64,000 nucleotides of DNA from Thermoanaerobaculia bacterium (GTDB lineage Bacteria; Acidobacteriota; Thermoanaerobaculia; Multivoradales; JAHEKO01), in the NCBI GenBank assembly GCA_049678185.1, contig JBAUDS010000444.1, positions 7,158 through 71,157 on the forward strand, in the 5' to 3' direction. Positions 1 to 64,000 of the stretch are shown piece by piece. The position numbers and the translations under genes were made by a program. The notes below the pieces were generated by a model. That model saw only the letters and a program-made list of their open reading frames with translations, did not search any database and had not been told where the DNA came from. How positions within the stretch are numbered: position 1 is the stretch's first letter; every line of letters starts with the position of its first letter.

Positions 1-72
1 TTGACGACCCGTTGGTGCGGTACCGGGCGAAAGCTCGGCGGGCTGCGGAGCGGGTCGGAATCGCGGCGACCG

Positions 73-867
73 TCAGTAGGGCAGCGCGGTGTATTCGACT
101 CCCTGCTGGAGGCCGGTCGGGTTGGGGGGTGCGGCATTGCTGAAGTTCACCGGGATCGAGCCGCAGCCGTTGCAGCCCTGGACTTCGAAATGCAGGTGGG
201 GTGAGCCACCGCTGGTGCCGGAGACACCACTCCAGGCGATGTGCTGACCCTGTTGGACGAAATCGCCGAAGTCGACCACGGCCCCGTCTTGCGTCAGGTG
301 GGCATAGTAGGCGATGGTTCCGTCGTCGTGCTCGACGCCCAGGAAATTGCCGCCGATGTCGTTCGTCTCCTCGTTTGGAACATCCTCTTTCACACGAAAG
401 ACCACCCCGGCTCTTACCGCGGTGATCAGCTCCCCGGAGGCCATACTAAAGTCGTAGGCGAAATTGCTGCCCCCCACATGGTAGTTGCCGGTGCAGTTGC
501 CCTGACCTACGAGGTAGGTGGTTCCTACCGGGTAGGGGAGTACGTATGGTGAGAGGTCTTGAGGGCCGAAACCTCCGCAGGGGTCGGTCCGTGGTGCGGT
601 CGGTCCCCCTCCGTCACCTACAGCTGCAGAGCATGGCGACGGCGACGACCCCCGCAGCGTAAAGATTGATGGCGTGTCTGGATCGAAGCATGGCGTCGTT
701 TGGTGAGCCCGCCGGCTCACCAGGCCTTTGTCATGTTGGAGCGCTCGGGCAGGTCGAATCCTTCGTGGTTCGTGGCCTCGACGGTCATTTTCATCCGGCG
801 GAGTGTCATAATCGCCGGGCTCTCGTTGGCTTGTTGTCTGGCGAAAAGGAGAGACCCGATGCGTCAT
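73..867 (-). CDS. M23 family metallopeptidase (LytM domain)
   Basis: The C-terminal half carries the M23 signature, including the HLHFEV and HxxxD-type motif region (GNYHVGG...DFSM...YAHLTQDGAVV...PHLHFEVQ). The N-terminus is low-complexity, and the start overlaps the divergent lipoprotein start, so the true start may lie further downstream. Confidence 0.7.
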   Translation of the reverse strand: MTHRVSPFRQTTSQREPGDYDTPPDENDRRGHEPRRIRPARALQHDKGLVSRRAHQTTPCFDPDTPSIFTLRGSSPSPCSAAVGDGGGPTAPRTDPCGGFGPQDLSPYVLPYPVGTTYLVGQGNCTGNYHVGGSNFAYDFSMASGELITAVRAGVVFRVKEDVPNEETNDIGGNFLGVEHDDGTIAYYAHLTQDGAVVDFGDFVQQGQHIAWSGVSGTSGGSPHLHFEVQGCNGCGSIPVNFSNAAPPNPTGLQQGVEYTALPY

Positions 868-1215
868 CTATTGTTGGTCGTGCTGATGATCAGTGTGGCA
901 GGTTGCGGAGGGTCGGAGCCTGCCGAGGAGACGCCTCCGGCGCCGGCGCCGGAGGGCAGTGCGCAAGCGGCCGCGGAAGTGATTCAGCAGGAGGTGGAGA
1001 GGATTCGGGCCGAGAATGAGGAGCCGGCCACCCCCCAGATCGATCCGATGATGGAGGAGCGCTGCGCCGATGTGCCGCAGTCGGAGATGGACCGGGTGGA
1101 AGCGATGATGACCGAGATCGACCGCGAGACCGTGATGCTCACCGGCGACGACATGTTGGCGCTCGGCTGCTCGCGGTATCAGAAGTACCTCAGGGGAGAA
1201 TCCAGCAGCTATTGA
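859..1215 (+). CDS. hypothetical lipoprotein
   Basis: The ORF 700..1215 was trimmed to its internal ATG, which is preceded by an AAGGAG-like RBS. The lipobox LVVLMISVAGC follows a signal peptide. Confidence 0.5.
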   Translation: MRHLLLVVLMISVAGCGGSEPAEETPPAPAPEGSAQAAAEVIQQEVERIRAENEEPATPQIDPMMEERCADVPQSEMDRVEAMMTEIDRETVMLTGDDMLALGCSRYQKYLRGESSSY

Positions 1216-1287
1216 TCTCGGCGACCCGCAGATCGCTGCCGCCAGCGAGACCTCGAGACCGGCTATTCGATGCGGAGGTAGCTGAGG

Positions 1288-1821
1288 CTAGCGACCGGCT
1301 AGCTCTCGATCGACATAATCCTGCCAGTCGCGAATCTCCTCGCGAGCCCGGGTGAGCTCGTTCTCCAACCCCGAAATCTGTCGATCCAGCTCGGAGATGC
1401 GCGAGCTCAATTGCTCGAGATCCAGCTCCATCTGGGTCACCACCGTCTCGGCTTGCGTGTCCGAGAGCTCGAGCTCGCCAGCCGCAATCCGGTCGGCCAT
1501 CTCCGACAGCTGAAGCTCGGCCCGTGCCTTCTGATCCTCGAGCAGGCTTCGACTCGCCTGGGCTTTCTGCACCTGCTCCTGGAGCACGGTGACCCGCCGC
1601 TCGCTGACCTCTAGCCTCTTGAGCATCAGGTCCAGCCGTTGACCGTCGAGCTGTCCCTCGAGCGAATCGGCAATCCGTTCCAGCGCGAGATGGATCTGGG
1701 TGAGCTGATCGAGTATCTGGGCGGCCTCGGGGACGCTGGGTGGCTGCTGGGCAACGGCGATCCCCGGCAGGCAGACGACAACGGCGACGGAAATCAATCT
1801 CTGTACGCGTCGACACATCAC
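1288..1821 (-). CDS. secreted coiled-coil protein of unknown function
   Basis: There is an N-terminal signal peptide (ISVAVVVCLPGIAVAQQ). The rest is heptad-rich with many Leu/Glu/Gln residues, and no catalytic motif was recognised. Confidence 0.5.
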   Translation of the reverse strand: MMCRRVQRLISVAVVVCLPGIAVAQQPPSVPEAAQILDQLTQIHLALERIADSLEGQLDGQRLDLMLKRLEVSERRVTVLQEQVQKAQASRSLLEDQKARAELQLSEMADRIAAGELELSDTQAETVVTQMELDLEQLSSRISELDRQISGLENELTRAREEIRDWQDYVDRELAGR

Positions 1822-1962
1822 TTGGACCCTCCGTGTTGGCTCATGCGTAGAGTATCGAGAGCGCGCGCGGGTCCTGTCCCACCCCTCTGGGTGGTGCGGA
1901 CTTCTGGACCAGGGGTTAGGCTGTCCTCCTCAACGGTAGTAGTGATCGAATGGGAGGGAATC

Positions 1963-2439
1963 ATGCACGAAAAGAGCATCGAGCTTTTGAACCGGGCCCT
2001 GGCGGAGGAGCTTTCCGCCGTTCACCAGTACATGTACTTTCATTTCCACCTGGATGATCAGGGCTACGTACCGCTGGCCGGTCTGATGAAGCAGACCTCG
2101 ATCCAGGAGATGAGGCATGCCGAGGAGTTGGCCGAGCGCATCTTGTTTCTAGATGGCGAGGTGGAGATGGCGGTCTCCGATCCGGTCCAGAAGATCCACG
2201 ACGCCAAGGGGATGCTCGAGCGGGCCAAGGCCATGGAAGTGGCGAGCGCCCAGTTCTACAACGAGGCGGCCCAGGAGTGCGCCAAGAACGCCGACGCGGC
2301 GTCGAAGAAGATCTTCGAGGAGCTGGTGGCCGACGAGGAGGGCCACGCGGACACATTTGATCTGCAGATCACCTACATCGAGCGCTTTGGAGAGCGCTTT
2401 CTGGCGCTGCAGTCGATCCCGGCGGACCCCGCTGAGTAG
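1963..2439 (+). CDS. bfr: bacterioferritin
   Basis: The N-terminus MHEKSIELLNRALAEELSAVHQYMYFHF matches the bacterioferritin family and ferroxidase-site region. A GGGAGGGA RBS lies 5-10 nt upstream, and the 158-aa length fits. Confidence 0.85.
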   Translation: MHEKSIELLNRALAEELSAVHQYMYFHFHLDDQGYVPLAGLMKQTSIQEMRHAEELAERILFLDGEVEMAVSDPVQKIHDAKGMLERAKAMEVASAQFYNEAAQECAKNADAASKKIFEELVADEEGHADTFDLQITYIERFGERFLALQSIPADPAE

Positions 2440-2509
2440 GAGACAAACTCGGCGGAACTGCCGATGGCAGTCCAGCGGTCGAGTGTGATAGAAACAGCGG
2501 CACTCGACC

Positions 2510-4657
2510 ATGGTTGGCAAGAAACTCGCGCACTACCAGATCCGCGAAAAACTCGGCGAAGGCGGGATGGGTGAGGTCTATGTGGCCGAAGACACCCGTC
2601 TGGATCGTCGAGTGGCGCTCAAAGTCCTGCCCGAGAAGATGGCCGAGGACCCCGAGCGGCTCGAGCGCTTCGAGCGGGAGGCCAAGGCGGTCGCGGCGCT
2701 CAACCATCCCAATATCGTCACCATCCACTCGGTAGAGGAGGCCGACGGCTACCACTTCATCACCATGGAGCTGGTGGAGGGCAAGACCCTGGCCGAATCG
2801 CTGCTCAAAGGGGCCTTGTCGCTGGAGACCTTCTTCGACGTGGCCACCCACCTGGCCGACGCGTTGAGCGCGGCCCACAGTCAGGGCATCACCCACCGCG
2901 ACCTCAAACCGGCCAACGTCATGGTCGGCAACGACGGACGGATCAAGGTCCTGGACTTCGGGCTCGCCAAGCTGCGCGGACTCGGGCCGGCGGCGGAGAC
3001 CACCGAGCTGGCAACGGCCACCCTGACCCAACAGGGTCTTATTTTGGGGACGGTGCCCTATATGTCCCCCGAGCAGCTGCAGGGCAAGCCGGTGGATCAC
3101 CGGGCGGACATCTTTTCACTCGGCATCGTCCTCTATGAGACCGCTACCGGCCGGCGACCCTTCCAGGGGGAGACCTCGGTCGATCTCATCTCCGCCATCC
3201 TGCGCGACTCACCCCGACCGGTCACCGAGGTCAAGGTGGATCTGCCGGCCGACCTGGGGAGAATCATCCGCCGCTGTCTGGAGAAGGATCCTGAGCGGCG
3301 CTACCAGTCGGTGCAAGACATCCGCACCGAGCTGGAGGATATGCAGTCGGACGCGGTCACCAAGACCACCGAGCAGCCGTCGATCGCCGTGCTGCCATTC
3401 GTCGACATGAGCCCCGAAAGGGACCAGGAGTATTTCTGCGACGGCACCGCGGAGGAGCTGATCAATACGCTCATCAAAGCGGGTGGCCTCAGGGTGGCAT
3501 CTCGCACCTCGGCCTTTGGCTACAAGGGCAAAGATCTGAAGATTCAACAGATCGGCAAAGAGCTCAATGTGGGCACCGTGCTCGAGGGCAGCGTCCGCAA
3601 GGCCGGCAACCGGCTTCGCATCAATGCCCAGCTGGTCAACGTGACCGACGGCTACCAACTCTGGGCCGAGACCTTCGACCGCGAAATGGAGGATGTCTTT
3701 GCCATCCAGGACGAGATCGCCCGCAACATCAGCCGGGCGCTCAAGGGGGTGCTGACCGAGCAGGAGGAGGAGCCCTCCCTGCCCAGGGTCCCCACCGCCA
3801 GCGTCAAGGCCTACGAGTTCTATCTTCGCGGTCGCCAGCTCTTCCACGGCCACAGCCGCAACAGTCTGGAGCGCGCGCGGAGGCTCTTCCAGCGGGCCTG
3901 CGAGCTGGATCCCGAATACGGCAACGCCTGGGCCGGGGTCGCCGACTGCTGCTCGCTGATGTACATGTACTGGGATGCCAGCGAATCGCAGCTCGAGCAG
4001 GCCGAGGAGGCCAGCCGCAAGGCCCTCGAGCTCGACCCCGATGCCGCCGAGACCCACGTCGCCCGCGGGTTGGCGGTGTCGCTCAACAAGCGCTACGACG
4101 AGGCCACCCGCGAGTTCGAGCTCGCTATCCGTCAGAACCGCGAGCTCTACGAGGCTTACTACTTCTATGCCCGGGCCTGCGTGGCGCAGGGAAAGCTGGA
4201 GCGGGCAGCGGAGCTCTTCGAGCAGGCCTGCCGCATGCGGCCCGAGGACTATGTGGCGCCCGCCTTTCTCGGCGGCATCAACAACGCCCTGGGCCGAAAG
4301 AACGAATCGGAGGCGGCCTACCGGCGCTCACTCGATGCGGCCGAGGGGCACCTGGAGCTCTTTCCCGAAGAGCCGCGAGCGCTCTACATGGGAGCCATCT
4401 CGCTCGCCGCGCTGGAGGAGAACGAGCGCGCCCGCGACTGGGCCGACCGCGCCTTGGTAGCCGACCCGGAAGAGCCCATCGTGCTCTACAACGTCGCCTG
4501 TACCTATGCCTGTCTGGGCGAGATAGAGAAGGCCATCGACTGTCTCGACGAGGCCATCACCTTCGGCATGGGCCAGAAGGAGTGGTACCAGCACGACACC
4601 GACCTCGACCCGCTGCGCGAGCACCCCCGCTTCCAGACCCTACTCGACCGCCTCTAA
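2510..4657 (+). CDS. Hanks-type Ser/Thr protein kinase with TolB-N-like module and C-terminal TPR repeats
   Basis: Kinase motifs are present: GEGGMGEVY (the Gly-rich glycine loop), VALK, HRDLKPANVM, DFGLAK and PYMSPEQ. A mid region (LPFVDMSPERDQEYFCDGTAEELI...LEGSVRKAGNRLRINAQL) resembles the TolB N-terminal-like module, and the C-terminal third is TPR-like. Confidence 0.85.
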   Translation: MVGKKLAHYQIREKLGEGGMGEVYVAEDTRLDRRVALKVLPEKMAEDPERLERFEREAKAVAALNHPNIVTIHSVEEADGYHFITMELVEGKTLAESLLKGALSLETFFDVATHLADALSAAHSQGITHRDLKPANVMVGNDGRIKVLDFGLAKLRGLGPAAETTELATATLTQQGLILGTVPYMSPEQLQGKPVDHRADIFSLGIVLYETATGRRPFQGETSVDLISAILRDSPRPVTEVKVDLPADLGRIIRRCLEKDPERRYQSVQDIRTELEDMQSDAVTKTTEQPSIAVLPFVDMSPERDQEYFCDGTAEELINTLIKAGGLRVASRTSAFGYKGKDLKIQQIGKELNVGTVLEGSVRKAGNRLRINAQLVNVTDGYQLWAETFDREMEDVFAIQDEIARNISRALKGVLTEQEEEPSLPRVPTASVKAYEFYLRGRQLFHGHSRNSLERARRLFQRACELDPEYGNAWAGVADCCSLMYMYWDASESQLEQAEEASRKALELDPDAAETHVARGLAVSLNKRYDEATREFELAIRQNRELYEAYYFYARACVAQGKLERAAELFEQACRMRPEDYVAPAFLGGINNALGRKNESEAAYRRSLDAAEGHLELFPEEPRALYMGAISLAALEENERARDWADRALVADPEEPIVLYNVACTYACLGEIEKAIDCLDEAITFGMGQKEWYQHDTDLDPLREHPRFQTLLDRL

Positions 4658-4663
4658 AGTCCC

Positions 4664-5527
4664 TCAATCCCAGTTGGTTGCGGTCGCCCAGGCCTCGAAG
4701 GTCTGGGGCTGGACGTCGAGCTCCTCTGCCACCCCGCTGATGTCGGCGTCGTAACCGACGCGGTCGAGCCACTCCAGCATGCTCGCGAAGTCAGCGCTGA
4801 ACTGGCGGACATCTTCGATGGGTGTGGGCTCGAAGGCCACCTCTCGACCGGTCGCCTGGCTGAGGATCTCCGCCGTCTCGGGCATGGTGTGGCTAGCGCC
4901 GGCCAGGTCGATCTCGCGGCCGTTGAGCTCCTCGTGTTTGTCGAAGGCCAAGGCGCCGTACTTGCCGATGTCGGCGACGGCGATCATCTGCAGCTCGGTG
5001 CCGGGCTGGACGCTAACAGTGAGCTTGCCGTCGTCGATGGCCGGCTTGAACCAGGGCGAGCTGAAGTTCTCCATGAAAAAGACCGGCCGGATGATCGTGT
5101 AGGAGGGGAATCCCAGCTCGCGAATCTTGTTTTCGACCCGCCACTTGTTGTCGAAGTGGGGGATGCCGGTCTGCCGCTGAGCGGAGGCGACCGAGCTGTA
5201 GACAAAATGTTCGATGCCGCCGTTCTTGGCGATCTCGGCGAAGCGCTTGCCCTGCTCCTCCTCCCCTTCGACACCCGCCTCCCAGGTGTTCTGGATGGCA
5301 AAGGCTCCCCAGGCACCGTCAACCGCCCGCTCGAGCGAGGCCGCGTCATCGAGGTCGCCTTGTATAACTGTGGCGCCCATCTCCGCCAGAGCCCGGGCTT
5401 TGTCGCCGTCGGGGTTCCGCGTCATGACCCGCACTCTGTGGCCGCCGCTCAGTAGCTCCCGCGCCACGGCGCCGCCCTGCTGCCCGGTCGCACCGGTAAT
5501 CAGAATCACATCTTCACCCTTCTTCAT
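4664..5527 (-). CDS. NmrA-family NAD(P)-binding protein
   Basis: The N-terminus begins ILITGATGQQGGAV, a Rossmann GxxGxxG. The chosen start at MKKGEDV (index 19 of the ORF) is preceded by GGAGGT. The gene sits downstream of MarR on the same strand. Confidence 0.75.
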   Translation of the reverse strand: MKKGEDVILITGATGQQGGAVARELLSGGHRVRVMTRNPDGDKARALAEMGATVIQGDLDDAASLERAVDGAWGAFAIQNTWEAGVEGEEEQGKRFAEIAKNGGIEHFVYSSVASAQRQTGIPHFDNKWRVENKIRELGFPSYTIIRPVFFMENFSSPWFKPAIDDGKLTVSVQPGTELQMIAVADIGKYGALAFDKHEELNGREIDLAGASHTMPETAEILSQATGREVAFEPTPIEDVRQFSADFASMLEWLDRVGYDADISGVAEELDVQPQTFEAWATATNWD

Positions 5528-5603
5528 CGTCGGTACCTCCGTCTGACTATGTTTGTTGTAACGACTATCTACCCAAAAAAACATCCAGACCGATCGTGGG
5601 GCC

Positions 5604-6098
5604 CTAAGGAAACTCGCCCATATCGGCTCTCATCGCGTCCAGCAGATCCCTCAGTTCGCGCAGTCGCTTCTTTCCCAGTTGCCCCAGGATCTGTTTTGGG
5701 AACTGCTCGACCGCTTTGTCCAGGGATTTGAGTGTCGCCAAGCCGTCCCTGGCGATAAAGATCCTCACCAACCGGCGGTCGCCGGTGTCTCGCTTTCTGG
5801 TGACCAGCTTGCGCTCTGCCAGCCGGTCGACCAACCTGGTGACGTCCGGATCGCGGTTGATCATCCGCTCGGCTACCTCGCCGCAGGTCAAACCCTCGGG
5901 GTGTGCTCCCCGCAGGATCCGCAGCAGGTTGTACTGCGTCGTGCTCAACCCGGTCCTGGACTTGAGGAAGCGCGCCCACGGCTCTCGCGCTCGTTGTGCG
6001 GTCAGGCGGAGGCCGAGATAGACCTCAGCCTCGAGCGAAGGGAAGGCCTTGGCTTGCTTGAGCTCCTTTTGCAGTTGGGAAGACATTATCTGTTGCAA
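5604..6098 (-). CDS. MarR family transcriptional regulator
   Basis: The winged-helix region LSTTQYNLLRIL...LTCGEVAERMINRDPDVTRLVDRLAERKLVTRKRDTGDRR is typical of MarR. Confidence 0.8.
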   Translation of the reverse strand: MQQIMSSQLQKELKQAKAFPSLEAEVYLGLRLTAQRAREPWARFLKSRTGLSTTQYNLLRILRGAHPEGLTCGEVAERMINRDPDVTRLVDRLAERKLVTRKRDTGDRRLVRIFIARDGLATLKSLDKAVEQFPKQILGQLGKKRLRELRDLLDAMRADMGEFP

Positions 6099-6205
6099 CG
6101 ATAACTGGTAGAACCGTAATTTGTCAAGTGGGGTCTTCGGATCGGTGTCGGCATCGTGTAGCCTTTGGGCGTGAGCGGAACGAATCGGGCGGACCTGGTG
6201 GAGCG

Positions 6206-6985
6206 ATGAGCAGAATCAGCCTCGTTCACTGGAGCCTGGAAGAGGGCAAGGAGCGGGCCTCACAGCTGCGACGGGCCGGCCATCGAGTCAAGATGGTCTC
6301 CCCCCAGGGAGGAGACAGTCTTCAGGATTTGCTGACAAAGCCGCCCGACTCTTTCGTCATCGATCTCGGCCGGTCGCCGTCACAGGGGCGTGATCTGGCC
6401 ATCTGGCTCCGCGGACGCAAGGCCACCCGCTCCGTGCCCATCGTCTTGGTCGGCGGCGATCCTCAGAAGGTCGCGGGCGTGCGGAAGGTGCTGCCGGATG
6501 CCGTCTTCTCGGAGTGGCGACGGATCCGCAGCGCCGTGCGGCAAGCCATCGAGAGCCCGCCGACCGCCCCGGTGCAACCGGGGGCGATGGCCGGCTATGC
6601 GGGGACTCCGCTGCCCAAGAAACTCGGTATCAAAGAGGGATCGGTCGTGGTGCTGCTTGGTGCGCCCGGCGACTTCGAAGAAACTCTGGGCACCCTACCG
6701 CCCGAAGTTCGGCCGCGGCGCCGAGCTCGCGGTGAAGCCGATCTGGTGCTGTTGTTCTGCAAACGCCTGGCGGAGCTCGAGCGCCGCTTTCCGGTAGCCG
6801 TTCGTACGATGGCGGAAGGGGGGAGCCTGTGGATCGCCTGGCCCAAGCAGGCTTCGGGGGTCGCCACCGATCTCACCCAGAACAAGGTGCGTGCCTACGG
6901 CCTCGACAACGGTCTCGTCGACTTCAAGATCTGCGCCATCGACGACACCTGGTCAGGGCTGCGCTTTGCCCGTCGTAAGAGCTGA
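6206..6985 (+). CDS. hypothetical protein with a receiver-like N-terminal domain and a DUF3052-like C-terminal domain
   Basis: The internal ATG was chosen because it follows GGTGGAG. The N-terminus (EE ... FVIDLG ... IVLVGG ... K) resembles a CheY-like fold. The C-terminal 150 aa resemble DUF3052, but this is recalled from memory and not verified. Confidence 0.45.
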   Translation: MSRISLVHWSLEEGKERASQLRRAGHRVKMVSPQGGDSLQDLLTKPPDSFVIDLGRSPSQGRDLAIWLRGRKATRSVPIVLVGGDPQKVAGVRKVLPDAVFSEWRRIRSAVRQAIESPPTAPVQPGAMAGYAGTPLPKKLGIKEGSVVVLLGAPGDFEETLGTLPPEVRPRRRARGEADLVLLFCKRLAELERRFPVAVRTMAEGGSLWIAWPKQASGVATDLTQNKVRAYGLDNGLVDFKICAIDDTWSGLRFARRKS

Positions 6986-7018
6986 AGTCGCGCAGAGTAC
7001 GGGGAGGAAGAAGATTCG

Positions 7019-7714
7019 ATGAAGGGAATGACGAGGATCTTGGCGGTGATGATGTTCATACCTGTTCTCGGCTGTCGACAAGAACCGGCCGAGCTGCCGT
7101 CCGCGGAGACGCTGCGTATCTATCTCGCCCGTCACGGGCAGACCGACTGGAACGCCGAGCGACGGCTCCAGGGGGGTACCGACACCGAGCTCAACGAGAC
7201 CGGTCGAGGACAGGCGGCCGAGCTGGCAGCGAGGCTGGATGGGATCGCACTTGACGCTGTCTACTCGAGTCAGCTTCGCCGGAGTCGCGATACCGCCCAG
7301 GTGGTCGCGGGCGAGAGTGGGGTGGTCAGCCTCGCCGAGCTCAACGAGCAGCAGCTGGGAGAGTTCGAGGGTGCCTACCTCGACGGCCGTGACCCCCAAG
7401 CCGTGGCCGAGTTCGAGCGCCGGAGCGCCGACCCGACCGATACGATGGGTGGCGGGGAGTCGATCGAACAGCACCTGGCACGTGTGGAGCAGGCGCTCGA
7501 GCTCATTCGCGGCCGGCATCCCAGCGGGCGGATATTGATCGTCGGTCATGGTGGCACCAACGCCCAGATCTTGCGAGCGCTGCTCGGCCTGAGCGCGCAG
7601 GAGGCTGGAGAGATAGGGCAGAGCAACTCGGAGCTCTACCTCATCGAGCTGTCCCCAGGTCGGGATCCCAGGCTGTGGAAGCACATTCCGTCGGAGAACC
7701 TCGATGAGCTCTAG
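7019..7714 (+). CDS. histidine phosphatase family protein (phosphoglycerate-mutase-like), lipoprotein
   Basis: The RHGQTDWN catalytic His motif is present, along with a lipobox (VLGCRQ) and a second His in the GHGGT region. Confidence 0.75.
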   Translation: MKGMTRILAVMMFIPVLGCRQEPAELPSAETLRIYLARHGQTDWNAERRLQGGTDTELNETGRGQAAELAARLDGIALDAVYSSQLRRSRDTAQVVAGESGVVSLAELNEQQLGEFEGAYLDGRDPQAVAEFERRSADPTDTMGGGESIEQHLARVEQALELIRGRHPSGRILIVGHGGTNAQILRALLGLSAQEAGEIGQSNSELYLIELSPGRDPRLWKHIPSENLDEL

Positions 7715-8978
7715 ACAAAACACCAGGAGATGGCTCCTGTGGGGTCTGGCTGGGGTCGCCGTTGTCATCCAGCTCATCCCGGTCGATCGCTCCCATCGTC
7801 CGGCGCAGGCGGAGATCGAAGCGCCTCCAGAGGTGATGGAGATACTGCGCACGGCCTGTTACGACTGCCACTCGTACGAGACCGATTGGCCCTGGTACGG
7901 ATACGTGGCGCCGGTGTCGTGGTGGCTGGCTCACCATCAAGAAGAGGCCCAGGGAAAAATGAACTTCTCCGATTGGGGTCTGCTGGAGCCCGAGAAGCGG
8001 GCCGAGCTACAGGAGGAGATCTGGGAGGAGGTCGAGGAGGGAGAAATGCCCCTGCCGGCCTACCGGTGGGTCCATCCCGAGGCACGGCTCGATGATCGCC
8101 AGCTCCGGGTGCTCGAAACCTGGTCCCACGGTGAGCTCGAGAGCGTCGACTCCGACGTGGCCTACGGCACGGCTGCGGATCGGGTCCTGCTGATGGATGT
8201 CCACCATCCCGCGCATCCCAATGGCATAGGGGTCGTCTCCGTTGCCGGAAGTGCCTGGCGTGCCGACGAAGGGGGTGAGGGCGAGCCCTTGAAAGAGCAA
8301 ACAGGGTATGTCGAGGCCTATGTCGACCCCCTGGTGGCGGCCGGTTACACCGTCTTCAGTCTCAACCATCGCGGTGCCCCACCCTTTCCCTATCCGGCGG
8401 CGGTGGAGGACACCCAACGCGCTGTTCGGTTTGTCCGCCACCACGCCGAGGAGTTTGGGGTGGCGGCCGATCGTCTGGGGGCCGTGGGTTTCTCCTCGGG
8501 TGCTAACCTGGTGAGCCTTCTTGGTGTCAGCGACGGGCGTGGCCGGGCCGATGCTCCCGATCCGGTGGATCGAGAGAGCTCAAAGGTCCAGTGTGTTGTC
8601 GGCTTGGCAACGCCAACCGATCTCTCTCGGCTGAGACAGGACCTCGTCGGACCCTACCTTGGAGACGAGTCCCAGCCTGAGGCGAGTGGTGGCGACCGGT
8701 CGGTTGGCGCGATCTCCTTGGCAGCCTCGCCGGTAACCCACGTCACCGCCGACGATGCGCCCACCCTCCTCGTCCATGGGGTGCGCGACAGGACCGTTCC
8801 CAGCTCGCAGTCGGTGCTCTTCGAGCAGCGGCTGCGCGAGTCCGGGGTCGAGGTCAAGCTCGTCCTGTTGGAAGATCAGGCTCACCCGATCGCGCCGAGT
8901 GCGGGCGAGCCGTCTGTGGTCGAAGAGCTCCTGGAGTGGCTCGATCGACACCTTCTCGAGTCTCCCAGTTCCACCTAG
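7704..8978 (+). CDS. haem-binding-domain (CxxCH) protein fused to an alpha/beta-hydrolase (esterase/peptidase S9-like)
   Basis: The N-terminus has a TM segment followed by CYDCHSYETDWPWYGYVAPVSWWLAHHQ, which is a PF14376-like haem-binding domain. The C-terminus has a GFSSGANL nucleophile elbow (GxSxG) and a later conserved HG. Confidence 0.7.
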   Translation: MSSRQNTRRWLLWGLAGVAVVIQLIPVDRSHRPAQAEIEAPPEVMEILRTACYDCHSYETDWPWYGYVAPVSWWLAHHQEEAQGKMNFSDWGLLEPEKRAELQEEIWEEVEEGEMPLPAYRWVHPEARLDDRQLRVLETWSHGELESVDSDVAYGTAADRVLLMDVHHPAHPNGIGVVSVAGSAWRADEGGEGEPLKEQTGYVEAYVDPLVAAGYTVFSLNHRGAPPFPYPAAVEDTQRAVRFVRHHAEEFGVAADRLGAVGFSSGANLVSLLGVSDGRGRADAPDPVDRESSKVQCVVGLATPTDLSRLRQDLVGPYLGDESQPEASGGDRSVGAISLAASPVTHVTADDAPTLLVHGVRDRTVPSSQSVLFEQRLRESGVEVKLVLLEDQAHPIAPSAGEPSVVEELLEWLDRHLLESPSST

Positions 8979-8995
8979 AAAGGAAGAGATCGACA

Positions 8996-9196
8996 ATGGA
9001 AAACGAGTCAACTGCCAAGAGCTGTCTGGCCTGTCATCGCGGCACCAACGAAACGCCGCTCATCGCGCTGGAGTACCAGGAGTCCAGGATCTGGATCTGT
9101 CCCCAGCACCTTCCCATCTTGATCCACGATCCGGCGCGGCTGGTGGGTGTGCTCCCTGGAGCCGAGAATCTCTCGCCGGCCGAGGGACACGACTGA
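8996..9196 (+). CDS. small cysteine-rich protein (CLACH ... CPQH), possible zinc ribbon
   Basis: This 66-aa ORF is preceded by AAGGAAGAG. It has a CxxCH and a CxxH pair but no signal peptide. Confidence 0.35.
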   Translation: MENESTAKSCLACHRGTNETPLIALEYQESRIWICPQHLPILIHDPARLVGVLPGAENLSPAEGHD

Positions 9197-9199
9197 GGT

Positions 9200-10021
9200 C
9201 TAGCCCTCTGCGGAGGGATCGGGCAGGCTCAGGCAAGCGGCGATCAGATTCCGCTTGGCGAAGTGAAAGCGTGTAAACAGACTCAGGTGATCCTCTCCCC
9301 CGAGTAGCTCGCGGGTCATCTCCGCAATGCTCTTGCCCTGGGAGTGGAGTCGGTGGACCTCACCGCGGAGCGAGACCAGGTAGTCGAGCTTGCGGACCAG
9401 AGCGTCACGACCTTCGGCGACGACACCTCGATGCGAGCATAGGAGCGTCTCGAAGTCCAACTCCAGAACCCGTCGCAGACTCTCGATGTGCTCACCCAGG
9501 TTTTCGTCAAGTCGCAGAAAGCGGGTGCGAGCGGCGATAAAGAGGTCGCCGGTAAAGAGCCATCCCCTGTCGGGCTCCAGGTAGCAGGTCGAGTCGGGCG
9601 AGTGACCGGGTGTCGGCAGGGTAACGAGCGACAGACCCCCGGGGAGCTCCATTCTGTCGGGGACCGGCGCGGTTTCCACCACCAGCGGCCGGCCCCAGAT
9701 CAGGCGACGGTAGAGCTGGACCTCGTAGCCTCTCGACAGCGGCTCCAGCCCTTCTCGAGGCGCCAGAACAGGCACCTTTAGAGTGCGCTTGATCGGTGTC
9801 AGATTACCGCTGTGATCCTCGTGATGGTGGGTGACAAGAACCCGGTGTACCTCCTTCTCCTCGAGAAACCGCCGTACAAAGCGCCACTGATTTGGGGGCC
9901 CGGTATCGATAACCGTGCCACCGACTCGGTAGAGAATGCAAGTGGTGTTGATCTGCGAGGTAAACCGGCCGACCCGGATGCCCTCGATGTCGGCAAACTC
10001 GATGCGCTCGACAACGGACAT
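9200..10021 (-). CDS. MBL-fold metallo-hydrolase
   Basis: The HHHEDHSGN (HxHxDH) motif is present. The start was taken at the internal ATG MSVVERIEF. Confidence 0.8.
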   Translation of the reverse strand: MSVVERIEFADIEGIRVGRFTSQINTTCILYRVGGTVIDTGPPNQWRFVRRFLEEKEVHRVLVTHHHEDHSGNLTPIKRTLKVPVLAPREGLEPLSRGYEVQLYRRLIWGRPLVVETAPVPDRMELPGGLSLVTLPTPGHSPDSTCYLEPDRGWLFTGDLFIAARTRFLRLDENLGEHIESLRRVLELDFETLLCSHRGVVAEGRDALVRKLDYLVSLRGEVHRLHSQGKSIAEMTRELLGGEDHLSLFTRFHFAKRNLIAACLSLPDPSAEG

Positions 10022-10099
10022 AGCGATAAACCGAGGGATGAGAAGTATACGCCCGTGCAAAACGGCCGGCCTCTGTGCCGATTCAATGCGTAAGGGTAT

Positions 10100-10136
10100 G
10101 AAGCGGCCGGCCTCCGTGCCGGCCGGGGTGGGTGGC
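10100..10136 (+). repeat. REP-like GC hairpin, copy 1 (GAAGCGGCCGGCCTCCGTGCCGGCCG plus a G-rich tail)
   Basis: The arms form an 8-bp perfect stem (CGGCCGGC / GCCGGCCG) around a 6-nt loop. The same element occurs at five loci in this window, and this copy lies 3' of the PilZ gene. Confidence 0.6.
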
Positions 10137-10158
10137 AGACAGCTAGCCCTCTGGAGGC

Positions 10159-11778
10159 CTAGCCGCTATTTTCGCTGGCGATTTTCCAGGCGCCGTCTTC
10201 CCACACCAACTCGATCGTCTTGGCCACCGAGTCGCTGAAGGTGTCGGAGGAGTAGGCTTGCGAGAAGGTAACACTGACCCGATCGGCGCCGATGGGCTGC
10301 TGGCGTAGCCCATCCAGCTCGACCTTGATCCAAGCGGGTTTGCGCAGCCGGTTGAAGCGCTGCGTCTCCCACTCGTCGCGGCTCAAACCATCAGGGGGGT
10401 TGAACTCGCTGGCGTAAAAACCCAGATAGTCATCGACCTGCTGTCCCGACCAGGCCTGGGCCCAGGCGAGAACGGTCGCATCGACCGTGGACAGGTCACC
10501 CGACCCGGCGACCTCGACCGGCGCTGGCTTTTCGATCGCCGGCTCGACCGCGGCCGTCGGCTGTGCTTCGAACAACTCGGGCAGCTCGGGAGCGGGAACC
10601 GAGGTTTCCTCGACGAGGGCCTCCTCCACGGATCCGGTCGGGTCCGGCACCTCGGCGGTCGGAGCCGGCGGCGGTGTGGCTTGGAGCTGAGCGACAGCCC
10701 CGCTCTCGGGCACCGGAGGCTCTTCGGCAACCGGTCGCGCACCACGTTGCGGCAGCCAGTAGGCGAGGGCGAGGGCGACAACAAGGCCGACGCCGATCAC
10801 ACTGACCAGAAGTGGTGCTTTGCTGCCGCGATCGCTCGTCTCGGCCGGTTGGGGAGCGGGAACGGGAAAGTCCGGCGCCGCCTCGGCCGGTGCGTCCGTA
10901 TTCAGCACGGGCTGCAGCGCCTCGACCACCACTTCGGCGGCGGCGGCCAGCGCCGATGCCGGCTCGACCGGCTCCGCCACCCGCCTGGGGGTCGGCGACT
11001 CGACCGGCTTCGCCACCGGCTTGGGGGTCGGCGGCTCGACCAGGGCGCCCTCCGCCAGCATCTTGCGCATGGTGTGTTCTTTGACCAACCGCTTGATCAG
11101 ATCCCGACTTCTCAAATCGATCTTGAGGAAGCGGACGCCCATGCCGGCGGGTTGGTCCGGCCCCTCGGTTGTCGGGCGCCGCCAGGCGACCTCGGCCTGG
11201 CCCTGGATGAGAGACATATCCTCGCCCAGGCGGAACTCGAAGGACAGGACGGTCCCAGGCCGCTTGGGCCGGATCGAGCGCACGAACATACCGTTCATCG
11301 ACAGGTTCTCGGACACTTCTTCGACAAACTCCTCGAACTTGTCGTAGGCGACGATGACCGGCTCTCGAAACGGGATGCGCCTTTTCTCGATCGGGATGTG
11401 ACCCGCGCCGCGATCCCCTCGCCGGAGGCGATTGAAGACGAAGTCCTGCACCAGCTTGAACTGGTCGTCGTCGGGGTAGACAAAAGTCAGGCCGAGGTGC
11501 CTTTCCTCCTCTCTACCGACTCCGCGGTGGGGCACACTGCGGACCACCACGGCGTTGACCTCGATGATTGTTTCCGGGGTACTTCCCTCGGGTGGCAGAG
11601 TAAAGCGGAAACCGGACAGCTCGGTGCCGACTTCGAGGGGCTCGCCGGTGATCAAGGTAGCTCCGCCGGCACTGAGGTTTTCGATGGTCCCCAGGCGAGG
11701 CGACTCCGACCCCTTGACCCAATACTGGGCCTCCAGGGGGATCACCAAGCGAGGATGCCGCCGCCTCTCGTCGAACAT
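10159..11778 (-). CDS. tandem PilZ-domain protein with a Pro-rich linker, one TM helix and a C-terminal NTF2/SnoaL-like domain
   Basis: The N-terminus has RRHPR ... AQYW, a PilZ RxxxR and D/NxSxxG-like region (ENLSAGGA). A second PilZ-like block follows (ENLSMNGMFV). Then come a PVAKPVESPTP-type repeat linker, the TM helix LLVSVIGVGLVVALALAYWL, and the C-terminal region YLGFYASEF...DEW, which resembles an NTF2-like fold. Confidence 0.65.
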   Translation of the reverse strand: MFDERRRHPRLVIPLEAQYWVKGSESPRLGTIENLSAGGATLITGEPLEVGTELSGFRFTLPPEGSTPETIIEVNAVVVRSVPHRGVGREEERHLGLTFVYPDDDQFKLVQDFVFNRLRRGDRGAGHIPIEKRRIPFREPVIVAYDKFEEFVEEVSENLSMNGMFVRSIRPKRPGTVLSFEFRLGEDMSLIQGQAEVAWRRPTTEGPDQPAGMGVRFLKIDLRSRDLIKRLVKEHTMRKMLAEGALVEPPTPKPVAKPVESPTPRRVAEPVEPASALAAAAEVVVEALQPVLNTDAPAEAAPDFPVPAPQPAETSDRGSKAPLLVSVIGVGLVVALALAYWLPQRGARPVAEEPPVPESGAVAQLQATPPPAPTAEVPDPTGSVEEALVEETSVPAPELPELFEAQPTAAVEPAIEKPAPVEVAGSGDLSTVDATVLAWAQAWSGQQVDDYLGFYASEFNPPDGLSRDEWETQRFNRLRKPAWIKVELDGLRQQPIGADRVSVTFSQAYSSDTFSDSVAKTIELVWEDGAWKIASENSG

Positions 11779-11986
11779 CCCTGCAAGGATAGGGGATCCG
11801 CCTCTTTCAGGGCATCAAATTTGTCACAGTGATACGGGCCCCAAACCAATCGGGTGCGCGGGGCAACCTTTCTGCAGTGTTTTCGTACCTTTATTGCCGC
11901 CTTGATGACTGTGCCCCCACCGGCGCGGTTACTGGAATTGGCCGCGAGGCCCGGGAACGAACGCTGAGCGAGAGGACCGAGTTGTC

Positions 11987-14900
11987 ATGAATCTGACCCA
12001 GAGCTCCTTGAAGAACCCCGCAGGGGTGGCGGTGGGCGTCGCCATCGTCGTGGTTTTTGGCCTTTTTAGCCTGTCCAAGCTGCCGGTTCAGCTCTTTCCA
12101 GATATCGAGCGGCCGCAGCTGTCGATCTGGACCGGCTGGCGCGCGGCATCGCCCAAGGAGGTCGAGTCGGAGATCTTGGAGCCCCAGGAGGAGGTCCTCC
12201 AGGGCCTACCAGGGCTCCAGGAGATGACGGCGAATGCCAATCCCGGCGGTTGCTGGATCAACCTCGAGTTCGGTCTCGAGACCGACATGCAGGGGACCCT
12301 GATCGAGGTGATCAGCCGGCTCAACCGGCTCCCACCCTTGCCGCGTGATGCCAACCCGCCCGTGATCCAGCTTGGCGGCGGCGGCGGGGGTGGTGCCAAC
12401 CAAGCCTTGAGCTGGTTCTTCATCCAGCTGCTGCCCGGCAACAACCGGACCATGGACAGCTACCAGCGGTTTATCGAGGACGTGGTCAAGACCCGCATCG
12501 AGAGCGTGCCGGGTGTGGCCGGAGTGGAGATCATGGCCGGGGCGGAAGAGGAGCTCCAGATCGTCTTCGATCCCTACCGTGCCGCCGATCTGGGCATCGA
12601 GATCCCCCGCGTGGCCGCCATTGCGGGTCGCGCCGATGATGCCTCGGGCGGCTTCGTCGATGTGGGCCGGCGGCAGTACACGCTTCGCTTTGCGGGTCGC
12701 TATAGCCCCGAGGAGCTCTCCGAGCTGGTGCTCGACTGGCGTGACGGCCGGCCGGTGCGGCTGGGAGACATCGCCGAGATAGCCGTGCGCCGTGGCGATC
12801 GCACCGACATCGCCATCCAGAACAACAACCCGGCGACCGCCATCCGCGTCGACCGGGAAAGCGGCGCCAATGTGCTCGAGGCGCTCAACAACGTCAAGGT
12901 GGAAGTGGCAGCGCTGCGAGATGGACCCCTCAAGGACGAAGGTCTGACCATCGCCCAGAGCTTCGACGCCTCGGTCTTCATCTACCGGGCCATCGGACTG
13001 GTGACCAGTAACCTGCTTCTCGGTGTGACGCTGGCCATCGGTGTGCTGTGGTGGTTTCTCCGCAAGATGCGCGCCACGCTGCTGGTCGCGACGGCCATAC
13101 CCGTATCGCTGCTGGGAACTTTTATCGTCCTCAATCTGACCGGGCGGACGCTCAATGTGATCTCGCTAGCGGGTCTCGCCTTTGCGGTGGGGATGGTCCT
13201 GGATGCCGCCATCGTGGTCTTGGAAAACGTGGTGCGTCTGCGCGAAGCCGGGCGGTCACCACTCGAGGCCGCGTTCGAGGGCACTGCCCAAGTCTGGGGT
13301 GCACTGCTGGCCTCGACGGCCACCACCGTGGCCATCTTCCTACCGGTAATTTTTCTCAAGGATGTCGAAGGACAGCTCTTTGCCGATCTTGCCCTCACCA
13401 TTGCCATCGCCGTATCGATCTCGCTGCTGGTGGCGGTGACCATTCTGCCCACGGCGGCCCGCAAATGGCTAAAGGGAGAGCGGCTCGAAGACCGTCACGC
13501 CGAGTTCTGGAACCGGATCGCCAACGGCATCACCCATTTGACCGACTCCCGGCGCCGGCGGCTGGTGCTGATCGGTGTCCTCATGACGGTTCCGATTATC
13601 ACTACCGTGGCGTTGATCCCCAACCTCGACTACTTGCCACCGGTAAAACGAGATGCGGTCGACGCCTATTTCAATTTCCCACCCGGGTCCAATATCGAGA
13701 CGATCGACAACGAGATCGTGGACGTGATCGTGGAGCGGCTCCGGCCATACATGGCGGGGGAGAAGGAGCCGGCGCTCAAGAACTACTACGTCCTCGTCTG
13801 GCCCGGGGGCGGCACTATCGGTGTGCGAGCCAAGGACCAGGGCGATGTCAAAGAGCTCGAGCGCGTCGTGCGCGACGAGGTGGTGGCCGGCTTTCCCGAC
13901 ACCCGGGCCTTTGTCTTCCAGGGCAATCTCTTTGGTGGTTTTGGCGGCAACCGCAATATCGCCGTGCACATGCAATCCTCGAACGTGGAGGCGCTGCTCG
14001 ACACCGCGCGCAACGCCCTCGTTCAAGTACCGGAGGCCATTCCCGGCGCCCAGGTGCAGGCCTGGCCTGGTACCGAGATGGCGGAGCCCGAGTTGCGACT
14101 CCACCCGGACGACCGGCGGATCATCGAGGCCGGCTGGACGCGGGAGACAGTGGCCGGTGTCATGCGCACCCTGGGCGATGGTCTGTGGGTGGGCGAGCAT
14201 TTCGACGGCGAGAAGCGGATGAACATCATTCTGCGCTCCGAGGGCTGGGACAATCCGGAGGAGCTGGCGGCCGTTCCCCTGGCCACACCCTCGGGTGCGG
14301 TGGTCCAACTGGGTGAGCTGATCGACATCGAGCGCACCGTCGGCCCGTCGAATATCCGTCGCATCGACCGGCGCCGCACGGTGACCCTCGGGGTGACACC
14401 CCCCGACGGACTGTCGCTCGAAGAAGCCCTGACCACCCTGCAGGAAGTGGTGGAGCCGCAGTTGCTGGAAAGCCTGCCGTCTGATGCGGTGGTCAAGTAC
14501 GGCGGCAGCGCCGACAGTCTGCGCAACGCCATCAAGAACATGTCGGAGAACTTCATCATCGCCTTGATCGTCCTGTTCATGCTGATGAGTGCGCTCTTCG
14601 GCTCAATGAAGGACAGCCTGCTGGTGATGCTTGCCCTGCCACTGGCCACGGTCGGTGGGGTGGTGGCGCTGCGACTGCTCAATCTGATGACTTTTCAGCC
14701 CCTCGATCTGCTGACGATGATCGGGTTCATCATCCTGCTGGGTCTGGTCGTGAACAACGCCATTCTGTTGGTGCACCAGACCCGATCAGCGGAGCGTGAG
14801 GGGCTGCGCCGACGCGAGGCTGTCAGGCAGGCACTGCGCCTGCGGACGCGGCCCATCTTCATGAGCACCCTGACCAGCATCTTCGGCATGATGCCTCTGC

Positions 14901-15094
14901 TGCTCATGCCCGGGGAAGGAAGCGTCATCTACCGTGGGCTGGCGTCGGTCATCGTGGGTGGCATGAGCGTCAGCGCCCTGTTCACGCTGTTGCTCCTGCC
15001 GAGTTTTCTGCGTTTGGGTGAAGGGGCTCAGGTCACCGAAATCAAAGACTTCACCGAACCCCGTGAGTCCGCGGAAATTGCACAGGCCTCCTAG
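11987..15094 (+). CDS. efflux RND transporter permease subunit (HAE1 / AcrB family)
   Basis: The 1035-aa protein has 12-TM topology and AcrB-like periplasmic loops, with conserved blocks LAFAVGMVLDAAIVVLEN and GMMPL. Confidence 0.9.
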   Translation: MNLTQSSLKNPAGVAVGVAIVVVFGLFSLSKLPVQLFPDIERPQLSIWTGWRAASPKEVESEILEPQEEVLQGLPGLQEMTANANPGGCWINLEFGLETDMQGTLIEVISRLNRLPPLPRDANPPVIQLGGGGGGGANQALSWFFIQLLPGNNRTMDSYQRFIEDVVKTRIESVPGVAGVEIMAGAEEELQIVFDPYRAADLGIEIPRVAAIAGRADDASGGFVDVGRRQYTLRFAGRYSPEELSELVLDWRDGRPVRLGDIAEIAVRRGDRTDIAIQNNNPATAIRVDRESGANVLEALNNVKVEVAALRDGPLKDEGLTIAQSFDASVFIYRAIGLVTSNLLLGVTLAIGVLWWFLRKMRATLLVATAIPVSLLGTFIVLNLTGRTLNVISLAGLAFAVGMVLDAAIVVLENVVRLREAGRSPLEAAFEGTAQVWGALLASTATTVAIFLPVIFLKDVEGQLFADLALTIAIAVSISLLVAVTILPTAARKWLKGERLEDRHAEFWNRIANGITHLTDSRRRRLVLIGVLMTVPIITTVALIPNLDYLPPVKRDAVDAYFNFPPGSNIETIDNEIVDVIVERLRPYMAGEKEPALKNYYVLVWPGGGTIGVRAKDQGDVKELERVVRDEVVAGFPDTRAFVFQGNLFGGFGGNRNIAVHMQSSNVEALLDTARNALVQVPEAIPGAQVQAWPGTEMAEPELRLHPDDRRIIEAGWTRETVAGVMRTLGDGLWVGEHFDGEKRMNIILRSEGWDNPEELAAVPLATPSGAVVQLGELIDIERTVGPSNIRRIDRRRTVTLGVTPPDGLSLEEALTTLQEVVEPQLLESLPSDAVVKYGGSADSLRNAIKNMSENFIIALIVLFMLMSALFGSMKDSLLVMLALPLATVGGVVALRLLNLMTFQPLDLLTMIGFIILLGLVVNNAILLVHQTRSAEREGLRRREAVRQALRLRTRPIFMSTLTSIFGMMPLLLMPGEGSVIYRGLASVIVGGMSVSALFTLLLLPSFLRLGEGAQVTEIKDFTEPRESAEIAQAS

Positions 15095-15125
15095 CGTTCA
15101 ACTGTCCTGGATGGAGTATCAAATC

Positions 15126-16208
15126 ATGAAAACCTCATCTTCGAAGTTCAAGATCTTCGCTCCCGTTCTGGCAGGAGTGCTTCTGGCCTCTGCCCTCGTC
15201 GCCGAGGAAGGGCCGCCGCCGGCGGCGGTGCAAGTGGGTTTTGCCCTCGAGCAGGAGATGTCTCCTCTGGTCTGGGTGCCGGGGACGGTGGTGAGTCGCA
15301 ACCAGGCGGTCATCGCTACCGAGATTGCCGGGCAGCTCACCTGGGTGGCCGAAGTAGGCGATGTGGTCAAAAAGGGAGATGTGGTCGCCAGGATCAACGA
15401 CCAGTCCCTACAGCTCCAGCTTCAGAACGACGATGCGACGATCAAGCGCCACGAGGCCAATCTGCAGTATCTCGAGCAGCAGGTAAAGCGCCTCGAGAGG
15501 CTGACCGAGCAACAGGTCGCTCCGGCCAGCGATCTCGAGGAGGTGGTGTCGCGGCGCGAGACCTTGGTGCAGGAGATCGTCCAGGCCAAGGTGGCTGTGG
15601 AGCAGACCCGCTACCAGCTCTCACGCACCCGGGTGACGGCCCCCTTTTCCGGCAGGGTCGTCGAGCGCCTGCAACAGCCGGGCGGCTACGCTTCTGTGGG
15701 CGGCCCAGTCGTCCGCCTGGTAGATACCGAGAACACCGAGGTGAGGGCGCAGGCGCCGCTCAGCGTCGAGAGCTATCTCCAGGAGGGAATGCGTCTGGCG
15801 GTCAAGGGACGCGACCAGGAGGCGAAGGGCACCCTGCGTGCGGCGATTCCTGTGGGCGACGAGCGATCGCGAATGTTCGAAGTGCGCGTTGCTCTCGCGG
15901 GCGAGCCCTGGATCATCGGCAGCGCGGTCCGTGTGGCTCTACCGAGTGCCAGTCCCCGACCGGTCATCGCCGTGCCCCGGGATGCCCTCATCCTGCGTAG
16001 CGACAGTATCTACCTGTTCAAGATAACCGCAGAGGGAACGGCCGAGAAAGTCGCCGTAGAGACCGGTATCGGGCACGCCTCGCTGATCGAGGTCAAGGGT
16101 AATGTCGGTGCCGGAGACCAGGTCGTAGTACGCGGCGGCGAGCGTCTACAACCAGGCCAGTCCGTAACCATAGCCGGCAACGGCGACGAAGCCCAACCGT
16201 CATCGTGA
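15126..16208 (+). CDS. efflux RND transporter periplasmic adaptor subunit (HlyD/MFP family)
   Basis: It has a signal or TM segment followed by a coiled-coil hairpin (QLQLQNDDATIKRHEANLQYLEQQVKRLERL) and lipoyl and beta-barrel motifs (RVTAPFSGRV). The internal ATG at 15126 was chosen. ATG 15111 is an alternative start. Confidence 0.8.
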   Translation: MKTSSSKFKIFAPVLAGVLLASALVAEEGPPPAAVQVGFALEQEMSPLVWVPGTVVSRNQAVIATEIAGQLTWVAEVGDVVKKGDVVARINDQSLQLQLQNDDATIKRHEANLQYLEQQVKRLERLTEQQVAPASDLEEVVSRRETLVQEIVQAKVAVEQTRYQLSRTRVTAPFSGRVVERLQQPGGYASVGGPVVRLVDTENTEVRAQAPLSVESYLQEGMRLAVKGRDQEAKGTLRAAIPVGDERSRMFEVRVALAGEPWIIGSAVRVALPSASPRPVIAVPRDALILRSDSIYLFKITAEGTAEKVAVETGIGHASLIEVKGNVGAGDQVVVRGGERLQPGQSVTIAGNGDEAQPSS

Positions 16209-16245
16209 AGCGGCCGGCCACCGTGCCGGCCGGGGAGGGTGGGGT
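16207..16245 (+). repeat. REP-like GC hairpin, copy 2
   Basis: The sequence GAAGCGGCCGGCCACCGTGCCGGCCGGGGAGGGTGGGG fills the gap between the convergent adaptor and bcp stop codons, and the adaptor TGA lies inside the repeat. Confidence 0.6.
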
Positions 16246-16715
16246 CAGGATCCCGCGCGCAGCGCCTCCAGCACCTTGGCCGGGTGATCCGCCGCCTTGG
16301 CCACACGCCGCCAGTGCTTCTTCACCTTGCCGTCGGCCCCGACCCAGACCGTAGAACGGATGACCCCGGTGGTCTTCTTGCCGTACATCATCTTTTCACC
16401 CCAGGCGCCATATTCGGCCATGACCTTCTTGCCGGGGTCGGACAGCAGGGTAAGGGGCAGGCCGTATTTGCCGACGAACTTCTGGTGAGACTCGGGCCCG
16501 TCCGGCGAGATCCCCAGAACGGTGGCTCCTTCTCTGCGAATGTCCTGCCAGAGATCGCGGAAGCCACAGGCCTCTTTCGTGCAGCCGGGGGTGTCATCCC
16601 TGGGGTAGAAATAGACGATCACGTCCTCGCCGCGAAAGTCCTCGAGTGAAACCTTGTCGCCGTTCTGGTCCGGCAGGGTGAACGCCGGCGCGGCCTTGCC
16701 TTCTTCAACGGGCAT
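16245..16715 (-). CDS. bcp: peroxiredoxin, Bcp (AhpC/TSA) family
   Basis: The FYPRDDTPGCTKEAC motif contains the peroxidatic Cys, and the fold is thioredoxin-like. The start was taken at the second ATG, which is 9 nt after AGGAGGA. ATG 16721 is an alternative start. Confidence 0.85.
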   Translation of the reverse strand: MPVEEGKAAPAFTLPDQNGDKVSLEDFRGEDVIVYFYPRDDTPGCTKEACGFRDLWQDIRREGATVLGISPDGPESHQKFVGKYGLPLTLLSDPGKKVMAEYGAWGEKMMYGKKTTGVIRSTVWVGADGKVKKHWRRVAKAADHPAKVLEALRAGS

Positions 16716-16793
16716 CTTCATCTTCCTCCTGGTCAGAACAATACCAGCCTGCACTGGAAATGCAGGCTTGGCTGTTCTTCGCCTTTCGGCGGC

Positions 16794-18647
16794 TCAGTTG
16801 TCGGTGATTTTGATGACCACGACCGTGCGGTCGTCCGACGGCTCGGCATTGCCGGAGTAGCGGCGAACGGCGTCCATGATGCCATCGGCAACCTCGCGAG
16901 CCGACCCTCCGGACAACTGGCGGAGAATCTGCTGCAGACGCTCGGCCCCGAGCTCTTCGCCGTCGGCGTTGAGGCTCTCGTCGATGCCGTCGGAGTAGAT
17001 GACGACCATGTCCCGAGGTCGGAGCTCGAGGGTGATCTCGTCGTAGGTCCGATCGGCAAACATCCCCAGCGGGATCCCCACGGCGTCGATCTGATGAACC
17101 GACCAGTCGCGGAGGAGATAGGGGCGGGGCAGGCCCGAATTGGCCAGAGTGAGCGAACGCTCGGCGCTCTTGTAGAAGGCAAAGAGCATGGCCACAAAGC
17201 GATTGTCGATCTCGAGCTGGTGGAGCTTGGTGTTCATGTTGGCCAGGATGGCTGCCGGCTGCATCCCGGTCCGGTCCACTTGCTCCCGCAGCATGCCCAT
17301 GGCGAGGGAGCCGTAGAGGGCGGCCGAGGTGGATTTTCCCGCCACATCGCCCACCGCCAGGGCCATCTGGCCCTCGCAGCAGGGTAAAAAGTCGTAGAAG
17401 TCGCCACCCAGATGCCGCGCCGGCTCGTAGCCGACGGCCACCTGGAGACCCGGCATCCAAGGTCTGGTTTTGGGCAGCAGCTGCTTCTGGATCTCGCGAG
17501 CCGTCGACAGGTCTTGCTCGAGACGCTGCTCGTCCTTGCGTAACTGCTCGTAGAGACGAGCGTTCTCCAGGGCGATGGCCAGTCCCGCGCCTAGAGTCGA
17601 GAGAGTCTGCTCGTGCTGCATGGTAAAGGCGTCGTACTGGGTACTCTCCAGGTCGAGAACTCCCACCAGCTGTCCCTTGACCATCATGGGCGCGGCGAGC
17701 TCGGAGCGCACTTCCAGATCGGTGACACAGGAGACGTACCGCGGATCCAGGTGGATGTTGGGAACCCGTAGGGTCTGTTGGAGTGCGGCCGCGGTGCCGC
17801 AGATTCCCTGACCCAAAGCCAGGCTCCGGGCCGTCCCCACTTTGGGACCGTCGCGATAGAAAGAAATTCTGGGCTCGAGTAGCTGGGTCTCTTCGTTCCA
17901 GAGCAGGACCGTAAAGACGTCGTGGTCGATCAATCGGCGGACGAGCTCGGCAACCTTCTCGAGGAGCTCTTCACTGTCCAGAATCGAGGCCAGCTGGCGA
18001 TTGACTTCGTGGAGCATCGACAGCGTCTGCGCCTGCTCCTGCAGGTTGTGGTAGAGACGTGAGTTCTCGATCGCGTTGGCGAGTTGTCCGCCCAGGGGCT
18101 CCAGCAGACGCCGGTCCTTCTCGGTAAAGAAACCGGGCTTGCTGCTCCCCAGGTCGAGTACCCCGATGGTCCGGTCTTTGGCCACCAGCGGGATGGCCAA
18201 CTCCGAGCGAACACCCTCGGTGGCTTGGATGTAGCGGGAATCCTTCTCCACATCGGGGACGAGAACGGACTCCCTGGTTTCGGCGGCGGTGCCCACGATC
18301 CCCTGACCCATACCAAAGCGCCAGTGTTTCGCCACCTCTTCGCGGAAGCCCACCGCCAGCTCGAACTGGAGCTCGCGGCCCATGTCGTCCACCAGCAGGA
18401 TGCCAAAAGTGTCGTAGTCGACGAACTGCTTCAGACAGTCGGCCACCCGACGCAGACCCTCCTGTAGGTCGGGAGAGGCGTTGATCTCCTGGGTGACCGA
18501 GAGGATGCAGGCCAGTGTCTCAGCCTCGTGACGCGGGTCGAGACCTGTCGTCGTTTTGACCTCGGGTGTCACCGCGGCCTCTGCAGCCTCGTTCGAGGCG
18601 TCGGGTCTGTCGAGTTTCTCGATCATGTCGTCTGACCCTGCTAACAA
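16794..18647 (-). CDS. GAF-domain protein phosphatase of the PP2C/SpoIIE family (RsbU-like)
   Basis: Two GAF-like domains are followed by a PPM domain (GDVAGKSTSAALYGS, DGIDES). Confidence 0.85.
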   Translation of the reverse strand: MLAGSDDMIEKLDRPDASNEAAEAAVTPEVKTTTGLDPRHEAETLACILSVTQEINASPDLQEGLRRVADCLKQFVDYDTFGILLVDDMGRELQFELAVGFREEVAKHWRFGMGQGIVGTAAETRESVLVPDVEKDSRYIQATEGVRSELAIPLVAKDRTIGVLDLGSSKPGFFTEKDRRLLEPLGGQLANAIENSRLYHNLQEQAQTLSMLHEVNRQLASILDSEELLEKVAELVRRLIDHDVFTVLLWNEETQLLEPRISFYRDGPKVGTARSLALGQGICGTAAALQQTLRVPNIHLDPRYVSCVTDLEVRSELAAPMMVKGQLVGVLDLESTQYDAFTMQHEQTLSTLGAGLAIALENARLYEQLRKDEQRLEQDLSTAREIQKQLLPKTRPWMPGLQVAVGYEPARHLGGDFYDFLPCCEGQMALAVGDVAGKSTSAALYGSLAMGMLREQVDRTGMQPAAILANMNTKLHQLEIDNRFVAMLFAFYKSAERSLTLANSGLPRPYLLRDWSVHQIDAVGIPLGMFADRTYDEITLELRPRDMVVIYSDGIDESLNADGEELGAERLQQILRQLSGGSAREVADGIMDAVRRYSGNAEPSDDRTVVVIKITDN

Positions 18648-18783
18648 GAAAAGCCGTCTTTTCCTTCCCTAGATTACCGTTTGTCACCTCGATTCGAGCG
18701 ACGCCGAGGGAATTGACGCCAGAGGGTCAACGTACATAACCTAGACTCACACTCGCTCTCAGAAGGGGTCAGGAGGTTGGACC

Positions 18784-19713
18784 ATGATCGAAGTCGACGG
18801 TCTGCGCAAGGAGTACGGCTCGCTGACAGCCGTGGACGGTGTCTCCTTTACTGCCGAAGGGGCCGCCATCTTCGGGCTTCTCGGCCCCAACGGTGCCGGC
18901 AAGTCAACGACCATCGGCTGTATCTCGGGTCTGCTCCAACCGACGGCGGGGCGGATACGGGTCATGGGTCACGATGTGACGACCGACGGCCAAAAGGCCC
19001 GCGCCTGCCTCGGGGTCGTGCCCCAGGAGCTGGCGCTCTACGAAGATCTTTCCGCGGCCGAGAACCTCCTCTACTGGGGCTCGGCCTATGGCATGAAGGG
19101 CGCCGAGCTGAAGCGACGGATCGACGAGGTCCTCGAGCTCGCCGGGCTCCTCGATCGGGCCAAGGAGCCGGTCAAGCGCTTTAGCGGGGGGATGAAGCGT
19201 CGGCTCAACTTCGCCTGCGGCATCGTGCACCGACCGCAAGTCCTGCTGTTGGACGAGCCGACGGTGGGCGTCGATCCCCAGAGCCGGGTCCGTCTTCTCG
19301 ATCTGGTGCGCGAGCAGGTCGCCGCTGGGACCTGTGTTCTCTACACCACCCACTACATGGAGGAGGCCGAGGCGCTGTGTGATCGGCTGGCCGTGATCGA
19401 CCACGGCAAGGTGATCGCACTGGGATCGCTCACCGAGCTGCGAGCGATAATCGGTGAACGGGATGTTCTGCGTCTGGCCGGCACATTCCAGCCCGAAGCA
19501 GCGGCTGAGGCACTCGAGCATCTGGAGAACCTGGAGGTCGTTCAGGCTGAAGAAGACGGTCTGCTGCTGACTCTGGAGCAGGCCTCGCGCCGGCTGCCGG
19601 AGATCTTTGCGGCGCTCACCGCGGCCGGCGCCGAGGTGCGGGAAACAACCATGACCCAACCGAGCCTCGAGAGCCTGTTCATCAAGATCACCGGTCGGGA
19701 GCTGCGCGAGTAG
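18784..19713 (+). CDS. ABC transporter ATP-binding protein
   Basis: It carries Walker A (GPNGAGKST), the signature motif (FSGGMKRRL) and Walker B (VLLLDEPT). Confidence 0.9.
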   Translation: MIEVDGLRKEYGSLTAVDGVSFTAEGAAIFGLLGPNGAGKSTTIGCISGLLQPTAGRIRVMGHDVTTDGQKARACLGVVPQELALYEDLSAAENLLYWGSAYGMKGAELKRRIDEVLELAGLLDRAKEPVKRFSGGMKRRLNFACGIVHRPQVLLLDEPTVGVDPQSRVRLLDLVREQVAAGTCVLYTTHYMEEAEALCDRLAVIDHGKVIALGSLTELRAIIGERDVLRLAGTFQPEAAAEALEHLENLEVVQAEEDGLLLTLEQASRRLPEIFAALTAAGAEVRETTMTQPSLESLFIKITGRELRE

Positions 19714-19715
19714 AA

Positions 19716-20957
19716 ATGTCCTTTATCTGGAGCTCGGCACTCAAAGACCTGCGCCGCCGGGTGCGGGATCCGTTGGCCCTGGCCCTGGGGGCCGGAATCC
19801 CGTTTGTCACCCTCGCCCTGATCTCGCTGGCATTTGGTGTCGGCGGTGAGGTCAAGCCCCGGGCCCATCTGCTGGTTACCGACGAGGACAGCAGTTTCGT
19901 CAGTAACTTCCTGATCGGTGCTTTTGGACAGGGACCCGCGACCGAGCTCGTCTGGCTCGAAGAAGTGGAGCGTGAGGACGGGCGCACCCGGGTCGAGGCG
20001 GGGAAGGCCTCGGGCTGGCTCCTCATCCCGGCGGGCTTCGGTCAGGCCGTGCTGGAAGAAGAGCCTGTTACCCTCACCCTCGTCACCAACCCGGCGCAGA
20101 CCATTCTGCCCGGCATCCTCGAGGAGTTTCTAAGTGTCCTGGTCGATGCCACCTTCTATCTCCAACGCCTGCTTGGCGAGCCGCTGGAGGTGATCGCCGC
20201 CGGGCCGGAAGAGGGTGAAAGCACCCTCCCCGACCAGACGGTGGCCGAGATCAGCGTCACCATCAATCAACTGATGGAACGGCTGAGCACCTATCTGTTC
20301 CCGCCGGTGCTGGTGCTGGAGAGCGAGGTGGAGGTGGATGAGACCAAGGCCGACTTCAACCTCGGGGCCCTCTTCTTTCCGGGAATGTTCTTCATGGCCA
20401 TCCTCTTCATGGCCCAGGGGTTTAGCGACGACATCTGGCAGGAAAAGCTCCACGGCACCCTGCGACGGGTGATCACGACCCCCGAGGAGGTCTCCAGTTT
20501 TCTGGCGGGCAAGCTGCTGGCAGCGGCCGTCATCTTTGCCGCTCTCAGCCTGCTCGTGTTCATCGCCGGCAGCTGGCTCTACGGTTTCCCGCTTTCACGG
20601 CTGCCTCTGGCGGTGGCCTGGGCAACTTTTTCGGGTCTTCTATTTCTGGTGTTTTTCATCCTGATTCACCTCTACGCCGGCAGTCAGACCGCAGGCAGCA
20701 TTATGACCAGCTTCATCACCTTCCCGCTGCTCATGATCGGCGGCAGTTTCTTCCCCTTTGAGATCATGCCCGAGTGGCTGGCCTCGGTCGGTCGCTGGAC
20801 CCCAAACGGCTGGGCCCTGGAGCAGTTGAAGGCGATTCTCGCCGGCGGAGTGGAAATGGGCGGTCTTTCTGCCGCCTTCATCGGGCTGGCGGTAGTGGGA
20901 GCGGTGGCATTTGTATTGAGCTCGAGGAGTCTGAGACGGGGGTTTGCTCTGACATGA
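19716..20957 (+). CDS. ABC-2 family transporter permease
   Basis: It lies 3 nt after the ATPase stop. It has an N-terminal TM segment, a large periplasmic loop and five C-terminal TM segments, which is typical ABC-2 topology. Confidence 0.7.
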   Translation: MSFIWSSALKDLRRRVRDPLALALGAGIPFVTLALISLAFGVGGEVKPRAHLLVTDEDSSFVSNFLIGAFGQGPATELVWLEEVEREDGRTRVEAGKASGWLLIPAGFGQAVLEEEPVTLTLVTNPAQTILPGILEEFLSVLVDATFYLQRLLGEPLEVIAAGPEEGESTLPDQTVAEISVTINQLMERLSTYLFPPVLVLESEVEVDETKADFNLGALFFPGMFFMAILFMAQGFSDDIWQEKLHGTLRRVITTPEEVSSFLAGKLLAAAVIFAALSLLVFIAGSWLYGFPLSRLPLAVAWATFSGLLFLVFFILIHLYAGSQTAGSIMTSFITFPLLMIGGSFFPFEIMPEWLASVGRWTPNGWALEQLKAILAGGVEMGGLSAAFIGLAVVGAVAFVLSSRSLRRGFALT

Positions 20958-22096
20958 GCTGGCTGGGGAGCGCCTGGTTTATCGCCCGCAAGGATGTGCA
21001 GTACATGCTGCGCCAGAAGGCGACGATCCTCTGGACCTTTGTCATGCCCGTCCTGTTCTTCTTCTTCATCGGCAATATCACGAGTGGTTTTGGTAGTGAT
21101 GGCGAGCCCGACAAACTGGCGGTGTTGGTCGGGGAGGAGACCGGCTTTCTCGGCGACGAGCTAGAGCGGAGACTCGAAGAGCAGAACTTCGCGCTCGTGC
21201 CCGTCGAGAGTGCCTCCGAGCTGGCGAGCTACAGTCGACGCTTGACGCTCCCCGAGCGGCTGACCGAGAAAGCTCTGGCCGGGGAAGAGGCGACGGTGGA
21301 GTTCGTTCGCAAGGGAGAGGGTCTCGGCACCGACTACGACGAAGTCCGCGTGGGCCGGGCCCTCTACACCATGCTCGCCGATCTCGTGGTGACCGCCGAG
21401 GCCGGCGAGATGCCCAGTGCCGAGAGCTTTGCTCTTCTGCGACAGACCCCCCGGGCCCTCACCCTCGAGGTGATGCCCGCCGGCGAGAGGCAAGATCCTC
21501 CTGTCGGGTTCGAGCAGGCCATCCCCGGCACCATGGTCATGTTCACGCTGATTGTGCTCCTGACGAGCGGTGCCGTGCTGCTGGTCATCGAGCGTCGGCA
21601 GGGGCTGCTCCGACGGCTGGCCTCGACCCCTATCTCCCGCGGCAGTGTCGTCCTCGGCAAGTGGGGGGGTCGGATGGCCCTGGGGTTGGTGCAGATCGGC
21701 TTCGCTATTACTGCCGGAATGCTCCTGTTTGGCATGAACTGGGGAGATAACCTGCCGGCAGTGCTGGTGGTGCTCGTGGCCTACGCCTCGCTCACCGCCT
21801 CGCTGGGGATCCTCCTTGGCAACTTCGCCCGCACCGAAGGGCAAGCGGTTGGGCTGGGAGTAATGGTGAGCATGGTGCTCGCCGCCCTGGGTGGCTGCTG
21901 GTGGCCGATCGAGATCACTCCCTCCTGGATGCAGACCTTCTCCCGCTTCCTGCCCACCGGACTCACTATGGACGCCCTCCACAAGCTGGTGAGCTTTGGC
22001 GCCCCGGGCACGAGCGTCATTCCTCATGTCGTCATCCTGGTGCTCGCGGCTATCCTGAGTGGCTGGATCGCGGCGCGAAGTTTCCGCTTTCAATAG
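20954..22096 (+). CDS. ABC-2 family transporter permease (second paralog)
   Basis: An ATGA overlap joins it to the upstream permease. Its topology and length are similar to the first permease. Confidence 0.7.
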   Translation: MSWLGSAWFIARKDVQYMLRQKATILWTFVMPVLFFFFIGNITSGFGSDGEPDKLAVLVGEETGFLGDELERRLEEQNFALVPVESASELASYSRRLTLPERLTEKALAGEEATVEFVRKGEGLGTDYDEVRVGRALYTMLADLVVTAEAGEMPSAESFALLRQTPRALTLEVMPAGERQDPPVGFEQAIPGTMVMFTLIVLLTSGAVLLVIERRQGLLRRLASTPISRGSVVLGKWGGRMALGLVQIGFAITAGMLLFGMNWGDNLPAVLVVLVAYASLTASLGILLGNFARTEGQAVGLGVMVSMVLAALGGCWWPIEITPSWMQTFSRFLPTGLTMDALHKLVSFGAPGTSVIPHVVILVLAAILSGWIAARSFRFQ

Positions 22097-22169
22097 GCCC
22101 CGAGTCGGGGTGGAGCGACTGCAATAGACTGGCTCCCATGGTCTGTATCCCACCGAGGAGCGAACCGTA

Positions 22170-23498
22170 ATGGCGGCCGGAGGGCGGCAAGCTCACCCGT
22201 ACGACGTCGTAGTGGTGGGTGGGGGGCCGGCTGGCTCGACCGCAGCCGCGTTCTTGGCAATGGCCGGGCACAGAGTTGTTGTCGTAGAGCGAGAGAGCTT
22301 TCCCAGATTTCATATCGGCGAGTCGCTGCTTCCTGCAAGTCAGCCCATTCTGGAGCGTCTCGGGATAGCCTCGCGATTGGAGAGCGAGGGCTTTGTCACC
22401 AAGCGCGGTGCGTCAATCCTCTTCGAGGATGGCTCTACCGGTGCCTCGATCGTCTTTTCGCGCGGACTCGACTCGGGTCACAGTAGTACCTACCAGGTGG
22501 AGCGGGCACGCTTCGACAAGATCCTGCAAGAGACCGCGGTGGAAAAGGGGGCCGAGCTTCGATCGTCGACCCGGGCCACCGCTGTCGAATTTGACGAGAA
22601 GGAGGTGAGACTCCACCTGGCGGCCACGGGGGAGAGCTCATCTGCAATTGTCGAGACACTGCACGCGCGCTTCCTCGTCGATGCATCGGGCCAGGCCGGC
22701 TTTCTCGCCAAGCGCCTGGGGCTGCGACGCGTCGATCCGGATCTGCAAAGTGTGGCGGCATATGCACATTTTGTGAATGTTCACCGGTCAGACCAGGTGC
22801 CGGCCGGAGACATCCAGCTCATCTCGCGGCGCGATTTGAGCTGGTTGTGGCTCATACCGCTTTCAGAGGAACTCACGAGCGTTGGAGCAGTAGTACCGAA
22901 GGAGAATCTGAGGCGGACGAATGGACGGAGTAAAGAAGCCGCTTTTATGGAGCTGCTTTCATCGACATCGGTTGTCGCCAAGCAGATGGAGGCCGCTCAA
23001 CGGACGACTGAAGTCAAACACGAGGCGGATTTCAGCTACTCGTGCACCCACTACGCCGGAGACCGCTGGCTCCTGGCCGGAGATGCGGGGTCCTTTCTGG
23101 ATCCGGTGTTCTCGACCGGGGTTCAACTGGCGCTCGAAGCGGGAGAACAGGCAGCCGAAGCTATCGATGCAGCTCTTTCAGATGGAAGAGCTCGGGCAGA
23201 CGCGTTCGGGCAGTACGAGCGGAGCCAAAGGAAGCGGTACCGTCACTTTCGGCGGTACGTAAGAAGTTTCTACGACCCCGCCTTTCGCGATCTGCTCTGT
23301 CAAACTGCTACACGACTCGATCTAATGGAGGCGGTTACCTCCGTATTTGCGGGCCACACGAGGCTGAGTTGGAGGGTCCGCTGGCGCATGGAGCTCATCT
23401 TTCTGCTCGCCCGCCTCCAGAGCCTAGTACCTTCGTCAGTGCGACTTCATGACAGGTCTATGAAGCGTCCAGTTGAGGCGCCAGGTGATAGCTCCTGA
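22170..23498 (+). CDS. flavin-dependent halogenase (tryptophan-halogenase-like FAD-dependent oxidoreductase)
   Basis: It has an FAD-binding GGGPAGS motif, the WxWxIP motif (WLWLIP) and the FxxPxxSxG motif (FLDPVFSTG). These two halogenase hallmarks distinguish it from geranylgeranyl reductases. Confidence 0.7.
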   Translation: MAAGGRQAHPYDVVVVGGGPAGSTAAAFLAMAGHRVVVVERESFPRFHIGESLLPASQPILERLGIASRLESEGFVTKRGASILFEDGSTGASIVFSRGLDSGHSSTYQVERARFDKILQETAVEKGAELRSSTRATAVEFDEKEVRLHLAATGESSSAIVETLHARFLVDASGQAGFLAKRLGLRRVDPDLQSVAAYAHFVNVHRSDQVPAGDIQLISRRDLSWLWLIPLSEELTSVGAVVPKENLRRTNGRSKEAAFMELLSSTSVVAKQMEAAQRTTEVKHEADFSYSCTHYAGDRWLLAGDAGSFLDPVFSTGVQLALEAGEQAAEAIDAALSDGRARADAFGQYERSQRKRYRHFRRYVRSFYDPAFRDLLCQTATRLDLMEAVTSVFAGHTRLSWRVRWRMELIFLLARLQSLVPSSVRLHDRSMKRPVEAPGDSS

Positions 23499-23527
23499 TC
23501 GAAGCGTGCAAGCGGGAGGGGGCGGGC

Positions 23528-24385
23528 TCAACCCACAGGGCGACTCATCGCCAGCCGGATCACCTCTTCCGGAACGCCAGCCTCTTTCCAGGAGGCGAGA
23601 TCTTTGGCGGTGAGCGGCCTGGTGACCGTCTTGTTGGCTACATAGGCGGTGAGGGTCTCTGCCGAGAATCCCTGATCGAGAAGTCCTTTTAGCTCCTCGA
23701 GCAGCTCTTCCGGTGAGACGGCCTCACTTTGAGTCGATGAAGACCCAGCGATGCTGATGGGTGCCCGCCCGCCCATCCAGACGCGATGAAGGTCCGGCTG
23801 GCTGAAGAGATCTGCGAACGCCTCAATCATGGCGTCGCTCAGTACCTCGTTGCAGTTTTCATTGCTGAATTTCTTGCCGTAGCGGGAGGCGTCACCAAAA
23901 GCCGTCCCGGACCAGAGCTGAATACCGGCCCGATTCTGGAGCTGAGCGGCCACGCGGACCTCTGCATTGAAGGTGGAACCGACGGCTTTGTCCCTTTCGG
24001 TGACTTGAAATGTGAGGAGCTCGGCAGTCAGAGCAAGGTCGGCGTCCTCCGCGACTTGGATGCCCCATTCCTGGGCGTTCTTGACCAGGATCTTCTCCAC
24101 AAACGGCACCACTTCGTTCGTTGCTTTCAGGTCGAAGAGCTGGTCGTCATCGTTCGTTCGGCTGCCTATCAAAGCAGGGTCAGCGAAGGCTCGACCGTCC
24201 ACAAGGTGGATGCTGAGAGGGTGTTGACGAACGTTTCCGGGTATTGCCACCTCCGCTGCGGCCACGGCTTGCTGTGGGACGTAGACTAGATGGAAGTTGG
24301 GGTTGTTGGTTTTTGCCTGGACCGCTTCGCTGGTGAGAAATGAACCAATTACCAAGGCACTCCAGAGAACAGTTCCTGGTTTCAT
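23528..24385 (-). CDS. secreted protein of unknown function
   Basis: A signal peptide (VLWSALVIGSFLTSEAVQA) is present and no other motif was recognised. Confidence 0.45.
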   Translation of the reverse strand: MKPGTVLWSALVIGSFLTSEAVQAKTNNPNFHLVYVPQQAVAAAEVAIPGNVRQHPLSIHLVDGRAFADPALIGSRTNDDDQLFDLKATNEVVPFVEKILVKNAQEWGIQVAEDADLALTAELLTFQVTERDKAVGSTFNAEVRVAAQLQNRAGIQLWSGTAFGDASRYGKKFSNENCNEVLSDAMIEAFADLFSQPDLHRVWMGGRAPISIAGSSSTQSEAVSPEELLEELKGLLDQGFSAETLTAYVANKTVTRPLTAKDLASWKEAGVPEEVIRLAMSRPVG

Positions 24386-24647
24386 CAGAGCCTCCGTTCG
24401 AGCGAGAGATACACCTGCTTGTTGGAGATTATTCTACCGCGGAGCGCCGGATGGCGGCGCTCGAGCCGGAGAAACCACTACCGATTATTATGGCGTCATA
24501 GTCCTGCTTCACGTTTCTAGGTGGCCCGCGTAGAAAATCAGCGGAAGCGGAGCCCGGAGCCACATGCCTCTGTCGATGCGGCTTCACCAACGCCAGGGTC
24601 TCCATCGAAACACACCTACGGCTGAAAGGGACTGATATCCTGAATCA

Positions 24648-25406
24648 GTGAAAGATCGCCCCAAAGCCGAGCAACCCAGCCCGGTCGTTCCTCATCCCCC
24701 GTTGACCGAGTACTACCCGGACGCCGACACCCGCCGTCAGTTTGTGGACCGCATTTTCGACTCCACCGCGGAACATTACGAGTGGATCAACAAGGTCATG
24801 TCGTTCGGTATGGGCATTCGGTACCGACGGGAAGCACTCGAGCGTGCGGGTGTGTGCGAGGGTATGCGGGTGCTGGATGTCTGCACCGGTAGTGGCCAGG
24901 TGGCGCGGACCGGGATCGAGATGGTCGGATTGAATGGTTGGGTCGCCTGTTTGGATGCAAGTCTGGGGATGTTGTACGAAGCGTCTCGCGTGATCGGGGC
25001 GCCGCTGGTCCAGGGGTTCGTGGAGGACCTGCCGATTGCCGGTGGGGTCTTTGACGCCGTCACAATGGGATACGCCCTGAGACACGTAGCAGATCTCAAC
25101 GCCACCTTCCGCGAGTACCACCGAGTCCTGCGTCCCGGCGGACGGCTGCTGGTGCTGGAGCTCACCCGGCCACGGTCTCGATTCATGTATCACAGCGCCA
25201 AGTTCTATCTGAAGGGTGTGGTTCCTGCCGTGGCACGGTTGAAGGGTCGAGAAGCTCGAAAGCTCATGGAGTACTTCTGGGACACGATCGAGAATTGTGT
25301 CTCGCCGGAGACCATCCTTGGAGCGTTGGAGACTGCCGGGTTCGAGGCACCGAGCCGTTACGAGCAAATGGATTTATTCAGCGACTACACCGCTACCCGA
25401 CCTTGA
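24648..25406 (+). CDS. class I SAM-dependent methyltransferase (UbiE/MenG-like)
   Basis: It starts with GTG. Motif I is VLDVCTGSGQVA, the post-I acidic residue is present, and motif II/III is RVLRPGGRLLVLE. The N-terminal FDSTAEHYEWIN block is UbiE-like. Confidence 0.8.
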   Translation: MKDRPKAEQPSPVVPHPPLTEYYPDADTRRQFVDRIFDSTAEHYEWINKVMSFGMGIRYRREALERAGVCEGMRVLDVCTGSGQVARTGIEMVGLNGWVACLDASLGMLYEASRVIGAPLVQGFVEDLPIAGGVFDAVTMGYALRHVADLNATFREYHRVLRPGGRLLVLELTRPRSRFMYHSAKFYLKGVVPAVARLKGREARKLMEYFWDTIENCVSPETILGALETAGFEAPSRYEQMDLFSDYTATRP

Positions 25407-25423
25407 TATCCGACTTCTCTCGG

Positions 25424-26215
25424 TTATGGAAGGAGAACTGGTTGAAGTTCTCTTGCGTCGAGAGCATCCAGGAGACGCGGGAGAGCTTCCAAGACAACCG
25501 GACGGCCGCTCCGAGTCCGTGCAACAGACCCGTCGTGAAGCAGTAGCACGTCCCCCGCACCCAGGCGATCGACGAGTCGATCAACGACCTTCGAGGGACT
25601 CCTGGTAACCGTGTCGAAACCCCTCCTGGTCCAGGAAACGAGGTGCAAGCCGCGCCGCTGGAGATAGGGATCGAGCAGAGGGCTGCGAATCCCCGCGGGG
25701 GCGCGAAAATAGCGCGGGGCCTGCCCGGCAAGAGACTCCAGAAGCTCCTGGGTCCGATCCAGCTCGCGCGCGAGCTTGCGAGGTCCGGAGAACCAGAACG
25801 CAGGGGAATGACTCCAGGAGTGATTGCCGATCAGGTGCCCACCTTCAGCTATGGCCTTCACCATGGCAGGATGCGCGGCGGCTCGCCGGCCGATACAGAA
25901 AAAGGTGGCCGGCACCCGGCGTTGGCGCAGGATCTCGAGCACCTGGGGAGTCACCTCGGGGTCAGGACCGTCGTCGAAAGTGAGTGCCACGCGGCCGGCC
26001 GAGACGTCCGCGGGAGGGAGCTGGCTGAGATTGGGTCCCAGAAGGCGGCAGCGGGGTGCTAGTCCAGCTCCGACTACGATCGCGTGGTCGAGCAACAAGA
26101 CGGTCAGCCAGACCGGCCAGTGGGTGGGTCTCCTGACCAGCGCCATCCCGCAGACCAGATGAATACCAACCGACGCTACCACCAGGGTGTTGGGCCGCGA
26201 TCGAGGCGTTGTCAC
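25424..26215 (-). CDS. polysaccharide deacetylase (NodB-homology, CE4) with two N-terminal TM helices
   Basis: The motifs TFDDGP (the Asp-Asp metal and catalytic motif) and HSWSH are present. The start was assigned to an in-frame GTG that overlaps the ligase stop as GTGA. ATG 26146 is an alternative start. Confidence 0.65.
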   Translation of the reverse strand: MTTPRSRPNTLVVASVGIHLVCGMALVRRPTHWPVWLTVLLLDHAIVVGAGLAPRCRLLGPNLSQLPPADVSAGRVALTFDDGPDPEVTPQVLEILRQRRVPATFFCIGRRAAAHPAMVKAIAEGGHLIGNHSWSHSPAFWFSGPRKLARELDRTQELLESLAGQAPRYFRAPAGIRSPLLDPYLQRRGLHLVSWTRRGFDTVTRSPSKVVDRLVDRLGAGDVLLLHDGSVARTRSGRPVVLEALPRLLDALDARELQPVLLP

Positions 26216-27642
26216 GGCTCGCTGTCTTGATCTTCGAGAATCATCTTCACCGCCTGTCGGTCGATCTTGCCGCGTGAGGAACGTGGAATCTCGCCGACGA
26301 TGCGCACTTGCCGCGGCACCTTGTGGGCGGCGAGACGCTCGCGGCACCAAGTCGACACCTCGGTGGTGCTGAGGTGGTCGGTGTTCGCAGCAACTAGCGC
26401 TATGAGGGTCTCACCTGACCCGTTAGCTTCTGACGATCGGTGAACCAGGGCTTCGCTTACCCCGGGCATCGCCTCGAGTACGGCCTCGACCTCTCGCGGG
26501 CTCACTTTCTTGCCGCGCACGTTGATCATGTCGTCTACTCGACCCAAGAGAACAAGATCCTCGCCCTCGAATCGTCCCAGATCCGAAGTCCTGAAGCGTC
26601 CATTTCCGAGTCTGGTATCACTGCTGGGATAGTAGCCGAGTGCGGCCGCCGGTGATTCCACCTCGACTACCCCGGTACCGGCATCCTCTCCTTGGACGGG
26701 GATCAGTCTGATCTGCACGCCTTCGACTGCTGATCCCAGAGCACCCCGCTGGGCGGCACCCCCATCGCGGTCGTACGCAATTCCTCCGACCTCGGATGCA
26801 CCGTAGAAAGTGTGGATAGTCTGACCATAGACCTCTCGAAATCGTGTGGCAGTCTCGGGTCGCAAAGGCGCTCCCGCCGAAATAACGAGACGAACAGACG
26901 CAGGGAGGGGTGGGGGTGCGGTCATCTTCAGTAGCGCTTCGACGAAGGCAGGGACCGTGGGCAAGAACGTCACCTGGCCGTGTGTTGCGGCAGTGATGGG
27001 AGCAAAAGGGCCATGACTGTCGGGTATGGAGAGAGTCCAACTGGCAGTAAGAGCCGGCAGAAAGAGACTGCTGAATCCATAGGCATGGGACAACGGAATC
27101 GCGGCCAACGCCCTCTCGGTGTGGAGGCCCATCGTCTGCCGAAGCGCTCGGTCGTCCGCCAGGAGTGCCTCGGAAGTGTGGGCGATTCCCTGCGGCAGCC
27201 CAGTCGATCCCGAGCTCAAGCGAAGTGTGCTGACCTTGGCTGGAAGCGCTGGAAATTCTCCCTCCGCGGGCCCGGCGAGCAGATCGAAATCCTGATCGGA
27301 TTCAGGCCAGGCCCGGTGAGCGACGAGAACGGCCTTTGCACCCAGAGCGCCCTGAATTCTCTCGAGCTCGACCTGAGGAGTGGGCCAATCGATAAGTAGA
27401 ATCGGGTGGGAGGCCCGACGAAGTCCGAGATAACCCGCCACAAACGCCGGTCCATTTGGGGCCGAAAGCCCCACCAGAGCCCCTTCGGGCAGCCTGCTGG
27501 CAGCGACTCGGCTCGCCACCGCTTGGGCCAGGTCCGCAACCTCGGCGACGGTTGCCTTCTTGAGCGGCGAAGTCAGGAGGAGGTCCGACCCATGACGACG
27601 GGCACGGCTCTCGAATGCAAGGAGAATGGGGTCAGACGCCAT
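26212..27642 (-). CDS. AMP-binding acyl/aryl-CoA (or -ACP) ligase
   Basis: The AMP-binding core is LSSGSTGLPQGIAHT (the S/T-rich P-loop), with YGASE, a GEDLV-like region and a late Lys (PRSSRGKIDR). The start was taken at the internal ATG (MASDPILLAF). Confidence 0.8.
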   Translation of the reverse strand: MASDPILLAFESRARRHGSDLLLTSPLKKATVAEVADLAQAVASRVAASRLPEGALVGLSAPNGPAFVAGYLGLRRASHPILLIDWPTPQVELERIQGALGAKAVLVAHRAWPESDQDFDLLAGPAEGEFPALPAKVSTLRLSSGSTGLPQGIAHTSEALLADDRALRQTMGLHTERALAAIPLSHAYGFSSLFLPALTASWTLSIPDSHGPFAPITAATHGQVTFLPTVPAFVEALLKMTAPPPLPASVRLVISAGAPLRPETATRFREVYGQTIHTFYGASEVGGIAYDRDGGAAQRGALGSAVEGVQIRLIPVQGEDAGTGVVEVESPAAALGYYPSSDTRLGNGRFRTSDLGRFEGEDLVLLGRVDDMINVRGKKVSPREVEAVLEAMPGVSEALVHRSSEANGSGETLIALVAANTDHLSTTEVSTWCRERLAAHKVPRQVRIVGEIPRSSRGKIDRQAVKMILEDQDSEP

Positions 27643-27768
27643 TGCGAGGCAATGAACTCCACTGACAACTTTCGTCGATGCGCCTAGTATACTCTGGCGG
27701 AACGTGGGCACCTGCGGCGTCGGAAGGTGGGGGGCAAAAGGTCCGACCGCGAATCGGAGGAAGTGGCC

Positions 27769-28056
27769 ATGCCTGAGACAGGATCGATCCGTGCGCAGTT
27801 GAAGCGGTTGATCATCGACAGCCTCAATCTCGAAGAGATGTCGCCGGAAATGATTGGCGATGACTCGCCCTTGATGGGTGATGACGGGCTTGGCCTGGAT
27901 TCCGTCGACGCACTCGAGCTGGTGGTGGCGATGGAGAAAGAGTTCGGACTGCGGATCGAGGGTCAGGAGAGGCTCCGAGAGGCCTTCGTCTCAGTGGCGG
28001 GTCTTGCAGCATTCGTAGAAGAAATGATGGCGGAGAGCGTTTCTCCAGCGGAATGA
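27769..28056 (+). CDS. acyl carrier protein
   Basis: It has the GLDSVDALELV phosphopantetheine attachment Ser motif. It is about 95 aa long and is preceded by GGAGGAAG. Confidence 0.8.
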   Translation: MPETGSIRAQLKRLIIDSLNLEEMSPEMIGDDSPLMGDDGLGLDSVDALELVVAMEKEFGLRIEGQERLREAFVSVAGLAAFVEEMMAESVSPAE

Positions 28057-29282
28057 GCCCACCCTTTCGTGTCGTCATCACCGGCATCGGTGCGGTGAGC
28101 GCCTTTGGGTGGGGGGTGGACGCCCTGAGGCAGGGCCTGCAGTCCGGAAAGACCGCAATCACCGAGCCAAAATCGTTCAACACGAATGGACATCGCACTC
28201 GCGTTGCAGGGGAAGTCCCTGAAGCCCCGGCGGAAATAGAGGCTGCGTTCTCCGACTGGGATCGACTTTCTCGAGCCGACCAATTTGCCGTAGCGGCCGG
28301 CTTCGAGGCAGCTCGGCAGGCGCGGCTTGACGATCCGACGCAAGGCTGCGGTGTCTACTTCGGTAGCAGCACCGCCGGGATGCTCGAGTGCGAGGAGTAT
28401 GTGGCCCGTCTCTTGGGGGTACGAGCGGGACATCCACGACTGGGACAGCTGGCCTCGCAGCAGCTGAACGCGCCTGGGGACGCACTGGCCCGGGCGCTGG
28501 GCGTGACCGGGCCTGTCCAGAGTTTTTCCACTGCTTGTGCATCGGGTACCTTGGCGGTCGGTGCGGCTCGCGATGCCTTGCGCAACGGAGAAGTAGAGGC
28601 TGCCCTTACGGGAGGCGCAGACTCGCTCTGTCAACTCACCTACGGTGGCTTCAACTCCTTACGCGCGGTGGACAAGAGTCCCAGTCGCCCATTTCGAAAG
28701 GACCACTCCGGCTTGAGCTTGGGCGAAGGGGCGGGGGTGCTGGTCGTGGAAGACCTCGAGCATGCGGTCAGCCGAGGAGCTCGCCCTCTGGCCGAGGTCC
28801 TTGGGTTTGGGGCCAGCTGCGACGCCCACCATATGACCGCACCACAACCTGAAGGCGAGGGGGCTCTCGGCGCGATGAAGGCCGCACTCGCCGACGCCGG
28901 AGTCGAGCCGCGGCAGGTGGGCTTTTTGAATACCCATGGAACCGGCACACCGCACAACGACGAAGCCGAAGCTCGCGCCTGTGCACGCCTTTTGGAGGAG
29001 CGTCTTTCTCAGGTGCCGGTGTCGGCAACCAAGGCCGCCGTCGGTCATCTCCTGGGGGCGGCTGGGGCGCTCGAGGCCGTGGCGACCGTTCTCGCCCTGA
29101 TGGAGGGAGCCGTCCATCCGACCCCTGGTGCGGGAGAAATGGATGCAGAGCTGGGGCTCGATCTTGTCGTGGGCGAGGCGCGTGAGCTCGAGAACGGAGC
29201 TGTGGCGATCTCCACCAACCTGGCCTTCGGGGGCGCCAACGCAGCTCTGGTGCTGCGGGCGTGGAGTGGAGAGACCGCGTGA
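28053..29282 (+). CDS. beta-ketoacyl-ACP synthase (KS-alpha / FabF-like)
   Basis: The active-site Cys is in STACASG, and both His residues are present in HMTAP and NTHGTGTPHND. An ATGA overlap joins it to the ACP. Confidence 0.9.
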   Translation: MSPPFRVVITGIGAVSAFGWGVDALRQGLQSGKTAITEPKSFNTNGHRTRVAGEVPEAPAEIEAAFSDWDRLSRADQFAVAAGFEAARQARLDDPTQGCGVYFGSSTAGMLECEEYVARLLGVRAGHPRLGQLASQQLNAPGDALARALGVTGPVQSFSTACASGTLAVGAARDALRNGEVEAALTGGADSLCQLTYGGFNSLRAVDKSPSRPFRKDHSGLSLGEGAGVLVVEDLEHAVSRGARPLAEVLGFGASCDAHHMTAPQPEGEGALGAMKAALADAGVEPRQVGFLNTHGTGTPHNDEAEARACARLLEERLSQVPVSATKAAVGHLLGAAGALEAVATVLALMEGAVHPTPGAGEMDAELGLDLVVGEARELENGAVAISTNLAFGGANAALVLRAWSGETA

Positions 29283-30511
29283 CCCAGGCTCAGGCGGCGG
29301 TCGTCACCGGCCTCGGAGTAGTCGAAGGCAGTGGCTGGGGTATGGAGGCAGCGGCCGCGAGCTTTGCCGCGCCTGACCCCCAGCCGGTAGAGGTGGATCG
29401 CTCGGCTGGCTTTCATCGAGGAAGCCGAGCACACTGTGCTTTGCTCGTTGATCGAGCTCCACGGCGTGATTGGTTGTCCCCAATGGCGGCTCGGCGGATG
29501 AGCCCAGCATCACAGTTTGCTGTTTGTGCCGCCAAGATGGCGGTCGAAGAGGCCGGGCTGCAGCCGGAAGACATTGCGGGGAGAACGGCAGTCGTACTGG
29601 CTACTACGTATGGCGCCGTCGACACCACCGAAGGCATTCTGCGCCAGATCTTCCTCGACGGGCCGAAGACGATCTCACCCGCTCTTTTTACAGAATCTGT
29701 AGCCAATGCCCCGGCCGCGCACATCGCCATTGCCCTGGGAGCACGAGGACTCAACCTCACTGTGACCCAACACCAAGCGAGTGTGGCTGTAGCGTTGAGC
29801 CGCGCCAAGTTCGAGTTGGCCGCAGGCCGCGCGGATCGTGTGCTGGTGGGTGCGGTAGACGAGATAACTCCGATGCTGCATGCGATCCTGGACAGGTTCA
29901 AAGCCCTGGCGGTGCCGGACCCAGATGGAGCCGAAAGGGCACGTCCCTTCGATCGACGGAGAACCGGCTGGCTGGCGGCAGAGGGCGCCGTGGTAGCTCT
30001 CCTGGAGCGTGAAAGCGATGCGCGGCAAAGAGGAGCCCGGGTTCTGGCCCGCCTCTTGGGAGCGGGGAGTGCTTTCGATCCTCAGGCGCCCAGAACCGGT
30101 TGGGGAAAGTCACCGGGAATCCTGGCTGATTCTCTCCGCGAATATCTGGCTCGCGAGCGGTGTGAGATCGAGATGGTAAACAGGATAGTCACCGCTGCAG
30201 GTGGCCATCCGGCGGCCGATCGCCTGGAAGGGCAGCTCATCCGCGAGGTGTGGGGCGAGGCCGAGCTTCCCCCGGTGCTGGCTCCGACCGCGGTTTCGGG
30301 TGCGTACGGAGGATCTCTTCTCTCCGCTGCCATCCTTGCTGCCGGCAACCGGGAGTTCGGGCCTACTCCAGGGTTTGCTGAACCCGACACCGATATAGGC
30401 GTGGTCCCTCACGACGGAAGAGAGCTGTTGCCGGCATCGCACATACTTCTTACCGCCTGCGCGGCAGGAGGGGCAGCCGGTTGGGCGCTGTTCGAGGCCC
30501 CCGAGTCATGA
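29279..30511 (+). CDS. KS-beta / chain-length-factor-like ketosynthase paralog (active-site Cys replaced by Gln)
   Basis: It has the KS fold, but the catalytic position reads TVTQHQASVA, with Q in place of C as in type II PKS CLFs. A GTG overlaps the KS stop as GTGA. The ATG at 29261 is an alternative start. Confidence 0.75.
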   Translation: MTQAQAAVVTGLGVVEGSGWGMEAAAASFAAPDPQPVEVDRSAGFHRGSRAHCALLVDRAPRRDWLSPMAARRMSPASQFAVCAAKMAVEEAGLQPEDIAGRTAVVLATTYGAVDTTEGILRQIFLDGPKTISPALFTESVANAPAAHIAIALGARGLNLTVTQHQASVAVALSRAKFELAAGRADRVLVGAVDEITPMLHAILDRFKALAVPDPDGAERARPFDRRRTGWLAAEGAVVALLERESDARQRGARVLARLLGAGSAFDPQAPRTGWGKSPGILADSLREYLARERCEIEMVNRIVTAAGGHPAADRLEGQLIREVWGEAELPPVLAPTAVSGAYGGSLLSAAILAAGNREFGPTPGFAEPDTDIGVVPHDGRELLPASHILLTACAAGGAAGWALFEAPES

Positions 30512-31206
30512 GCGACACAGAGTCGGTGGCGGCAGCGATACCGGCCTACAATGCGGCTCCTTTTGTAGGCGACGTCGTCCGCCGCACCCTGGCGCAGATT
30601 GGTGAAGTAGTCGTGGTGGATGATGGTTCTGCGGACGAAACCGCAAGTCGCGCCCGGGAAGCAGGTGCAGAAGTTCTGGCGCATGATTTCAATCGGGGAA
30701 AGGGGGCGGCGCTGAGAACAGCGTTCGCATATCTGGCGGAACGTGACTTTGACGCGGTGTTGACTTTGGATGCGGATGGCCAGCATCTTCCAGAGGAGAT
30801 TCCTCGGCTCGAGCAGGCATGGCGGGAAGGTGCGGACCTCGTGTTGGGTACCCGGGACCACCTATTCGACGAGATGGTGTGGCTACGTCGAGCGAGCAAC
30901 ACCGTGTCTTCTGGCCTCATCTCCTTTGCCGCCGGGGTTCGCCTGGCCGACATCCAAACCGGTTTCCGCATCTATTCGAGATGTCTTCTGGAGGCCACGG
31001 GTTTTCCCGAGAATCGTTTCGAAGCCGAGAGCGCGGTTGTTGTGCGGGCGGCGCGGCGGGGTTTCAAGATTGCGACGGTTCCGGTGGAGTTGGGTTTTGC
31101 CGACGGCCGTTCCACAAGTCACTACAGACCGGTTATCGACAGCCTGCGAATCGCGGAGGCGGTCATCCGCGCCCGATTGGGCAGTATGAAGGGACAAGCA
31201 CAGTGA
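30508..31206 (+). CDS. glycosyltransferase family 2
   Basis: The N-terminus AIPAYNAAPFV ... VVVVDDGSADET carries the DxD region (DADGQH). An ATGA overlap joins it to the CLF. Confidence 0.8.
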   Translation: MSDTESVAAAIPAYNAAPFVGDVVRRTLAQIGEVVVVDDGSADETASRAREAGAEVLAHDFNRGKGAALRTAFAYLAERDFDAVLTLDADGQHLPEEIPRLEQAWREGADLVLGTRDHLFDEMVWLRRASNTVSSGLISFAAGVRLADIQTGFRIYSRCLLEATGFPENRFEAESAVVVRAARRGFKIATVPVELGFADGRSTSHYRPVIDSLRIAEAVIRARLGSMKGQAQ

Positions 31207-31928
31207 CGGAAGTCATCTTGGTAACGGGTGGAAGCAGAGGCATCGGGCGGGCGATAGTGGAGCGGCTCACCCGCTCCGGCCACACCGTTGGTTTTACCTG
31301 GCGTACAGATGAAACGCTCGCCAAAGAGGTCGAAGGCACAACCGGCGGCAAGGGAAAGGCTTTTCATCTGGACCTGACCGACCGGAAGCGGCCGGCACCT
31401 CTCGTGGCCGAGGTAGAGGCCGAGCTGGGACCATTGAGCGGTCTGGTCAACAACGCTGGTATTCAGCGCACGGAGCTGTTGGCGCTGACCTCGGATGCAT
31501 CGTGGGACGAGATCTCGGATGTGAATCTCGGCGGGGCCTTTCGCGTAACCCGTGAGGTATTACGCTCCATGGTGCCACGCCGACGGGGCTCGATCGTCAA
31601 CTTGGCCTCTCTTTCTGCCCTCCATGGTTTAGCGGGGCACGCTGCCTACGCGGCGTCGAAGGCCGGTCTTCTGGCCATGACCCGATGCCTGGCGAGAGAG
31701 ATGGGCGGTCGAGGCATTCGGGTAAACGCCGTTGTTCCCGGTTTTGTTGCCACCGAAATGACCAACGATCTGCCCAGTGAAGTCGTCTCTCGACTCCGCT
31801 CGGGCGAATGCCTGCCAGACGGGGTAACCGCCTCTGCGGTGGCCGAGGTTGTCGCTTTCCTCCTCTCGGAAGCGGCAGCGGCCGTCACCGGACAGGCGCT
31901 GCCGGTAGACGCGGGCACTTCAGCCTGA
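31203..31928 (+). CDS. 3-oxoacyl-ACP reductase (SDR, FabG-like)
   Basis: It has the TGGSRGIG cofactor motif, NNAG, and a catalytic S ... YAASK triad. A GTG start overlaps the GT2 stop as GTGA, giving a 241-aa product. Confidence 0.85.
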   Translation: MTEVILVTGGSRGIGRAIVERLTRSGHTVGFTWRTDETLAKEVEGTTGGKGKAFHLDLTDRKRPAPLVAEVEAELGPLSGLVNNAGIQRTELLALTSDASWDEISDVNLGGAFRVTREVLRSMVPRRRGSIVNLASLSALHGLAGHAAYAASKAGLLAMTRCLAREMGGRGIRVNAVVPGFVATEMTNDLPSEVVSRLRSGECLPDGVTASAVAEVVAFLLSEAAAAVTGQALPVDAGTSA

Positions 31929-31935
31929 GCCGCCC

Positions 31936-34395
31936 ATGGGAGTGTTGGCACGGATAGTGGCGCGGCACCCAAGAACCGTGGTGGCGGTTGCCCTGGTGCT
32001 GTGGGCGTTGGCCCTTATACCTGCTTCGCAGCTTCGGCTCCGCTTCGAGCTGGAATCTCTGCTACCCGGTAACTCACCGGCTGCAGCCGCCTACGGCGAA
32101 TATTTGCGTCTCTTCGGCGGGGTGAGGCGGGTCTTTGTGATCCTGCAGGCGCCCGAGGACACGGAAGGCGTTAGCTCAGCCCTGCTGACAGAAGCTGGAG
32201 ACCGGCTGGCTGAGCTGCTGGAGGAAAGTGGCGAGGTGTCGTCCGCCCGAGCTGGAATTAGCGACGAGGATCAGCGTGAATTCCTGACCAACGTTGTTCA
32301 ACGGGCTCCGTTGCTCGTTCCTGGAGACGATTGGCTCGAGCGGGTGGTCGCGCACCTCGACCCGGAGGCCATTCACGACAGGGTGCTGCAGATCCGCGCC
32401 TCATTGCTGATGCCCGGCGGTGGCACGACGGCCCGACTCGCTGTACACGATCCGCTGGGCTTCGCCGCAGAATTGCCTCTATTGCAGGAGCTTCCCTCTG
32501 GCATTCCTGTAGATCCCGTCACCTTGGGTTTTGTCTCTCCCGACGGTCGAAGCGCGTTGGTGGTAGCCGAGCCGTCGGCAGCGGAGTTGGATGCAGTGGC
32601 CGGGCAGCGACTGCAAAAGGCCATTGAGGAAGCGGCTGCAACGATTCGCTTGGAACTCGAGGAGGATCTGGTAGTGCGTGCGGTAGGCGGTCCCCTCTAC
32701 GCGGCACACGACCAGCAGGTCATCCGTTCCGATATGGAGCGGACGCTGGCGTACACGGCTCTTCTCTGTGGAGGATTGCTGGTGGCCGTTTTTGGGGGCC
32801 CCGCGATTCCCGTCGCCGGCTTGGTGGCACTCGCCGCAGCCCTGAGCTGGCTTGCCGCCGGCGTAGCGCTGACCGCCGGCGGTGTCACGGCGGTGGCCGT
32901 CGGTTTTTCGGCCGTTCTGGTGGGCTTGGGTCTGGATACAGCCATCCACGGTGGTGCCGCCTTGCGTCGGCGGCAGCTGGAGGCCACCTCGAGCGCAGAA
33001 GCCCTGGAAATGGCCTTTGATGACGTCGCCCGGCCGGTGGTTGCCGCGGCTGTTACCACTGCCGCGGCCTTTGGCGTGCTCATCGCTTCGAATCTGCCAC
33101 CTCTGCGGGAAGTTGGCGGAGTGGTGGCGGGAGGCATGCTAACCGTGGTGGTTTCGACCGCGACTTTGGGCGCCGGGTTGGCACTTCTGCTGTCGCGCAA
33201 ACCCAAGACCCCAGGATGGGCGTGGACCGTGCTTGGTCGTGCAGTGGACGCCATCGTCGAGACCGCCAGCCGTTGGCCCCGTGTTGTTTTGGCCAGCGCC
33301 TTGGTGCTTACTGCCGTAACTCTCCCGGCTGCTTTCAAGCTCGAGATTCGACCGGATCTCACCGGTCTGCGGCCCTTGGATCACCCTGTTCTCGAAGCCG
33401 AACGGGCTCTGCGTGAGTTCTTTGGCGTAGGAGAGGATGCCGCCACTGTCTTGGTGCGAGGTGATGATCTGGATGGGGCCCTGACCCAGGCGCGCGCGGT
33501 GATTGGCGTGCTCGAGGACTCAGGGACAGGTGTTACCGTCGTTTCACCGGTCGGTCGTATCATCGGTCCCGACGAGGCGGCCGGCCGGCTCGAGGCTCTT
33601 CAAGCTCTGCCACTGACAGAGGCAGTTGCTAGATTCCAGTCCGAGGTCCGTTCCGCCGGGCTCAACCCCGCGGTTTTCTCGCCGGGGCTGGACGCTCTGA
33701 GGGAGTTGGCCGACGGCAGAAGTCCAGGTGGAACATTGCCCGCCGCAGACGAGCAGCTCAGGGTACAACCCTCGGGCGAGGTGTGGGTGGCGATGTTGCT
33801 CCGCCAATCGGTGGACCCATGGCCTGACGGGCCGCCGATCGAAATTAGATCCGCAGTGACCCAGGCAGCTCCATCGGCGTTGATCGCGTCGGTGCCATGG
33901 GTCGGTGAGGATCTTCGCCGCGTGGCTGCCAAAGACCTCCGCAGGCTTTCCGGGCTGTCTCTGATCATCGTGGTGGGCGTAGTGTTGGCGTCATTTCGGG
34001 GCCGACCTGCCCCGTCACTGCTTGCCCTGGGTCCAGTATTCTTTGGCACCGCATGGTGTTTGGGGTTGTGGTCTCTCATGGGTCGTCCTTTGGATCTGGT
34101 CGGTCTGGCCGTGCTGCCGGTGATGTTGGGTATCGGGATTGACGACGGCCTGCATGCGGTCCATGGTGCGAAACCCGGGGGTGTCGAAAGGATCGCGGGC
34201 TCTGTCCGCCGCTCCGGACCCGCCATGACCCTCACCACCATCACGACCTGCATTGGATTCAGCAGTCTGGCGCTGTCGCGCCTGCCGGCGCTGCAGGCGG
34301 TAGCCCTTCTAGTACCCATCGGGGTGGGATCGTGTCTGGTGGCGACACTGGTGCTGATGCCCGCCACAGCCTCTCTTTTTCACGGGCGAGAATGA
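31936..34395 (+). CDS. MMPL-family (RND superfamily) exporter
   Basis: The 819-aa protein has two repeated 6-TM bundles with large periplasmic loops, which is typical of the MMPL-like exporters found in aryl-polyene clusters. Confidence 0.8.
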   Translation: MGVLARIVARHPRTVVAVALVLWALALIPASQLRLRFELESLLPGNSPAAAAYGEYLRLFGGVRRVFVILQAPEDTEGVSSALLTEAGDRLAELLEESGEVSSARAGISDEDQREFLTNVVQRAPLLVPGDDWLERVVAHLDPEAIHDRVLQIRASLLMPGGGTTARLAVHDPLGFAAELPLLQELPSGIPVDPVTLGFVSPDGRSALVVAEPSAAELDAVAGQRLQKAIEEAAATIRLELEEDLVVRAVGGPLYAAHDQQVIRSDMERTLAYTALLCGGLLVAVFGGPAIPVAGLVALAAALSWLAAGVALTAGGVTAVAVGFSAVLVGLGLDTAIHGGAALRRRQLEATSSAEALEMAFDDVARPVVAAAVTTAAAFGVLIASNLPPLREVGGVVAGGMLTVVVSTATLGAGLALLLSRKPKTPGWAWTVLGRAVDAIVETASRWPRVVLASALVLTAVTLPAAFKLEIRPDLTGLRPLDHPVLEAERALREFFGVGEDAATVLVRGDDLDGALTQARAVIGVLEDSGTGVTVVSPVGRIIGPDEAAGRLEALQALPLTEAVARFQSEVRSAGLNPAVFSPGLDALRELADGRSPGGTLPAADEQLRVQPSGEVWVAMLLRQSVDPWPDGPPIEIRSAVTQAAPSALIASVPWVGEDLRRVAAKDLRRLSGLSLIIVVGVVLASFRGRPAPSLLALGPVFFGTAWCLGLWSLMGRPLDLVGLAVLPVMLGIGIDDGLHAVHGAKPGGVERIAGSVRRSGPAMTLTTITTCIGFSSLALSRLPALQAVALLVPIGVGSCLVATLVLMPATASLFHGRE

Positions 34396-35363
34396 CAGAC
34401 GACGCAAACCCGGCGCCACCGCATGCTCCAGACACCAGAGGCCGCCTCCGCAGGCTTCTCGGCGCCTACCACGTGACGGGTGTCTTCTGGTACCGATTCC
34501 ATCATTGGGGCATGTCTATTCTCCCCGAGTGGGGGGTTCATGTAGCCATCTCCGTTTTTACGCCGTTTTTCTTCATTTCGCTGCGGCGGATCCGCAAGGC
34601 CATCGCCAGCAATCTCGAACCTGTCCTGGGACCTTGTGGCTGGTGGCAACGTCAAGGTCGGATCTGGTGGACCATGTGGACCTATGCGTGGTGTCTCTCC
34701 GAGCGGTACGAGTCGCTGAGTGGCAAAGGGTCAGCGCAGATCAGCGCGGACGGAGAGGACCGATGGCACGAGCTGATGGCCAGCGATCGGGGTCTTGTGT
34801 TCGTAACGGCCCATATCGGTCACTGGGAGATCGGCTCGCGGCTGGGATTGACTCGAGCTAATCGGCGCGTCCACGTCATACGTGAGGGGGAGGTGGACCC
34901 GAAAGCCCAGGAATTCATCCGCGAGCTCTTGGCTCGGGAGTCGGAAGCGAACTTTGAGATGCACTTCGCGGACGAGTCGGATCCGTCTCTGGGTGCCCAT
35001 CTCCTGGGGGCGCTGAGGGATGGCGACGTGGTCGCACTGCAGGGAGACCGTCCACGAGCTGGAAGCCGCTCCTGGACCGGCAGCCTGTGTGGCCGGCCGA
35101 TGGAGCTGCCGGTAGGACCGGCCGCTATCGCGCGTGCGGCCCAAGTACCGCTCGTGCCGGTGTTTATTTTCCGAGATGGCCGTCACCGGTCTCGGGTGTT
35201 CATACGAGCCCCGATTTCGGTCCCGTCCACCGACGATAGAACCGCCGACATCGCGAGTGCGCTGCAGCGGGTTGCCGACGAAGTGGAGTGGGCCATCCGC
35301 CATGAGCCACACCAATGGTTCTGCTTCCGGGAGCTATGGCCGGAGGCCGATGACCTTGCCTGA
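34392..35363 (+). CDS. lysophospholipid acyltransferase (LpxL/HtrB-like LPLAT)
   Basis: The AHIGHWE motif matches the HxxxxE acyltransferase motif. An ATGA overlap joins it to the MMPL stop. Confidence 0.75.
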   Translation: MTDDANPAPPHAPDTRGRLRRLLGAYHVTGVFWYRFHHWGMSILPEWGVHVAISVFTPFFFISLRRIRKAIASNLEPVLGPCGWWQRQGRIWWTMWTYAWCLSERYESLSGKGSAQISADGEDRWHELMASDRGLVFVTAHIGHWEIGSRLGLTRANRRVHVIREGEVDPKAQEFIRELLARESEANFEMHFADESDPSLGAHLLGALRDGDVVALQGDRPRAGSRSWTGSLCGRPMELPVGPAAIARAAQVPLVPVFIFRDGRHRSRVFIRAPISVPSTDDRTADIASALQRVADEVEWAIRHEPHQWFCFRELWPEADDLA

Positions 35364-35406
35364 CGGACTTTTGCCGAAGAGTCCGCTGTCCTTCAATTCA
35401 CCAGTG

Positions 35407-35850
35407 TCAAGCAGGAGTTGAGAGGCTAAGACGACCCTCAGCAGCCTCTTCCCCATCGAGAGTAACGGTAAACGAGAATGTTGCCAGATCTCCCATCTGG
35501 GCCTCGAGACGAACCCGAGCCTCGAGGGCCTGGTCCACGCAAACCTCGGGTACAAACAGCCGAGTCTCACGCAGACCGACCAGAAAGCCGAGCTCCGGGT
35601 GCGGCAGGTCCTCGGTTTCCGTGGCTTTCAGAAGACCGATGAGAACTCCTGCCGCCTGCGCCGCGAAGTCCACCACCAATAGTGCCGATACTCGCCCCTC
35701 GGCAACATAGGGGTGGCTGTGTGGGATACGGCCAGCAAGGGTGGCCGTCCTGCCCACGTGCTCGATCACTTCGGTCACCAGCAGCGCCGGAGGGCGGTGC
35801 GGTAGGAGATCTATCAGAGCGTCGGGGTCGCCTTGCCCACGCGGTCGCAC
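35407..35850 (-). CDS. hotdog-fold 3-hydroxyacyl-ACP dehydratase (FabA/FabZ-like)
   Basis: The LPHRPPALLVTEV N-terminal block and a His in the HSHPYV region mark the hotdog fold. The start is uncertain. The maximal ORF would overlap the downstream lipoprotein gene by 180 nt, so the in-frame GTG at 35850 was used, although it has no clear RBS. Confidence 0.5.
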   Translation of the reverse strand: MRPRGQGDPDALIDLLPHRPPALLVTEVIEHVGRTATLAGRIPHSHPYVAEGRVSALLVVDFAAQAAGVLIGLLKATETEDLPHPELGFLVGLRETRLFVPEVCVDQALEARVRLEAQMGDLATFSFTVTLDGEEAAEGRLSLSTPA

Positions 35851-35867
35851 CAGAGGATCAGCTACGA

Positions 35868-36284
35868 CTAGTCTTCGGGTTTGGCAGAGTCTTCGGGATA
35901 TTCGAAAACGTAGCTCATCATCTCTTCGAAGGTCCCGTCGGCATTTGGCAACGCCCGCTGTGCCGCGGTGAAGAGGAACTTGACCTTGACCTTTTCGTGC
36001 TTGACATTGGCTTTCAGCCGGAGAGTCAGTTCGACCTTCGTACCGCTGCAATCCACATCCAGGACGGTGAATGTAGCCCCCTCGGGAATCTCCTCGTTGT
36101 CCCTTTCCAGCTTGACGATTCCTCCCGGTGCTACTTTCGTGTCGTAAAGGGGTTTCTTGGCGATAAAGATCCTGCCCTCCAACTTGGTAGCCAACTCGGG
36201 GCAGTCGGAGTCAGCGGCGGCCAGCGAGGGGAAGGCAGTCAGCAGCACTGCGAGAGCCAACACGGTGAGAAACAAGGATTTCAT
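35868..36284 (-). CDS. small secreted protein or lipoprotein of unknown function
   Basis: It has a signal peptide (MKSLFLTVLALAVLLTAFPSLAAADSDC) and a 138-aa product. Confidence 0.5.
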   Translation of the reverse strand: MKSLFLTVLALAVLLTAFPSLAAADSDCPELATKLEGRIFIAKKPLYDTKVAPGGIVKLERDNEEIPEGATFTVLDVDCSGTKVELTLRLKANVKHEKVKVKFLFTAAQRALPNADGTFEEMMSYVFEYPEDSAKPED

Positions 36285-36321
36285 GGTTACACCTCCTGAG
36301 TAGGTCATCCGGCTCGAGGGT

Positions 36322-37281
36322 TCAATGCCGGGCTGTCGAAAGGTCCGCCCAGCCCTCGATCTCCACCAGCAGGCCATCACGGCAGAGGCCTACCCTGAGG
36401 AGCTCGATTTCTTCGAGTCCGGAAAAAGCAGTGCGTACGAGATCTTCAATTGTACTCTTGTCCCTCTCCTGCGGGTAATAGACCCGCAGCTGGCGGAACC
36501 TTCCGAGCAGAGCCTGCCGCTCACACTCCAGGTGGACTTCTGGTAGATCGACTATCAGACCGGAGGCGACCACCGACGCGAGATTGTGGAATGTTTCCTC
36601 AATCTGGGCCTCGAGGTCGCCGAGGTGAAGTGTGGTCTCGCCTCGAATGGAAGCCGTACCGCCGACCAGCAGTCGAGAGGGAGTGCCGGCTGTCTCTTCC
36701 AGCCGTGTGGCCCGGGAGAAACATGGCGGTAACGGACCATAGGCCCCGGAATAGCGGTAGGGAGCAATCTGACGGGGGTTGACTACCGGTAATCCTGGTT
36801 GGTCCGCGGCTAGCGCGTAGACGATCAGGTCGTCACCTTTGGTGCCGATTCCCGATGCGCAGGCAACCCTCTGGTCGAAGTCTCCACGCTCTCCGTACCA
36901 CCGGGAGTAGGCATTGAATCGCCCGGCGTTGAATGCCATGTAGCGATGCGGCAGGCTGCTGAGCGGCTCGAGAATCCCGGGGATGAGATTCCAGACGCGC
37001 ACGAGATGACGATCTCCCGCCGCGGTCAGCACCAATTCGTAGGCCTGTTCCACCTTCCGTTCAAGACCCTCTTGGTCGAGATATCGAGCCGCTTGGAGTC
37101 GAACGGCCACGAGCGTGTATCCCTCGCCCGTCCGGCGGCTCAAGAAGAAACCCTCGGGAGCTTCCAGCCCCAGCTCCGGACCGGGACCCACCAAATCGAG
37201 AACCCAGGGTTGGGGCTGACAGATCGACGGCTCAGCGGTTGAAGGCGGAGGGATGACTCGGGCAGCGAAGTGCTGAGGCAT
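36322..37281 (-). CDS. putative chorismatase, FkbO/Hyg5/XanB2-like (N-terminal domain plus RidA-fold C-terminus)
   Basis: The assignment is tentative. The protein is 319 aa, its C-terminal third (LLVGGTASIRGE ... LHLGDLEAQIEETFHNLASVV) resembles the RidA/YjgF fold, and the gene sits within a halogenase / aryl-polyene-like cluster. Confidence 0.35.
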   Translation of the reverse strand: MPQHFAARVIPPPSTAEPSICQPQPWVLDLVGPGPELGLEAPEGFFLSRRTGEGYTLVAVRLQAARYLDQEGLERKVEQAYELVLTAAGDRHLVRVWNLIPGILEPLSSLPHRYMAFNAGRFNAYSRWYGERGDFDQRVACASGIGTKGDDLIVYALAADQPGLPVVNPRQIAPYRYSGAYGPLPPCFSRATRLEETAGTPSRLLVGGTASIRGETTLHLGDLEAQIEETFHNLASVVASGLIVDLPEVHLECERQALLGRFRQLRVYYPQERDKSTIEDLVRTAFSGLEEIELLRVGLCRDGLLVEIEGWADLSTARH

Positions 37282-37366
37282 GCAGGATCGACACTACGCG
37301 CAAACTTCAGCGAGCGTCAATTAGATAGGCCACCAGTATTGGAGAACCAATCCGTTCGACTCCTCG

Positions 37367-38791
37367 TCAACGGGTTGCAGACTCGAGGGGAAATCTGCCT
37401 GGCTGTGTGGAAGATATGTCGTTGTCGAGCGGCTCGATTACCTCGGTAAACTTGAAATTCTCCTGGGCCAGCGCCTCGAGGACGGGGCGGTAGATGGCGG
37501 GCTCGGTGGGTATGTGGCTGCCGGTCAGATCGATGTCGCCATCCAGAACGAGTCGGGCGGCAAGGGCGCTGGGCAGACCCACTGCCCGCGCCATGGCGGT
37601 GTTGCCTCCGCGCTCACCATATTGCACGAGCGTGGCGACGATCTTCTCGCGTCGGATCCCCGCCGTTTCTTGATCCTCTCCATCCGTCGGGTAGTGAGCT
37701 GTGAGCTCGTGGTGAATGATGACCAGGTCCCTGCCGTCGGCCGGCAGCTGCAGCTTGGTGTCCAGGAGATGCACCAGGGCGTCGGTCGCCGACGCCCCCT
37801 CGATGCCGATGGGCTCTTCGGAGAACAAGCCCAACCAGCGCAAGTTCTCCATCACGGACCCCTGGCGATCAAGCCCCAGAAATCGAGCCGTTCTCTCTTC
37901 GACTGTCGCTCCGCGCACCTCTTCCGGCAGGAACATCTCTACCAGCTCGGCAAAGCTGCGTTCGGCGAGGTGAGGAATCGGGATCTGCTCACCGGTAAGG
38001 CCCAACCGAACGACCTGGTGCCAGGTTTCGCACCACCCGGGAAAGCGCAGTTTGCCTCGAATCAGGGTCTCCACTCGAGCCAGACCAAACTGTGACCGAT
38101 AGACGAGCGAGTCCCGGTTGGGGTAGGCCTCCATGGTGCCGACCCCCGGCACCTCCACCGGCCAGGTCTGGGTGAATACCCGCGACTTGGGCACCGCTCG
38201 GAGCTGTCCGTGGCGAAGGTAGTGCGCACCTCGATCGCCGGACGTGACCACGCGGCGGGGGCTACGGGTGATGGCATAGTGCAGCGGGTTGGTGAACGAA
38301 TCGGGAGCCGGGACACCACTGCCATAGGACTCGTAGCTCTCGACAATGCCACCGGCACTGTGTACCCGGTCGATGAGCGACATCCCAGCCATGTGGTCGA
38401 TTCCGGGATCGAGTCCCATCTCGGTGAGAAGCAGCACCCCCTGCTGGCGAGCTTTGCTCGATAGGGCTTTGATCTTCGGAGAACTGTAGGAAGTGGAGAT
38501 CATGTGCCGCCCCTGGCGGACGCACTCGTGGGCGACGAGGCTTGTCAGCGAGGGGGGCAAGAGGTTGACCACCAGATCGGCGCCATCGATGATCGCCTCC
38601 AGCCGAGCTTCGTCCCGGGCGTCGATGGCGATAGCCTCCCCTCGCGGGTGCCCGTTGACCCGCGAGGCGGCCACGTCGGGATCGAGATCGCCGACGGTGA
38701 TGATCCAGCCGTCGTCGTTGGCGTGATCCAGCAGATAGCGAATGAGATATGGCGCGCTCTGGCCCGCGCCGAGCACAAGGATTCTCTTCAT
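37367..38791 (-). CDS. saccharopine dehydrogenase family NAD(P)-binding oxidoreductase
   Basis: A Rossmann-fold N-terminus reads ILVLGAGQSA. The protein is 474 aa with the two-domain organisation of the saccharopine dehydrogenase family. Confidence 0.75.
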   Translation of the reverse strand: MKRILVLGAGQSAPYLIRYLLDHANDDGWIITVGDLDPDVAASRVNGHPRGEAIAIDARDEARLEAIIDGADLVVNLLPPSLTSLVAHECVRQGRHMISTSYSSPKIKALSSKARQQGVLLLTEMGLDPGIDHMAGMSLIDRVHSAGGIVESYESYGSGVPAPDSFTNPLHYAITRSPRRVVTSGDRGAHYLRHGQLRAVPKSRVFTQTWPVEVPGVGTMEAYPNRDSLVYRSQFGLARVETLIRGKLRFPGWCETWHQVVRLGLTGEQIPIPHLAERSFAELVEMFLPEEVRGATVEERTARFLGLDRQGSVMENLRWLGLFSEEPIGIEGASATDALVHLLDTKLQLPADGRDLVIIHHELTAHYPTDGEDQETAGIRREKIVATLVQYGERGGNTAMARAVGLPSALAARLVLDGDIDLTGSHIPTEPAIYRPVLEALAQENFKFTEVIEPLDNDISSTQPGRFPLESATR

Positions 38792-38832
38792 GGCTCTGCG
38801 GCCAAAAGTGATTGAAAACGGGGCAGACGCGC

Positions 38833-38864
38833 TGGTAACCCCAAAAGACCCCTCCTGGCGTCTA
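38833..38864 (+). promoter_or_regulatory. candidate ECF-type promoter (GGTAACC - 18 nt - CGTCTA) upstream of the ECF sigma gene
   Basis: An AAC-containing -35-like element and a CGTC -10-like element are spaced as in ECF promoters. They lie about 75 nt upstream of the sigma start. The call rests on pattern only. Confidence 0.25.
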
Positions 38865-38935
38865 TCTTACGCCCATCGCGGCAAAAAATCGAAATTCGGG
38901 ACAACGGCTAACTCCTGGGCAGGAGGCCTCGTCTA

Positions 38936-39523
38936 ATGAGTTGGATGGAGGGAAATGACCTTGACCTGGTTGAAAGAGCGCGCGCCGGGGATTCCGACGC
39001 CTTTAGGGAGCTTGTCGACCGACACAGCCGGACCATGTTCAAAACGGCCTATCGACTCACCGGCAACGAAGCGGATGCCGACGACCTGGTGCAGGAAGCC
39101 TTTCTGCGCGCCTATCGCAAGCTCGACCGCTTCGACGGCCGGTCGCAATTCAGCACCTGGCTCTATCGCATCACCGTCAACTGTGGAATGGATCTGATGA
39201 GAAAGAAATCACGCCGAAGCGCCCGGGCCGCGATGGACGAAGAGGTGGTTCTCGACACCGTGGCTACCAACGACCCCCGACCCGATCGGTTGGCCCTGAG
39301 CGGGGAGATCGGGCGGGCGGTGGAGAGTGTTCTCAGAACCTTGAGCCCAATGGAGCGGGCGGCCTTTGTTCTACGTCACTTCGAGGGACGGTCGATCGCC
39401 GAGATCGGCGGTCTGCTGGGAGCGCGGAGCGGAGCCACCAAACACGCCGTCTTTCGGGCGGTCAAGAAATTGCGGGCGGCGCTCGGACCGCTGGTGGAGG
39501 AGAGCCATGAAGCGACTCAGTGA
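38936..39523 (+). CDS. RNA polymerase sigma-70 factor, ECF subfamily
   Basis: Region 2 reads DLVQEAFLRAYRKLDRFDGRSQFSTWLYRITVNCGMD and region 4 reads RAAFVLRHFEGRSIAEIGGLLGARSGATKHAVFRA. An AGGAGG RBS is present. Confidence 0.9.
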   Translation: MSWMEGNDLDLVERARAGDSDAFRELVDRHSRTMFKTAYRLTGNEADADDLVQEAFLRAYRKLDRFDGRSQFSTWLYRITVNCGMDLMRKKSRRSARAAMDEEVVLDTVATNDPRPDRLALSGEIGRAVESVLRTLSPMERAAFVLRHFEGRSIAEIGGLLGARSGATKHAVFRAVKKLRAALGPLVEESHEATQ

Positions 39524-40286
39524 CGAGGAGTTGGTCCTCTACTACTACGGCGAGGCGCCGAATCCGGAGGAGATCGAACGCTTTCTCGAGAGCTCCAAAG
39601 AGGAGCAGCGGCGCTACGCCGAGCTCAGCCGGGTGCTCGATACCGTCGAGGAGCCGCAGCTGCCGCAGAAATCAGCCACCTACGGGACAAGCGTCTGGCG
39701 ACGGCTGGAGCCGCAGCTGGAAAAGAAGAGCTGGCTGGACGGCTGGAGCTGGGAAGCGCTGCGACCACGCCGCGAGTGGGCGCTGGCCGGGGCGATGGCT
39801 CTGCTCTTGGTGGTGTCCTTTCTCAGTGGTCGCTTCTGGCCGCGGCAGGAGACGGTAGCGGTGATCGCCGAGCAACCGGCCGCATCGCCCGAGCGGATCC
39901 TGCTGGTGACCGTAGCCGGACACCTCGAGCGCTCGGAGATGCTATTGCTGGAGCTGGTCAACACCCAGGAGAACGGCTCCTTCGACCTCTCGCTGGAGCG
40001 TGAGCTCGCCGGGGTGCTCAGCGGTGAGTCCCGTCTCTACCGGCAGGCGGCGCTCAATGCCGGCCAGGCCGATGTGGCCCTCGTTCTGGAGCAACTGGAG
40101 CGGGTGCTGGTGGAGCTGGCTCACGGTCCGGCCGAGACCCCGTCATCGGAGCTGGGCGCGCTCCGCCTGCGGCTCGAGGATGCCGGTCTTCTGTTCAAGG
40201 TCCGCGTCGTGGGCTCACGGCTGCGGCAGGAAACCCAAACTCAACAACGGTCCGGTGAGACGACCCGGGCCGCTCAGGATGTATAG
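39507..40286 (+). CDS. anti-sigma factor (single-pass membrane)
   Basis: Its start overlaps the sigma gene 3' end by 17 nt and follows GGAGGAG. A short cytoplasmic N-terminus precedes the TM helix WALAGAMALLLVVSFLSGRFW, and the domain after it is periplasmic. Confidence 0.6.
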   Translation: MKRLSDEELVLYYYGEAPNPEEIERFLESSKEEQRRYAELSRVLDTVEEPQLPQKSATYGTSVWRRLEPQLEKKSWLDGWSWEALRPRREWALAGAMALLLVVSFLSGRFWPRQETVAVIAEQPAASPERILLVTVAGHLERSEMLLLELVNTQENGSFDLSLERELAGVLSGESRLYRQAALNAGQADVALVLEQLERVLVELAHGPAETPSSELGALRLRLEDAGLLFKVRVVGSRLRQETQTQQRSGETTRAAQDV

Positions 40287-40292
40287 GAGGTA

Positions 40293-41534
40293 ATGACAAT
40301 GAAGAACATGCGTTGGCTTACAACCATTCTGTCCGTTGCGCTACTGGCAGTCGGTGCACCACTCGTGGGCTGGACCGGGCTGAGCGAGCCCTGGCTCGCA
40401 CCCGACCAGGCGATGTCCGGCCGCAGTGACGCCTACCGCGTCGCCCAACAGGCACTCGATGGCGAAGACTGGGAGGAGGCGGAGAGGCTCTTTGGCCAGG
40501 TGGCCGGGCAGGGCGGCGCCGACGCCGATGCCGCCCTCTACTGGCAGGCCTACGCCCAGCTAAAGCGTGGGCGCAAGAGCACCGCGCTCCGCACCCTGGA
40601 GGCGCTAAACAAGAGCTATCCCGAGAGCTCCTGGATCGACGATGCCCGGGCACTCGAGGTGGAAGCCCGAGGAGCAGGGGGCGAGCAGGTGCTGTCCGCA
40701 TCCGAGGACGACGAGCAGCTCAAGCTCTACGCCCTCAACAGCCTGATGAACGCGGATTCGGAGAAGGCGATACCGATCCTGAACGACTTCCTCGAGGGCA
40801 ATCACTCGCTCGAGCTCAAAAAGAAGGCGCTGTTTGTGATCGCCATGGGCGATTCGCCGGCAGCCACCGAGATCCTCAAACAGATCGCCAAGGGCGAGCG
40901 TCAACCGGAGCTCTCGGTGCAAGCGATCGAGTACCTGGGGCTCCAAGGAGGTGCGGAGAGTGGTCGCGTGCTCGAGGAGATCTACTCTAGCTCCCCCGAT
41001 CCCAAGGCCAAGTCGAAAGCGCTCGAAGCAATGATGCTGGGAGACCACAAAGAGATGGTGCTGGCGGCGGCGCGCGGGGAGCAGGACGTGGAGCTCAGGG
41101 GCAAAGCGGTCGAGATGCTCGGGGTCATGGATGCCACGGCCGAGCTGAGAGAGCTTTACAAGACCGAAAGCTCGCCGCAAATCAAGGCCAAGCTCGTCGA
41201 GAGTTTCTTCATCGCGGACGATGTCGACACCCTGACCGAGATAGCTCGCACCGATGCCGATCCCAAGCTTCGCCGCAAGGCGATCGAGGGGCTGGGAATC
41301 GTGGATTCACCGCAGGCCCGAGCGGAGCTTGCGGCCCTCTACGAGAGCGAGCAAGATCGGGACACGCGAGGCAAGATCCTCGAGGCCTTCATGCTTGCCG
41401 ACGACGCCCAGGCCCTCATCGACGTCATCGGCTCCGAGCAGGACCGCGAGCTACGCAAAAAGGCCCTGGAGTACCTGTCTCTGATGGACTCCGACGAGGC
41501 AATGGCCTACCTGATGAAGGTGCTGGAAGAGTGA
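40293..41534 (+). CDS. exported HEAT-repeat (PBS-lyase-like) protein
   Basis: A signal peptide is followed by repeated units with DxxVRxxAxxALG periodicity. Confidence 0.7.
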   Translation: MTMKNMRWLTTILSVALLAVGAPLVGWTGLSEPWLAPDQAMSGRSDAYRVAQQALDGEDWEEAERLFGQVAGQGGADADAALYWQAYAQLKRGRKSTALRTLEALNKSYPESSWIDDARALEVEARGAGGEQVLSASEDDEQLKLYALNSLMNADSEKAIPILNDFLEGNHSLELKKKALFVIAMGDSPAATEILKQIAKGERQPELSVQAIEYLGLQGGAESGRVLEEIYSSSPDPKAKSKALEAMMLGDHKEMVLAAARGEQDVELRGKAVEMLGVMDATAELRELYKTESSPQIKAKLVESFFIADDVDTLTEIARTDADPKLRRKAIEGLGIVDSPQARAELAALYESEQDRDTRGKILEAFMLADDAQALIDVIGSEQDRELRKKALEYLSLMDSDEAMAYLMKVLEE

Positions 41535-41554
41535 GGGGGGGAGGCTTCAGGGGA

Positions 41555-41580
41555 CGAAGCGGCCGGCCTCCGTGCCGGCC
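41555..41580 (+). repeat. REP-like GC hairpin, copy 3
   Basis: The copy GAAGCGGCCGGCCTCCGTGCCGGCCG lies between the two HEAT-repeat genes. Confidence 0.6.
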
Positions 41581-41610
41581 GACTCCGCGACGAAGAAAGG
41601 GAGAACCGAA

Positions 41611-42690
41611 ATGAAACTGACAGCCGCACTGATCATCGCAGCCACCATTGCTGCCGTTCCTTGTCTATCCCAGGCAGCCGAGATCCAAAATGCGAAAACG
41701 GAATCGATGCAGGCCACCGGCGATCTCCAAAAGACGGTAGAGCGCCTCGCCCGGGAAGCGGACGAGCCCACCTGGGTGGTCTACTCGGCGCCGATGGTCG
41801 AGGGCGATCGTTTGCTCTGCTGCAACGAGTCCCATACGTGGAGGGCGGGGGCCAAGAGCTGTGAGCTGGAAGGCCGGGAGCGCAATTTCGTCATGTCGAA
41901 CAGACACGGTTTGGTCCCCGCGAGCATGGCGTCGCGTGACCTTCTGGTCTTCCTGCGGCTCGCGAGCGATCGGGTTTCCGACCTACGGGTCTATTCCGAG
42001 TCCTGCCCGGTCGATGCCGGTGGCACCCGGGTGGTGTGGCTGGAGGGGGTGTCGCCCGAGTCGAGCGCCAAGATGCTGCACCGGTTCGCAGCGGGCGACC
42101 GCCTGCTGGCCGGCGATGAGGATCTGGCCGATGAAGCCCTCACGGCCCTCGCCCTCCACGACGCCGAGGGTACCGATGCCGCGGTCGAGGATCTCGCTGG
42201 ACCGAGCCACCCCGAGGAGTTGCGTGAGGAGGCCATCTTCTGGTTGGGCCACATGCGGGGTCGTGCGGGCTATTTGGCCCTCGACCGGCTGCTCGAGACA
42301 GAGAAGGACCCGGAGATCAAGGAGGAGATCGCCTTCGCCCTGACCCAGAGCCCGGTGCCGGAGGCGATCGACAGGCTGGAGAAGCTCGCCAAGAGCGACC
42401 CCAGCCCCGATGTGCGCGGCGAGGCCCTCTTCTGGCTGGCCCAGAGCGGCAGCGCCGGGGCCGGCGCGACGATCGTCGAGGCTATCCAACAGGACCCGGA
42501 AGAGGACGTGCGGGAGGAGGCGATCTTTGCCCTCAACCAGCTCCCCGACAACCAAGGGACCGAGCTGCTGCTGGAAATTGTCCGCGACGGCTCGCGGCCT
42601 GACGAGATTCGCCAAGAAGCGCTGTTCTGGCTCGTCCAATCGGACGACGACCGGGCCCTCGACCTGGTGTCCGATATCTTGCGGCAATAG
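41611..42690 (+). CDS. exported HEAT-repeat protein (second paralog)
   Basis: A signal peptide (LIIAATIAAVPCLSQA) precedes HEAT/PBS-lyase repeats (EEAIFWLGHMRG, GEALFWLAQSG, EEAIFALNQL, QEALFWLVQSD). Confidence 0.7.
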   Translation: MKLTAALIIAATIAAVPCLSQAAEIQNAKTESMQATGDLQKTVERLAREADEPTWVVYSAPMVEGDRLLCCNESHTWRAGAKSCELEGRERNFVMSNRHGLVPASMASRDLLVFLRLASDRVSDLRVYSESCPVDAGGTRVVWLEGVSPESSAKMLHRFAAGDRLLAGDEDLADEALTALALHDAEGTDAAVEDLAGPSHPEELREEAIFWLGHMRGRAGYLALDRLLETEKDPEIKEEIAFALTQSPVPEAIDRLEKLAKSDPSPDVRGEALFWLAQSGSAGAGATIVEAIQQDPEEDVREEAIFALNQLPDNQGTELLLEIVRDGSRPDEIRQEALFWLVQSDDDRALDLVSDILRQ

Positions 42691-42708
42691 ACCGAAATGT
42701 GGGGGTGG

Positions 42709-42790
42709 TTACTCCACCTCCACCACCATCTCGATCTCGACCGCGATACTCATTGGCAGCGATGCCATACCCACCGCGGCGCAGGAGGCT
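42709..42790 (-). pseudogene. orphan 3'-terminal fragment of a ridA-like gene (diverged duplicate of 44767..44850)
   Basis: Over about 65 nt it is similar to the 3' end of the intact ridA gene. The first 38 nt are identical and the remainder about 80% identical. It encodes ...ASLPMSIAVEIEMVVEVE plus a stop, and the listed ORF 42709..43038 is non-RidA upstream of that. Confidence 0.6.
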
Positions 42791-42970
42791 TTCGCCAACG
42801 CCAGCAACGAGGCCGACTGAGACGTATCGGTGTTCATGGGCGGGGCCGGTCTTCCCACCTTCAGGTTGCCACGAAAGGAGAAGGCGAAGACCCGGAGGCG
42901 GCCAATCGAGATTGGCGAGACCGCGAAGAGGTGGGACCAGAGTGGCGAGCGATCATCGAGGCGGAGGAGT

Positions 42971-44500
42971 TCATCGCTCGGGCCGCGCACTTGCGTATGC
43001 CTCTTGGACTGCCTGCTCCATTTGGGCGATCTCGTCATCTGACAGAAAGTCGAAATGACTGCTGCGCTTCAGAGCGGAAATTCGCCCGTTGTTCTGAAGG
43101 CAGAACCGAATGAACAGGTCGATCTTCCGGTCGGGTATGTCCAGAATGTCTTGAATGGCCTTCTTGGTCTCCTCGTACATTGCCAGAAACGACAATTCCT
43201 CGACGAGTTCCGTCTCGATGGTGTGCTCAATGAAGCGGTACAGCGCCTCGGCCTGCGGCGTCATGTCGATGTAGGCGTACCATCGAGCCGTATCGTTCTG
43301 GACGGTCATGCGCCCGTCTTCGTCGAGCAAATATTCGACCAATGGCATGAGCGGGCGCGAGAACGCCTCCAGCGAGGCGTCGTACGCGGACGGATTTTTC
43401 AGCATCGAAGCCGAAACTGGAAACATGATGCCTTCAGGCGTGAAGCCCTGGCGCGCAAGAATGTTGTGGATCAAGAAGCGATGGATGCGCCCATTGCCAT
43501 CTTCGAAGGGATGAAGGAAGACGAACCCGTAGGCCAGCGTTGCCGCGTGTACAACGGGGGGAACGCCGCCTTTATCCATTCGCTCATGCGTGGCGATCAG
43601 GCCGCTCATGAGCGACTCTAGATCTTCTGGCTTCGGGCAAGCGAAATGGACCTTCTCCCGTTGCCATGCCACGCTTTCGCCGACATAGTTCTGGAACGTA
43701 CGATAGTCGGAATCGCGGAATCTCGGATCGACGATGCGATTCTGAAGATCGATCAAATGCGCCTTCTCACAGAAGTCCTCTTTCTCCGCAAGCTGAAGCA
43801 TTGCGATGAATCGTTCGGTTCGAGTCGAGCTCGGTTTGACATGCTCGATCTCGAAGGACGATTTCGTCTCTTTTGTGTACAGGTAGCTCAGGGCCCGCTT
43901 CAGCAGTTCCGGCGAAAAGGCCGACACGACCTGCTTGCAGCGTTCGGTGAGATCGGCCTCTTGGAAGCCGCGAAGGACGTCGGTGCGCCGTATGGTTGGA
44001 CAAAATCGGCTATCGCCTAGCAGATTGTCGTTGATCCTCTGGCGACGGATCTGGCGAGCCGGTGTGACCGTGTAGTATTGATCCGAATCCAGCAGGTCGA
44101 CGTAGTTGCCCTGCTTCACATCATCCAACGGGAGAGTCGAGCCCGTTAGAAACTCATACAGGAACCACAGCCGTCGGGCGTATTTCCCGGTTGGTTTGGA
44201 CTCAACGTAGGCCAGGATTTCTTCCTGCAGGACTACCTCAAACAGGCTGGCGAGGATTGCGAGATTCGTGCCGTCGTACTTGAGTGCGAATTCGAGATGC
44301 GCCCCGAGAGAGTCCCCCGGCCAGTACTTGAATGGATAAACCTCCTCGGTTACGCCGGAGGAGGTTTCGATTCGGTGGGAACCGCCGGTGGCCACGCAGG
44401 ACCGGTGCCAGTTCGGGATAACTTCCAGGCTATATCTGGCAATCAGCGCCTCATACCCTGCTGGCTTCTGTCCCGTGCCTTCCTGATCGTGTTCATCCAT
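42971..44500 (-). CDS. Fic family protein (509 aa, COG3177-type)
   Basis: It has the canonical Fic motif HPFEDGNGRIHR. The architecture is an N-terminal helical domain with a C-terminal winged helix. Confidence 0.9.
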   Translation of the reverse strand: MDEHDQEGTGQKPAGYEALIARYSLEVIPNWHRSCVATGGSHRIETSSGVTEEVYPFKYWPGDSLGAHLEFALKYDGTNLAILASLFEVVLQEEILAYVESKPTGKYARRLWFLYEFLTGSTLPLDDVKQGNYVDLLDSDQYYTVTPARQIRRQRINDNLLGDSRFCPTIRRTDVLRGFQEADLTERCKQVVSAFSPELLKRALSYLYTKETKSSFEIEHVKPSSTRTERFIAMLQLAEKEDFCEKAHLIDLQNRIVDPRFRDSDYRTFQNYVGESVAWQREKVHFACPKPEDLESLMSGLIATHERMDKGGVPPVVHAATLAYGFVFLHPFEDGNGRIHRFLIHNILARQGFTPEGIMFPVSASMLKNPSAYDASLEAFSRPLMPLVEYLLDEDGRMTVQNDTARWYAYIDMTPQAEALYRFIEHTIETELVEELSFLAMYEETKKAIQDILDIPDRKIDLFIRFCLQNNGRISALKRSSHFDFLSDDEIAQMEQAVQEAYASARPER

Positions 44501-44581
44501 GGTGTTTCCAGAAGAACGATTACGTCCACAGAATTATGATTATATTTTGGCAAAAGTCAAGAAAAATGATTACGAAAGGGG

Positions 44582-44607
44582 TTTTCTAGGACCACACTCC
44601 TAGAAAA
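44582..44607. promoter_or_regulatory. perfect 10-bp inverted repeat TTTTCTAGGA-N6-TCCTAGAAAA in the fic leader
   Basis: The palindrome lies about 85-110 nt upstream of the fic start, inside the AT-rich foreign segment. Three ATGAT(T/C)A direct repeats lie nearby. Confidence 0.4.
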
Positions 44608-44766
44608 GCCGCGATAGGACCGGCAATACGAGTACAGTTGGCCACTTTTCAAGAAATATGATCACAGCCTATCCAGCCACCTCCCAATGGGTAGTGATCA
44701 GGGAAAGGAAGTTCGGCGATACGAACTTCCTTTCATTAACTTCCTTGATGACTTCCTGGTCATGTC

Positions 44767-45369
44767 CTACTCCACCTCCACCACCATCTCGATCTCGACC
44801 GCGATGCCCATGGGCAGCGATACCATCCCGACGGCGGCGCGGGCGTGCTTGCCCTGGTCGCCGAAGATCGACACCAGTAGATCCGAGCAGCCGTTGATGA
44901 CCTTGGGCTGGTCGGTAAAGGCGGGATCCGAGTTCACCATGCCGTGTACCTTGACGATGCGCTTCACCCGGCTGAGCTCCCCGATCTCGGCCTTGAGCGA
45001 GGCCAGCAGCGCGATGGCGGTAAGACGCGCGGCCTCGTAACCCTCTTCGAGTGTCAGGTCCTGACCCAGCCTGCCAGTGACATAGGTGCCGTCGGCCTTC
45101 AATGGCCCATGACCAGCCAGAAAGACTAGATTGCGGGTCGTCACCGCCCGTACATAGTTGGCCACCGGTGGTGGTGGAGTGGGGAGCTCGATACCGAGCG
45201 CCGCCAAACGTTTCTCTGGCGTGTCGGCGGCACTTTTGTCCGACGCGGTGTCTTGGGCGTTCGCCATCGGTGCAACGACGAGCCCGGCCACCAGGGCCAG
45301 CGCCACCAACAAGACGCCGATCTTTCTATCGGACCGGCTCTCCTCCAAGTTATCCAGACTGCAGCTCAT
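44767..45369 (-). CDS. Sec-exported RidA/YjgF family protein
   Basis: A signal peptide (IGVLLVALALVAGLVVAPMANA) precedes the RidA fold, and the C-terminus ARAAVGMVSLPMGIAVEIEMVVEVE is characteristic. A strong AGGGAGGA RBS lies before the internal ATG. The 3' end of this gene is the insertion site of the fic islet. Confidence 0.8.
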   Translation of the reverse strand: MSCSLDNLEESRSDRKIGVLLVALALVAGLVVAPMANAQDTASDKSAADTPEKRLAALGIELPTPPPPVANYVRAVTTRNLVFLAGHGPLKADGTYVTGRLGQDLTLEEGYEAARLTAIALLASLKAEIGELSRVKRIVKVHGMVNSDPAFTDQPKVINGCSDLLVSIFGDQGKHARAAVGMVSLPMGIAVEIEMVVEVE

Positions 45370-45398
45370 AGCATCCTCCCTTTGTGGTTGCCGGGATC

Positions 45399-46700
45399 TC
45401 AGGCTGTGGGTAGACCGCGATCGATGACCGCCTCCATGGCGTCGGCGAAGCGGTCGATCTCCTGCGGGGTGGTGAACACACTGGGCGAGACCCGGATGCC
45501 CTCGAACTCCGGGTGCTTGATGGCGACGACAAAGATACGATGGGTCTCCCACAGGTGGTCAGCCAACTCGGTGGAGTCGACCCCGTCGATCTGGACCGTG
45601 GCGATCCCGTAGGCGAATCCGGGCTCGAGACTGGTGTGGAGTCGCACCCGGTCGGACTCGATCAACCGCTCGGCCCAGCGGTTCCGCAGATAGACCAGAC
45701 GGGCGGCCTTGCGCTGGATACCGATCCCCTGGTTGAAGGTCAGCGCCTCGGCAATGGCCAGATAGTTGGCGGCCGGGTGGGTGCCGATCTCCTCGTACTT
45801 GCGAACGTTGTCGTCCATCTCGTCGGTGGCGGCCATCAGCGGCCACAGATCCCGGATCTTGTCCCGCCTGACATAGAGCAGACCGGTGCCGTGGGGAGCA
45901 AAAAGCCACTTGTGGAGGCTGGTGGCGAAGTAGTCGCAGTCGAGGTCCTTCTGCGTGAAGTCATAGTGGGCAAAGGTGTGGGCACCGTCGACGATCACCG
46001 GGATCCCCTTTCTGCGGGCCATCTGCACGACCTGGCGCACCGGCAGGATCTGGCCGGTGATGTTGATCATGTGGCACATGAGGATCAGTCGGGTGCGCGG
46101 GGTGATGTTCTCCTCGAACAGAGCGACGATCTGGTCCGGATCTTCGGCCGGGATGGGAATCTGGAAGCGGCGCAGGACGATCCCCTCGCGCCGCTCGCGC
46201 TGTTTGAAGGTGGTGACCATCCGTGGATAGTCCTGGGTGGTGGTGAGCACTTCGTCACCGGGCGCGAGGTCGAAGCCGAACTGGCAGATCTGCAGTCCCT
46301 CCGAGGCGTTGCGGGTAAGCGCGATCTCCTCCGGGTCGCAGGCGAAAAAGCGGGCCAGACGCTGCCGCACCGGTTCGCGCTGGGGCTCGAGGATCCGCCA
46401 CATGGTGTACGGGGGCACGGTGTTGGAATAGTCGAGGTGCCGCTTCATCGCCTGCTGCACCACGGCCGGGGCCGGGCTGACGCCGCCGTTGTTGAGGTTG
46501 ACCAGGCTGCGGTCGGGGGTGAAGGCCTGCTGGACCCGGAACCAGAAGGCCTCGTCGGTGGCGACCTCCGCCGGGCTCCCGGGGTAGGAAGCCAGATCTT
46601 GAGTGATGGCGGCGACCCGTTCCGGCCTGAGGGCGGCCATGGCCATCAGGGCACCGGCGGGCAAGGCGATCGAGCCGAGAAACTGGCGGCGACTGTGCAT
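45399..46700 (-). CDS. TAT-exported class V aminotransferase-fold PLP enzyme (cysteine-desulfurase / isopenicillin-N-epimerase-like)
   Basis: The twin-arginine motif SRRQFLGS is followed by an h-region, and class V fold blocks are present. The gene lies immediately upstream of ridA on the same strand. Confidence 0.75.
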   Translation of the reverse strand: MHSRRQFLGSIALPAGALMAMAALRPERVAAITQDLASYPGSPAEVATDEAFWFRVQQAFTPDRSLVNLNNGGVSPAPAVVQQAMKRHLDYSNTVPPYTMWRILEPQREPVRQRLARFFACDPEEIALTRNASEGLQICQFGFDLAPGDEVLTTTQDYPRMVTTFKQRERREGIVLRRFQIPIPAEDPDQIVALFEENITPRTRLILMCHMINITGQILPVRQVVQMARRKGIPVIVDGAHTFAHYDFTQKDLDCDYFATSLHKWLFAPHGTGLLYVRRDKIRDLWPLMAATDEMDDNVRKYEEIGTHPAANYLAIAEALTFNQGIGIQRKAARLVYLRNRWAERLIESDRVRLHTSLEPGFAYGIATVQIDGVDSTELADHLWETHRIFVVAIKHPEFEGIRVSPSVFTTPQEIDRFADAMEAVIDRGLPTA

Positions 46701-46792
46701 GGAGTCTCCCTCCTCAGGGCTACGCAGAGTGGCGAGTGTCGAACTGAACGATGAGCTCAAAGTATACAGAGGGCTTGGCCAGCCCTCCTGAC

Positions 46793-46818
46793 GAAGCGGC
46801 CGGCCACCGTGCCGGCCG
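46793..46818 (+). repeat. REP-like GC hairpin, copy 4
   Basis: The copy GAAGCGGCCGGCCACCGTGCCGGCCG lies about 27 nt 3' of the PPK2 stop. Confidence 0.6.
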
Positions 46819-46844
46819 ATCGACTACTGATTCTCTTTCGCGGC

Positions 46845-47657
46845 TCAATCCTCGATCACGACCCCCTCGAGCCCCTCTTCCGCCTCTGGATACCGCATCT
46901 CGAGCCCCTCGAGCGTGTCGACGAGAATCTGCGATATGAGGAGGTTGCGGAACCACTTCTGATCACCGGGGATGATGTACCAGGGGGCCGACTCGGTGCT
47001 GGTCTTCGACAGGACATCTTCGTAGGCCTGCTGGTAGTCGTCCCAGAGGGCGCGCTCGGCCAGGTCCCCCTTGGCGAACTTCCAGTTCTTGTCCGGCTCG
47101 TCGAGCCTGGCCTGGAGTCTTTCCTTCTGCTCCTTCTTCGAGATGTGGAGAAAGAACTTGAGGATGGTGGCACCCTCTTCGGCGAGCAGTCGCTCGAAGT
47201 CGTTGATCTGCGCGTATCTCAGTTTCCACACCTTTTTGGGCACCAGGTCGTGGACCCGCACCACCAGGACGTCCTCGTAGTGACTGCGGTTGAAGATGAC
47301 GATCTCGCCGCTGCCCGGGGTGTGCGGGTGGACCCGCCAGAGATAGTCGTGGGCCAATTCACGAGAGGTAGGCTTCTTGAAGCTCGCCACTTTGACCCCT
47401 TGCGGGTTGACCCCGTCGAACACATGCCGGATGGTGCCGTCCTTGCCGCCGGTGTCCATCGCCTGCAGCATCACCAGCACTTTGTGCTTCGACTCTGCCC
47501 ACAGCAGCTCCTGCAGCTCTTCTAGACGTTCGGTAAGGGGAGCGAGCCTCTCTCGGCCCTCATCCTTGTCGAGCCCGACAGCATCCCCTCCACGCGTGGC
47601 CCACTCATCGAGCTCGATGCGGCTGTCCGGCGGAATGCGATAGCGATTGGCTTTCAC
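46845..47657 (-). CDS. polyphosphate kinase 2 (PPK2) family protein
   Basis: It has Walker A-like MDTGGKDGT and the lid and PPK2 blocks (FNRSHYEDVLVVRVH). The start was set at an in-frame GTG after AGGAGGGAG, which gives about 270 aa. The maximal ORF would overlap the divergent gene start, so the N-terminus is uncertain. Confidence 0.7.
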   Translation of the reverse strand: MKANRYRIPPDSRIELDEWATRGGDAVGLDKDEGRERLAPLTERLEELQELLWAESKHKVLVMLQAMDTGGKDGTIRHVFDGVNPQGVKVASFKKPTSRELAHDYLWRVHPHTPGSGEIVIFNRSHYEDVLVVRVHDLVPKKVWKLRYAQINDFERLLAEEGATILKFFLHISKKEQKERLQARLDEPDKNWKFAKGDLAERALWDDYQQAYEDVLSKTSTESAPWYIIPGDQKWFRNLLISQILVDTLEGLEMRYPEAEEGLEGVVIED

Positions 47658-47782
47658 GGCTCCCTCCTGGATTTCGTCCTGTAGGATGTGGGTGAAGGCT
47701 ATCCCATCGGCACGGACGGCGACGTTCTCTTGCCCGTTCTGTAACCGACGTGGGAGGATGCTGGAGCCGAAGGAGGAGTCCG

Positions 47783-48703
47783 ATGTCACGCAACCTCATT
47801 CTGTCGACCATTTTTCTTTGCATATTGACGGCTGGTGTCGTACAAGCGGCCTCGGTCGAGCAGGCCAGGTCCTATATCCAGGATCGGGACCTGGCGCGGG
47901 CGAAGCAGGAGCTGGCGCAGGTTCTGGCCTCGGACGCAGCCGACGAGGAGATGGCGGCGGCACTCGATCTGATGGCGGCGATCGCGGTCGAAGAGCGGGA
48001 TTACACCAGTGCCGCGGATCTGTGGGAAAGGCTGGTGACCGACTACCCCAAACGGGCCGAGGAGCTGGGAGCGGCGACCAAGCTCCTGCTGGCGAAAGCT
48101 CTAATCGGGCAGGAAGAGGTCAAGATGGCCCCGGCACCGGCGGCGGAGGTGCCCGCGGCGCCGGTTGCACCCACCCCGCAGGCGGTGGCGCCGAGCACAG
48201 AGGCGACAGCGGAGAAGGCTGCGCCGGCCCCGGCGCCGGCGACCGCCCCGCAAGAAGTTCGGGCAGAAAAGCCGGCGGCTCCAAGGGTACCCGGGCTGGT
48301 GCTGGTGGCAGGCACCGGTAAACCCTACGAAGCCGCCGAGCACGCCGTTGCGGAGTTGGCGACTTATCTGATCGAAAGTGGCGTCAACACCGAGCTGCCG
48401 ACCGGTGGTATCCCCGTGGTCGAGAGCGCAACCACCTCGATGATGCGGTTACTGGAGGCGGTCGAAGATCGTGGTGCCGAGAGCCTGGTCTTCATGCGGG
48501 TGAATTTCGCGACCGTGGAGAAGATCGCGGTCGAGGTCTACTCTCCCGATGGTGCTCTGTTGTGGAAGGAGCGTGTAAGCGGCGGTACCGGGCACACGGG
48601 CCGTCCCTACTCCAAGACCGGTGTCAATGCCAAGCTCATGGAACGGTTCCTTGGCAAGATCGCCAAGCGTATCGGCGGCCCCGGTCTACCGGTCAGCCAC
48701 TAG
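47783..48703 (+). CDS. secreted protein of unknown function (TPR-like N-terminus, Ala/Pro-rich linker, unknown C-terminal domain)
   Basis: It has a strong AGGAGGAG RBS and a signal peptide ([19 protein letters not shown]). Confidence 0.5.
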
Positions 48704-49676
48704 TGTTACCGCCTTCGGGTTCGTCGAGGAACCCGTGCTCGCGCATCCAGTCGTCGGAAACGAACTTGGTCAGGTAGTTGCGGATCGAGTCGGGCAGAAT
48801 CACCAAGGCTTTCTTCACCTCCGGGTAGTGCTCGAGTGCCTGGAGCATCGCCCAGACCGCGGTGCCGGAGCTGCCGCCAACCAGCAGTCCCTCTTCCCGG
48901 ATCAGTCTCCGAGCCATGAGGAAGCTCTCCCGGTCGTTGACATAGATCCAGCGGTCGACGAGGTCCCGGTCGAGCACCCCGGGAATGAAGTCGTAGCCGA
49001 TGCCTTCGACCTGGTAGGTGGCGACCTCGGTGCGACCTCCGAGTATCGAGCCCTCCGGGTCGACACCGATGATCAAAATATCGGGGTTCTTCTCCTTGAG
49101 GAAGCGGGCCACGCCGGTGATGGTGCCGCCGGTACCGGCGCTGATCACCACCATGTCCAGTGAGTCACCAAAATCCTCCGAGATCTCGGCGCCGGTGCCG
49201 TGGTAATGGGCGTCGGGGTTGTCGGGGTTCTCGTACTGGTCGGGAATGACCGAGCCGTCGATCTCCTCGTTGAGTCGTTTGGCGACCCCGAGCAGACTCT
49301 CGGGATCGTCGTGGGCCGCCTCGGTCGGGGTACGGATGATCTCGGCACCCAGCGCCTCCATCACCACCTGTTTCTCCTGGCTCATCTTCTCCGGCATGGT
49401 AATGATCAGCCGGTAACCCTTGACCGCGGCGGTCATGGCGAGACCGGCGCCGGTATTGCCGCTGGTGGGCTCGATGAGGGTGGTGACCCCGGGCTGGGCG
49501 CGGCCGGCCTTCTCCAGCCCATCCACCATACGCACGGCAATCCGGTCCTTGACCGAGCCGCCGGGGTTCAAGAACTCGCACTTGGCGTAGAGCTCGGTTG
49601 AAAGCTCCGCCCCGATCTTGTTGAGTCGCACCACCGGGGTCCTGCCCACGATCTGCAGGATGTTGTCGTAGATCAT
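48693..49676 (-). CDS. cystathionine beta-synthase / cysteine synthase family PLP enzyme (no CBS-pair domains)
   Basis: The [17 protein letters not shown] block holds the PLP lysine, and the GNTG loop is present. The 327-aa product is measured from the MIYDNIL start. Confidence 0.85.
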
Positions 49677-49827
49677 CTGGTCCCCTCTCTGGACGCTGAC
49701 AAAAAAGCAGCGGGGAGTATACCTTCCGTCTCCGGGGTGGTGGCTCGAGAGTCGGTTCGGGCTGGGATAGGATGCGAGCTGCGACAGCCAACGGGCGAGG
49801 GTTTCCCCTCGGAAGGAAAGGAGAATC

Positions 49828-51606
49828 ATGAACAGTCTGAGCAGATGGGTGGGTCTGACCCTGGTCGGTGCGGTCTTGGGATGCGCGCCGGCGAATGGTC
49901 CGGCAGCGACCGATTCGACAGCCGATCTTCATGGCCTCTTCGACGAGGCCTGGAGCTTTGTGCTGGAGGAGAACCCCTTCTACGCCACCTATGTGGGGAA
50001 CCACGACTACGACGATCGTCTGCCATCGGCGTCGCTGGCGGACGAGGCCCGGCGCGCCGAATACTGGCAAGAGACCCTGGAGCGGCTGGCAGCGATCGAC
50101 CGCTCGAGTCTTGCCGCGGAAGAGCAGATCAACTACGACATGTTCGAGAGCCAGGTGAGCGATCGGGTTACCGCCTTCGAGCTCAACGACCATCTGATTC
50201 CGATCACCGCCGAGAGCGGATTTCACACCGGCTTTGCACGGCTGGCCGATCGGGTGCCGCTGGCTACCGTCGAAGGCTACGAGAACTACATCTCGCGGCT
50301 GCGGGCGTTCCCCGACCTTGTCGACCAGTACATCGAGGTCATGCGCCAAGGGATTGCCGAGGGCTACGTCCTGCCGCGGGTGGTGCTCGACGGGTATGAG
50401 TCGACGATCGACGCCCACATCGTCGAGGAGGTCGCCGAGAGTGTCTTCTGGAAGCCGTTCGAGAGCTTCCCCACCACCGTGCCCGCGGACGAGCACGAGC
50501 GGTTGCGGGAGGCCGGCGAGGCGGCCATCATCGAAAGGGTGATTCCCGGCTACGAGGCCTTCTACGCTTTTATGGTCGACGAGTACATCCCCAACACCCG
50601 TGAGACCCTGGGAGCCTCGGAGCTTCCCAACGGCCGTGAGCTCTACGACTACCTGATCCGCCACCACACGACCCTGGATCTGACCGCCGACGAGGTGCAC
50701 CAGATCGGGCTCGACGAGGTGGCCCGCATCCGCGCCGAGATGATGGAGGTGATCGAGCAGGTGGGATTCGCGGGGAGCTTTGACGAGTTTGTGGAGTTTT
50801 TGCGTACCGATCCCCGCTTCTACCCGAAGAGCGCCGAGGAGTTGCTGAAAGAGGCCTCCTATATCGCCAAGAAGATGGACGGCAAGCTGCCGTCGCTGTT
50901 CAAGACCCTGCCGCGGCTCCCCTACGGGGTGGAGCCGGTGCCCGAGCACATCGCCCCCAAGTACACCGCCGGCCGCTACGTCGGCGCGCCGGTCGGCAGC
51001 ACCAAGCCGGGCTACTACTGGGTCAACACCTATGCCCTCGAAAGCCGCCCCCTCTATGCGCTGACGGCACTGACCCTGCACGAGGCGGTGCCGGGTCACC
51101 ATCTGCAAAACGCCCTGCGCCAGGAGCTCGAGGATCTGCCCAACTTCCGGCGCTTCTCCGGTGTCAACGCCTATGGCGAAGGGTGGGGCCTCTACTCCGA
51201 GCGGCTCGGTCTCGAAGCGGGCTTCTACGAGGATCCGTACGACAACTTCGGCCGCCTGACCTACGAGATGTGGCGGGCCTGCCGGTTGGTGGTCGACACC
51301 GGGGTCCATGCCAAGGGGTGGACGCGGCAGCAGATGATCGACTATCTCGCCGCCAACACGGCGCTGTCGCTGCACGAGATCACCACCGAGACCGATCGCT
51401 ACATCTCCTGGCCGGGGCAGGCCCTGGCCTACAAGATCGGTGAGCTCAAAATCCGCGAGCTTCGGGCCAAGGCCGAGGAAGCCTTGGGTGAGCGCTTCGA
51501 CATCCGCGAGTTCCACGATGTGATCCTGCGCCACGGGCCGGTGCCGCTTCCGGTGCTGGAGAGCCAGATCGACGCCTTTATCCAGGAGGCACAGGCGAGC
51601 GGCTAG
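49828..51606 (+). CDS. DUF885 family putative metallopeptidase lipoprotein
   Basis: A lipobox ([10 protein letters not shown]) and the [10 protein letters not shown] zinc-binding-like motif are present, and the 592-aa length is typical of DUF885. The 827-aa antisense ORF 49165..51648 is judged spurious. Confidence 0.8.
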
Positions 51607-51617
51607 GCGCCAGAGGA

Positions 51618-52133
51618 ATGAGCAATCGAGCGCTGAGGGCGACAGCACTCGTCGTTGCCCTGATCATCGCCGCCTGGGTCTTCCTGGGGTGGTGGGGAAG
51701 CGACGAGCGGCGGATCAAACGACGGGTCAAGCACCTCCAGAAGCTGGTGACCAAGAACATCGGCGAGGGGGACCTGGGAGCGCTCAACCGCGCCCGCGAG
51801 ATCACCGAGATTTTTGCCGACCCCTTCGACTTCGAAGCCGAGCAGTTCGATTTCCGCAGCCGCGACCGCCAGAGCCTGGCGGTCGGTATCCACAGCTACC
51901 GCTCGCGCGCCGAGACCATAGGCATGCGGGTCCGTGACTGGCAGCTCGATGTCGACAAACCATCGCGGCGGGCGACGCTGAACGTGACCACCGACTTCGT
52001 CACCAGCTTCCGCGACATAACCGGCCGCGAGGCCTATCGCTGGCAGGTGAACTGGGTCGAGCAGGAGGATGAGTGGCGGATCGACTACGTGCGGCTGCTC
52101 GAGGTCATCGAAGAGCCGTCCTGGGGCTTTTGA
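51618..52133 (+). CDS. membrane-anchored protein of unknown function (target gene of the second islet)
   Basis: It has an N-terminal TM segment (ALVVALIIAAWVFLGWW). Its last 85 nt are duplicated in diverged form at 53881..53969. Confidence 0.5.
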   Translation: MSNRALRATALVVALIIAAWVFLGWWGSDERRIKRRVKHLQKLVTKNIGEGDLGALNRAREITEIFADPFDFEAEQFDFRSRDRQSLAVGIHSYRSRAETIGMRVRDWQLDVDKPSRRATLNVTTDFVTSFRDITGREAYRWQVNWVEQEDEWRIDYVRLLEVIEEPSWGF

Positions 52134-52154
52134 CTGCTCGGCTCGACCTCGAGC

Positions 52155-52808
52155 CTAAGGCGAGGCCGGGAGAAACTCGCAGCCGACAGAGCTGAGAAAG
52201 CACCGCTTCTTGCTGCCGCCGAGTAGCTTCATTACTGCCGGTTTGAAGTTGGAGACCGGCTTCCCGGCAGAATTCTTGTTACCCACCGGGTCCGCCGCGA
52301 GTTTCTGGATAACCCTCCGGTCTTTGAACCGGACTCGGACGGTTACCCCAAGCCCATGCCGAATCTCGATCTCTTGCGGCAGCGGGAGGCTCTCTACGAC
52401 ATAGACGTCCCACCTTGGCGAGTGCCATTTGAGGTCGTTCTCCGCGAAGATCCTTCGATGGCCGTCAAATACGTGGAGTTGGGTGATAAACGCCCCACCG
52501 TCGTCCATCGGGTACTTGTAGAAGTTGTCGGACTCTTGGACCCACTCCGGGTTGGGGATCGGAGGCTCGTAATCGGTGGTGAACTGCAGCATCACTTTGC
52601 GAAGTCGCGGCCACTGTTGCGAGCTTTCTACGGCCAGGCTGGTCATCGGTAGGTGAAAGTGCACCCAGGGTTCGTCATGGTTGTCTTCATCCTGGGCCTT
52701 GCCCTCGAGATAGAGACCCCAACCGGCAGGAGTCCACTCACCCCACTCGTCTTCGACCTCCTGGAAGTGCCCGCAGTTGCCGTGGACCCAAGTAATCTGC
52801 GTCGACAT
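52155..52808 (-). CDS. hypothetical cytoplasmic protein (islet cargo)
   Basis: The 217-aa ORF lies in the lower-GC segment, and no motif was recognised. Confidence 0.45.
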   Translation of the reverse strand: MSTQITWVHGNCGHFQEVEDEWGEWTPAGWGLYLEGKAQDEDNHDEPWVHFHLPMTSLAVESSQQWPRLRKVMLQFTTDYEPPIPNPEWVQESDNFYKYPMDDGGAFITQLHVFDGHRRIFAENDLKWHSPRWDVYVVESLPLPQEIEIRHGLGVTVRVRFKDRRVIQKLAADPVGNKNSAGKPVSNFKPAVMKLLGGSKKRCFLSSVGCEFLPASP

Positions 52809-53113
52809 TGACCTGGTCCTCCTAGAAAAAAGTTGTCGTCATCCAGGCAAACCGGTCAAGGCTGCGCTGGTATCCGGATCCGCAAGAGGAATCTCCTCTG
52901 GATGAGACTTACTCGTTCTGTGGAACTTCTCGGAGCTTCGTGGCTGGACCACCCAGTTCGATCAACACGATATCCGAGTCTACGCCCAAACGGTCGAATA
53001 CGATCCGCTGGCCACCCGATTTTGGAGTGAGATCGGACGGCCAGTCGAAAGGGATATAGTGCTTGGAACCACTATCACCAGTTTCTGGTCAAATAGGGAC
53101 CTAGGAGGACGAT

Positions 53114-53791
53114 TTGCGCCAGGTTGCTGCTCGGATAACACCTTTTGTAGTCCTACTGGTTGTTGCTCTTCCCGGGATGGCCGACTCTCGTCTCACCATC
53201 GAGGAAGGGAGCGGTCTGGTCGGCGACGGCGCTGAGCTGCCGGAGGGCATGCGCGAGAGCCTGGCCAATCAAGAGCCAACAACGGTTACCTATTGGTTCA
53301 CCGGGGACCGCGCGGCTCGAGTCGATAAGTCAGGCAGCATCATCAGCCGGCTGGACCGGAGTGAGGCCTACTTCGTCAACACCGACGCCAAGACCTACAC
53401 CGTCATCGAGATGGGCGGCCCAGAAGATGGGCCTGCGCCAACGGCTGTCTCGAAACTCGTCCAATCGGGCGAGACCAGAAAGATCGCCTCCTGGAACACG
53501 GTTCGCTACGACATGACGATCGAGATGGGGGACGAGCCCGCCGAGATTGTCCTGTGGGTCAGCGATGAGGTCGATGTCGACCTATCCTCCTACCGGGCCT
53601 TTGTCGAAGCCATGGCCGACTCGCAGGGGATGGAATGGATGAAGAGCTTTCTCGAGATCGACGGCTACCCGGTACGGCAGGAATTCCGCATGGGTCCCAT
53701 CCTGTCGTGGCAGCAACTCGTCTCGGTAAGTCAGGAGCCGGCACCTGCCGGCACCTACGAGGCACCGGCAGGCTTCGCGAAAGTCGATTAG
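53114..53791 (+). CDS. hypothetical secreted protein (islet cargo)
   Basis: A TTG start 5 nt after AGGAGGA is followed by a signal peptide (ITPFVVLLVVALPGMADS), giving a 225-aa product. Confidence 0.45.
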   Translation: MRQVAARITPFVVLLVVALPGMADSRLTIEEGSGLVGDGAELPEGMRESLANQEPTTVTYWFTGDRAARVDKSGSIISRLDRSEAYFVNTDAKTYTVIEMGGPEDGPAPTAVSKLVQSGETRKIASWNTVRYDMTIEMGDEPAEIVLWVSDEVDVDLSSYRAFVEAMADSQGMEWMKSFLEIDGYPVRQEFRMGPILSWQQLVSVSQEPAPAGTYEAPAGFAKVD

Positions 53792-53880
53792 CTGCGCGAA
53801 TGGCCAGTAGCCTCCAAGTCGGGTGTTTCACGGCCCGGTGATGACGCTCCAGGCGACGCGGCCGAAGCTGGGCTGTGAAG

Positions 53881-53969
53881 CCAACCGCTGGCAGGTAGAC
53901 CGGGTAGAGCAGGAGGAGGAGTGGTGGTTCGACTATGCTCGGCTGCTCGAGGTCATCGAAGACCTCTAG
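53881..53969 (+). pseudogene. orphan diverged 3'-end copy of gene 51618..52133 (alternative C-terminus plus stop)
   Basis: It is about 80% identical over 85 nt, with a 22-nt perfect core GGCTGCTCGAGGTCATCGAAGA. It encodes NRWQVDRVEQEEEWWFDYARLLEVIEDL plus a stop, compared with YRWQVNWVEQEDEWRIDYVRLLEVIEEPSWGF in the intact gene. Confidence 0.55.
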
Positions 53970-56377
53970 CGCGTGGGATTCGGAGTCGCGGGAATCCCGA
54001 TGCGGCGAGTCAGCTCGGCGAAACGGGGATCGTCGCGGACGAGATCCCAGCTGGGCTCCTGGCGCATCAGCATGAGCTGTGGGATACGCTCGACGTAGGC
54101 TCGCTCCAGCCACTCGTAGGCGGCATCGGCCTCTCCGGCCCCCGCAAAGTAGAGGGCGACCTCGCGCGCATTGGACCGGCCCGACTCGACCCGAGTGGCC
54201 AACACCTCGGCGACTCGCTTCGCTCCTTCCCGCGGACCCGCCGCGGCATATCCCTCTTCGAGAGCGGTGAGCAGCTCGGGGTTGTCTTGCCAGCGTCGGC
54301 GGTACTCGGCCAACGACGCCTCGAAGTCACCTTTGAGCCAGAGGGCCCGAGCGAGAAAAATCCGCGCCGCAGGAAACCTTGGATCAATCTCCAGGAGTGT
54401 GTGGGCGCCGTCGATAGCCTCGTCATAGCGCCGCGCCAAGACGAGGTGGGCTACCACAGGTGAGTTGACGAGGGGGGAGAGGGGATCGGCCCGTGCCGCC
54501 CGCCGCAAGTACTCGACACCCTCGTCGGCTCTTCCCATCACCGTCAGGTAGTCGGCGTAGCCGTGGCAGGCGTACGGATCGTAGGGATTCAATGCGAGCG
54601 CCCGTTCGAAATCGCGGGCCGCACCGCTCCAGTCCCAATCGAAGTAGAGCCTTATCCAGCCGGACAGCGCATGACCGGTGAGGTTGTCGGGATCCAGCTC
54701 GAGAGCTTTTCGAGTGTTCTCTCGGGTCAGCGCCTCGTGCTGCCGGCGGTCGCCGATGCCAAAGCTTGCGATCAACAGGTGGCAGCCGGCTAACCGGGCG
54801 TAGGCTTCGGCAAAACCGGGCTGGATCTCGATGGCTCGATTGAAGAAGTCTACGGCCCGGAGGTAGCCGTCGGCAGTGAAGCGATTGAACGAGTGCTGAC
54901 CCTTGAGAAAAGCCTCGTGTGCCGCGGGATCGATCGTTCCCGTCGCGGCAAAGCGTCGCTCCTGCTCGGGTGTCAGGGTAGCCTGGATCTCGCCGGCGAT
55001 GGAGCGGGCTACCTCACTCAGCAGGATCAACACATTCTCAATCTGTCGATCGTAGCTATCGGCCCACAGATGCTCATCGGTGCGTCCATCGATCAATTGG
55101 GCGGTGACGCGAACCTCGCCACCCGAGCGCAAAACAGAGCCTTCGATCAGCGCGTCGACATTCAACTGCTGGGCGATCTCCGGCAGGCTCGCATCGCTGT
55201 CCTTGAACCGCATGGCCGAGGTGCGGGAGATGACGCGCAGGGATGTAATCTTCGCCAGGTCGGTGATCAGAGCCTCATGCAGTCCCTCGACAAAGTAGTC
55301 CTGGTCCGGATCGTTCATTAGATTCTCGAAGGGCAGGACCGCCAATGACTCCACACTCGGATGCCCGGCAGCCCCGGGTGGTGGGCTTCGACGTCCGGAT
55401 AACCAGTAGACACCAGCCAGAATGACGACCAGCGCCGCGGCGATCATCAAAGGAAGGCGCCAAGGTGCAAGAGGCGATTGCTGTGCCTCAGGCTCGACGG
55501 GCGGTCGAGCATCGAGGATGGCCCGGGTTTCGAGCTCCTTGGCGAGGTCCTGGAGCTCGTTGCGGACGTCCTTGGCCGACTCGTAGCGGCGCTCGGGGTC
55601 TTTTTCCAAGCACCGTCGAACGATGCGGCCGAGATGGTGAGGCAGCTCCTGCCGCAGGGCATCCACGGAGCTTGGAGGATCCCGCAAGATCGCGGAGATC
55701 AGATCGGCCGAGCTCTTGCCGCCAAAGGGGCGACCTCCCGTCGCGATCTCGTAGAGGACCACTCCCAGCGCGTACACATCCGTCCGTCGATCGGTCTCCT
55801 GGCCCTGCACTTGCTCGGGCGCCATGTAGGGGACCGTGCCGACAACCCGGCCCTCCTGCGTGATGCCCTCGGTCGCCAGTTGGGTTCCCGTCTTGTCTGC
55901 CGCGTCTGGCTTGAGCTTGGCGAGACCGAAGTCGAGCACCTTGACCTGACCCCTCGGCGTGACCATGACATTGCCGGGCTTCAGGTCGCGGTGCACGATT
56001 CCCTTATCGTGCGCCGCCGCCACGGCATCGGCCAGCGGAATCGCCACCTCGAAAATCCTTTCCAGAGTTATTCCTCCAGGTGGGATGAGGTCCGCCAGAG
56101 TCCGTCCTTCGACCAGCTGCATCGTGAGAAAGCGAATCCCGTCGTCCTCTTCGACCGAGTAGATGTGCACGATGTTCGGATGGTCCAAAGCAGCCAGTGT
56201 CTCTGCCTCCAACTGAAAGCGCTGCATCCTCTCCTGGCTGCCAACCATCCCCGGCGGCAGCACTTTCAGGGCAACCTGACGCTTGAGCTCGAGATCGTCG
56301 GCGCGGTAGACCTCGCCCATACCGCCTTCGCCCAGCTTGGCGAGCACGCGGTAGTGGGAAATGGTTCTGCCGATCAT
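53966..56377 (-). CDS. Hanks-type Ser/Thr protein kinase with TolB-N-like module and C-terminal TPR repeats (paralog of 2510..4657)
   Basis: Kinase motifs are GEGGMGEVY (Gly-rich glycine loop), VALK, HRDLKPGNVM, DFGLAK and PYMAPEQ. A TM segment follows (PLMIAAALVVILAGVYWL), then LPFENLMNDPDQDYFVEGLHEALI and TPR repeats. Confidence 0.85.
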   Translation of the reverse strand: MIGRTISHYRVLAKLGEGGMGEVYRADDLELKRQVALKVLPPGMVGSQERMQRFQLEAETLAALDHPNIVHIYSVEEDDGIRFLTMQLVEGRTLADLIPPGGITLERIFEVAIPLADAVAAAHDKGIVHRDLKPGNVMVTPRGQVKVLDFGLAKLKPDAADKTGTQLATEGITQEGRVVGTVPYMAPEQVQGQETDRRTDVYALGVVLYEIATGGRPFGGKSSADLISAILRDPPSSVDALRQELPHHLGRIVRRCLEKDPERRYESAKDVRNELQDLAKELETRAILDARPPVEPEAQQSPLAPWRLPLMIAAALVVILAGVYWLSGRRSPPPGAAGHPSVESLAVLPFENLMNDPDQDYFVEGLHEALITDLAKITSLRVISRTSAMRFKDSDASLPEIAQQLNVDALIEGSVLRSGGEVRVTAQLIDGRTDEHLWADSYDRQIENVLILLSEVARSIAGEIQATLTPEQERRFAATGTIDPAAHEAFLKGQHSFNRFTADGYLRAVDFFNRAIEIQPGFAEAYARLAGCHLLIASFGIGDRRQHEALTRENTRKALELDPDNLTGHALSGWIRLYFDWDWSGAARDFERALALNPYDPYACHGYADYLTVMGRADEGVEYLRRAARADPLSPLVNSPVVAHLVLARRYDEAIDGAHTLLEIDPRFPAARIFLARALWLKGDFEASLAEYRRRWQDNPELLTALEEGYAAAGPREGAKRVAEVLATRVESGRSNAREVALYFAGAGEADAAYEWLERAYVERIPQLMLMRQEPSWDLVRDDPRFAELTRRIGIPATPNPTR

Positions 56378-56445
56378 CGAGCAGCTCCCGGAAGAATCTG
56401 TGGATTCAGCCTAGATTGTAGCGCTCTTGGAGCTCGGCGACATGT

Positions 56446-57732
56446 TCAGAACGAGAAGATCGCCGACACTGAGAGGGTGTCGCGAAGATCGGAGAAATCG
56501 GCTCCGAGGTCGATCTGGAACCGCTCGAAGGCCGCTCCTATGCCGAAGGCGTAGTGGATCTCGTCGGAGCCTGGGGACAGGAACGCCCGAAACAGGTCGT
56601 CACCTTCGGTGGCCCGGATGCGATGGTCCGGGTCGAGCCAGAGGCCAAGCCGAAGAGCGATGACTGGGTGGCTGCGAAGAAAAGCGTACTCACCGCCCAG
56701 GTGGAGCTCGTCGCCGTCGGGGATCGTCTCGTTTGGATCTGGCTCGGTGATCACCGAGTAGAGGACGTGGTCCCACTCGAAGCTCACCGTCAGGTGGCCG
56801 CCCGGTGAGGTATAGGCACCGCCCAGGCCGAAGACCCACGGGAAGTCCCAGTCGCCGGTGAAGTTCCACTGCCACAGGTTCTCGGGCGTGCTCGCCGGGC
56901 CCGGCACGCCTATCCAGCGGACGGGGACTGAGAATCCCGAGCGCAGGGAGCCGCCCAGCCTCCAGCGCTCCGTCGCTCTCCAGAGCAGCCCCGCGTTGAG
57001 GCCCACGGTCGAGTCGTGCGCCCGGGTCGTGCTCCATCCCGGTGAGCGCTCCGGAAGATAGGAGTTGGTTGAGAAAAAGGCCTCGAGTGAGTCGTCGTCG
57101 GGCAGATAGGTCGTGGCCCCGATGTCGAGGTCGACTTGGAGATAGGTCAAGCCGAGACCGAGGCTCAGCGAGTCGGTGATGCGACGAGCGGCGGCGAAGC
57201 CCCAGCCGACCACCTCGAGATCGGTAAACCCCTGCTGGTCGAGCCGGCGATCGGTGTCGAGATAGGTCGAGCCCTCGGCGAAGAGCCCGTCGGTGGCGTA
57301 TGACGATGCAAACCGGGCCAGTTGGTGGCGATAGAACGCAAACGACCAGCGCTCCCGCGGATGGACATAGGAGAGATACGAGAGCCCGTTGAAGTCGGCC
57401 GTGGACTCTTCCCAGCGCAGGTCCGGCGTGGTGTCGATGCCGAGACCCGTGGGGGCTCCACTGGCGCGGCCTCCGGCGACAAAGGGAGTGGAATACCTCC
57501 AGGACCGCCCCTCGACCGAGATCTCCGGGCGGGTGAGCTGGACCAGGCCCGCCGGGTTGGCGTAGGCGGCGGTGGCGTCGTCGGCCAGGGCCACGAAGGC
57601 GCCCCCGACGCCAAGGCTCCTGGCGCCCGGGTTCGAGAAGCTGAACTCGAGGGTAAGGAGTCCCTGGGCAAAGGCGCTCGAGGCCAGCAGGAAAGTGGCC
57701 GGTAGGACCAGGAGGCGGAATCGAGCACTCAT
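56446..57732 (-). CDS. outer membrane transport protein, OmpP1/FadL/TodX family
   Basis: A signal peptide is followed by the FadL N-terminal block GVGGAFVALADDATAAYANPAGL, and the C-terminus ends in an aromatic residue (SAIFSF). Confidence 0.7.
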   Translation of the reverse strand: MSARFRLLVLPATFLLASSAFAQGLLTLEFSFSNPGARSLGVGGAFVALADDATAAYANPAGLVQLTRPEISVEGRSWRYSTPFVAGGRASGAPTGLGIDTTPDLRWEESTADFNGLSYLSYVHPRERWSFAFYRHQLARFASSYATDGLFAEGSTYLDTDRRLDQQGFTDLEVVGWGFAAARRITDSLSLGLGLTYLQVDLDIGATTYLPDDDSLEAFFSTNSYLPERSPGWSTTRAHDSTVGLNAGLLWRATERWRLGGSLRSGFSVPVRWIGVPGPASTPENLWQWNFTGDWDFPWVFGLGGAYTSPGGHLTVSFEWDHVLYSVITEPDPNETIPDGDELHLGGEYAFLRSHPVIALRLGLWLDPDHRIRATEGDDLFRAFLSPGSDEIHYAFGIGAAFERFQIDLGADFSDLRDTLSVSAIFSF

Positions 57733-57941
57733 GTCACCTGGGTATCAGATCGGCGCTACCGGCGGAATACCCGCCCGGGTAGGGCCGGGCGGGTGGCATC
57801 GGAGGCCCTGCCACCCAGCGCTATCTGGAAACGCGTCGAAAGGAAGGACCTGCCGCAGTCACGAGCGGTGGCGGGATGCCAAAGCGCCCGTTCCTCAGGT
57901 CCGGGCGCGACTGGAATGACCGAGATGCTCGACGACCGGAA

Positions 57942-58526
57942 TCAGGTCGGGCGACCAGTCGATTTGGAGGCCGCACCGATCTGCAGAGCGCGTAGCAGCT
58001 CCAGGGCCTGCTGGAATTGCTCGCGGGCGCGCGAGATGTACTTGTGGACCTCGTCGATGTAGCCGTCGGTGGAGGCCGACCAGCTGCGGTTGAGATAGCG
58101 CTCGCCGGTGGCGAAGTGGCTCATGACATCGGCGTAGGCCTGGAGGCCGTGGGCGTGGCCGATCGACTCGCGGGCCTGGACAAAGATGTCGAGGTCCTCC
58201 ATGAACATGTCGTCGATCTTGTGTCGTACCTCGTAGACGTCGAGAGACTCCTTTGCCGTATCGAGCCGGGCCGCTTTCTCGACGATGCGGTCGAGGCTCC
58301 CCTCCACCTTGCCGAGGTTGGCCTGCACCTCATCGGTGGCGGTCCGTTTGCTGCGGAAGTCCAATTGCACCAGCACCACGCCGATGAGTCCCACCACCAG
58401 ACAGGGTCCGACCATGTGCCAGGGAACGGTCTCGGTGTCCAACACCGAGAAGTAGGCGCCGGCGAGAAAGCCGCCCCAGATCAACAGAAGTCCAAGAGTT
58501 CTCATTCTTCGATCTCCTTTGGCCAT
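57942..58526 (-). CDS. membrane protein of unknown function (2 TM) downstream of the OPT transporter
   Basis: Two N-terminal TM helices precede a helical cytoplasmic domain. It lies 3 nt from the OPT stop. Confidence 0.45.
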   Translation of the reverse strand: MAKGDRRMRTLGLLLIWGGFLAGAYFSVLDTETVPWHMVGPCLVVGLIGVVLVQLDFRSKRTATDEVQANLGKVEGSLDRIVEKAARLDTAKESLDVYEVRHKIDDMFMEDLDIFVQARESIGHAHGLQAYADVMSHFATGERYLNRSWSASTDGYIDEVHKYISRAREQFQQALELLRALQIGAASKSTGRPT

Positions 58527-58528
58527 CT

Positions 58529-60277
58529 CTAACCGGCGCCGACGGCACCAAAGATCATGTAGAGGGCAAAGCCCACGCCCACCAGGGCTTCACCGACGAT
58601 GAGCCCTGCGGCTACCGGTATCCCGACCTCCTCGCTAAAACGCCGCCCCGGTTTCCGATCGGTCAGCACTCGGAGAATGGTGCCGATGGTGTAGGTCAGC
58701 ACGATGTTGAAGGGCAGATAGAAGCCCAGCCCGACGAGTATCCCCAGCCCGCCGATGCCGCTGGCGCTAAGGATGGCGCCCATGCCGGCCCCCGCCATGT
58801 ATTTCTGCACCGGCACGTCGCCGCCCAGAATGCCTTGAATCATGCTGGCCAGGGCCTGGCCCTGGGGCGCCGGCAGCCGCGGGGATCCCAGTTCGTAGGC
58901 TTTGTGGAGGATCAGAATCAGGGCCATGATCACCAACGGACCGAGCCAGGTGCCCAAGAACTGTGCGATCTGCTGCCGGCGGGGTATCGCCCCGACGAGA
59001 TAGCCGGTCTTTAGATCCATCATCAGATCGGTGGCCTGGGCCATGGCCACGCACATGGCGGCGCCGACGATGATCGAGGAGACGACGGTGGCTTGATCGC
59101 TCATACCACTCGCCACCAGCAGCAGGATGGTGATGCCGATCAGCGTCATCCCCGACAGCGGTGACCAATTGGTGCGGCCGATGCACTCGGAGAGCACTAC
59201 CCCGGCCATCCAGATCCAGAGCGTGCCCAAGAGCGCCATGAGCCCGCCTCGTACCCAGGTGACCTCGGAGGAGGAGAGGATGGCGGTCGCCATCAGCACC
59301 ACGAAAGCGGCGGCCACGGCCATGTAGAGCAGCCGGATGGGCATCTCGTCCCGCGACAGATCGCCCTTCATCTTGGAGGCGGTATGCATGCTGCGGATAG
59401 CGCTCACCACCAGAGGGAAGGCCAACAGGATTCCGGTCAGGGCTCCACCAATGAGCATGCCGATCCCCAGCGGCCGGAAGAGCACCAGCCGCAGATAGCC
59501 CGGCATCGAAGCCCCCATCTCGGCGAGCGTGGTGGGGTCGGGCAGCAGCCCCTGGACGGCGAGCATCGGCGCCAGGACCCAGTAGCAGATGTAGCCGCCG
59601 ATGACGAAGAAGACCCCACCGCGACCGGCGATGTAGGCAGCACCGATGGTCAACAGCGACACATACCAGACGCCGTTCATATAGTCGGGCATGCCGAGAC
59701 GAGCGCCCAATTCCAGATTCTCGACGTGGGTGAGCTGGCTGATCAGGTGGACGCCGGCGCTCAGCGCGGCACCACCCAGCAGCAATAGGGCCTTGCGCAC
59801 ACCGGCACCGGGAGATTTGAGGATGGTGGCCACTGCGATCCCACCGGGATAGGCCAGCCGGTTGAAGTCGATCATCTGTTTGCGCAGCGGAATGATGAAC
59901 GCGACGCCCAGCACCCCACCGGCGATGCAGGCGATGATCATCAGCGGGATGTTGAAGTCGGTGTAGCCGAGGATGAAGATGGCCGGCACCGAGAACATCA
60001 TCCCGGCCGAAGCGCCGTTGACGGCGCTGGCAATGGTCTGGTTGATGTTGTTCTCGATGATGCTGGTGCGGCGCATCAAGCCCCGCAGGATGCCAAAGCC
60101 GAGGATGGCCGCCAGCTCGGAGCCTTCGATGGTGAAGCCCAGGATGAGCGAGGCGTAGCCGATCGACAGGGCGATGAGCATCCCGAGAAAGTAGCCCACC
60201 AGGATGGCCGGCCAGGTGATCTCGGGGTACGGGCCGTAGCGGATCGGACGCGCGGTCTGAGCACCCTTATCTGTCAC
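58529..60277 (-). CDS. OPT family oligopeptide transporter
   Basis: It is a 582-aa polytopic protein, and the N-terminal blocks (NINQTIASAVNGASAGMMFSVPA) match the OPT superfamily. Confidence 0.85.
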   Translation of the reverse strand: MTDKGAQTARPIRYGPYPEITWPAILVGYFLGMLIALSIGYASLILGFTIEGSELAAILGFGILRGLMRRTSIIENNINQTIASAVNGASAGMMFSVPAIFILGYTDFNIPLMIIACIAGGVLGVAFIIPLRKQMIDFNRLAYPGGIAVATILKSPGAGVRKALLLLGGAALSAGVHLISQLTHVENLELGARLGMPDYMNGVWYVSLLTIGAAYIAGRGGVFFVIGGYICYWVLAPMLAVQGLLPDPTTLAEMGASMPGYLRLVLFRPLGIGMLIGGALTGILLAFPLVVSAIRSMHTASKMKGDLSRDEMPIRLLYMAVAAAFVVLMATAILSSSEVTWVRGGLMALLGTLWIWMAGVVLSECIGRTNWSPLSGMTLIGITILLLVASGMSDQATVVSSIIVGAAMCVAMAQATDLMMDLKTGYLVGAIPRRQQIAQFLGTWLGPLVIMALILILHKAYELGSPRLPAPQGQALASMIQGILGGDVPVQKYMAGAGMGAILSASGIGGLGILVGLGFYLPFNIVLTYTIGTILRVLTDRKPGRRFSEEVGIPVAAGLIVGEALVGVGFALYMIFGAVGAG

Positions 60278-60405
60278 TCACTTCCCTCCGGGTCGAAGTG
60301 ATTCAGCAGGCTGGAAGGCATCATTTTATCCCGATTCGGGACGGGAGGTGATCGGGGTGACCGGTTTCGCAGCCCAAAGGCGGCGCGGCTGCTAGCCTGA
60401 TTCGA

Positions 60406-62286
60406 ATGACTGCCAAGCGGATCGTGGCGTTCTGTCTGGCCTTCTTCTGGGTGTCGGGAGTGTGGTCTGCTCCTGTGTCGCAGGCCATCAAGCTCGATCA
60501 CTTTGGCTATCGAACCGCAGACACAAAGGTAGCGATCTTTACCATCGACCCCGGGCCGGTGGTCGAGCTTCGGGACACGGAAGATCTGACGGTGTTTCGG
60601 ATTCCCACCGATGGTGGCTCGATCAGCGATCTGGGGTCGGACGGAGCTCCGTCGGGTGACGACGTCTGGTGGGTGGACTTCTCGGCGTTCGATACTCCGG
60701 GCTCCTACCGTTTGTACAGCTCTGCTCTGGGTGCCGTCTCCTACGACTTCGACATCCGGGACGATATCTACAACGTGGTGGTGCGGAAGGCGCTCGACAC
60801 CTTCTATCTGCAGCGCTGCAATACACCAAAGGCAGCTGCCCTGGCGGGCGCCTGGGCGGACAGCGAGGCTTGCCACATGGATGACGTGACCACCGGCCCG
60901 GCATCCGGGCAGACAGATCATGGGAGTCTCGACCTCACGGGTGGCTGGCACGATGCCGGCGACTACAACAAGTATGTGTGGAGTGCGGTATCGACTGCCG
61001 TACTCTTCATGCTGCGGGCCTTCGAAGACAATCCGGGTGTCTTTGTGGATGGCGACCTGGTGATTCCCGAGGCGGGCAACGGCATCCCCGACCTACTCGA
61101 CGAGATCAAATGGGAGCTCGACTGGTTGCTCCAGATGCAGCTCCCCGGCGGCGAGGTGCTGTCTCAGATGCACGTCACCGGCTTCGCCGCCGACTCTCCA
61201 CCCAGCGTCGACGGCAATCTCCGCTACTACCAGGACCCCAACCTGGAGTCGGGTGCGGTTTTTGCCGGAACCTGCGCGTTGGCGGCGCGGGTGTTTGCGG
61301 CCGAGGGGCTGACAACCTATGCCGCGACGCTGCGGACCGCGGCCCTCTCGACCTGGGCATGGCTGGAGACGCAAGGCGACAGCGAGATCAAGGTCTGGGC
61401 GGCGGCCGAGATCTTTCGTCTCGATCCATCGGTGACCTCGGCCAGGTCCTACGTGGACAGCTTCTATTCGGCCGCGTGGTCCGGGATCTTCTTCAATGTC
61501 ATGCGCTACGACACCCACGCCGCCCTCACCTATGTCTCGACTCCGGGAGCCACTGCGGCAGTGGTGGCCAACATGAAGCAGAACATCGGCAACCAGGTGG
61601 ACTACATCTTCAACAGTGACGATCTCTACCGCAACGGCATGCCGTCGTGGTCCTACTACTGGGGCTCCAACTCGATTCGAGCCGGCTACGGTGTCTTTCT
61701 CCTACAGGCCGCGAGGCTGGGTGAGACCGGATCGCATACGGCGGCCGACTGCATCGAGCACGCCGCGGGATTCCTCCACTACTTCCACGGGCAGAACGCT
61801 TTGAACATGGTCTATCTGACCAACATGGCGGCTCTCGGCGGCGAGCACTCGTCGTTTCAGTTCTACCACGCCTGGTTTGGGGACTCGGAGAACGAGTATT
61901 CGCGTGACCGCTTTGTCGGCAAGCCACCGGCTGTCGTCGAGCCCGACTACCCCTACTTCAAGGGGACCGACAACCACGGCATCGGCGACAACAAGAGCTC
62001 GACGCTCGGACCGGCGCCCGGGTTTGTAACCGGAGGTCCCAACAAAGACTATGGCGGCGACGCCTGGCCGCCGCTGGGGGCGGTCTACTACAACCGTTTC
62101 TATCGGGATTGGAACGACCAGGAGGTGTGGACGGCCAGAACCTGGGAGATCACCGAGAACTCCATCGGCTACCAGGGTCCCTACGTCGCCCTCGGCGCCT
62201 ACTTCATGCAGCCCGGACCGAAGTCGATCTTCACCGACGGTTTCGAGTCGGGAGACACTAACGCCTGGTCGAACATCAGCCCGTAG
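60406..62286 (+). CDS. glycoside hydrolase family 9 endoglucanase with N-terminal Ig-like (CelD_N-type) domain
   Basis: A signal peptide is present. The GGWHDAGDYNKY motif holds the GH9 catalytic Asp pair, and C-terminal GH9 blocks include YYWGSNS. Confidence 0.85.
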   Translation: MTAKRIVAFCLAFFWVSGVWSAPVSQAIKLDHFGYRTADTKVAIFTIDPGPVVELRDTEDLTVFRIPTDGGSISDLGSDGAPSGDDVWWVDFSAFDTPGSYRLYSSALGAVSYDFDIRDDIYNVVVRKALDTFYLQRCNTPKAAALAGAWADSEACHMDDVTTGPASGQTDHGSLDLTGGWHDAGDYNKYVWSAVSTAVLFMLRAFEDNPGVFVDGDLVIPEAGNGIPDLLDEIKWELDWLLQMQLPGGEVLSQMHVTGFAADSPPSVDGNLRYYQDPNLESGAVFAGTCALAARVFAAEGLTTYAATLRTAALSTWAWLETQGDSEIKVWAAAEIFRLDPSVTSARSYVDSFYSAAWSGIFFNVMRYDTHAALTYVSTPGATAAVVANMKQNIGNQVDYIFNSDDLYRNGMPSWSYYWGSNSIRAGYGVFLLQAARLGETGSHTAADCIEHAAGFLHYFHGQNALNMVYLTNMAALGGEHSSFQFYHAWFGDSENEYSRDRFVGKPPAVVEPDYPYFKGTDNHGIGDNKSSTLGPAPGFVTGGPNKDYGGDAWPPLGAVYYNRFYRDWNDQEVWTARTWEITENSIGYQGPYVALGAYFMQPGPKSIFTDGFESGDTNAWSNISP

Positions 62287-62309
62287 CCCGAAGGCGCAGT
62301 CCGACTTAC

Positions 62310-62335
62310 GAAGCGGCCGGCCTCCGTGCCGGCCG
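62310..62335 (+). repeat. REP-like GC hairpin, copy 5
   Basis: The copy GAAGCGGCCGGCCTCCGTGCCGGCCG lies between the convergent GH9 and aminopeptidase stops. Confidence 0.6.
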
Positions 62336-62344
62336 AATGCGACG

Positions 62345-63463
62345 TCAGGCGGTCAGACGCTCCGGGTTGAGCTCCCGAAGCTCGTCGATAACAAACTCAC
62401 CATCCTTGCGAATGAGCTTGTCGTCGAACCAGATCTCCCCACCTCCGGCCTCCGGATCCATGAGCAGCACCAGGTCCCAGTGGATTTGACTACGGTTGCC
62501 GTTGTCGGCCTCTTCATAGGCCTGGCCTGGGGTGAGATGGATCGAGCCGGCGATCTTCTCGTCGAACAGGATGTCCTTCATCGGCCGTCGGATCTGGGGG
62601 TGGAAACCGATTGCGAACTCACCGACATAGCGCGAGCCCTCGTCGGTATCGAGCACCTTCTCCAGGTGCTCGGTTTGGGAGCTGGTGGCCTCGACCACCC
62701 GGCCATCCTTGAAGACCAGACGGATGTCCTCGTGGGTCACCCCCTGGTAGATGGTGGGGGTGTTGTACTGGATAGTGCCGTTGATCGAGTCGCGAACCGG
62801 GGCGGTAAAGACCTCGCCATCGGGGATGTTGCGATGACCGTCGCACTCGATGGCGGGGATGTCCTTGATGCTGAGCTCGAGCTCGGTGCCGGGGGCGACC
62901 AGCCGTACCCGGTCGGTGGCGTTCATCAGGTCCTGTAGCGGCTTCATCGCCTCCGACATGCGGGCGTAGTCGAGATTGCAGACCTCGAAGTAGAAATCCT
63001 CGAAGGCCGCGGTGGACATCTGAGCCAGCTGTGCCATCGAGGGATTGGGCCAGCGCAAAACCACCCATTTGGTCTTTGGCACCCGGATGTCGACATGGAC
63101 CTTTTTCCACACATTGGATTCGAAGAGCGCCATCCGGTCGGCCGGGACATCCGACCATTCCGAAACATTCTGGCTGCCGCGCACCCCGATGTAGGCATCC
63201 ATCTCCGCCATGCGCTTTGCCTCCACGTCGGCGATGAGACCCATCTGCTCCTCGGTGGCGACGAGTTGGAGGGCTCGCCAGACACTCTGATTCTTCAGTG
63301 TCACAAAGGGCAGAGCACCCGCCTCGGCCGCCACGCGGACGAGCTCGCAGGTAAAGGTGTTGGGGATATCGACGGCCTCGATCAGGACCTTCTCGCCCGG
63401 TTGGAGCTCGCACGAGTAGCGGATCAGGGTGTCGGCCAGTTTGGTGTGACGTGGATCGGTCAT
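62345..63463 (-). CDS. aminopeptidase, M29 family (AmpS/PepS-like)
   Basis: The N-terminus LADTLIRYSCELQPGEKVLI is typical of M29. The start was taken at the internal ATG (MTDPRHTKL). Confidence 0.8.
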   Translation of the reverse strand: MTDPRHTKLADTLIRYSCELQPGEKVLIEAVDIPNTFTCELVRVAAEAGALPFVTLKNQSVWRALQLVATEEQMGLIADVEAKRMAEMDAYIGVRGSQNVSEWSDVPADRMALFESNVWKKVHVDIRVPKTKWVVLRWPNPSMAQLAQMSTAAFEDFYFEVCNLDYARMSEAMKPLQDLMNATDRVRLVAPGTELELSIKDIPAIECDGHRNIPDGEVFTAPVRDSINGTIQYNTPTIYQGVTHEDIRLVFKDGRVVEATSSQTEHLEKVLDTDEGSRYVGEFAIGFHPQIRRPMKDILFDEKIAGSIHLTPGQAYEEADNGNRSQIHWDLVLLMDPEAGGGEIWFDDKLIRKDGEFVIDELRELNPERLTA

Positions 63464-63570
63464 GGTCGCCTCACATCGGTTGTCATGGTTGGAAAGTCGC
63501 TGTCGGAGCCGGCGAGAGTTTAGCAAGGAAGCACCCCTCCATTGCTGCTAAGCTTTTTGGCTTGGAGGTG

Positions 63571-64000
63571 ATGATGGAAGACCATGGAGGCGTTATCGCG
63601 CACGACATCCGGCCGTTGGTGCGCCGCATGGGGAAGCTGCCCGCGGAGTGGCAGCGTCGGGATCTGATCGATCTCTGTCTCAAGCAGCCCATCCGGGTGA
63701 TCAATTTCCGCTATCCCTCCATCGACGGCAAGCTGCGGGAGCTGCGGCTGCCGGTCAACGATCCGGCCTACCTCGAGCGGATCCTGGCGGCCGGTGAGAG
63801 GGTCGACGGCTCGAGCCTGTTTCCGGGGCTGTTCGATACCGGCAAGAGCGACATCTACGCCGTACCCGTCTACCGTTGGGCGTATCTGAACCCGTGGGCG
63901 GATGACGAGCTGGACATCGTCTGTCGATTCGCCGATGCCGAGGGGCAGCCCTGTTCCGAAACACCCGACAATCTGCTGGCAGCCGTGGCCCAGCGCCTGC
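63571..64000 (+). CDS. glutamine synthetase family protein (5' partial, runs off the window)
   Basis: The gene is preceded by a GGAGGTG RBS. The N-terminal beta-grasp region (VRVINFRYPSIDGKLRELRLPV) resembles GS catalytic-family N-termini. Confidence 0.55.
   Translation, partial: MMEDHGGVIAHDIRPLVRRMGKLPAEWQRRDLIDLCLKQPIRVINFRYPSIDGKLRELRLPVNDPAYLERILAAGERVDGSSLFPGLFDTGKSDIYAVPVYRWAYLNPWADDELDIVCRFADAEGQPCSETPDNLLAAVAQRL

Follow-up and report, generated by a model that had tools for sequence, protein, structure and literature searches.

Orphaned 3′ ends of genes are known from T6SS and Rhs arrays, where homology-facilitated illegitimate recombination is the proposed cause (Kirchberger et al., 2017, PMC5361080); displacement of 3′ ends in Rhs, CDI and T6SS arrays was also described by Jackson et al. 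(2009), as cited in PMC5361080. The locus described here, in which a diverged copy of a gene end lies downstream of accessory DNA, resembles these arrays (PMC5361080) in having a conserved upstream anchor, an old 3′ end orphaned downstream, no recombinase and a mosaic content that arises through successive events. The two differ in what is displaced: the ends in Rhs, CDI and T6SS arrays are different toxin domains with useful immunity genes, whereas the end found here is a homologous, useless piece of 92 nt, and no toxin/immunity logic is evident.

Integrative elements that use the 3′ ends of protein genes offer another comparison. The e14 element leaves a 163-bp pseudo-icd on integration in icd (PMC6379469), and ICEs, IMEs and CIMEs integrate in fda, rpmG and rpsI (PMC7563491). 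With e14 and phage 21 in icd (PMC6379469), and with the ICEs and IMEs of the ICESt3 family (PMC7563491), the locus shares the succession of gene, accessory DNA and diverged 3′-end duplicate, with the gene intact. However, those elements encode an integrase and their duplicate lies 3′ of the crossover, regenerating the gene. The present islet lacks an integrase, its duplicate carries the identical block at the 3′ end, and its insert is pieced together from chromosomal DNA. CIMEs measure 1.2–13 kb and have kept their att sites whilst losing their recombination genes, and the islet is like them in being small, with cargo only, direct repeats at a gene 3′ end and no recombinase (PMC7563491). CIMEs are recognised, however, by att sites common to an active ICE/IME family of the same species, and no such family, integrase or att sequence is known for the islet.

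Flexible genomic islets and integration hot spots sit between conserved core genes in prokaryotic pangenomes. The present locus is of this kind, with fixed core flanks (g171 and the gene at 57942), lineage-specific accessory genes, lower GC3 and replacement of alleles through flanking homology. Hot spots are not usually noted for gene-end relics, whereas here relics of g171 and of a PD40 propeller gene record the junctions. In the window, by which we mean the whole 64-kb stretch of DNA analysed, from the genome of an uncultured member of the Thermoanaerobaculia, the duplicated gene end is best read as a scar, now fixed in the species, of displacement-type recombination between divergent alleles of a hypervariable locus. 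It is most likely the mark of an old recombination junction, in DNA whose rearrangement differs from one related species to the next, and not a new type of mobile element.

The live gene and its duplicated end

Table 1. Features of the islet and its surroundings, in window coordinates
Feature	Position	Strand	Description
g171	51618..52133	+	Intact, 171 aa; N-terminal membrane anchor and SnoaL_4/NTF2-like domain; conserved left border of the variable region
Repeat copy A	52023..52114	+	Within live g171, codons 136–166
Spacer between convergent g171 and c217	52134..52154		Hairpin GGCTCG-ACCT-CGAGCC; common to L002, 90.5% identity
c217	52155..52808	-	217 aa, cytoplasmic; genus-restricted; a real gene under purifying selection
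Spacer upstream of c217	52809..52904		87.5% identical to L002
DNA absent from L057	52858..56432		3.6 kb, kinase gene included
PD40 beta-propeller gene relic	52905..53034	-	Last ~40 codons and stop codon (~130 nt)
c225	53114..53791	+	225 aa, secreted, DUF4412
Repeat copy B	53871..53962	+	Pseudogene relic of g171 3′ end; annotated in MAGs as a 48-aa ORF (53823–53969)
Ser/Thr kinase gene	53966..56377	-	Intact, convergent on the relic; TolB_N-like and TPR regions (Pfam)
FadL/Toluene_X-type outer-membrane protein gene	56446..57732	-	L057 homology resumes here

All 37 homologues of g171 that were found carry a C-terminal tail of the LLEVIEEPxWGF type, some of them with PF13577, and among orthologues the C-terminus is conserved, not variable. 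Comparison of g171 with its congeners gives dN/dS values of 0.11–0.13. The order hyp-PALP-DUF885-g171 is kept across about 30 loci, and DUF885-g171 is 87–92% identical at the nucleotide level in congeners.

An earlier note on this DNA had proposed that the end of g171 recurs, in diverged form, downstream of inserted genes, provided that the two copies proved significantly similar on alignment. The duplicate is real: the repeat spans 92 nt without gaps at 83.7% identity (15 mismatches), with a BLAST E-value of 3.6e-23 within the 64-kb window, and the same search returned chance matches of only 16–18 nt (E ~0.65). The downstream copy lies about 1.75 kb beyond live g171. All 15 mismatches fall within the first 70 nt of the repeat, and the last 22 nt, GGCTGCTCGAGGTCATCGAAGA, are perfect. 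Upstream of 53871 there is no significant extension of the similarity to g171. The duplicate had also been described as ending exactly where the kinase gene stops, which is true of its reading frame: this terminates in LLEVIEDL and a TAG at 53967–53969, which overlaps the kinase stop (CTA, 53966–53968) in the palindrome CTAG. The similarity itself, however, ends at 53962, 4 nt short of the stop codon. An assembly artefact can be dismissed, since 13 loci of the same species, taken from NCBI MAGs and Logan contigs, are 100% identical over the 2.5 kb around the islet. All genomes of the species are identical at the islet, and for this reason the event can be neither dated nor polarised within the species.

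The downstream copy is a decayed, non-functional pseudogene fragment of the g171 3′ end, in keeping with its earlier description as a remnant. The lack of function follows from its substitutions (12 codons changed relative to g171, 8 of them non-synonymously, with the invariant residues W146 and Y140 altered to R and N, respectively), from the absence of the C-terminal tail native to the family, and from a GC-to-AT bias in the changes. At the mismatched positions the relic has all four bases (T6, A4, C3, G2). It groups with the clade of the window species and its congener L002, at 84–85% identity and with about 10 private changes. A duplicated g171 end was found at no other locus compared.

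A mosaic interval at a hypervariable locus

The DNA between the copies has a GC content of 0.592, below both the 0.64 of the core genes that flank it and the 0.629 of the window as a whole, and its lower GC and GC3 bear out the view that it is accessory. The earlier note had seen in it two genes only, forming a single cargo unit and coding for proteins without a recognisable domain. This picture requires revision. A third gene fragment, the PD40 relic, separates c217 from c225, c217 occurs without c225 in L002 and beside the outer-membrane gene in a further congener (L057), and one of the two proteins does have a domain. Given the PD40 relic between c217 and c225, the interval is mosaic, with two or more component pieces.

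The match of the PD40 relic to L002 reaches 53013 by blastn (89%) and 53034 by tblastn (80% identity over 41 aa). In L002 the gene is full-length and encodes a protein with PD40 repeats, and the relic probably derives from the C-terminal region of a Ser/Thr kinase. A stretch of 45 nt at 52863–52907 is perfectly conserved with L002 and contains the hairpin AGAGGA-ATC-TCCTCT. For c217, a search of 5.8 billion proteins returned homologues in 3 clusters only, which evolve with dN/dS of 0.14–0.36 and occupy four different neighbourhoods among relatives; its AF2 model is of low quality (pLDDT 54) and hints at no more than a jelly-roll beta-sandwich. The protein c225, on the other hand, matches Pfam DUF4412 (E 6.8e-7, better than the Pfam cut-off), and its AF2 model (pLDDT 91; Foldseek match to LolA, E 1.6e-6) predicts a LolA/LolB/RseB-like fold. 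It is matched by 335 representative clusters, the closest at 53–56% identity, and the closest homologue has an unrelated gene context.

The synteny of DUF885-g171 with the hypothetical gene at 57942 is kept in about 30 loci, with a gap of 1.1 to 5.8 kb that holds different genes. Five congeners (81–90% nucleotide identity) have four contents directly after the g171 stop codon, namely c217 and the PD40 gene in L002, DUF2780 in L001 and L070, Peptidase_M14 in L004, and the arrangement of the window; they diverge directly after this stop codon, not at the 22-nt core. The region from g171 to 57942 is therefore a hypervariable islet, with different genes among the sampled congeners. In L002, c217 occupies the same position between homologous flanks (88–90% at the nucleotide level), c225 is lacking, and the available downstream sequence, 1.9 kb long, shows no relic. 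The two c217 proteins share 60% identity with a dS of 0.78, against ~0.3 for the flanks, which by this measure of divergence shows that c217 underwent allele replacement. The earlier expectation that the cargo would be missing from this locus across the lineage thus holds for c225, found at the g171 locus in this species only among the relatives sampled, and fails for c217, which is resident in L002.

A further junction is found in L070, where the g171 3′ end has an in-frame deletion of 105 nt at a 5-nt GTCGA microhomology (51955/52056), and where identity to L001 changes from 89.4% to 96.4% at the deletion junction. This is an independent recombination junction in the same gene end, and because of it the breakpoints lie at several positions (51955/52056, 52023, 52114 and 52133) rather than at one site. 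An empty site in which g171 abuts the kinase gene was not seen among the relatives' loci examined, which are on short contigs, and no donor with both the propeller relic and c225 was found.

To the right, the kinase gene had been taken as a fixed neighbour on which the duplicate abuts, but it belongs to the DNA that L057, the best "empty" relative, does not have. The homology blocks in L057 correspond to window positions 58039–56433 and 52857–52155 and lie 6 nt apart, and the outer-membrane gene is 68 nt from c217. The kinase has a complete C-terminus by comparison with 13 homologues, genes homologous to it at 71% and 60% identity have different neighbourhoods, and its GC3 is 0.755 against 0.83–0.86 for core genes.

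Origin of the relic

The earlier observation that no recombinase is present is upheld: no integrase or recombinase was matched by Pfam in the islet or the ~8 kb to each side of it, and the only supported ORFs are c217 and c225. Searches in and near the islet gave no transposase, tRNA or Rfam RNA, and there are no terminal inverted repeats at its boundaries. Direct repeats with an identical core, in the manner of attL and attR, do flank the islet (92 nt with the 22-nt block), a feature that is not family-specific. A site-specific integrative element in the strict sense does not fit, as there is no integrase inside, the insert is not a coherent unit and, among the short contigs compared, no other genome shares the element or its att core. 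A transposon, insertion sequence or MITE was rejected for want of terminal inverted repeats and a transposase, the repeat being moreover diverged and 92 nt long. An integron cassette likewise did not fit in the absence of an integrase and of a structured imperfect palindrome at the boundaries, and a diversity-generating retroelement because there is no RT domain and the mismatches are not adenine-specific.

A second locus of the same outline, also reported previously, is confirmed in the window. Its repeat (42710–42785 and 44768–44843) is 76 nt long at 89% identity, and the two islets are 7 kb apart, within 10 kb. This sister islet contains a low-GC Fic gene with homologues in viral contigs and a match to a candidate defence family, and its relic differs from the parent gene mostly at synonymous sites. 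In both relics a perfect block occupies the stop-proximal end and all mismatches lie on the other side: there is none in the 22 nt nearest the stop of the g171 relic (P = 0.011) and none in the last 38 nt of the sister relic (P = 0.0026). In both, a hairpin lies where the convergent neighbour gene stops (z = -2.6; -2.5 to -2.9), and the perfect block supplies one of its arms; the hairpin at the kinase stop uses relic bases 53948–53954. The hairpin offers a partial alternative explanation of the polarity, as it accounts for only 7–10 nt of each block. On inspection, the sequences of the two cores have no convincing motif in common.

We tentatively favour the view that a different allele of the g171 3′ end is the source of the 92-nt copy, a dead fragment left when recombination with DNA of some related lineage of Thermoanaerobaculia replaced what lay downstream of g171. 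The order of events, donor and junction type that we infer would be as follows. Incoming linear DNA with a complete g171 end, c217, the tail of the PD40-kinase gene and probably c225 would have been anchored through homology in DUF885/g171, and its far end would have been joined illegitimately inside the resident g171, by homology-facilitated illegitimate recombination. The last ~90 nt of the resident gene would thereby have been preserved next to the convergent kinase gene, to decay later, leaving an islet that should not be self-mobile and a relic ORF that should lack an independent function. The locus is variable and a relative has recombination junctions in the g171 end; here too, a homologous anchor is present on one side (DUF885-g171), an orphaned gene-end fragment (the relic) lies downstream of new DNA, and junctions without extended homology occur at variable positions (the upstream edge at 53871; L070). 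Displacement by replacement is thus suggested, still tentatively, by the hot-spot locus, the mosaic interval, the scattered breakpoints, the replacement of the c217 allele, the lack of mobility genes and the published precedent. Against it stand the polar mismatches, the missing tail, an event that cannot be dated, and the failure to find a donor or an ancestor with g171 next to the kinase gene. Displacement leads one to expect mismatches spread evenly along the orphan, which is not the case in either islet, and the polarity counts against it because one-sided illegitimate recombination does not predict polar mismatches, whereas a crossover within an identity block does. Furthermore, displacement must assume an earlier truncation or deletion, since the relic passes directly into the kinase stop without the canonical tail.

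The polarity is what would be expected of a Campbell-type integration, in which a circle carrying a diverged g171-end fragment, c217, the propeller relic and c225 recombined by a single crossover in the longest identical block, 22 nt here and 38 nt in the sister islet, to leave two hybrid copies flanking the insert with no need for a dedicated recombinase. The stop-proximal position of the perfect block in both islets and the accessory DNA between direct repeats fit this scheme, as do the mostly synonymous differences of the sister relic, a pattern to be expected if its allele came from another lineage and not if it had decayed in place. We nevertheless consider it rather unlikely. RecA-dependent exchange usually requires 22 nt of identity at the least, if not more; the circle would have to arise from chromosomal fragments (c217 and the propeller gene being chromosomal neighbours in L002); and divergence among the congeners begins at the stop codon rather than the core. 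The ~10 private changes, if made after integration, also predict about 3 in the core, where there are none. Equally unlikely, or slightly more so, is a decayed or trans-mobilised CIME-like element, for which the repeats would be attL and attR, a tyrosine or serine integrase encoded elsewhere would target the g171 3′ end and the recombination genes would have been lost. The layout of gene, accessory DNA and displaced gene end is that of integration into protein-gene 3′ ends, and the presence in 10 kb of two islets that both have a perfect core, one of them also the Fic gene of viral and defence affinities, would suit such an element. However, the lack of an integrase extends ~8 kb to either side and the polarity is opposite to that of known cases: with the duplicated sequence on the 5′ side of the identical block, regeneration of the gene does not depend on it. 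The mosaic of chromosomal pieces with another gene relic among them, the residence of c217 in congeners, the scattered breakpoints of relatives, the unlike cores and the absence of the duplicated end from any second genome also tell against it.

A local tandem duplication taking in the g171 3′ end, and later reduced to 92 nt by deletions and insertions, would explain why the copies are close together in direct orientation and why the relic groups with the g171 of its own clade. It is decidedly improbable, as the flanks of the relic are unlike those of the live copy on both sides, at least 3 extra events are required and the mainly synonymous differences of the sister relic point to a foreign allele. 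Finally, the relic might itself be functional, as a 42/48-aa small protein, an RNA, a silent cassette for variation of the g171 C-terminus or one half of a DGR template/variable pair. Its frame is open and annotated in MAGs, and the kinase-stop hairpin uses its bases. This reading is largely refuted and very improbable: the ORF is confined to this species, with no homologous copy in congeners, and has substitutions at invariant residues; there is no reverse transcriptase or adenine-specific pattern of mismatches; and the g171 C-terminus is conserved among orthologues.

It is a quite doubtful but more general proposition that Thermoanaerobaculia host small recombinase-less cassettes that mimic the 3′ ends of housekeeping genes and cross over in a 20–40-nt identity block, by host recombination or an unlinked integrase. 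In such cassettes, if they exist, the target gene would stay intact and its old end would be pushed against the convergent neighbour. We retain the idea because two islets lie 7 kb apart with the same mismatch polarity, and one of them carries a candidate defence gene.

The repeated gene end

The earlier note had described a direct repeat that starts in the 3′ end of g171, a 171-aa gene, and recurs at the stop of a convergent Ser/Thr kinase gene. We recovered it as an ungapped 92-nt alignment at 83.7% identity between copy A (codons 136–166 of g171) and copy B, the downstream relic. The similarity is clearly significant (BLAST E 3.6e-23 within the window), the next-best match being 16–18 nt long with E 0.65. 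Comparison of the whole 64 kb with itself returned only this repeat, that of a sister islet (76 nt, 89% identity), a kinase paralogue pair and two short hairpin repeats. CCTCTAG directly follows copy B, whose frame stops in the CTAG shared with the kinase stop. The source is a metagenome-assembled genome (MAG) of an uncultured Thermoanaerobaculia (Acidobacteriota), the kinase record being titled "MAG: protein kinase [Thermoanaerobaculia bacterium]", and identical DNA is deposited as JBATYX010000026.1 and in sister assemblies. An assembly artefact is excluded, as 13 loci of the same species, taken from NCBI MAGs and Logan contigs, have the identical structure. Within the species the region is essentially clonal. 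The differences are limited to 12 mismatches in the first 80 nt of a contig from one MAG (L041/L050; window-equivalent 51643–51722, inside g171) that is otherwise near-identical over 10 kb; they probably reflect either an effect of assembly at the contig end or a short tract of recombination.

The g171 protein has an N-terminal membrane helix and belongs to a small family, some members of which carry a SnoaL_4/NTF2-like domain. A tail of the type ...LLEVIEEPxWGF ends all 24 homologues (24/24), and the upstream copy is thus the native, functional gene end; dN/dS against congeners is 0.11–0.13. Copy B is without this tail. Relative to copy A, 12 codons are changed, 8 of them non-synonymously, with the changes distributed 6/1/8 over the codon positions and biased towards A/T, and two family-invariant residues are altered (W146 to R, Y140 to N). 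It groups with the g171 of this clade (84–85% identity to the window and to the congener contig L002, 65–75% to distant relatives) and has about 10 private changes. Tail loss, residue changes and clade grouping with private changes together mark copy B as a decaying pseudogene fragment. An apparent upstream extension in tblastn (start at 53814, PSR...) was rejected, nucleotide similarity upstream of 53871 being no better than in shuffles. The ORF over the relic, 48 aa when started at GTG and 42 aa at ATG, occurs in this species only among the loci compared, which answers the earlier note's question about conservation of the 42-aa remnant. Short ‘hypothetical’ ORFs in MAGs can thus be gene-end relics.

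A mosaic interval at a variable locus

The two inserted genes, c217 (217 aa) and c225 (225 aa), do not form the single unit that had been supposed: the interval is a mosaic, with c217 present without c225 in L002 and the 3′ remnant of a PD40 propeller gene between them. Conservation of the cargo at this site in relatives, which the earlier note held would refute an insertion, is found for c217 (same place in L002) and not for c225, which was absent from the g171 locus in all relatives' loci compared. c217 is limited to this genus (3 homologue clusters in 5.8 billion proteins) and its dN/dS of 0.14–0.36 identifies it as a real gene. In L002 it lies at the window's position after a full-length PD40 beta-propeller gene, the 21-nt hairpin spacer after g171 and the upstream spacer both being kept and the flanks 88–90% identical. 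In L057, a contig that ends before g171, c217 has a FadL-type outer-membrane gene 68 nt upstream, with DUF2780 and a PD40 kinase on its other side; its neighbours in L058 differ again. The behaviour of c217 is that of a single-gene module, homology among the four contexts comprising the ORF with about 47–65 nt upstream and at most about 20 nt downstream. The L002 allele has 60% protein identity and dS 0.78 inside flanks that are both about 89% identical in DNA (neighbour genes, dS about 0.3), a pattern of sequence divergence that indicates allele replacement. The 45 nt between the PD40 relic stop and c217 match L002 perfectly (locus overall about 84%); they include a hairpin, AGAGGA-ATC-TCCTCT, and may act on c217 as a terminator or regulatory element.

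With the PD40 remnant, the islet contains a second relic of a gene end. The 225-aa protein, said to have no recognisable domain, matched DUF4412, and the structure prediction suggested for it gave a confident model (pLDDT 91) with a LolA/LolB/RseB-like fold (Foldseek E 1.6e-6). It has 335 related representative clusters, the nearest, at 53–56% identity, in unrelated context. A 13-nt inverted repeat (CCTGCCGGCACCT / AGGCACCGGCAGG) lies in its last codons, encoding APAGTYEAPAG. The DNA that is extra relative to L057 includes the kinase gene, and GC3 is 0.74–0.76 in c217, c225 and the kinase vs 0.83–0.86 in DUF885, g171 and the outer-membrane gene.

Positions of the features discussed (window numbering unless stated)
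Feature	Position	Strand	Remark
g171	51618–52133	+	171 aa
Copy A	52023–52114		within g171
c217	52155–52808	-	217 aa
Extra DNA vs L057	52858–56432
Segment perfect vs L002	52863–52907		45 nt
PD40 relic	52905–53034	-	last ~130 nt of propeller gene; 80% aa identity to L002 protein
c225	53114–53791	+	signal peptide, DUF4412
Inverted repeat in c225	53744–53772
Copy B (relic)	53871–53962
Kinase gene	53966–56377	-	convergent
Kinase paralogue pair	2531–3339; 55548–56356		opposite orientation
194-aa gene	57942–58526		right of variable region
Sister islet	42710–44843
Sister repeat copies	42710–42785; 44768–44843		relic; live
Fic-domain gene	42971–44500	-	509 aa
RidA/YjgF-family gene	44767–45267	-
REP-like repeat	10097–10126, 16206–16242, 41553–41582, 46790–46819, 62307–62336
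REP-like repeat, L001	65–103		contig numbering

The gene order hyp-PALP-DUF885-g171 and the 194-aa gene are kept across about 30 metagenome and MAG loci, with a gap between g171 and the 194-aa gene of 1.1 to 5.8 kb. In distant relatives the gap holds a Glu/Leu/Phe/Val dehydrogenase, with or without a DUF3179 gene. Among congener contigs (81–90% nucleotide identity) the content is again different: g171 is followed by c217, the PD40 relic, c225, the g171 relic and the kinase in the window, by c217 and the full-length propeller gene in L002, by DUF2780 in L001 and L070, and by a Peptidase_M14 gene in L004. The breakpoints are scattered. Among the g171-bearing contigs, homology is lost as soon as the g171 stop codon is passed rather than at the perfect 22-nt core of the repeat. 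In L070 (1560–1700; JGI 3300041086, Ga0452216_503011), g171 has an in-frame 105-nt deletion (window-equivalent 51956–52055) at a GTCGA microhomology, and precisely at this point identity to L001 rises from 89.4% (1617 nt) to 96.4% (745 nt). This is an independent recombination junction inside the same gene end. Recombination has thus left footprints of three kinds at this locus, namely swapped alleles, deletions at junctions and relics.

A scan of genome contigs with a single protein as query found nothing, and alignment-based scans found only relatives at 40–61% identity and one at 91%. No empty site was seen on the kinase side, the nearest kinase homologues (71% and 60%) lying in unrelated contexts, each followed by a co-oriented gene (RRM_1 in the 60% case). 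More than 5,800 database proteins match this kinase at E < 1e-100. A second kinase paralogue lies in the window (66% nucleotide identity over 819 nt); paralogues of this kind could act as rearrangement substrates.

The sister islet

Here a RidA/YjgF-family gene has its terminal 76 nt, stop included, repeated close to a convergent HEAT-repeat gene (19 nt from the latter's stop), the differences between relic and live copy being mostly synonymous. The copies enclose a 266-nt region with a GC content of 44% and the Fic-domain gene, a full-length match to the PADLOC candidate defence family PDC-S24 (E 2.7e-188). The Fic islet is present in all genomes with the exact RidA protein, and every genome of the species has it. 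Of the loci retrieved from relatives, none extends to the RidA, Fic or HEAT gene. In IMG/VR, Fic homologues (64–65% identity) lie at about 6000–7490 in three contigs, related to one another and of viral or mobile-element origin (L067–L069); these genes are low in GC (0.48 vs 0.58 for the contig), about 600 nt of AT-rich non-coding DNA precedes each, and homology to the window covers the Fic coding region only.

Origin of the relic

As the earlier note had reported, no recombinase is evident: we found no integrase or transposase in or around the g171 islet, and no reverse transcriptase, tRNA, Rfam RNA, terminal inverted repeats or intrinsic terminators. Tested features of an integrative element (integrase, coherent unit, shared att, empty site) were absent from the contigs sampled. 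Readings rejected were a diversity-generating retroelement (no reverse transcriptase; mismatches not A-specific), a transposon, MITE or integron (no transposase, terminal inverted repeats or attC-like structure) and a tRNA, tmRNA or known RNA as target (none found). Most economically, the relic would result from recombination of the displacement type between diverged alleles, a reading to which we would give a little less than an even chance. We infer the donor, the sequence of events and the type of junction as follows: DNA arriving from a congener would have had its homologous anchor in DUF885/g171, and its far end would have been joined illegitimately within the resident g171, whose last ~90 nt would have been left beside the kinase. 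Such a process has been put forward to explain the orphaned 3′ ends of T6SS effector-immunity and Rhs arrays (PMC5361080). The g171 feature acts as C-terminal displacement does at flexible genomic islets; its similarity to an att-flanked cis-mobilizable element (CIME) or to a duplicate of the pseudo-icd type is one of outline only.

One observation does not fit displacement. All 15 mismatches of the g171 repeat lie in its 5′ 70 nt and none in its 3′ 22 nt (P = 0.011); in the sister relic 8 fall in the 5′ half (38 nt) and none in the 3′ half, likewise 38 nt and including the stop codon (P = 0.0026). The perfect block of each relic is the end adjoining the convergent gene. Such polarity is what a crossover inside the identity block predicts, whether by Campbell-type integration through host recombination or through an unlinked integrase, for which CIME-like remnants and e14 in icd provide the parallel; we consider each of the two a minor possibility. 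Against the integrase count the position of the duplicated part 5′ to the core, opposite to known gene-regenerating att sites, the chromosomal pieces that make up the insert and the start of congener divergence at the stop codon. Constraint on the perfect block could account for the polarity in part, since in both relics this block supplies one arm of a hairpin at the convergent gene's stop (GAGGTC-ATCGAA-GACCTC at the kinase stop, z = -2.6; GTGGGGGTGG-TTACT-CCACCTCCAC after the HEAT-repeat gene, z = -2.5 to -2.9), although the arms cover only 7–10 nt of each block. That recombinase-less cassettes form a family targeting the 3′ ends of genes by way of a short stretch of identity seems very unlikely. 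The only motif shared by the two cores, TCGAGNTC, was set aside, being accounted for by common Glu-Val/Ile coding.

The g171 islet is a new example, from a little-studied lineage, of a known kind of genome scar. It offers a worked case, in an uncultured lineage of acidobacteria, of gene-content turnover at a fixed chromosomal hot spot without visible mobile-element machinery, where junctions remain legible as gene-end relics. As it stands it is one more example and establishes no new principle; the perfect-core polarity, if general, would point to a recombination mechanism that picks identity blocks at gene ends. Copies of a REP-like intergenic hairpin repeat, GAAGCGGCCGGCC(T/A)CCGTGCCGGCCGA, were absent from the islet boundaries; at least five occur elsewhere in the window, and the repeat is also found in the congener contig L001.
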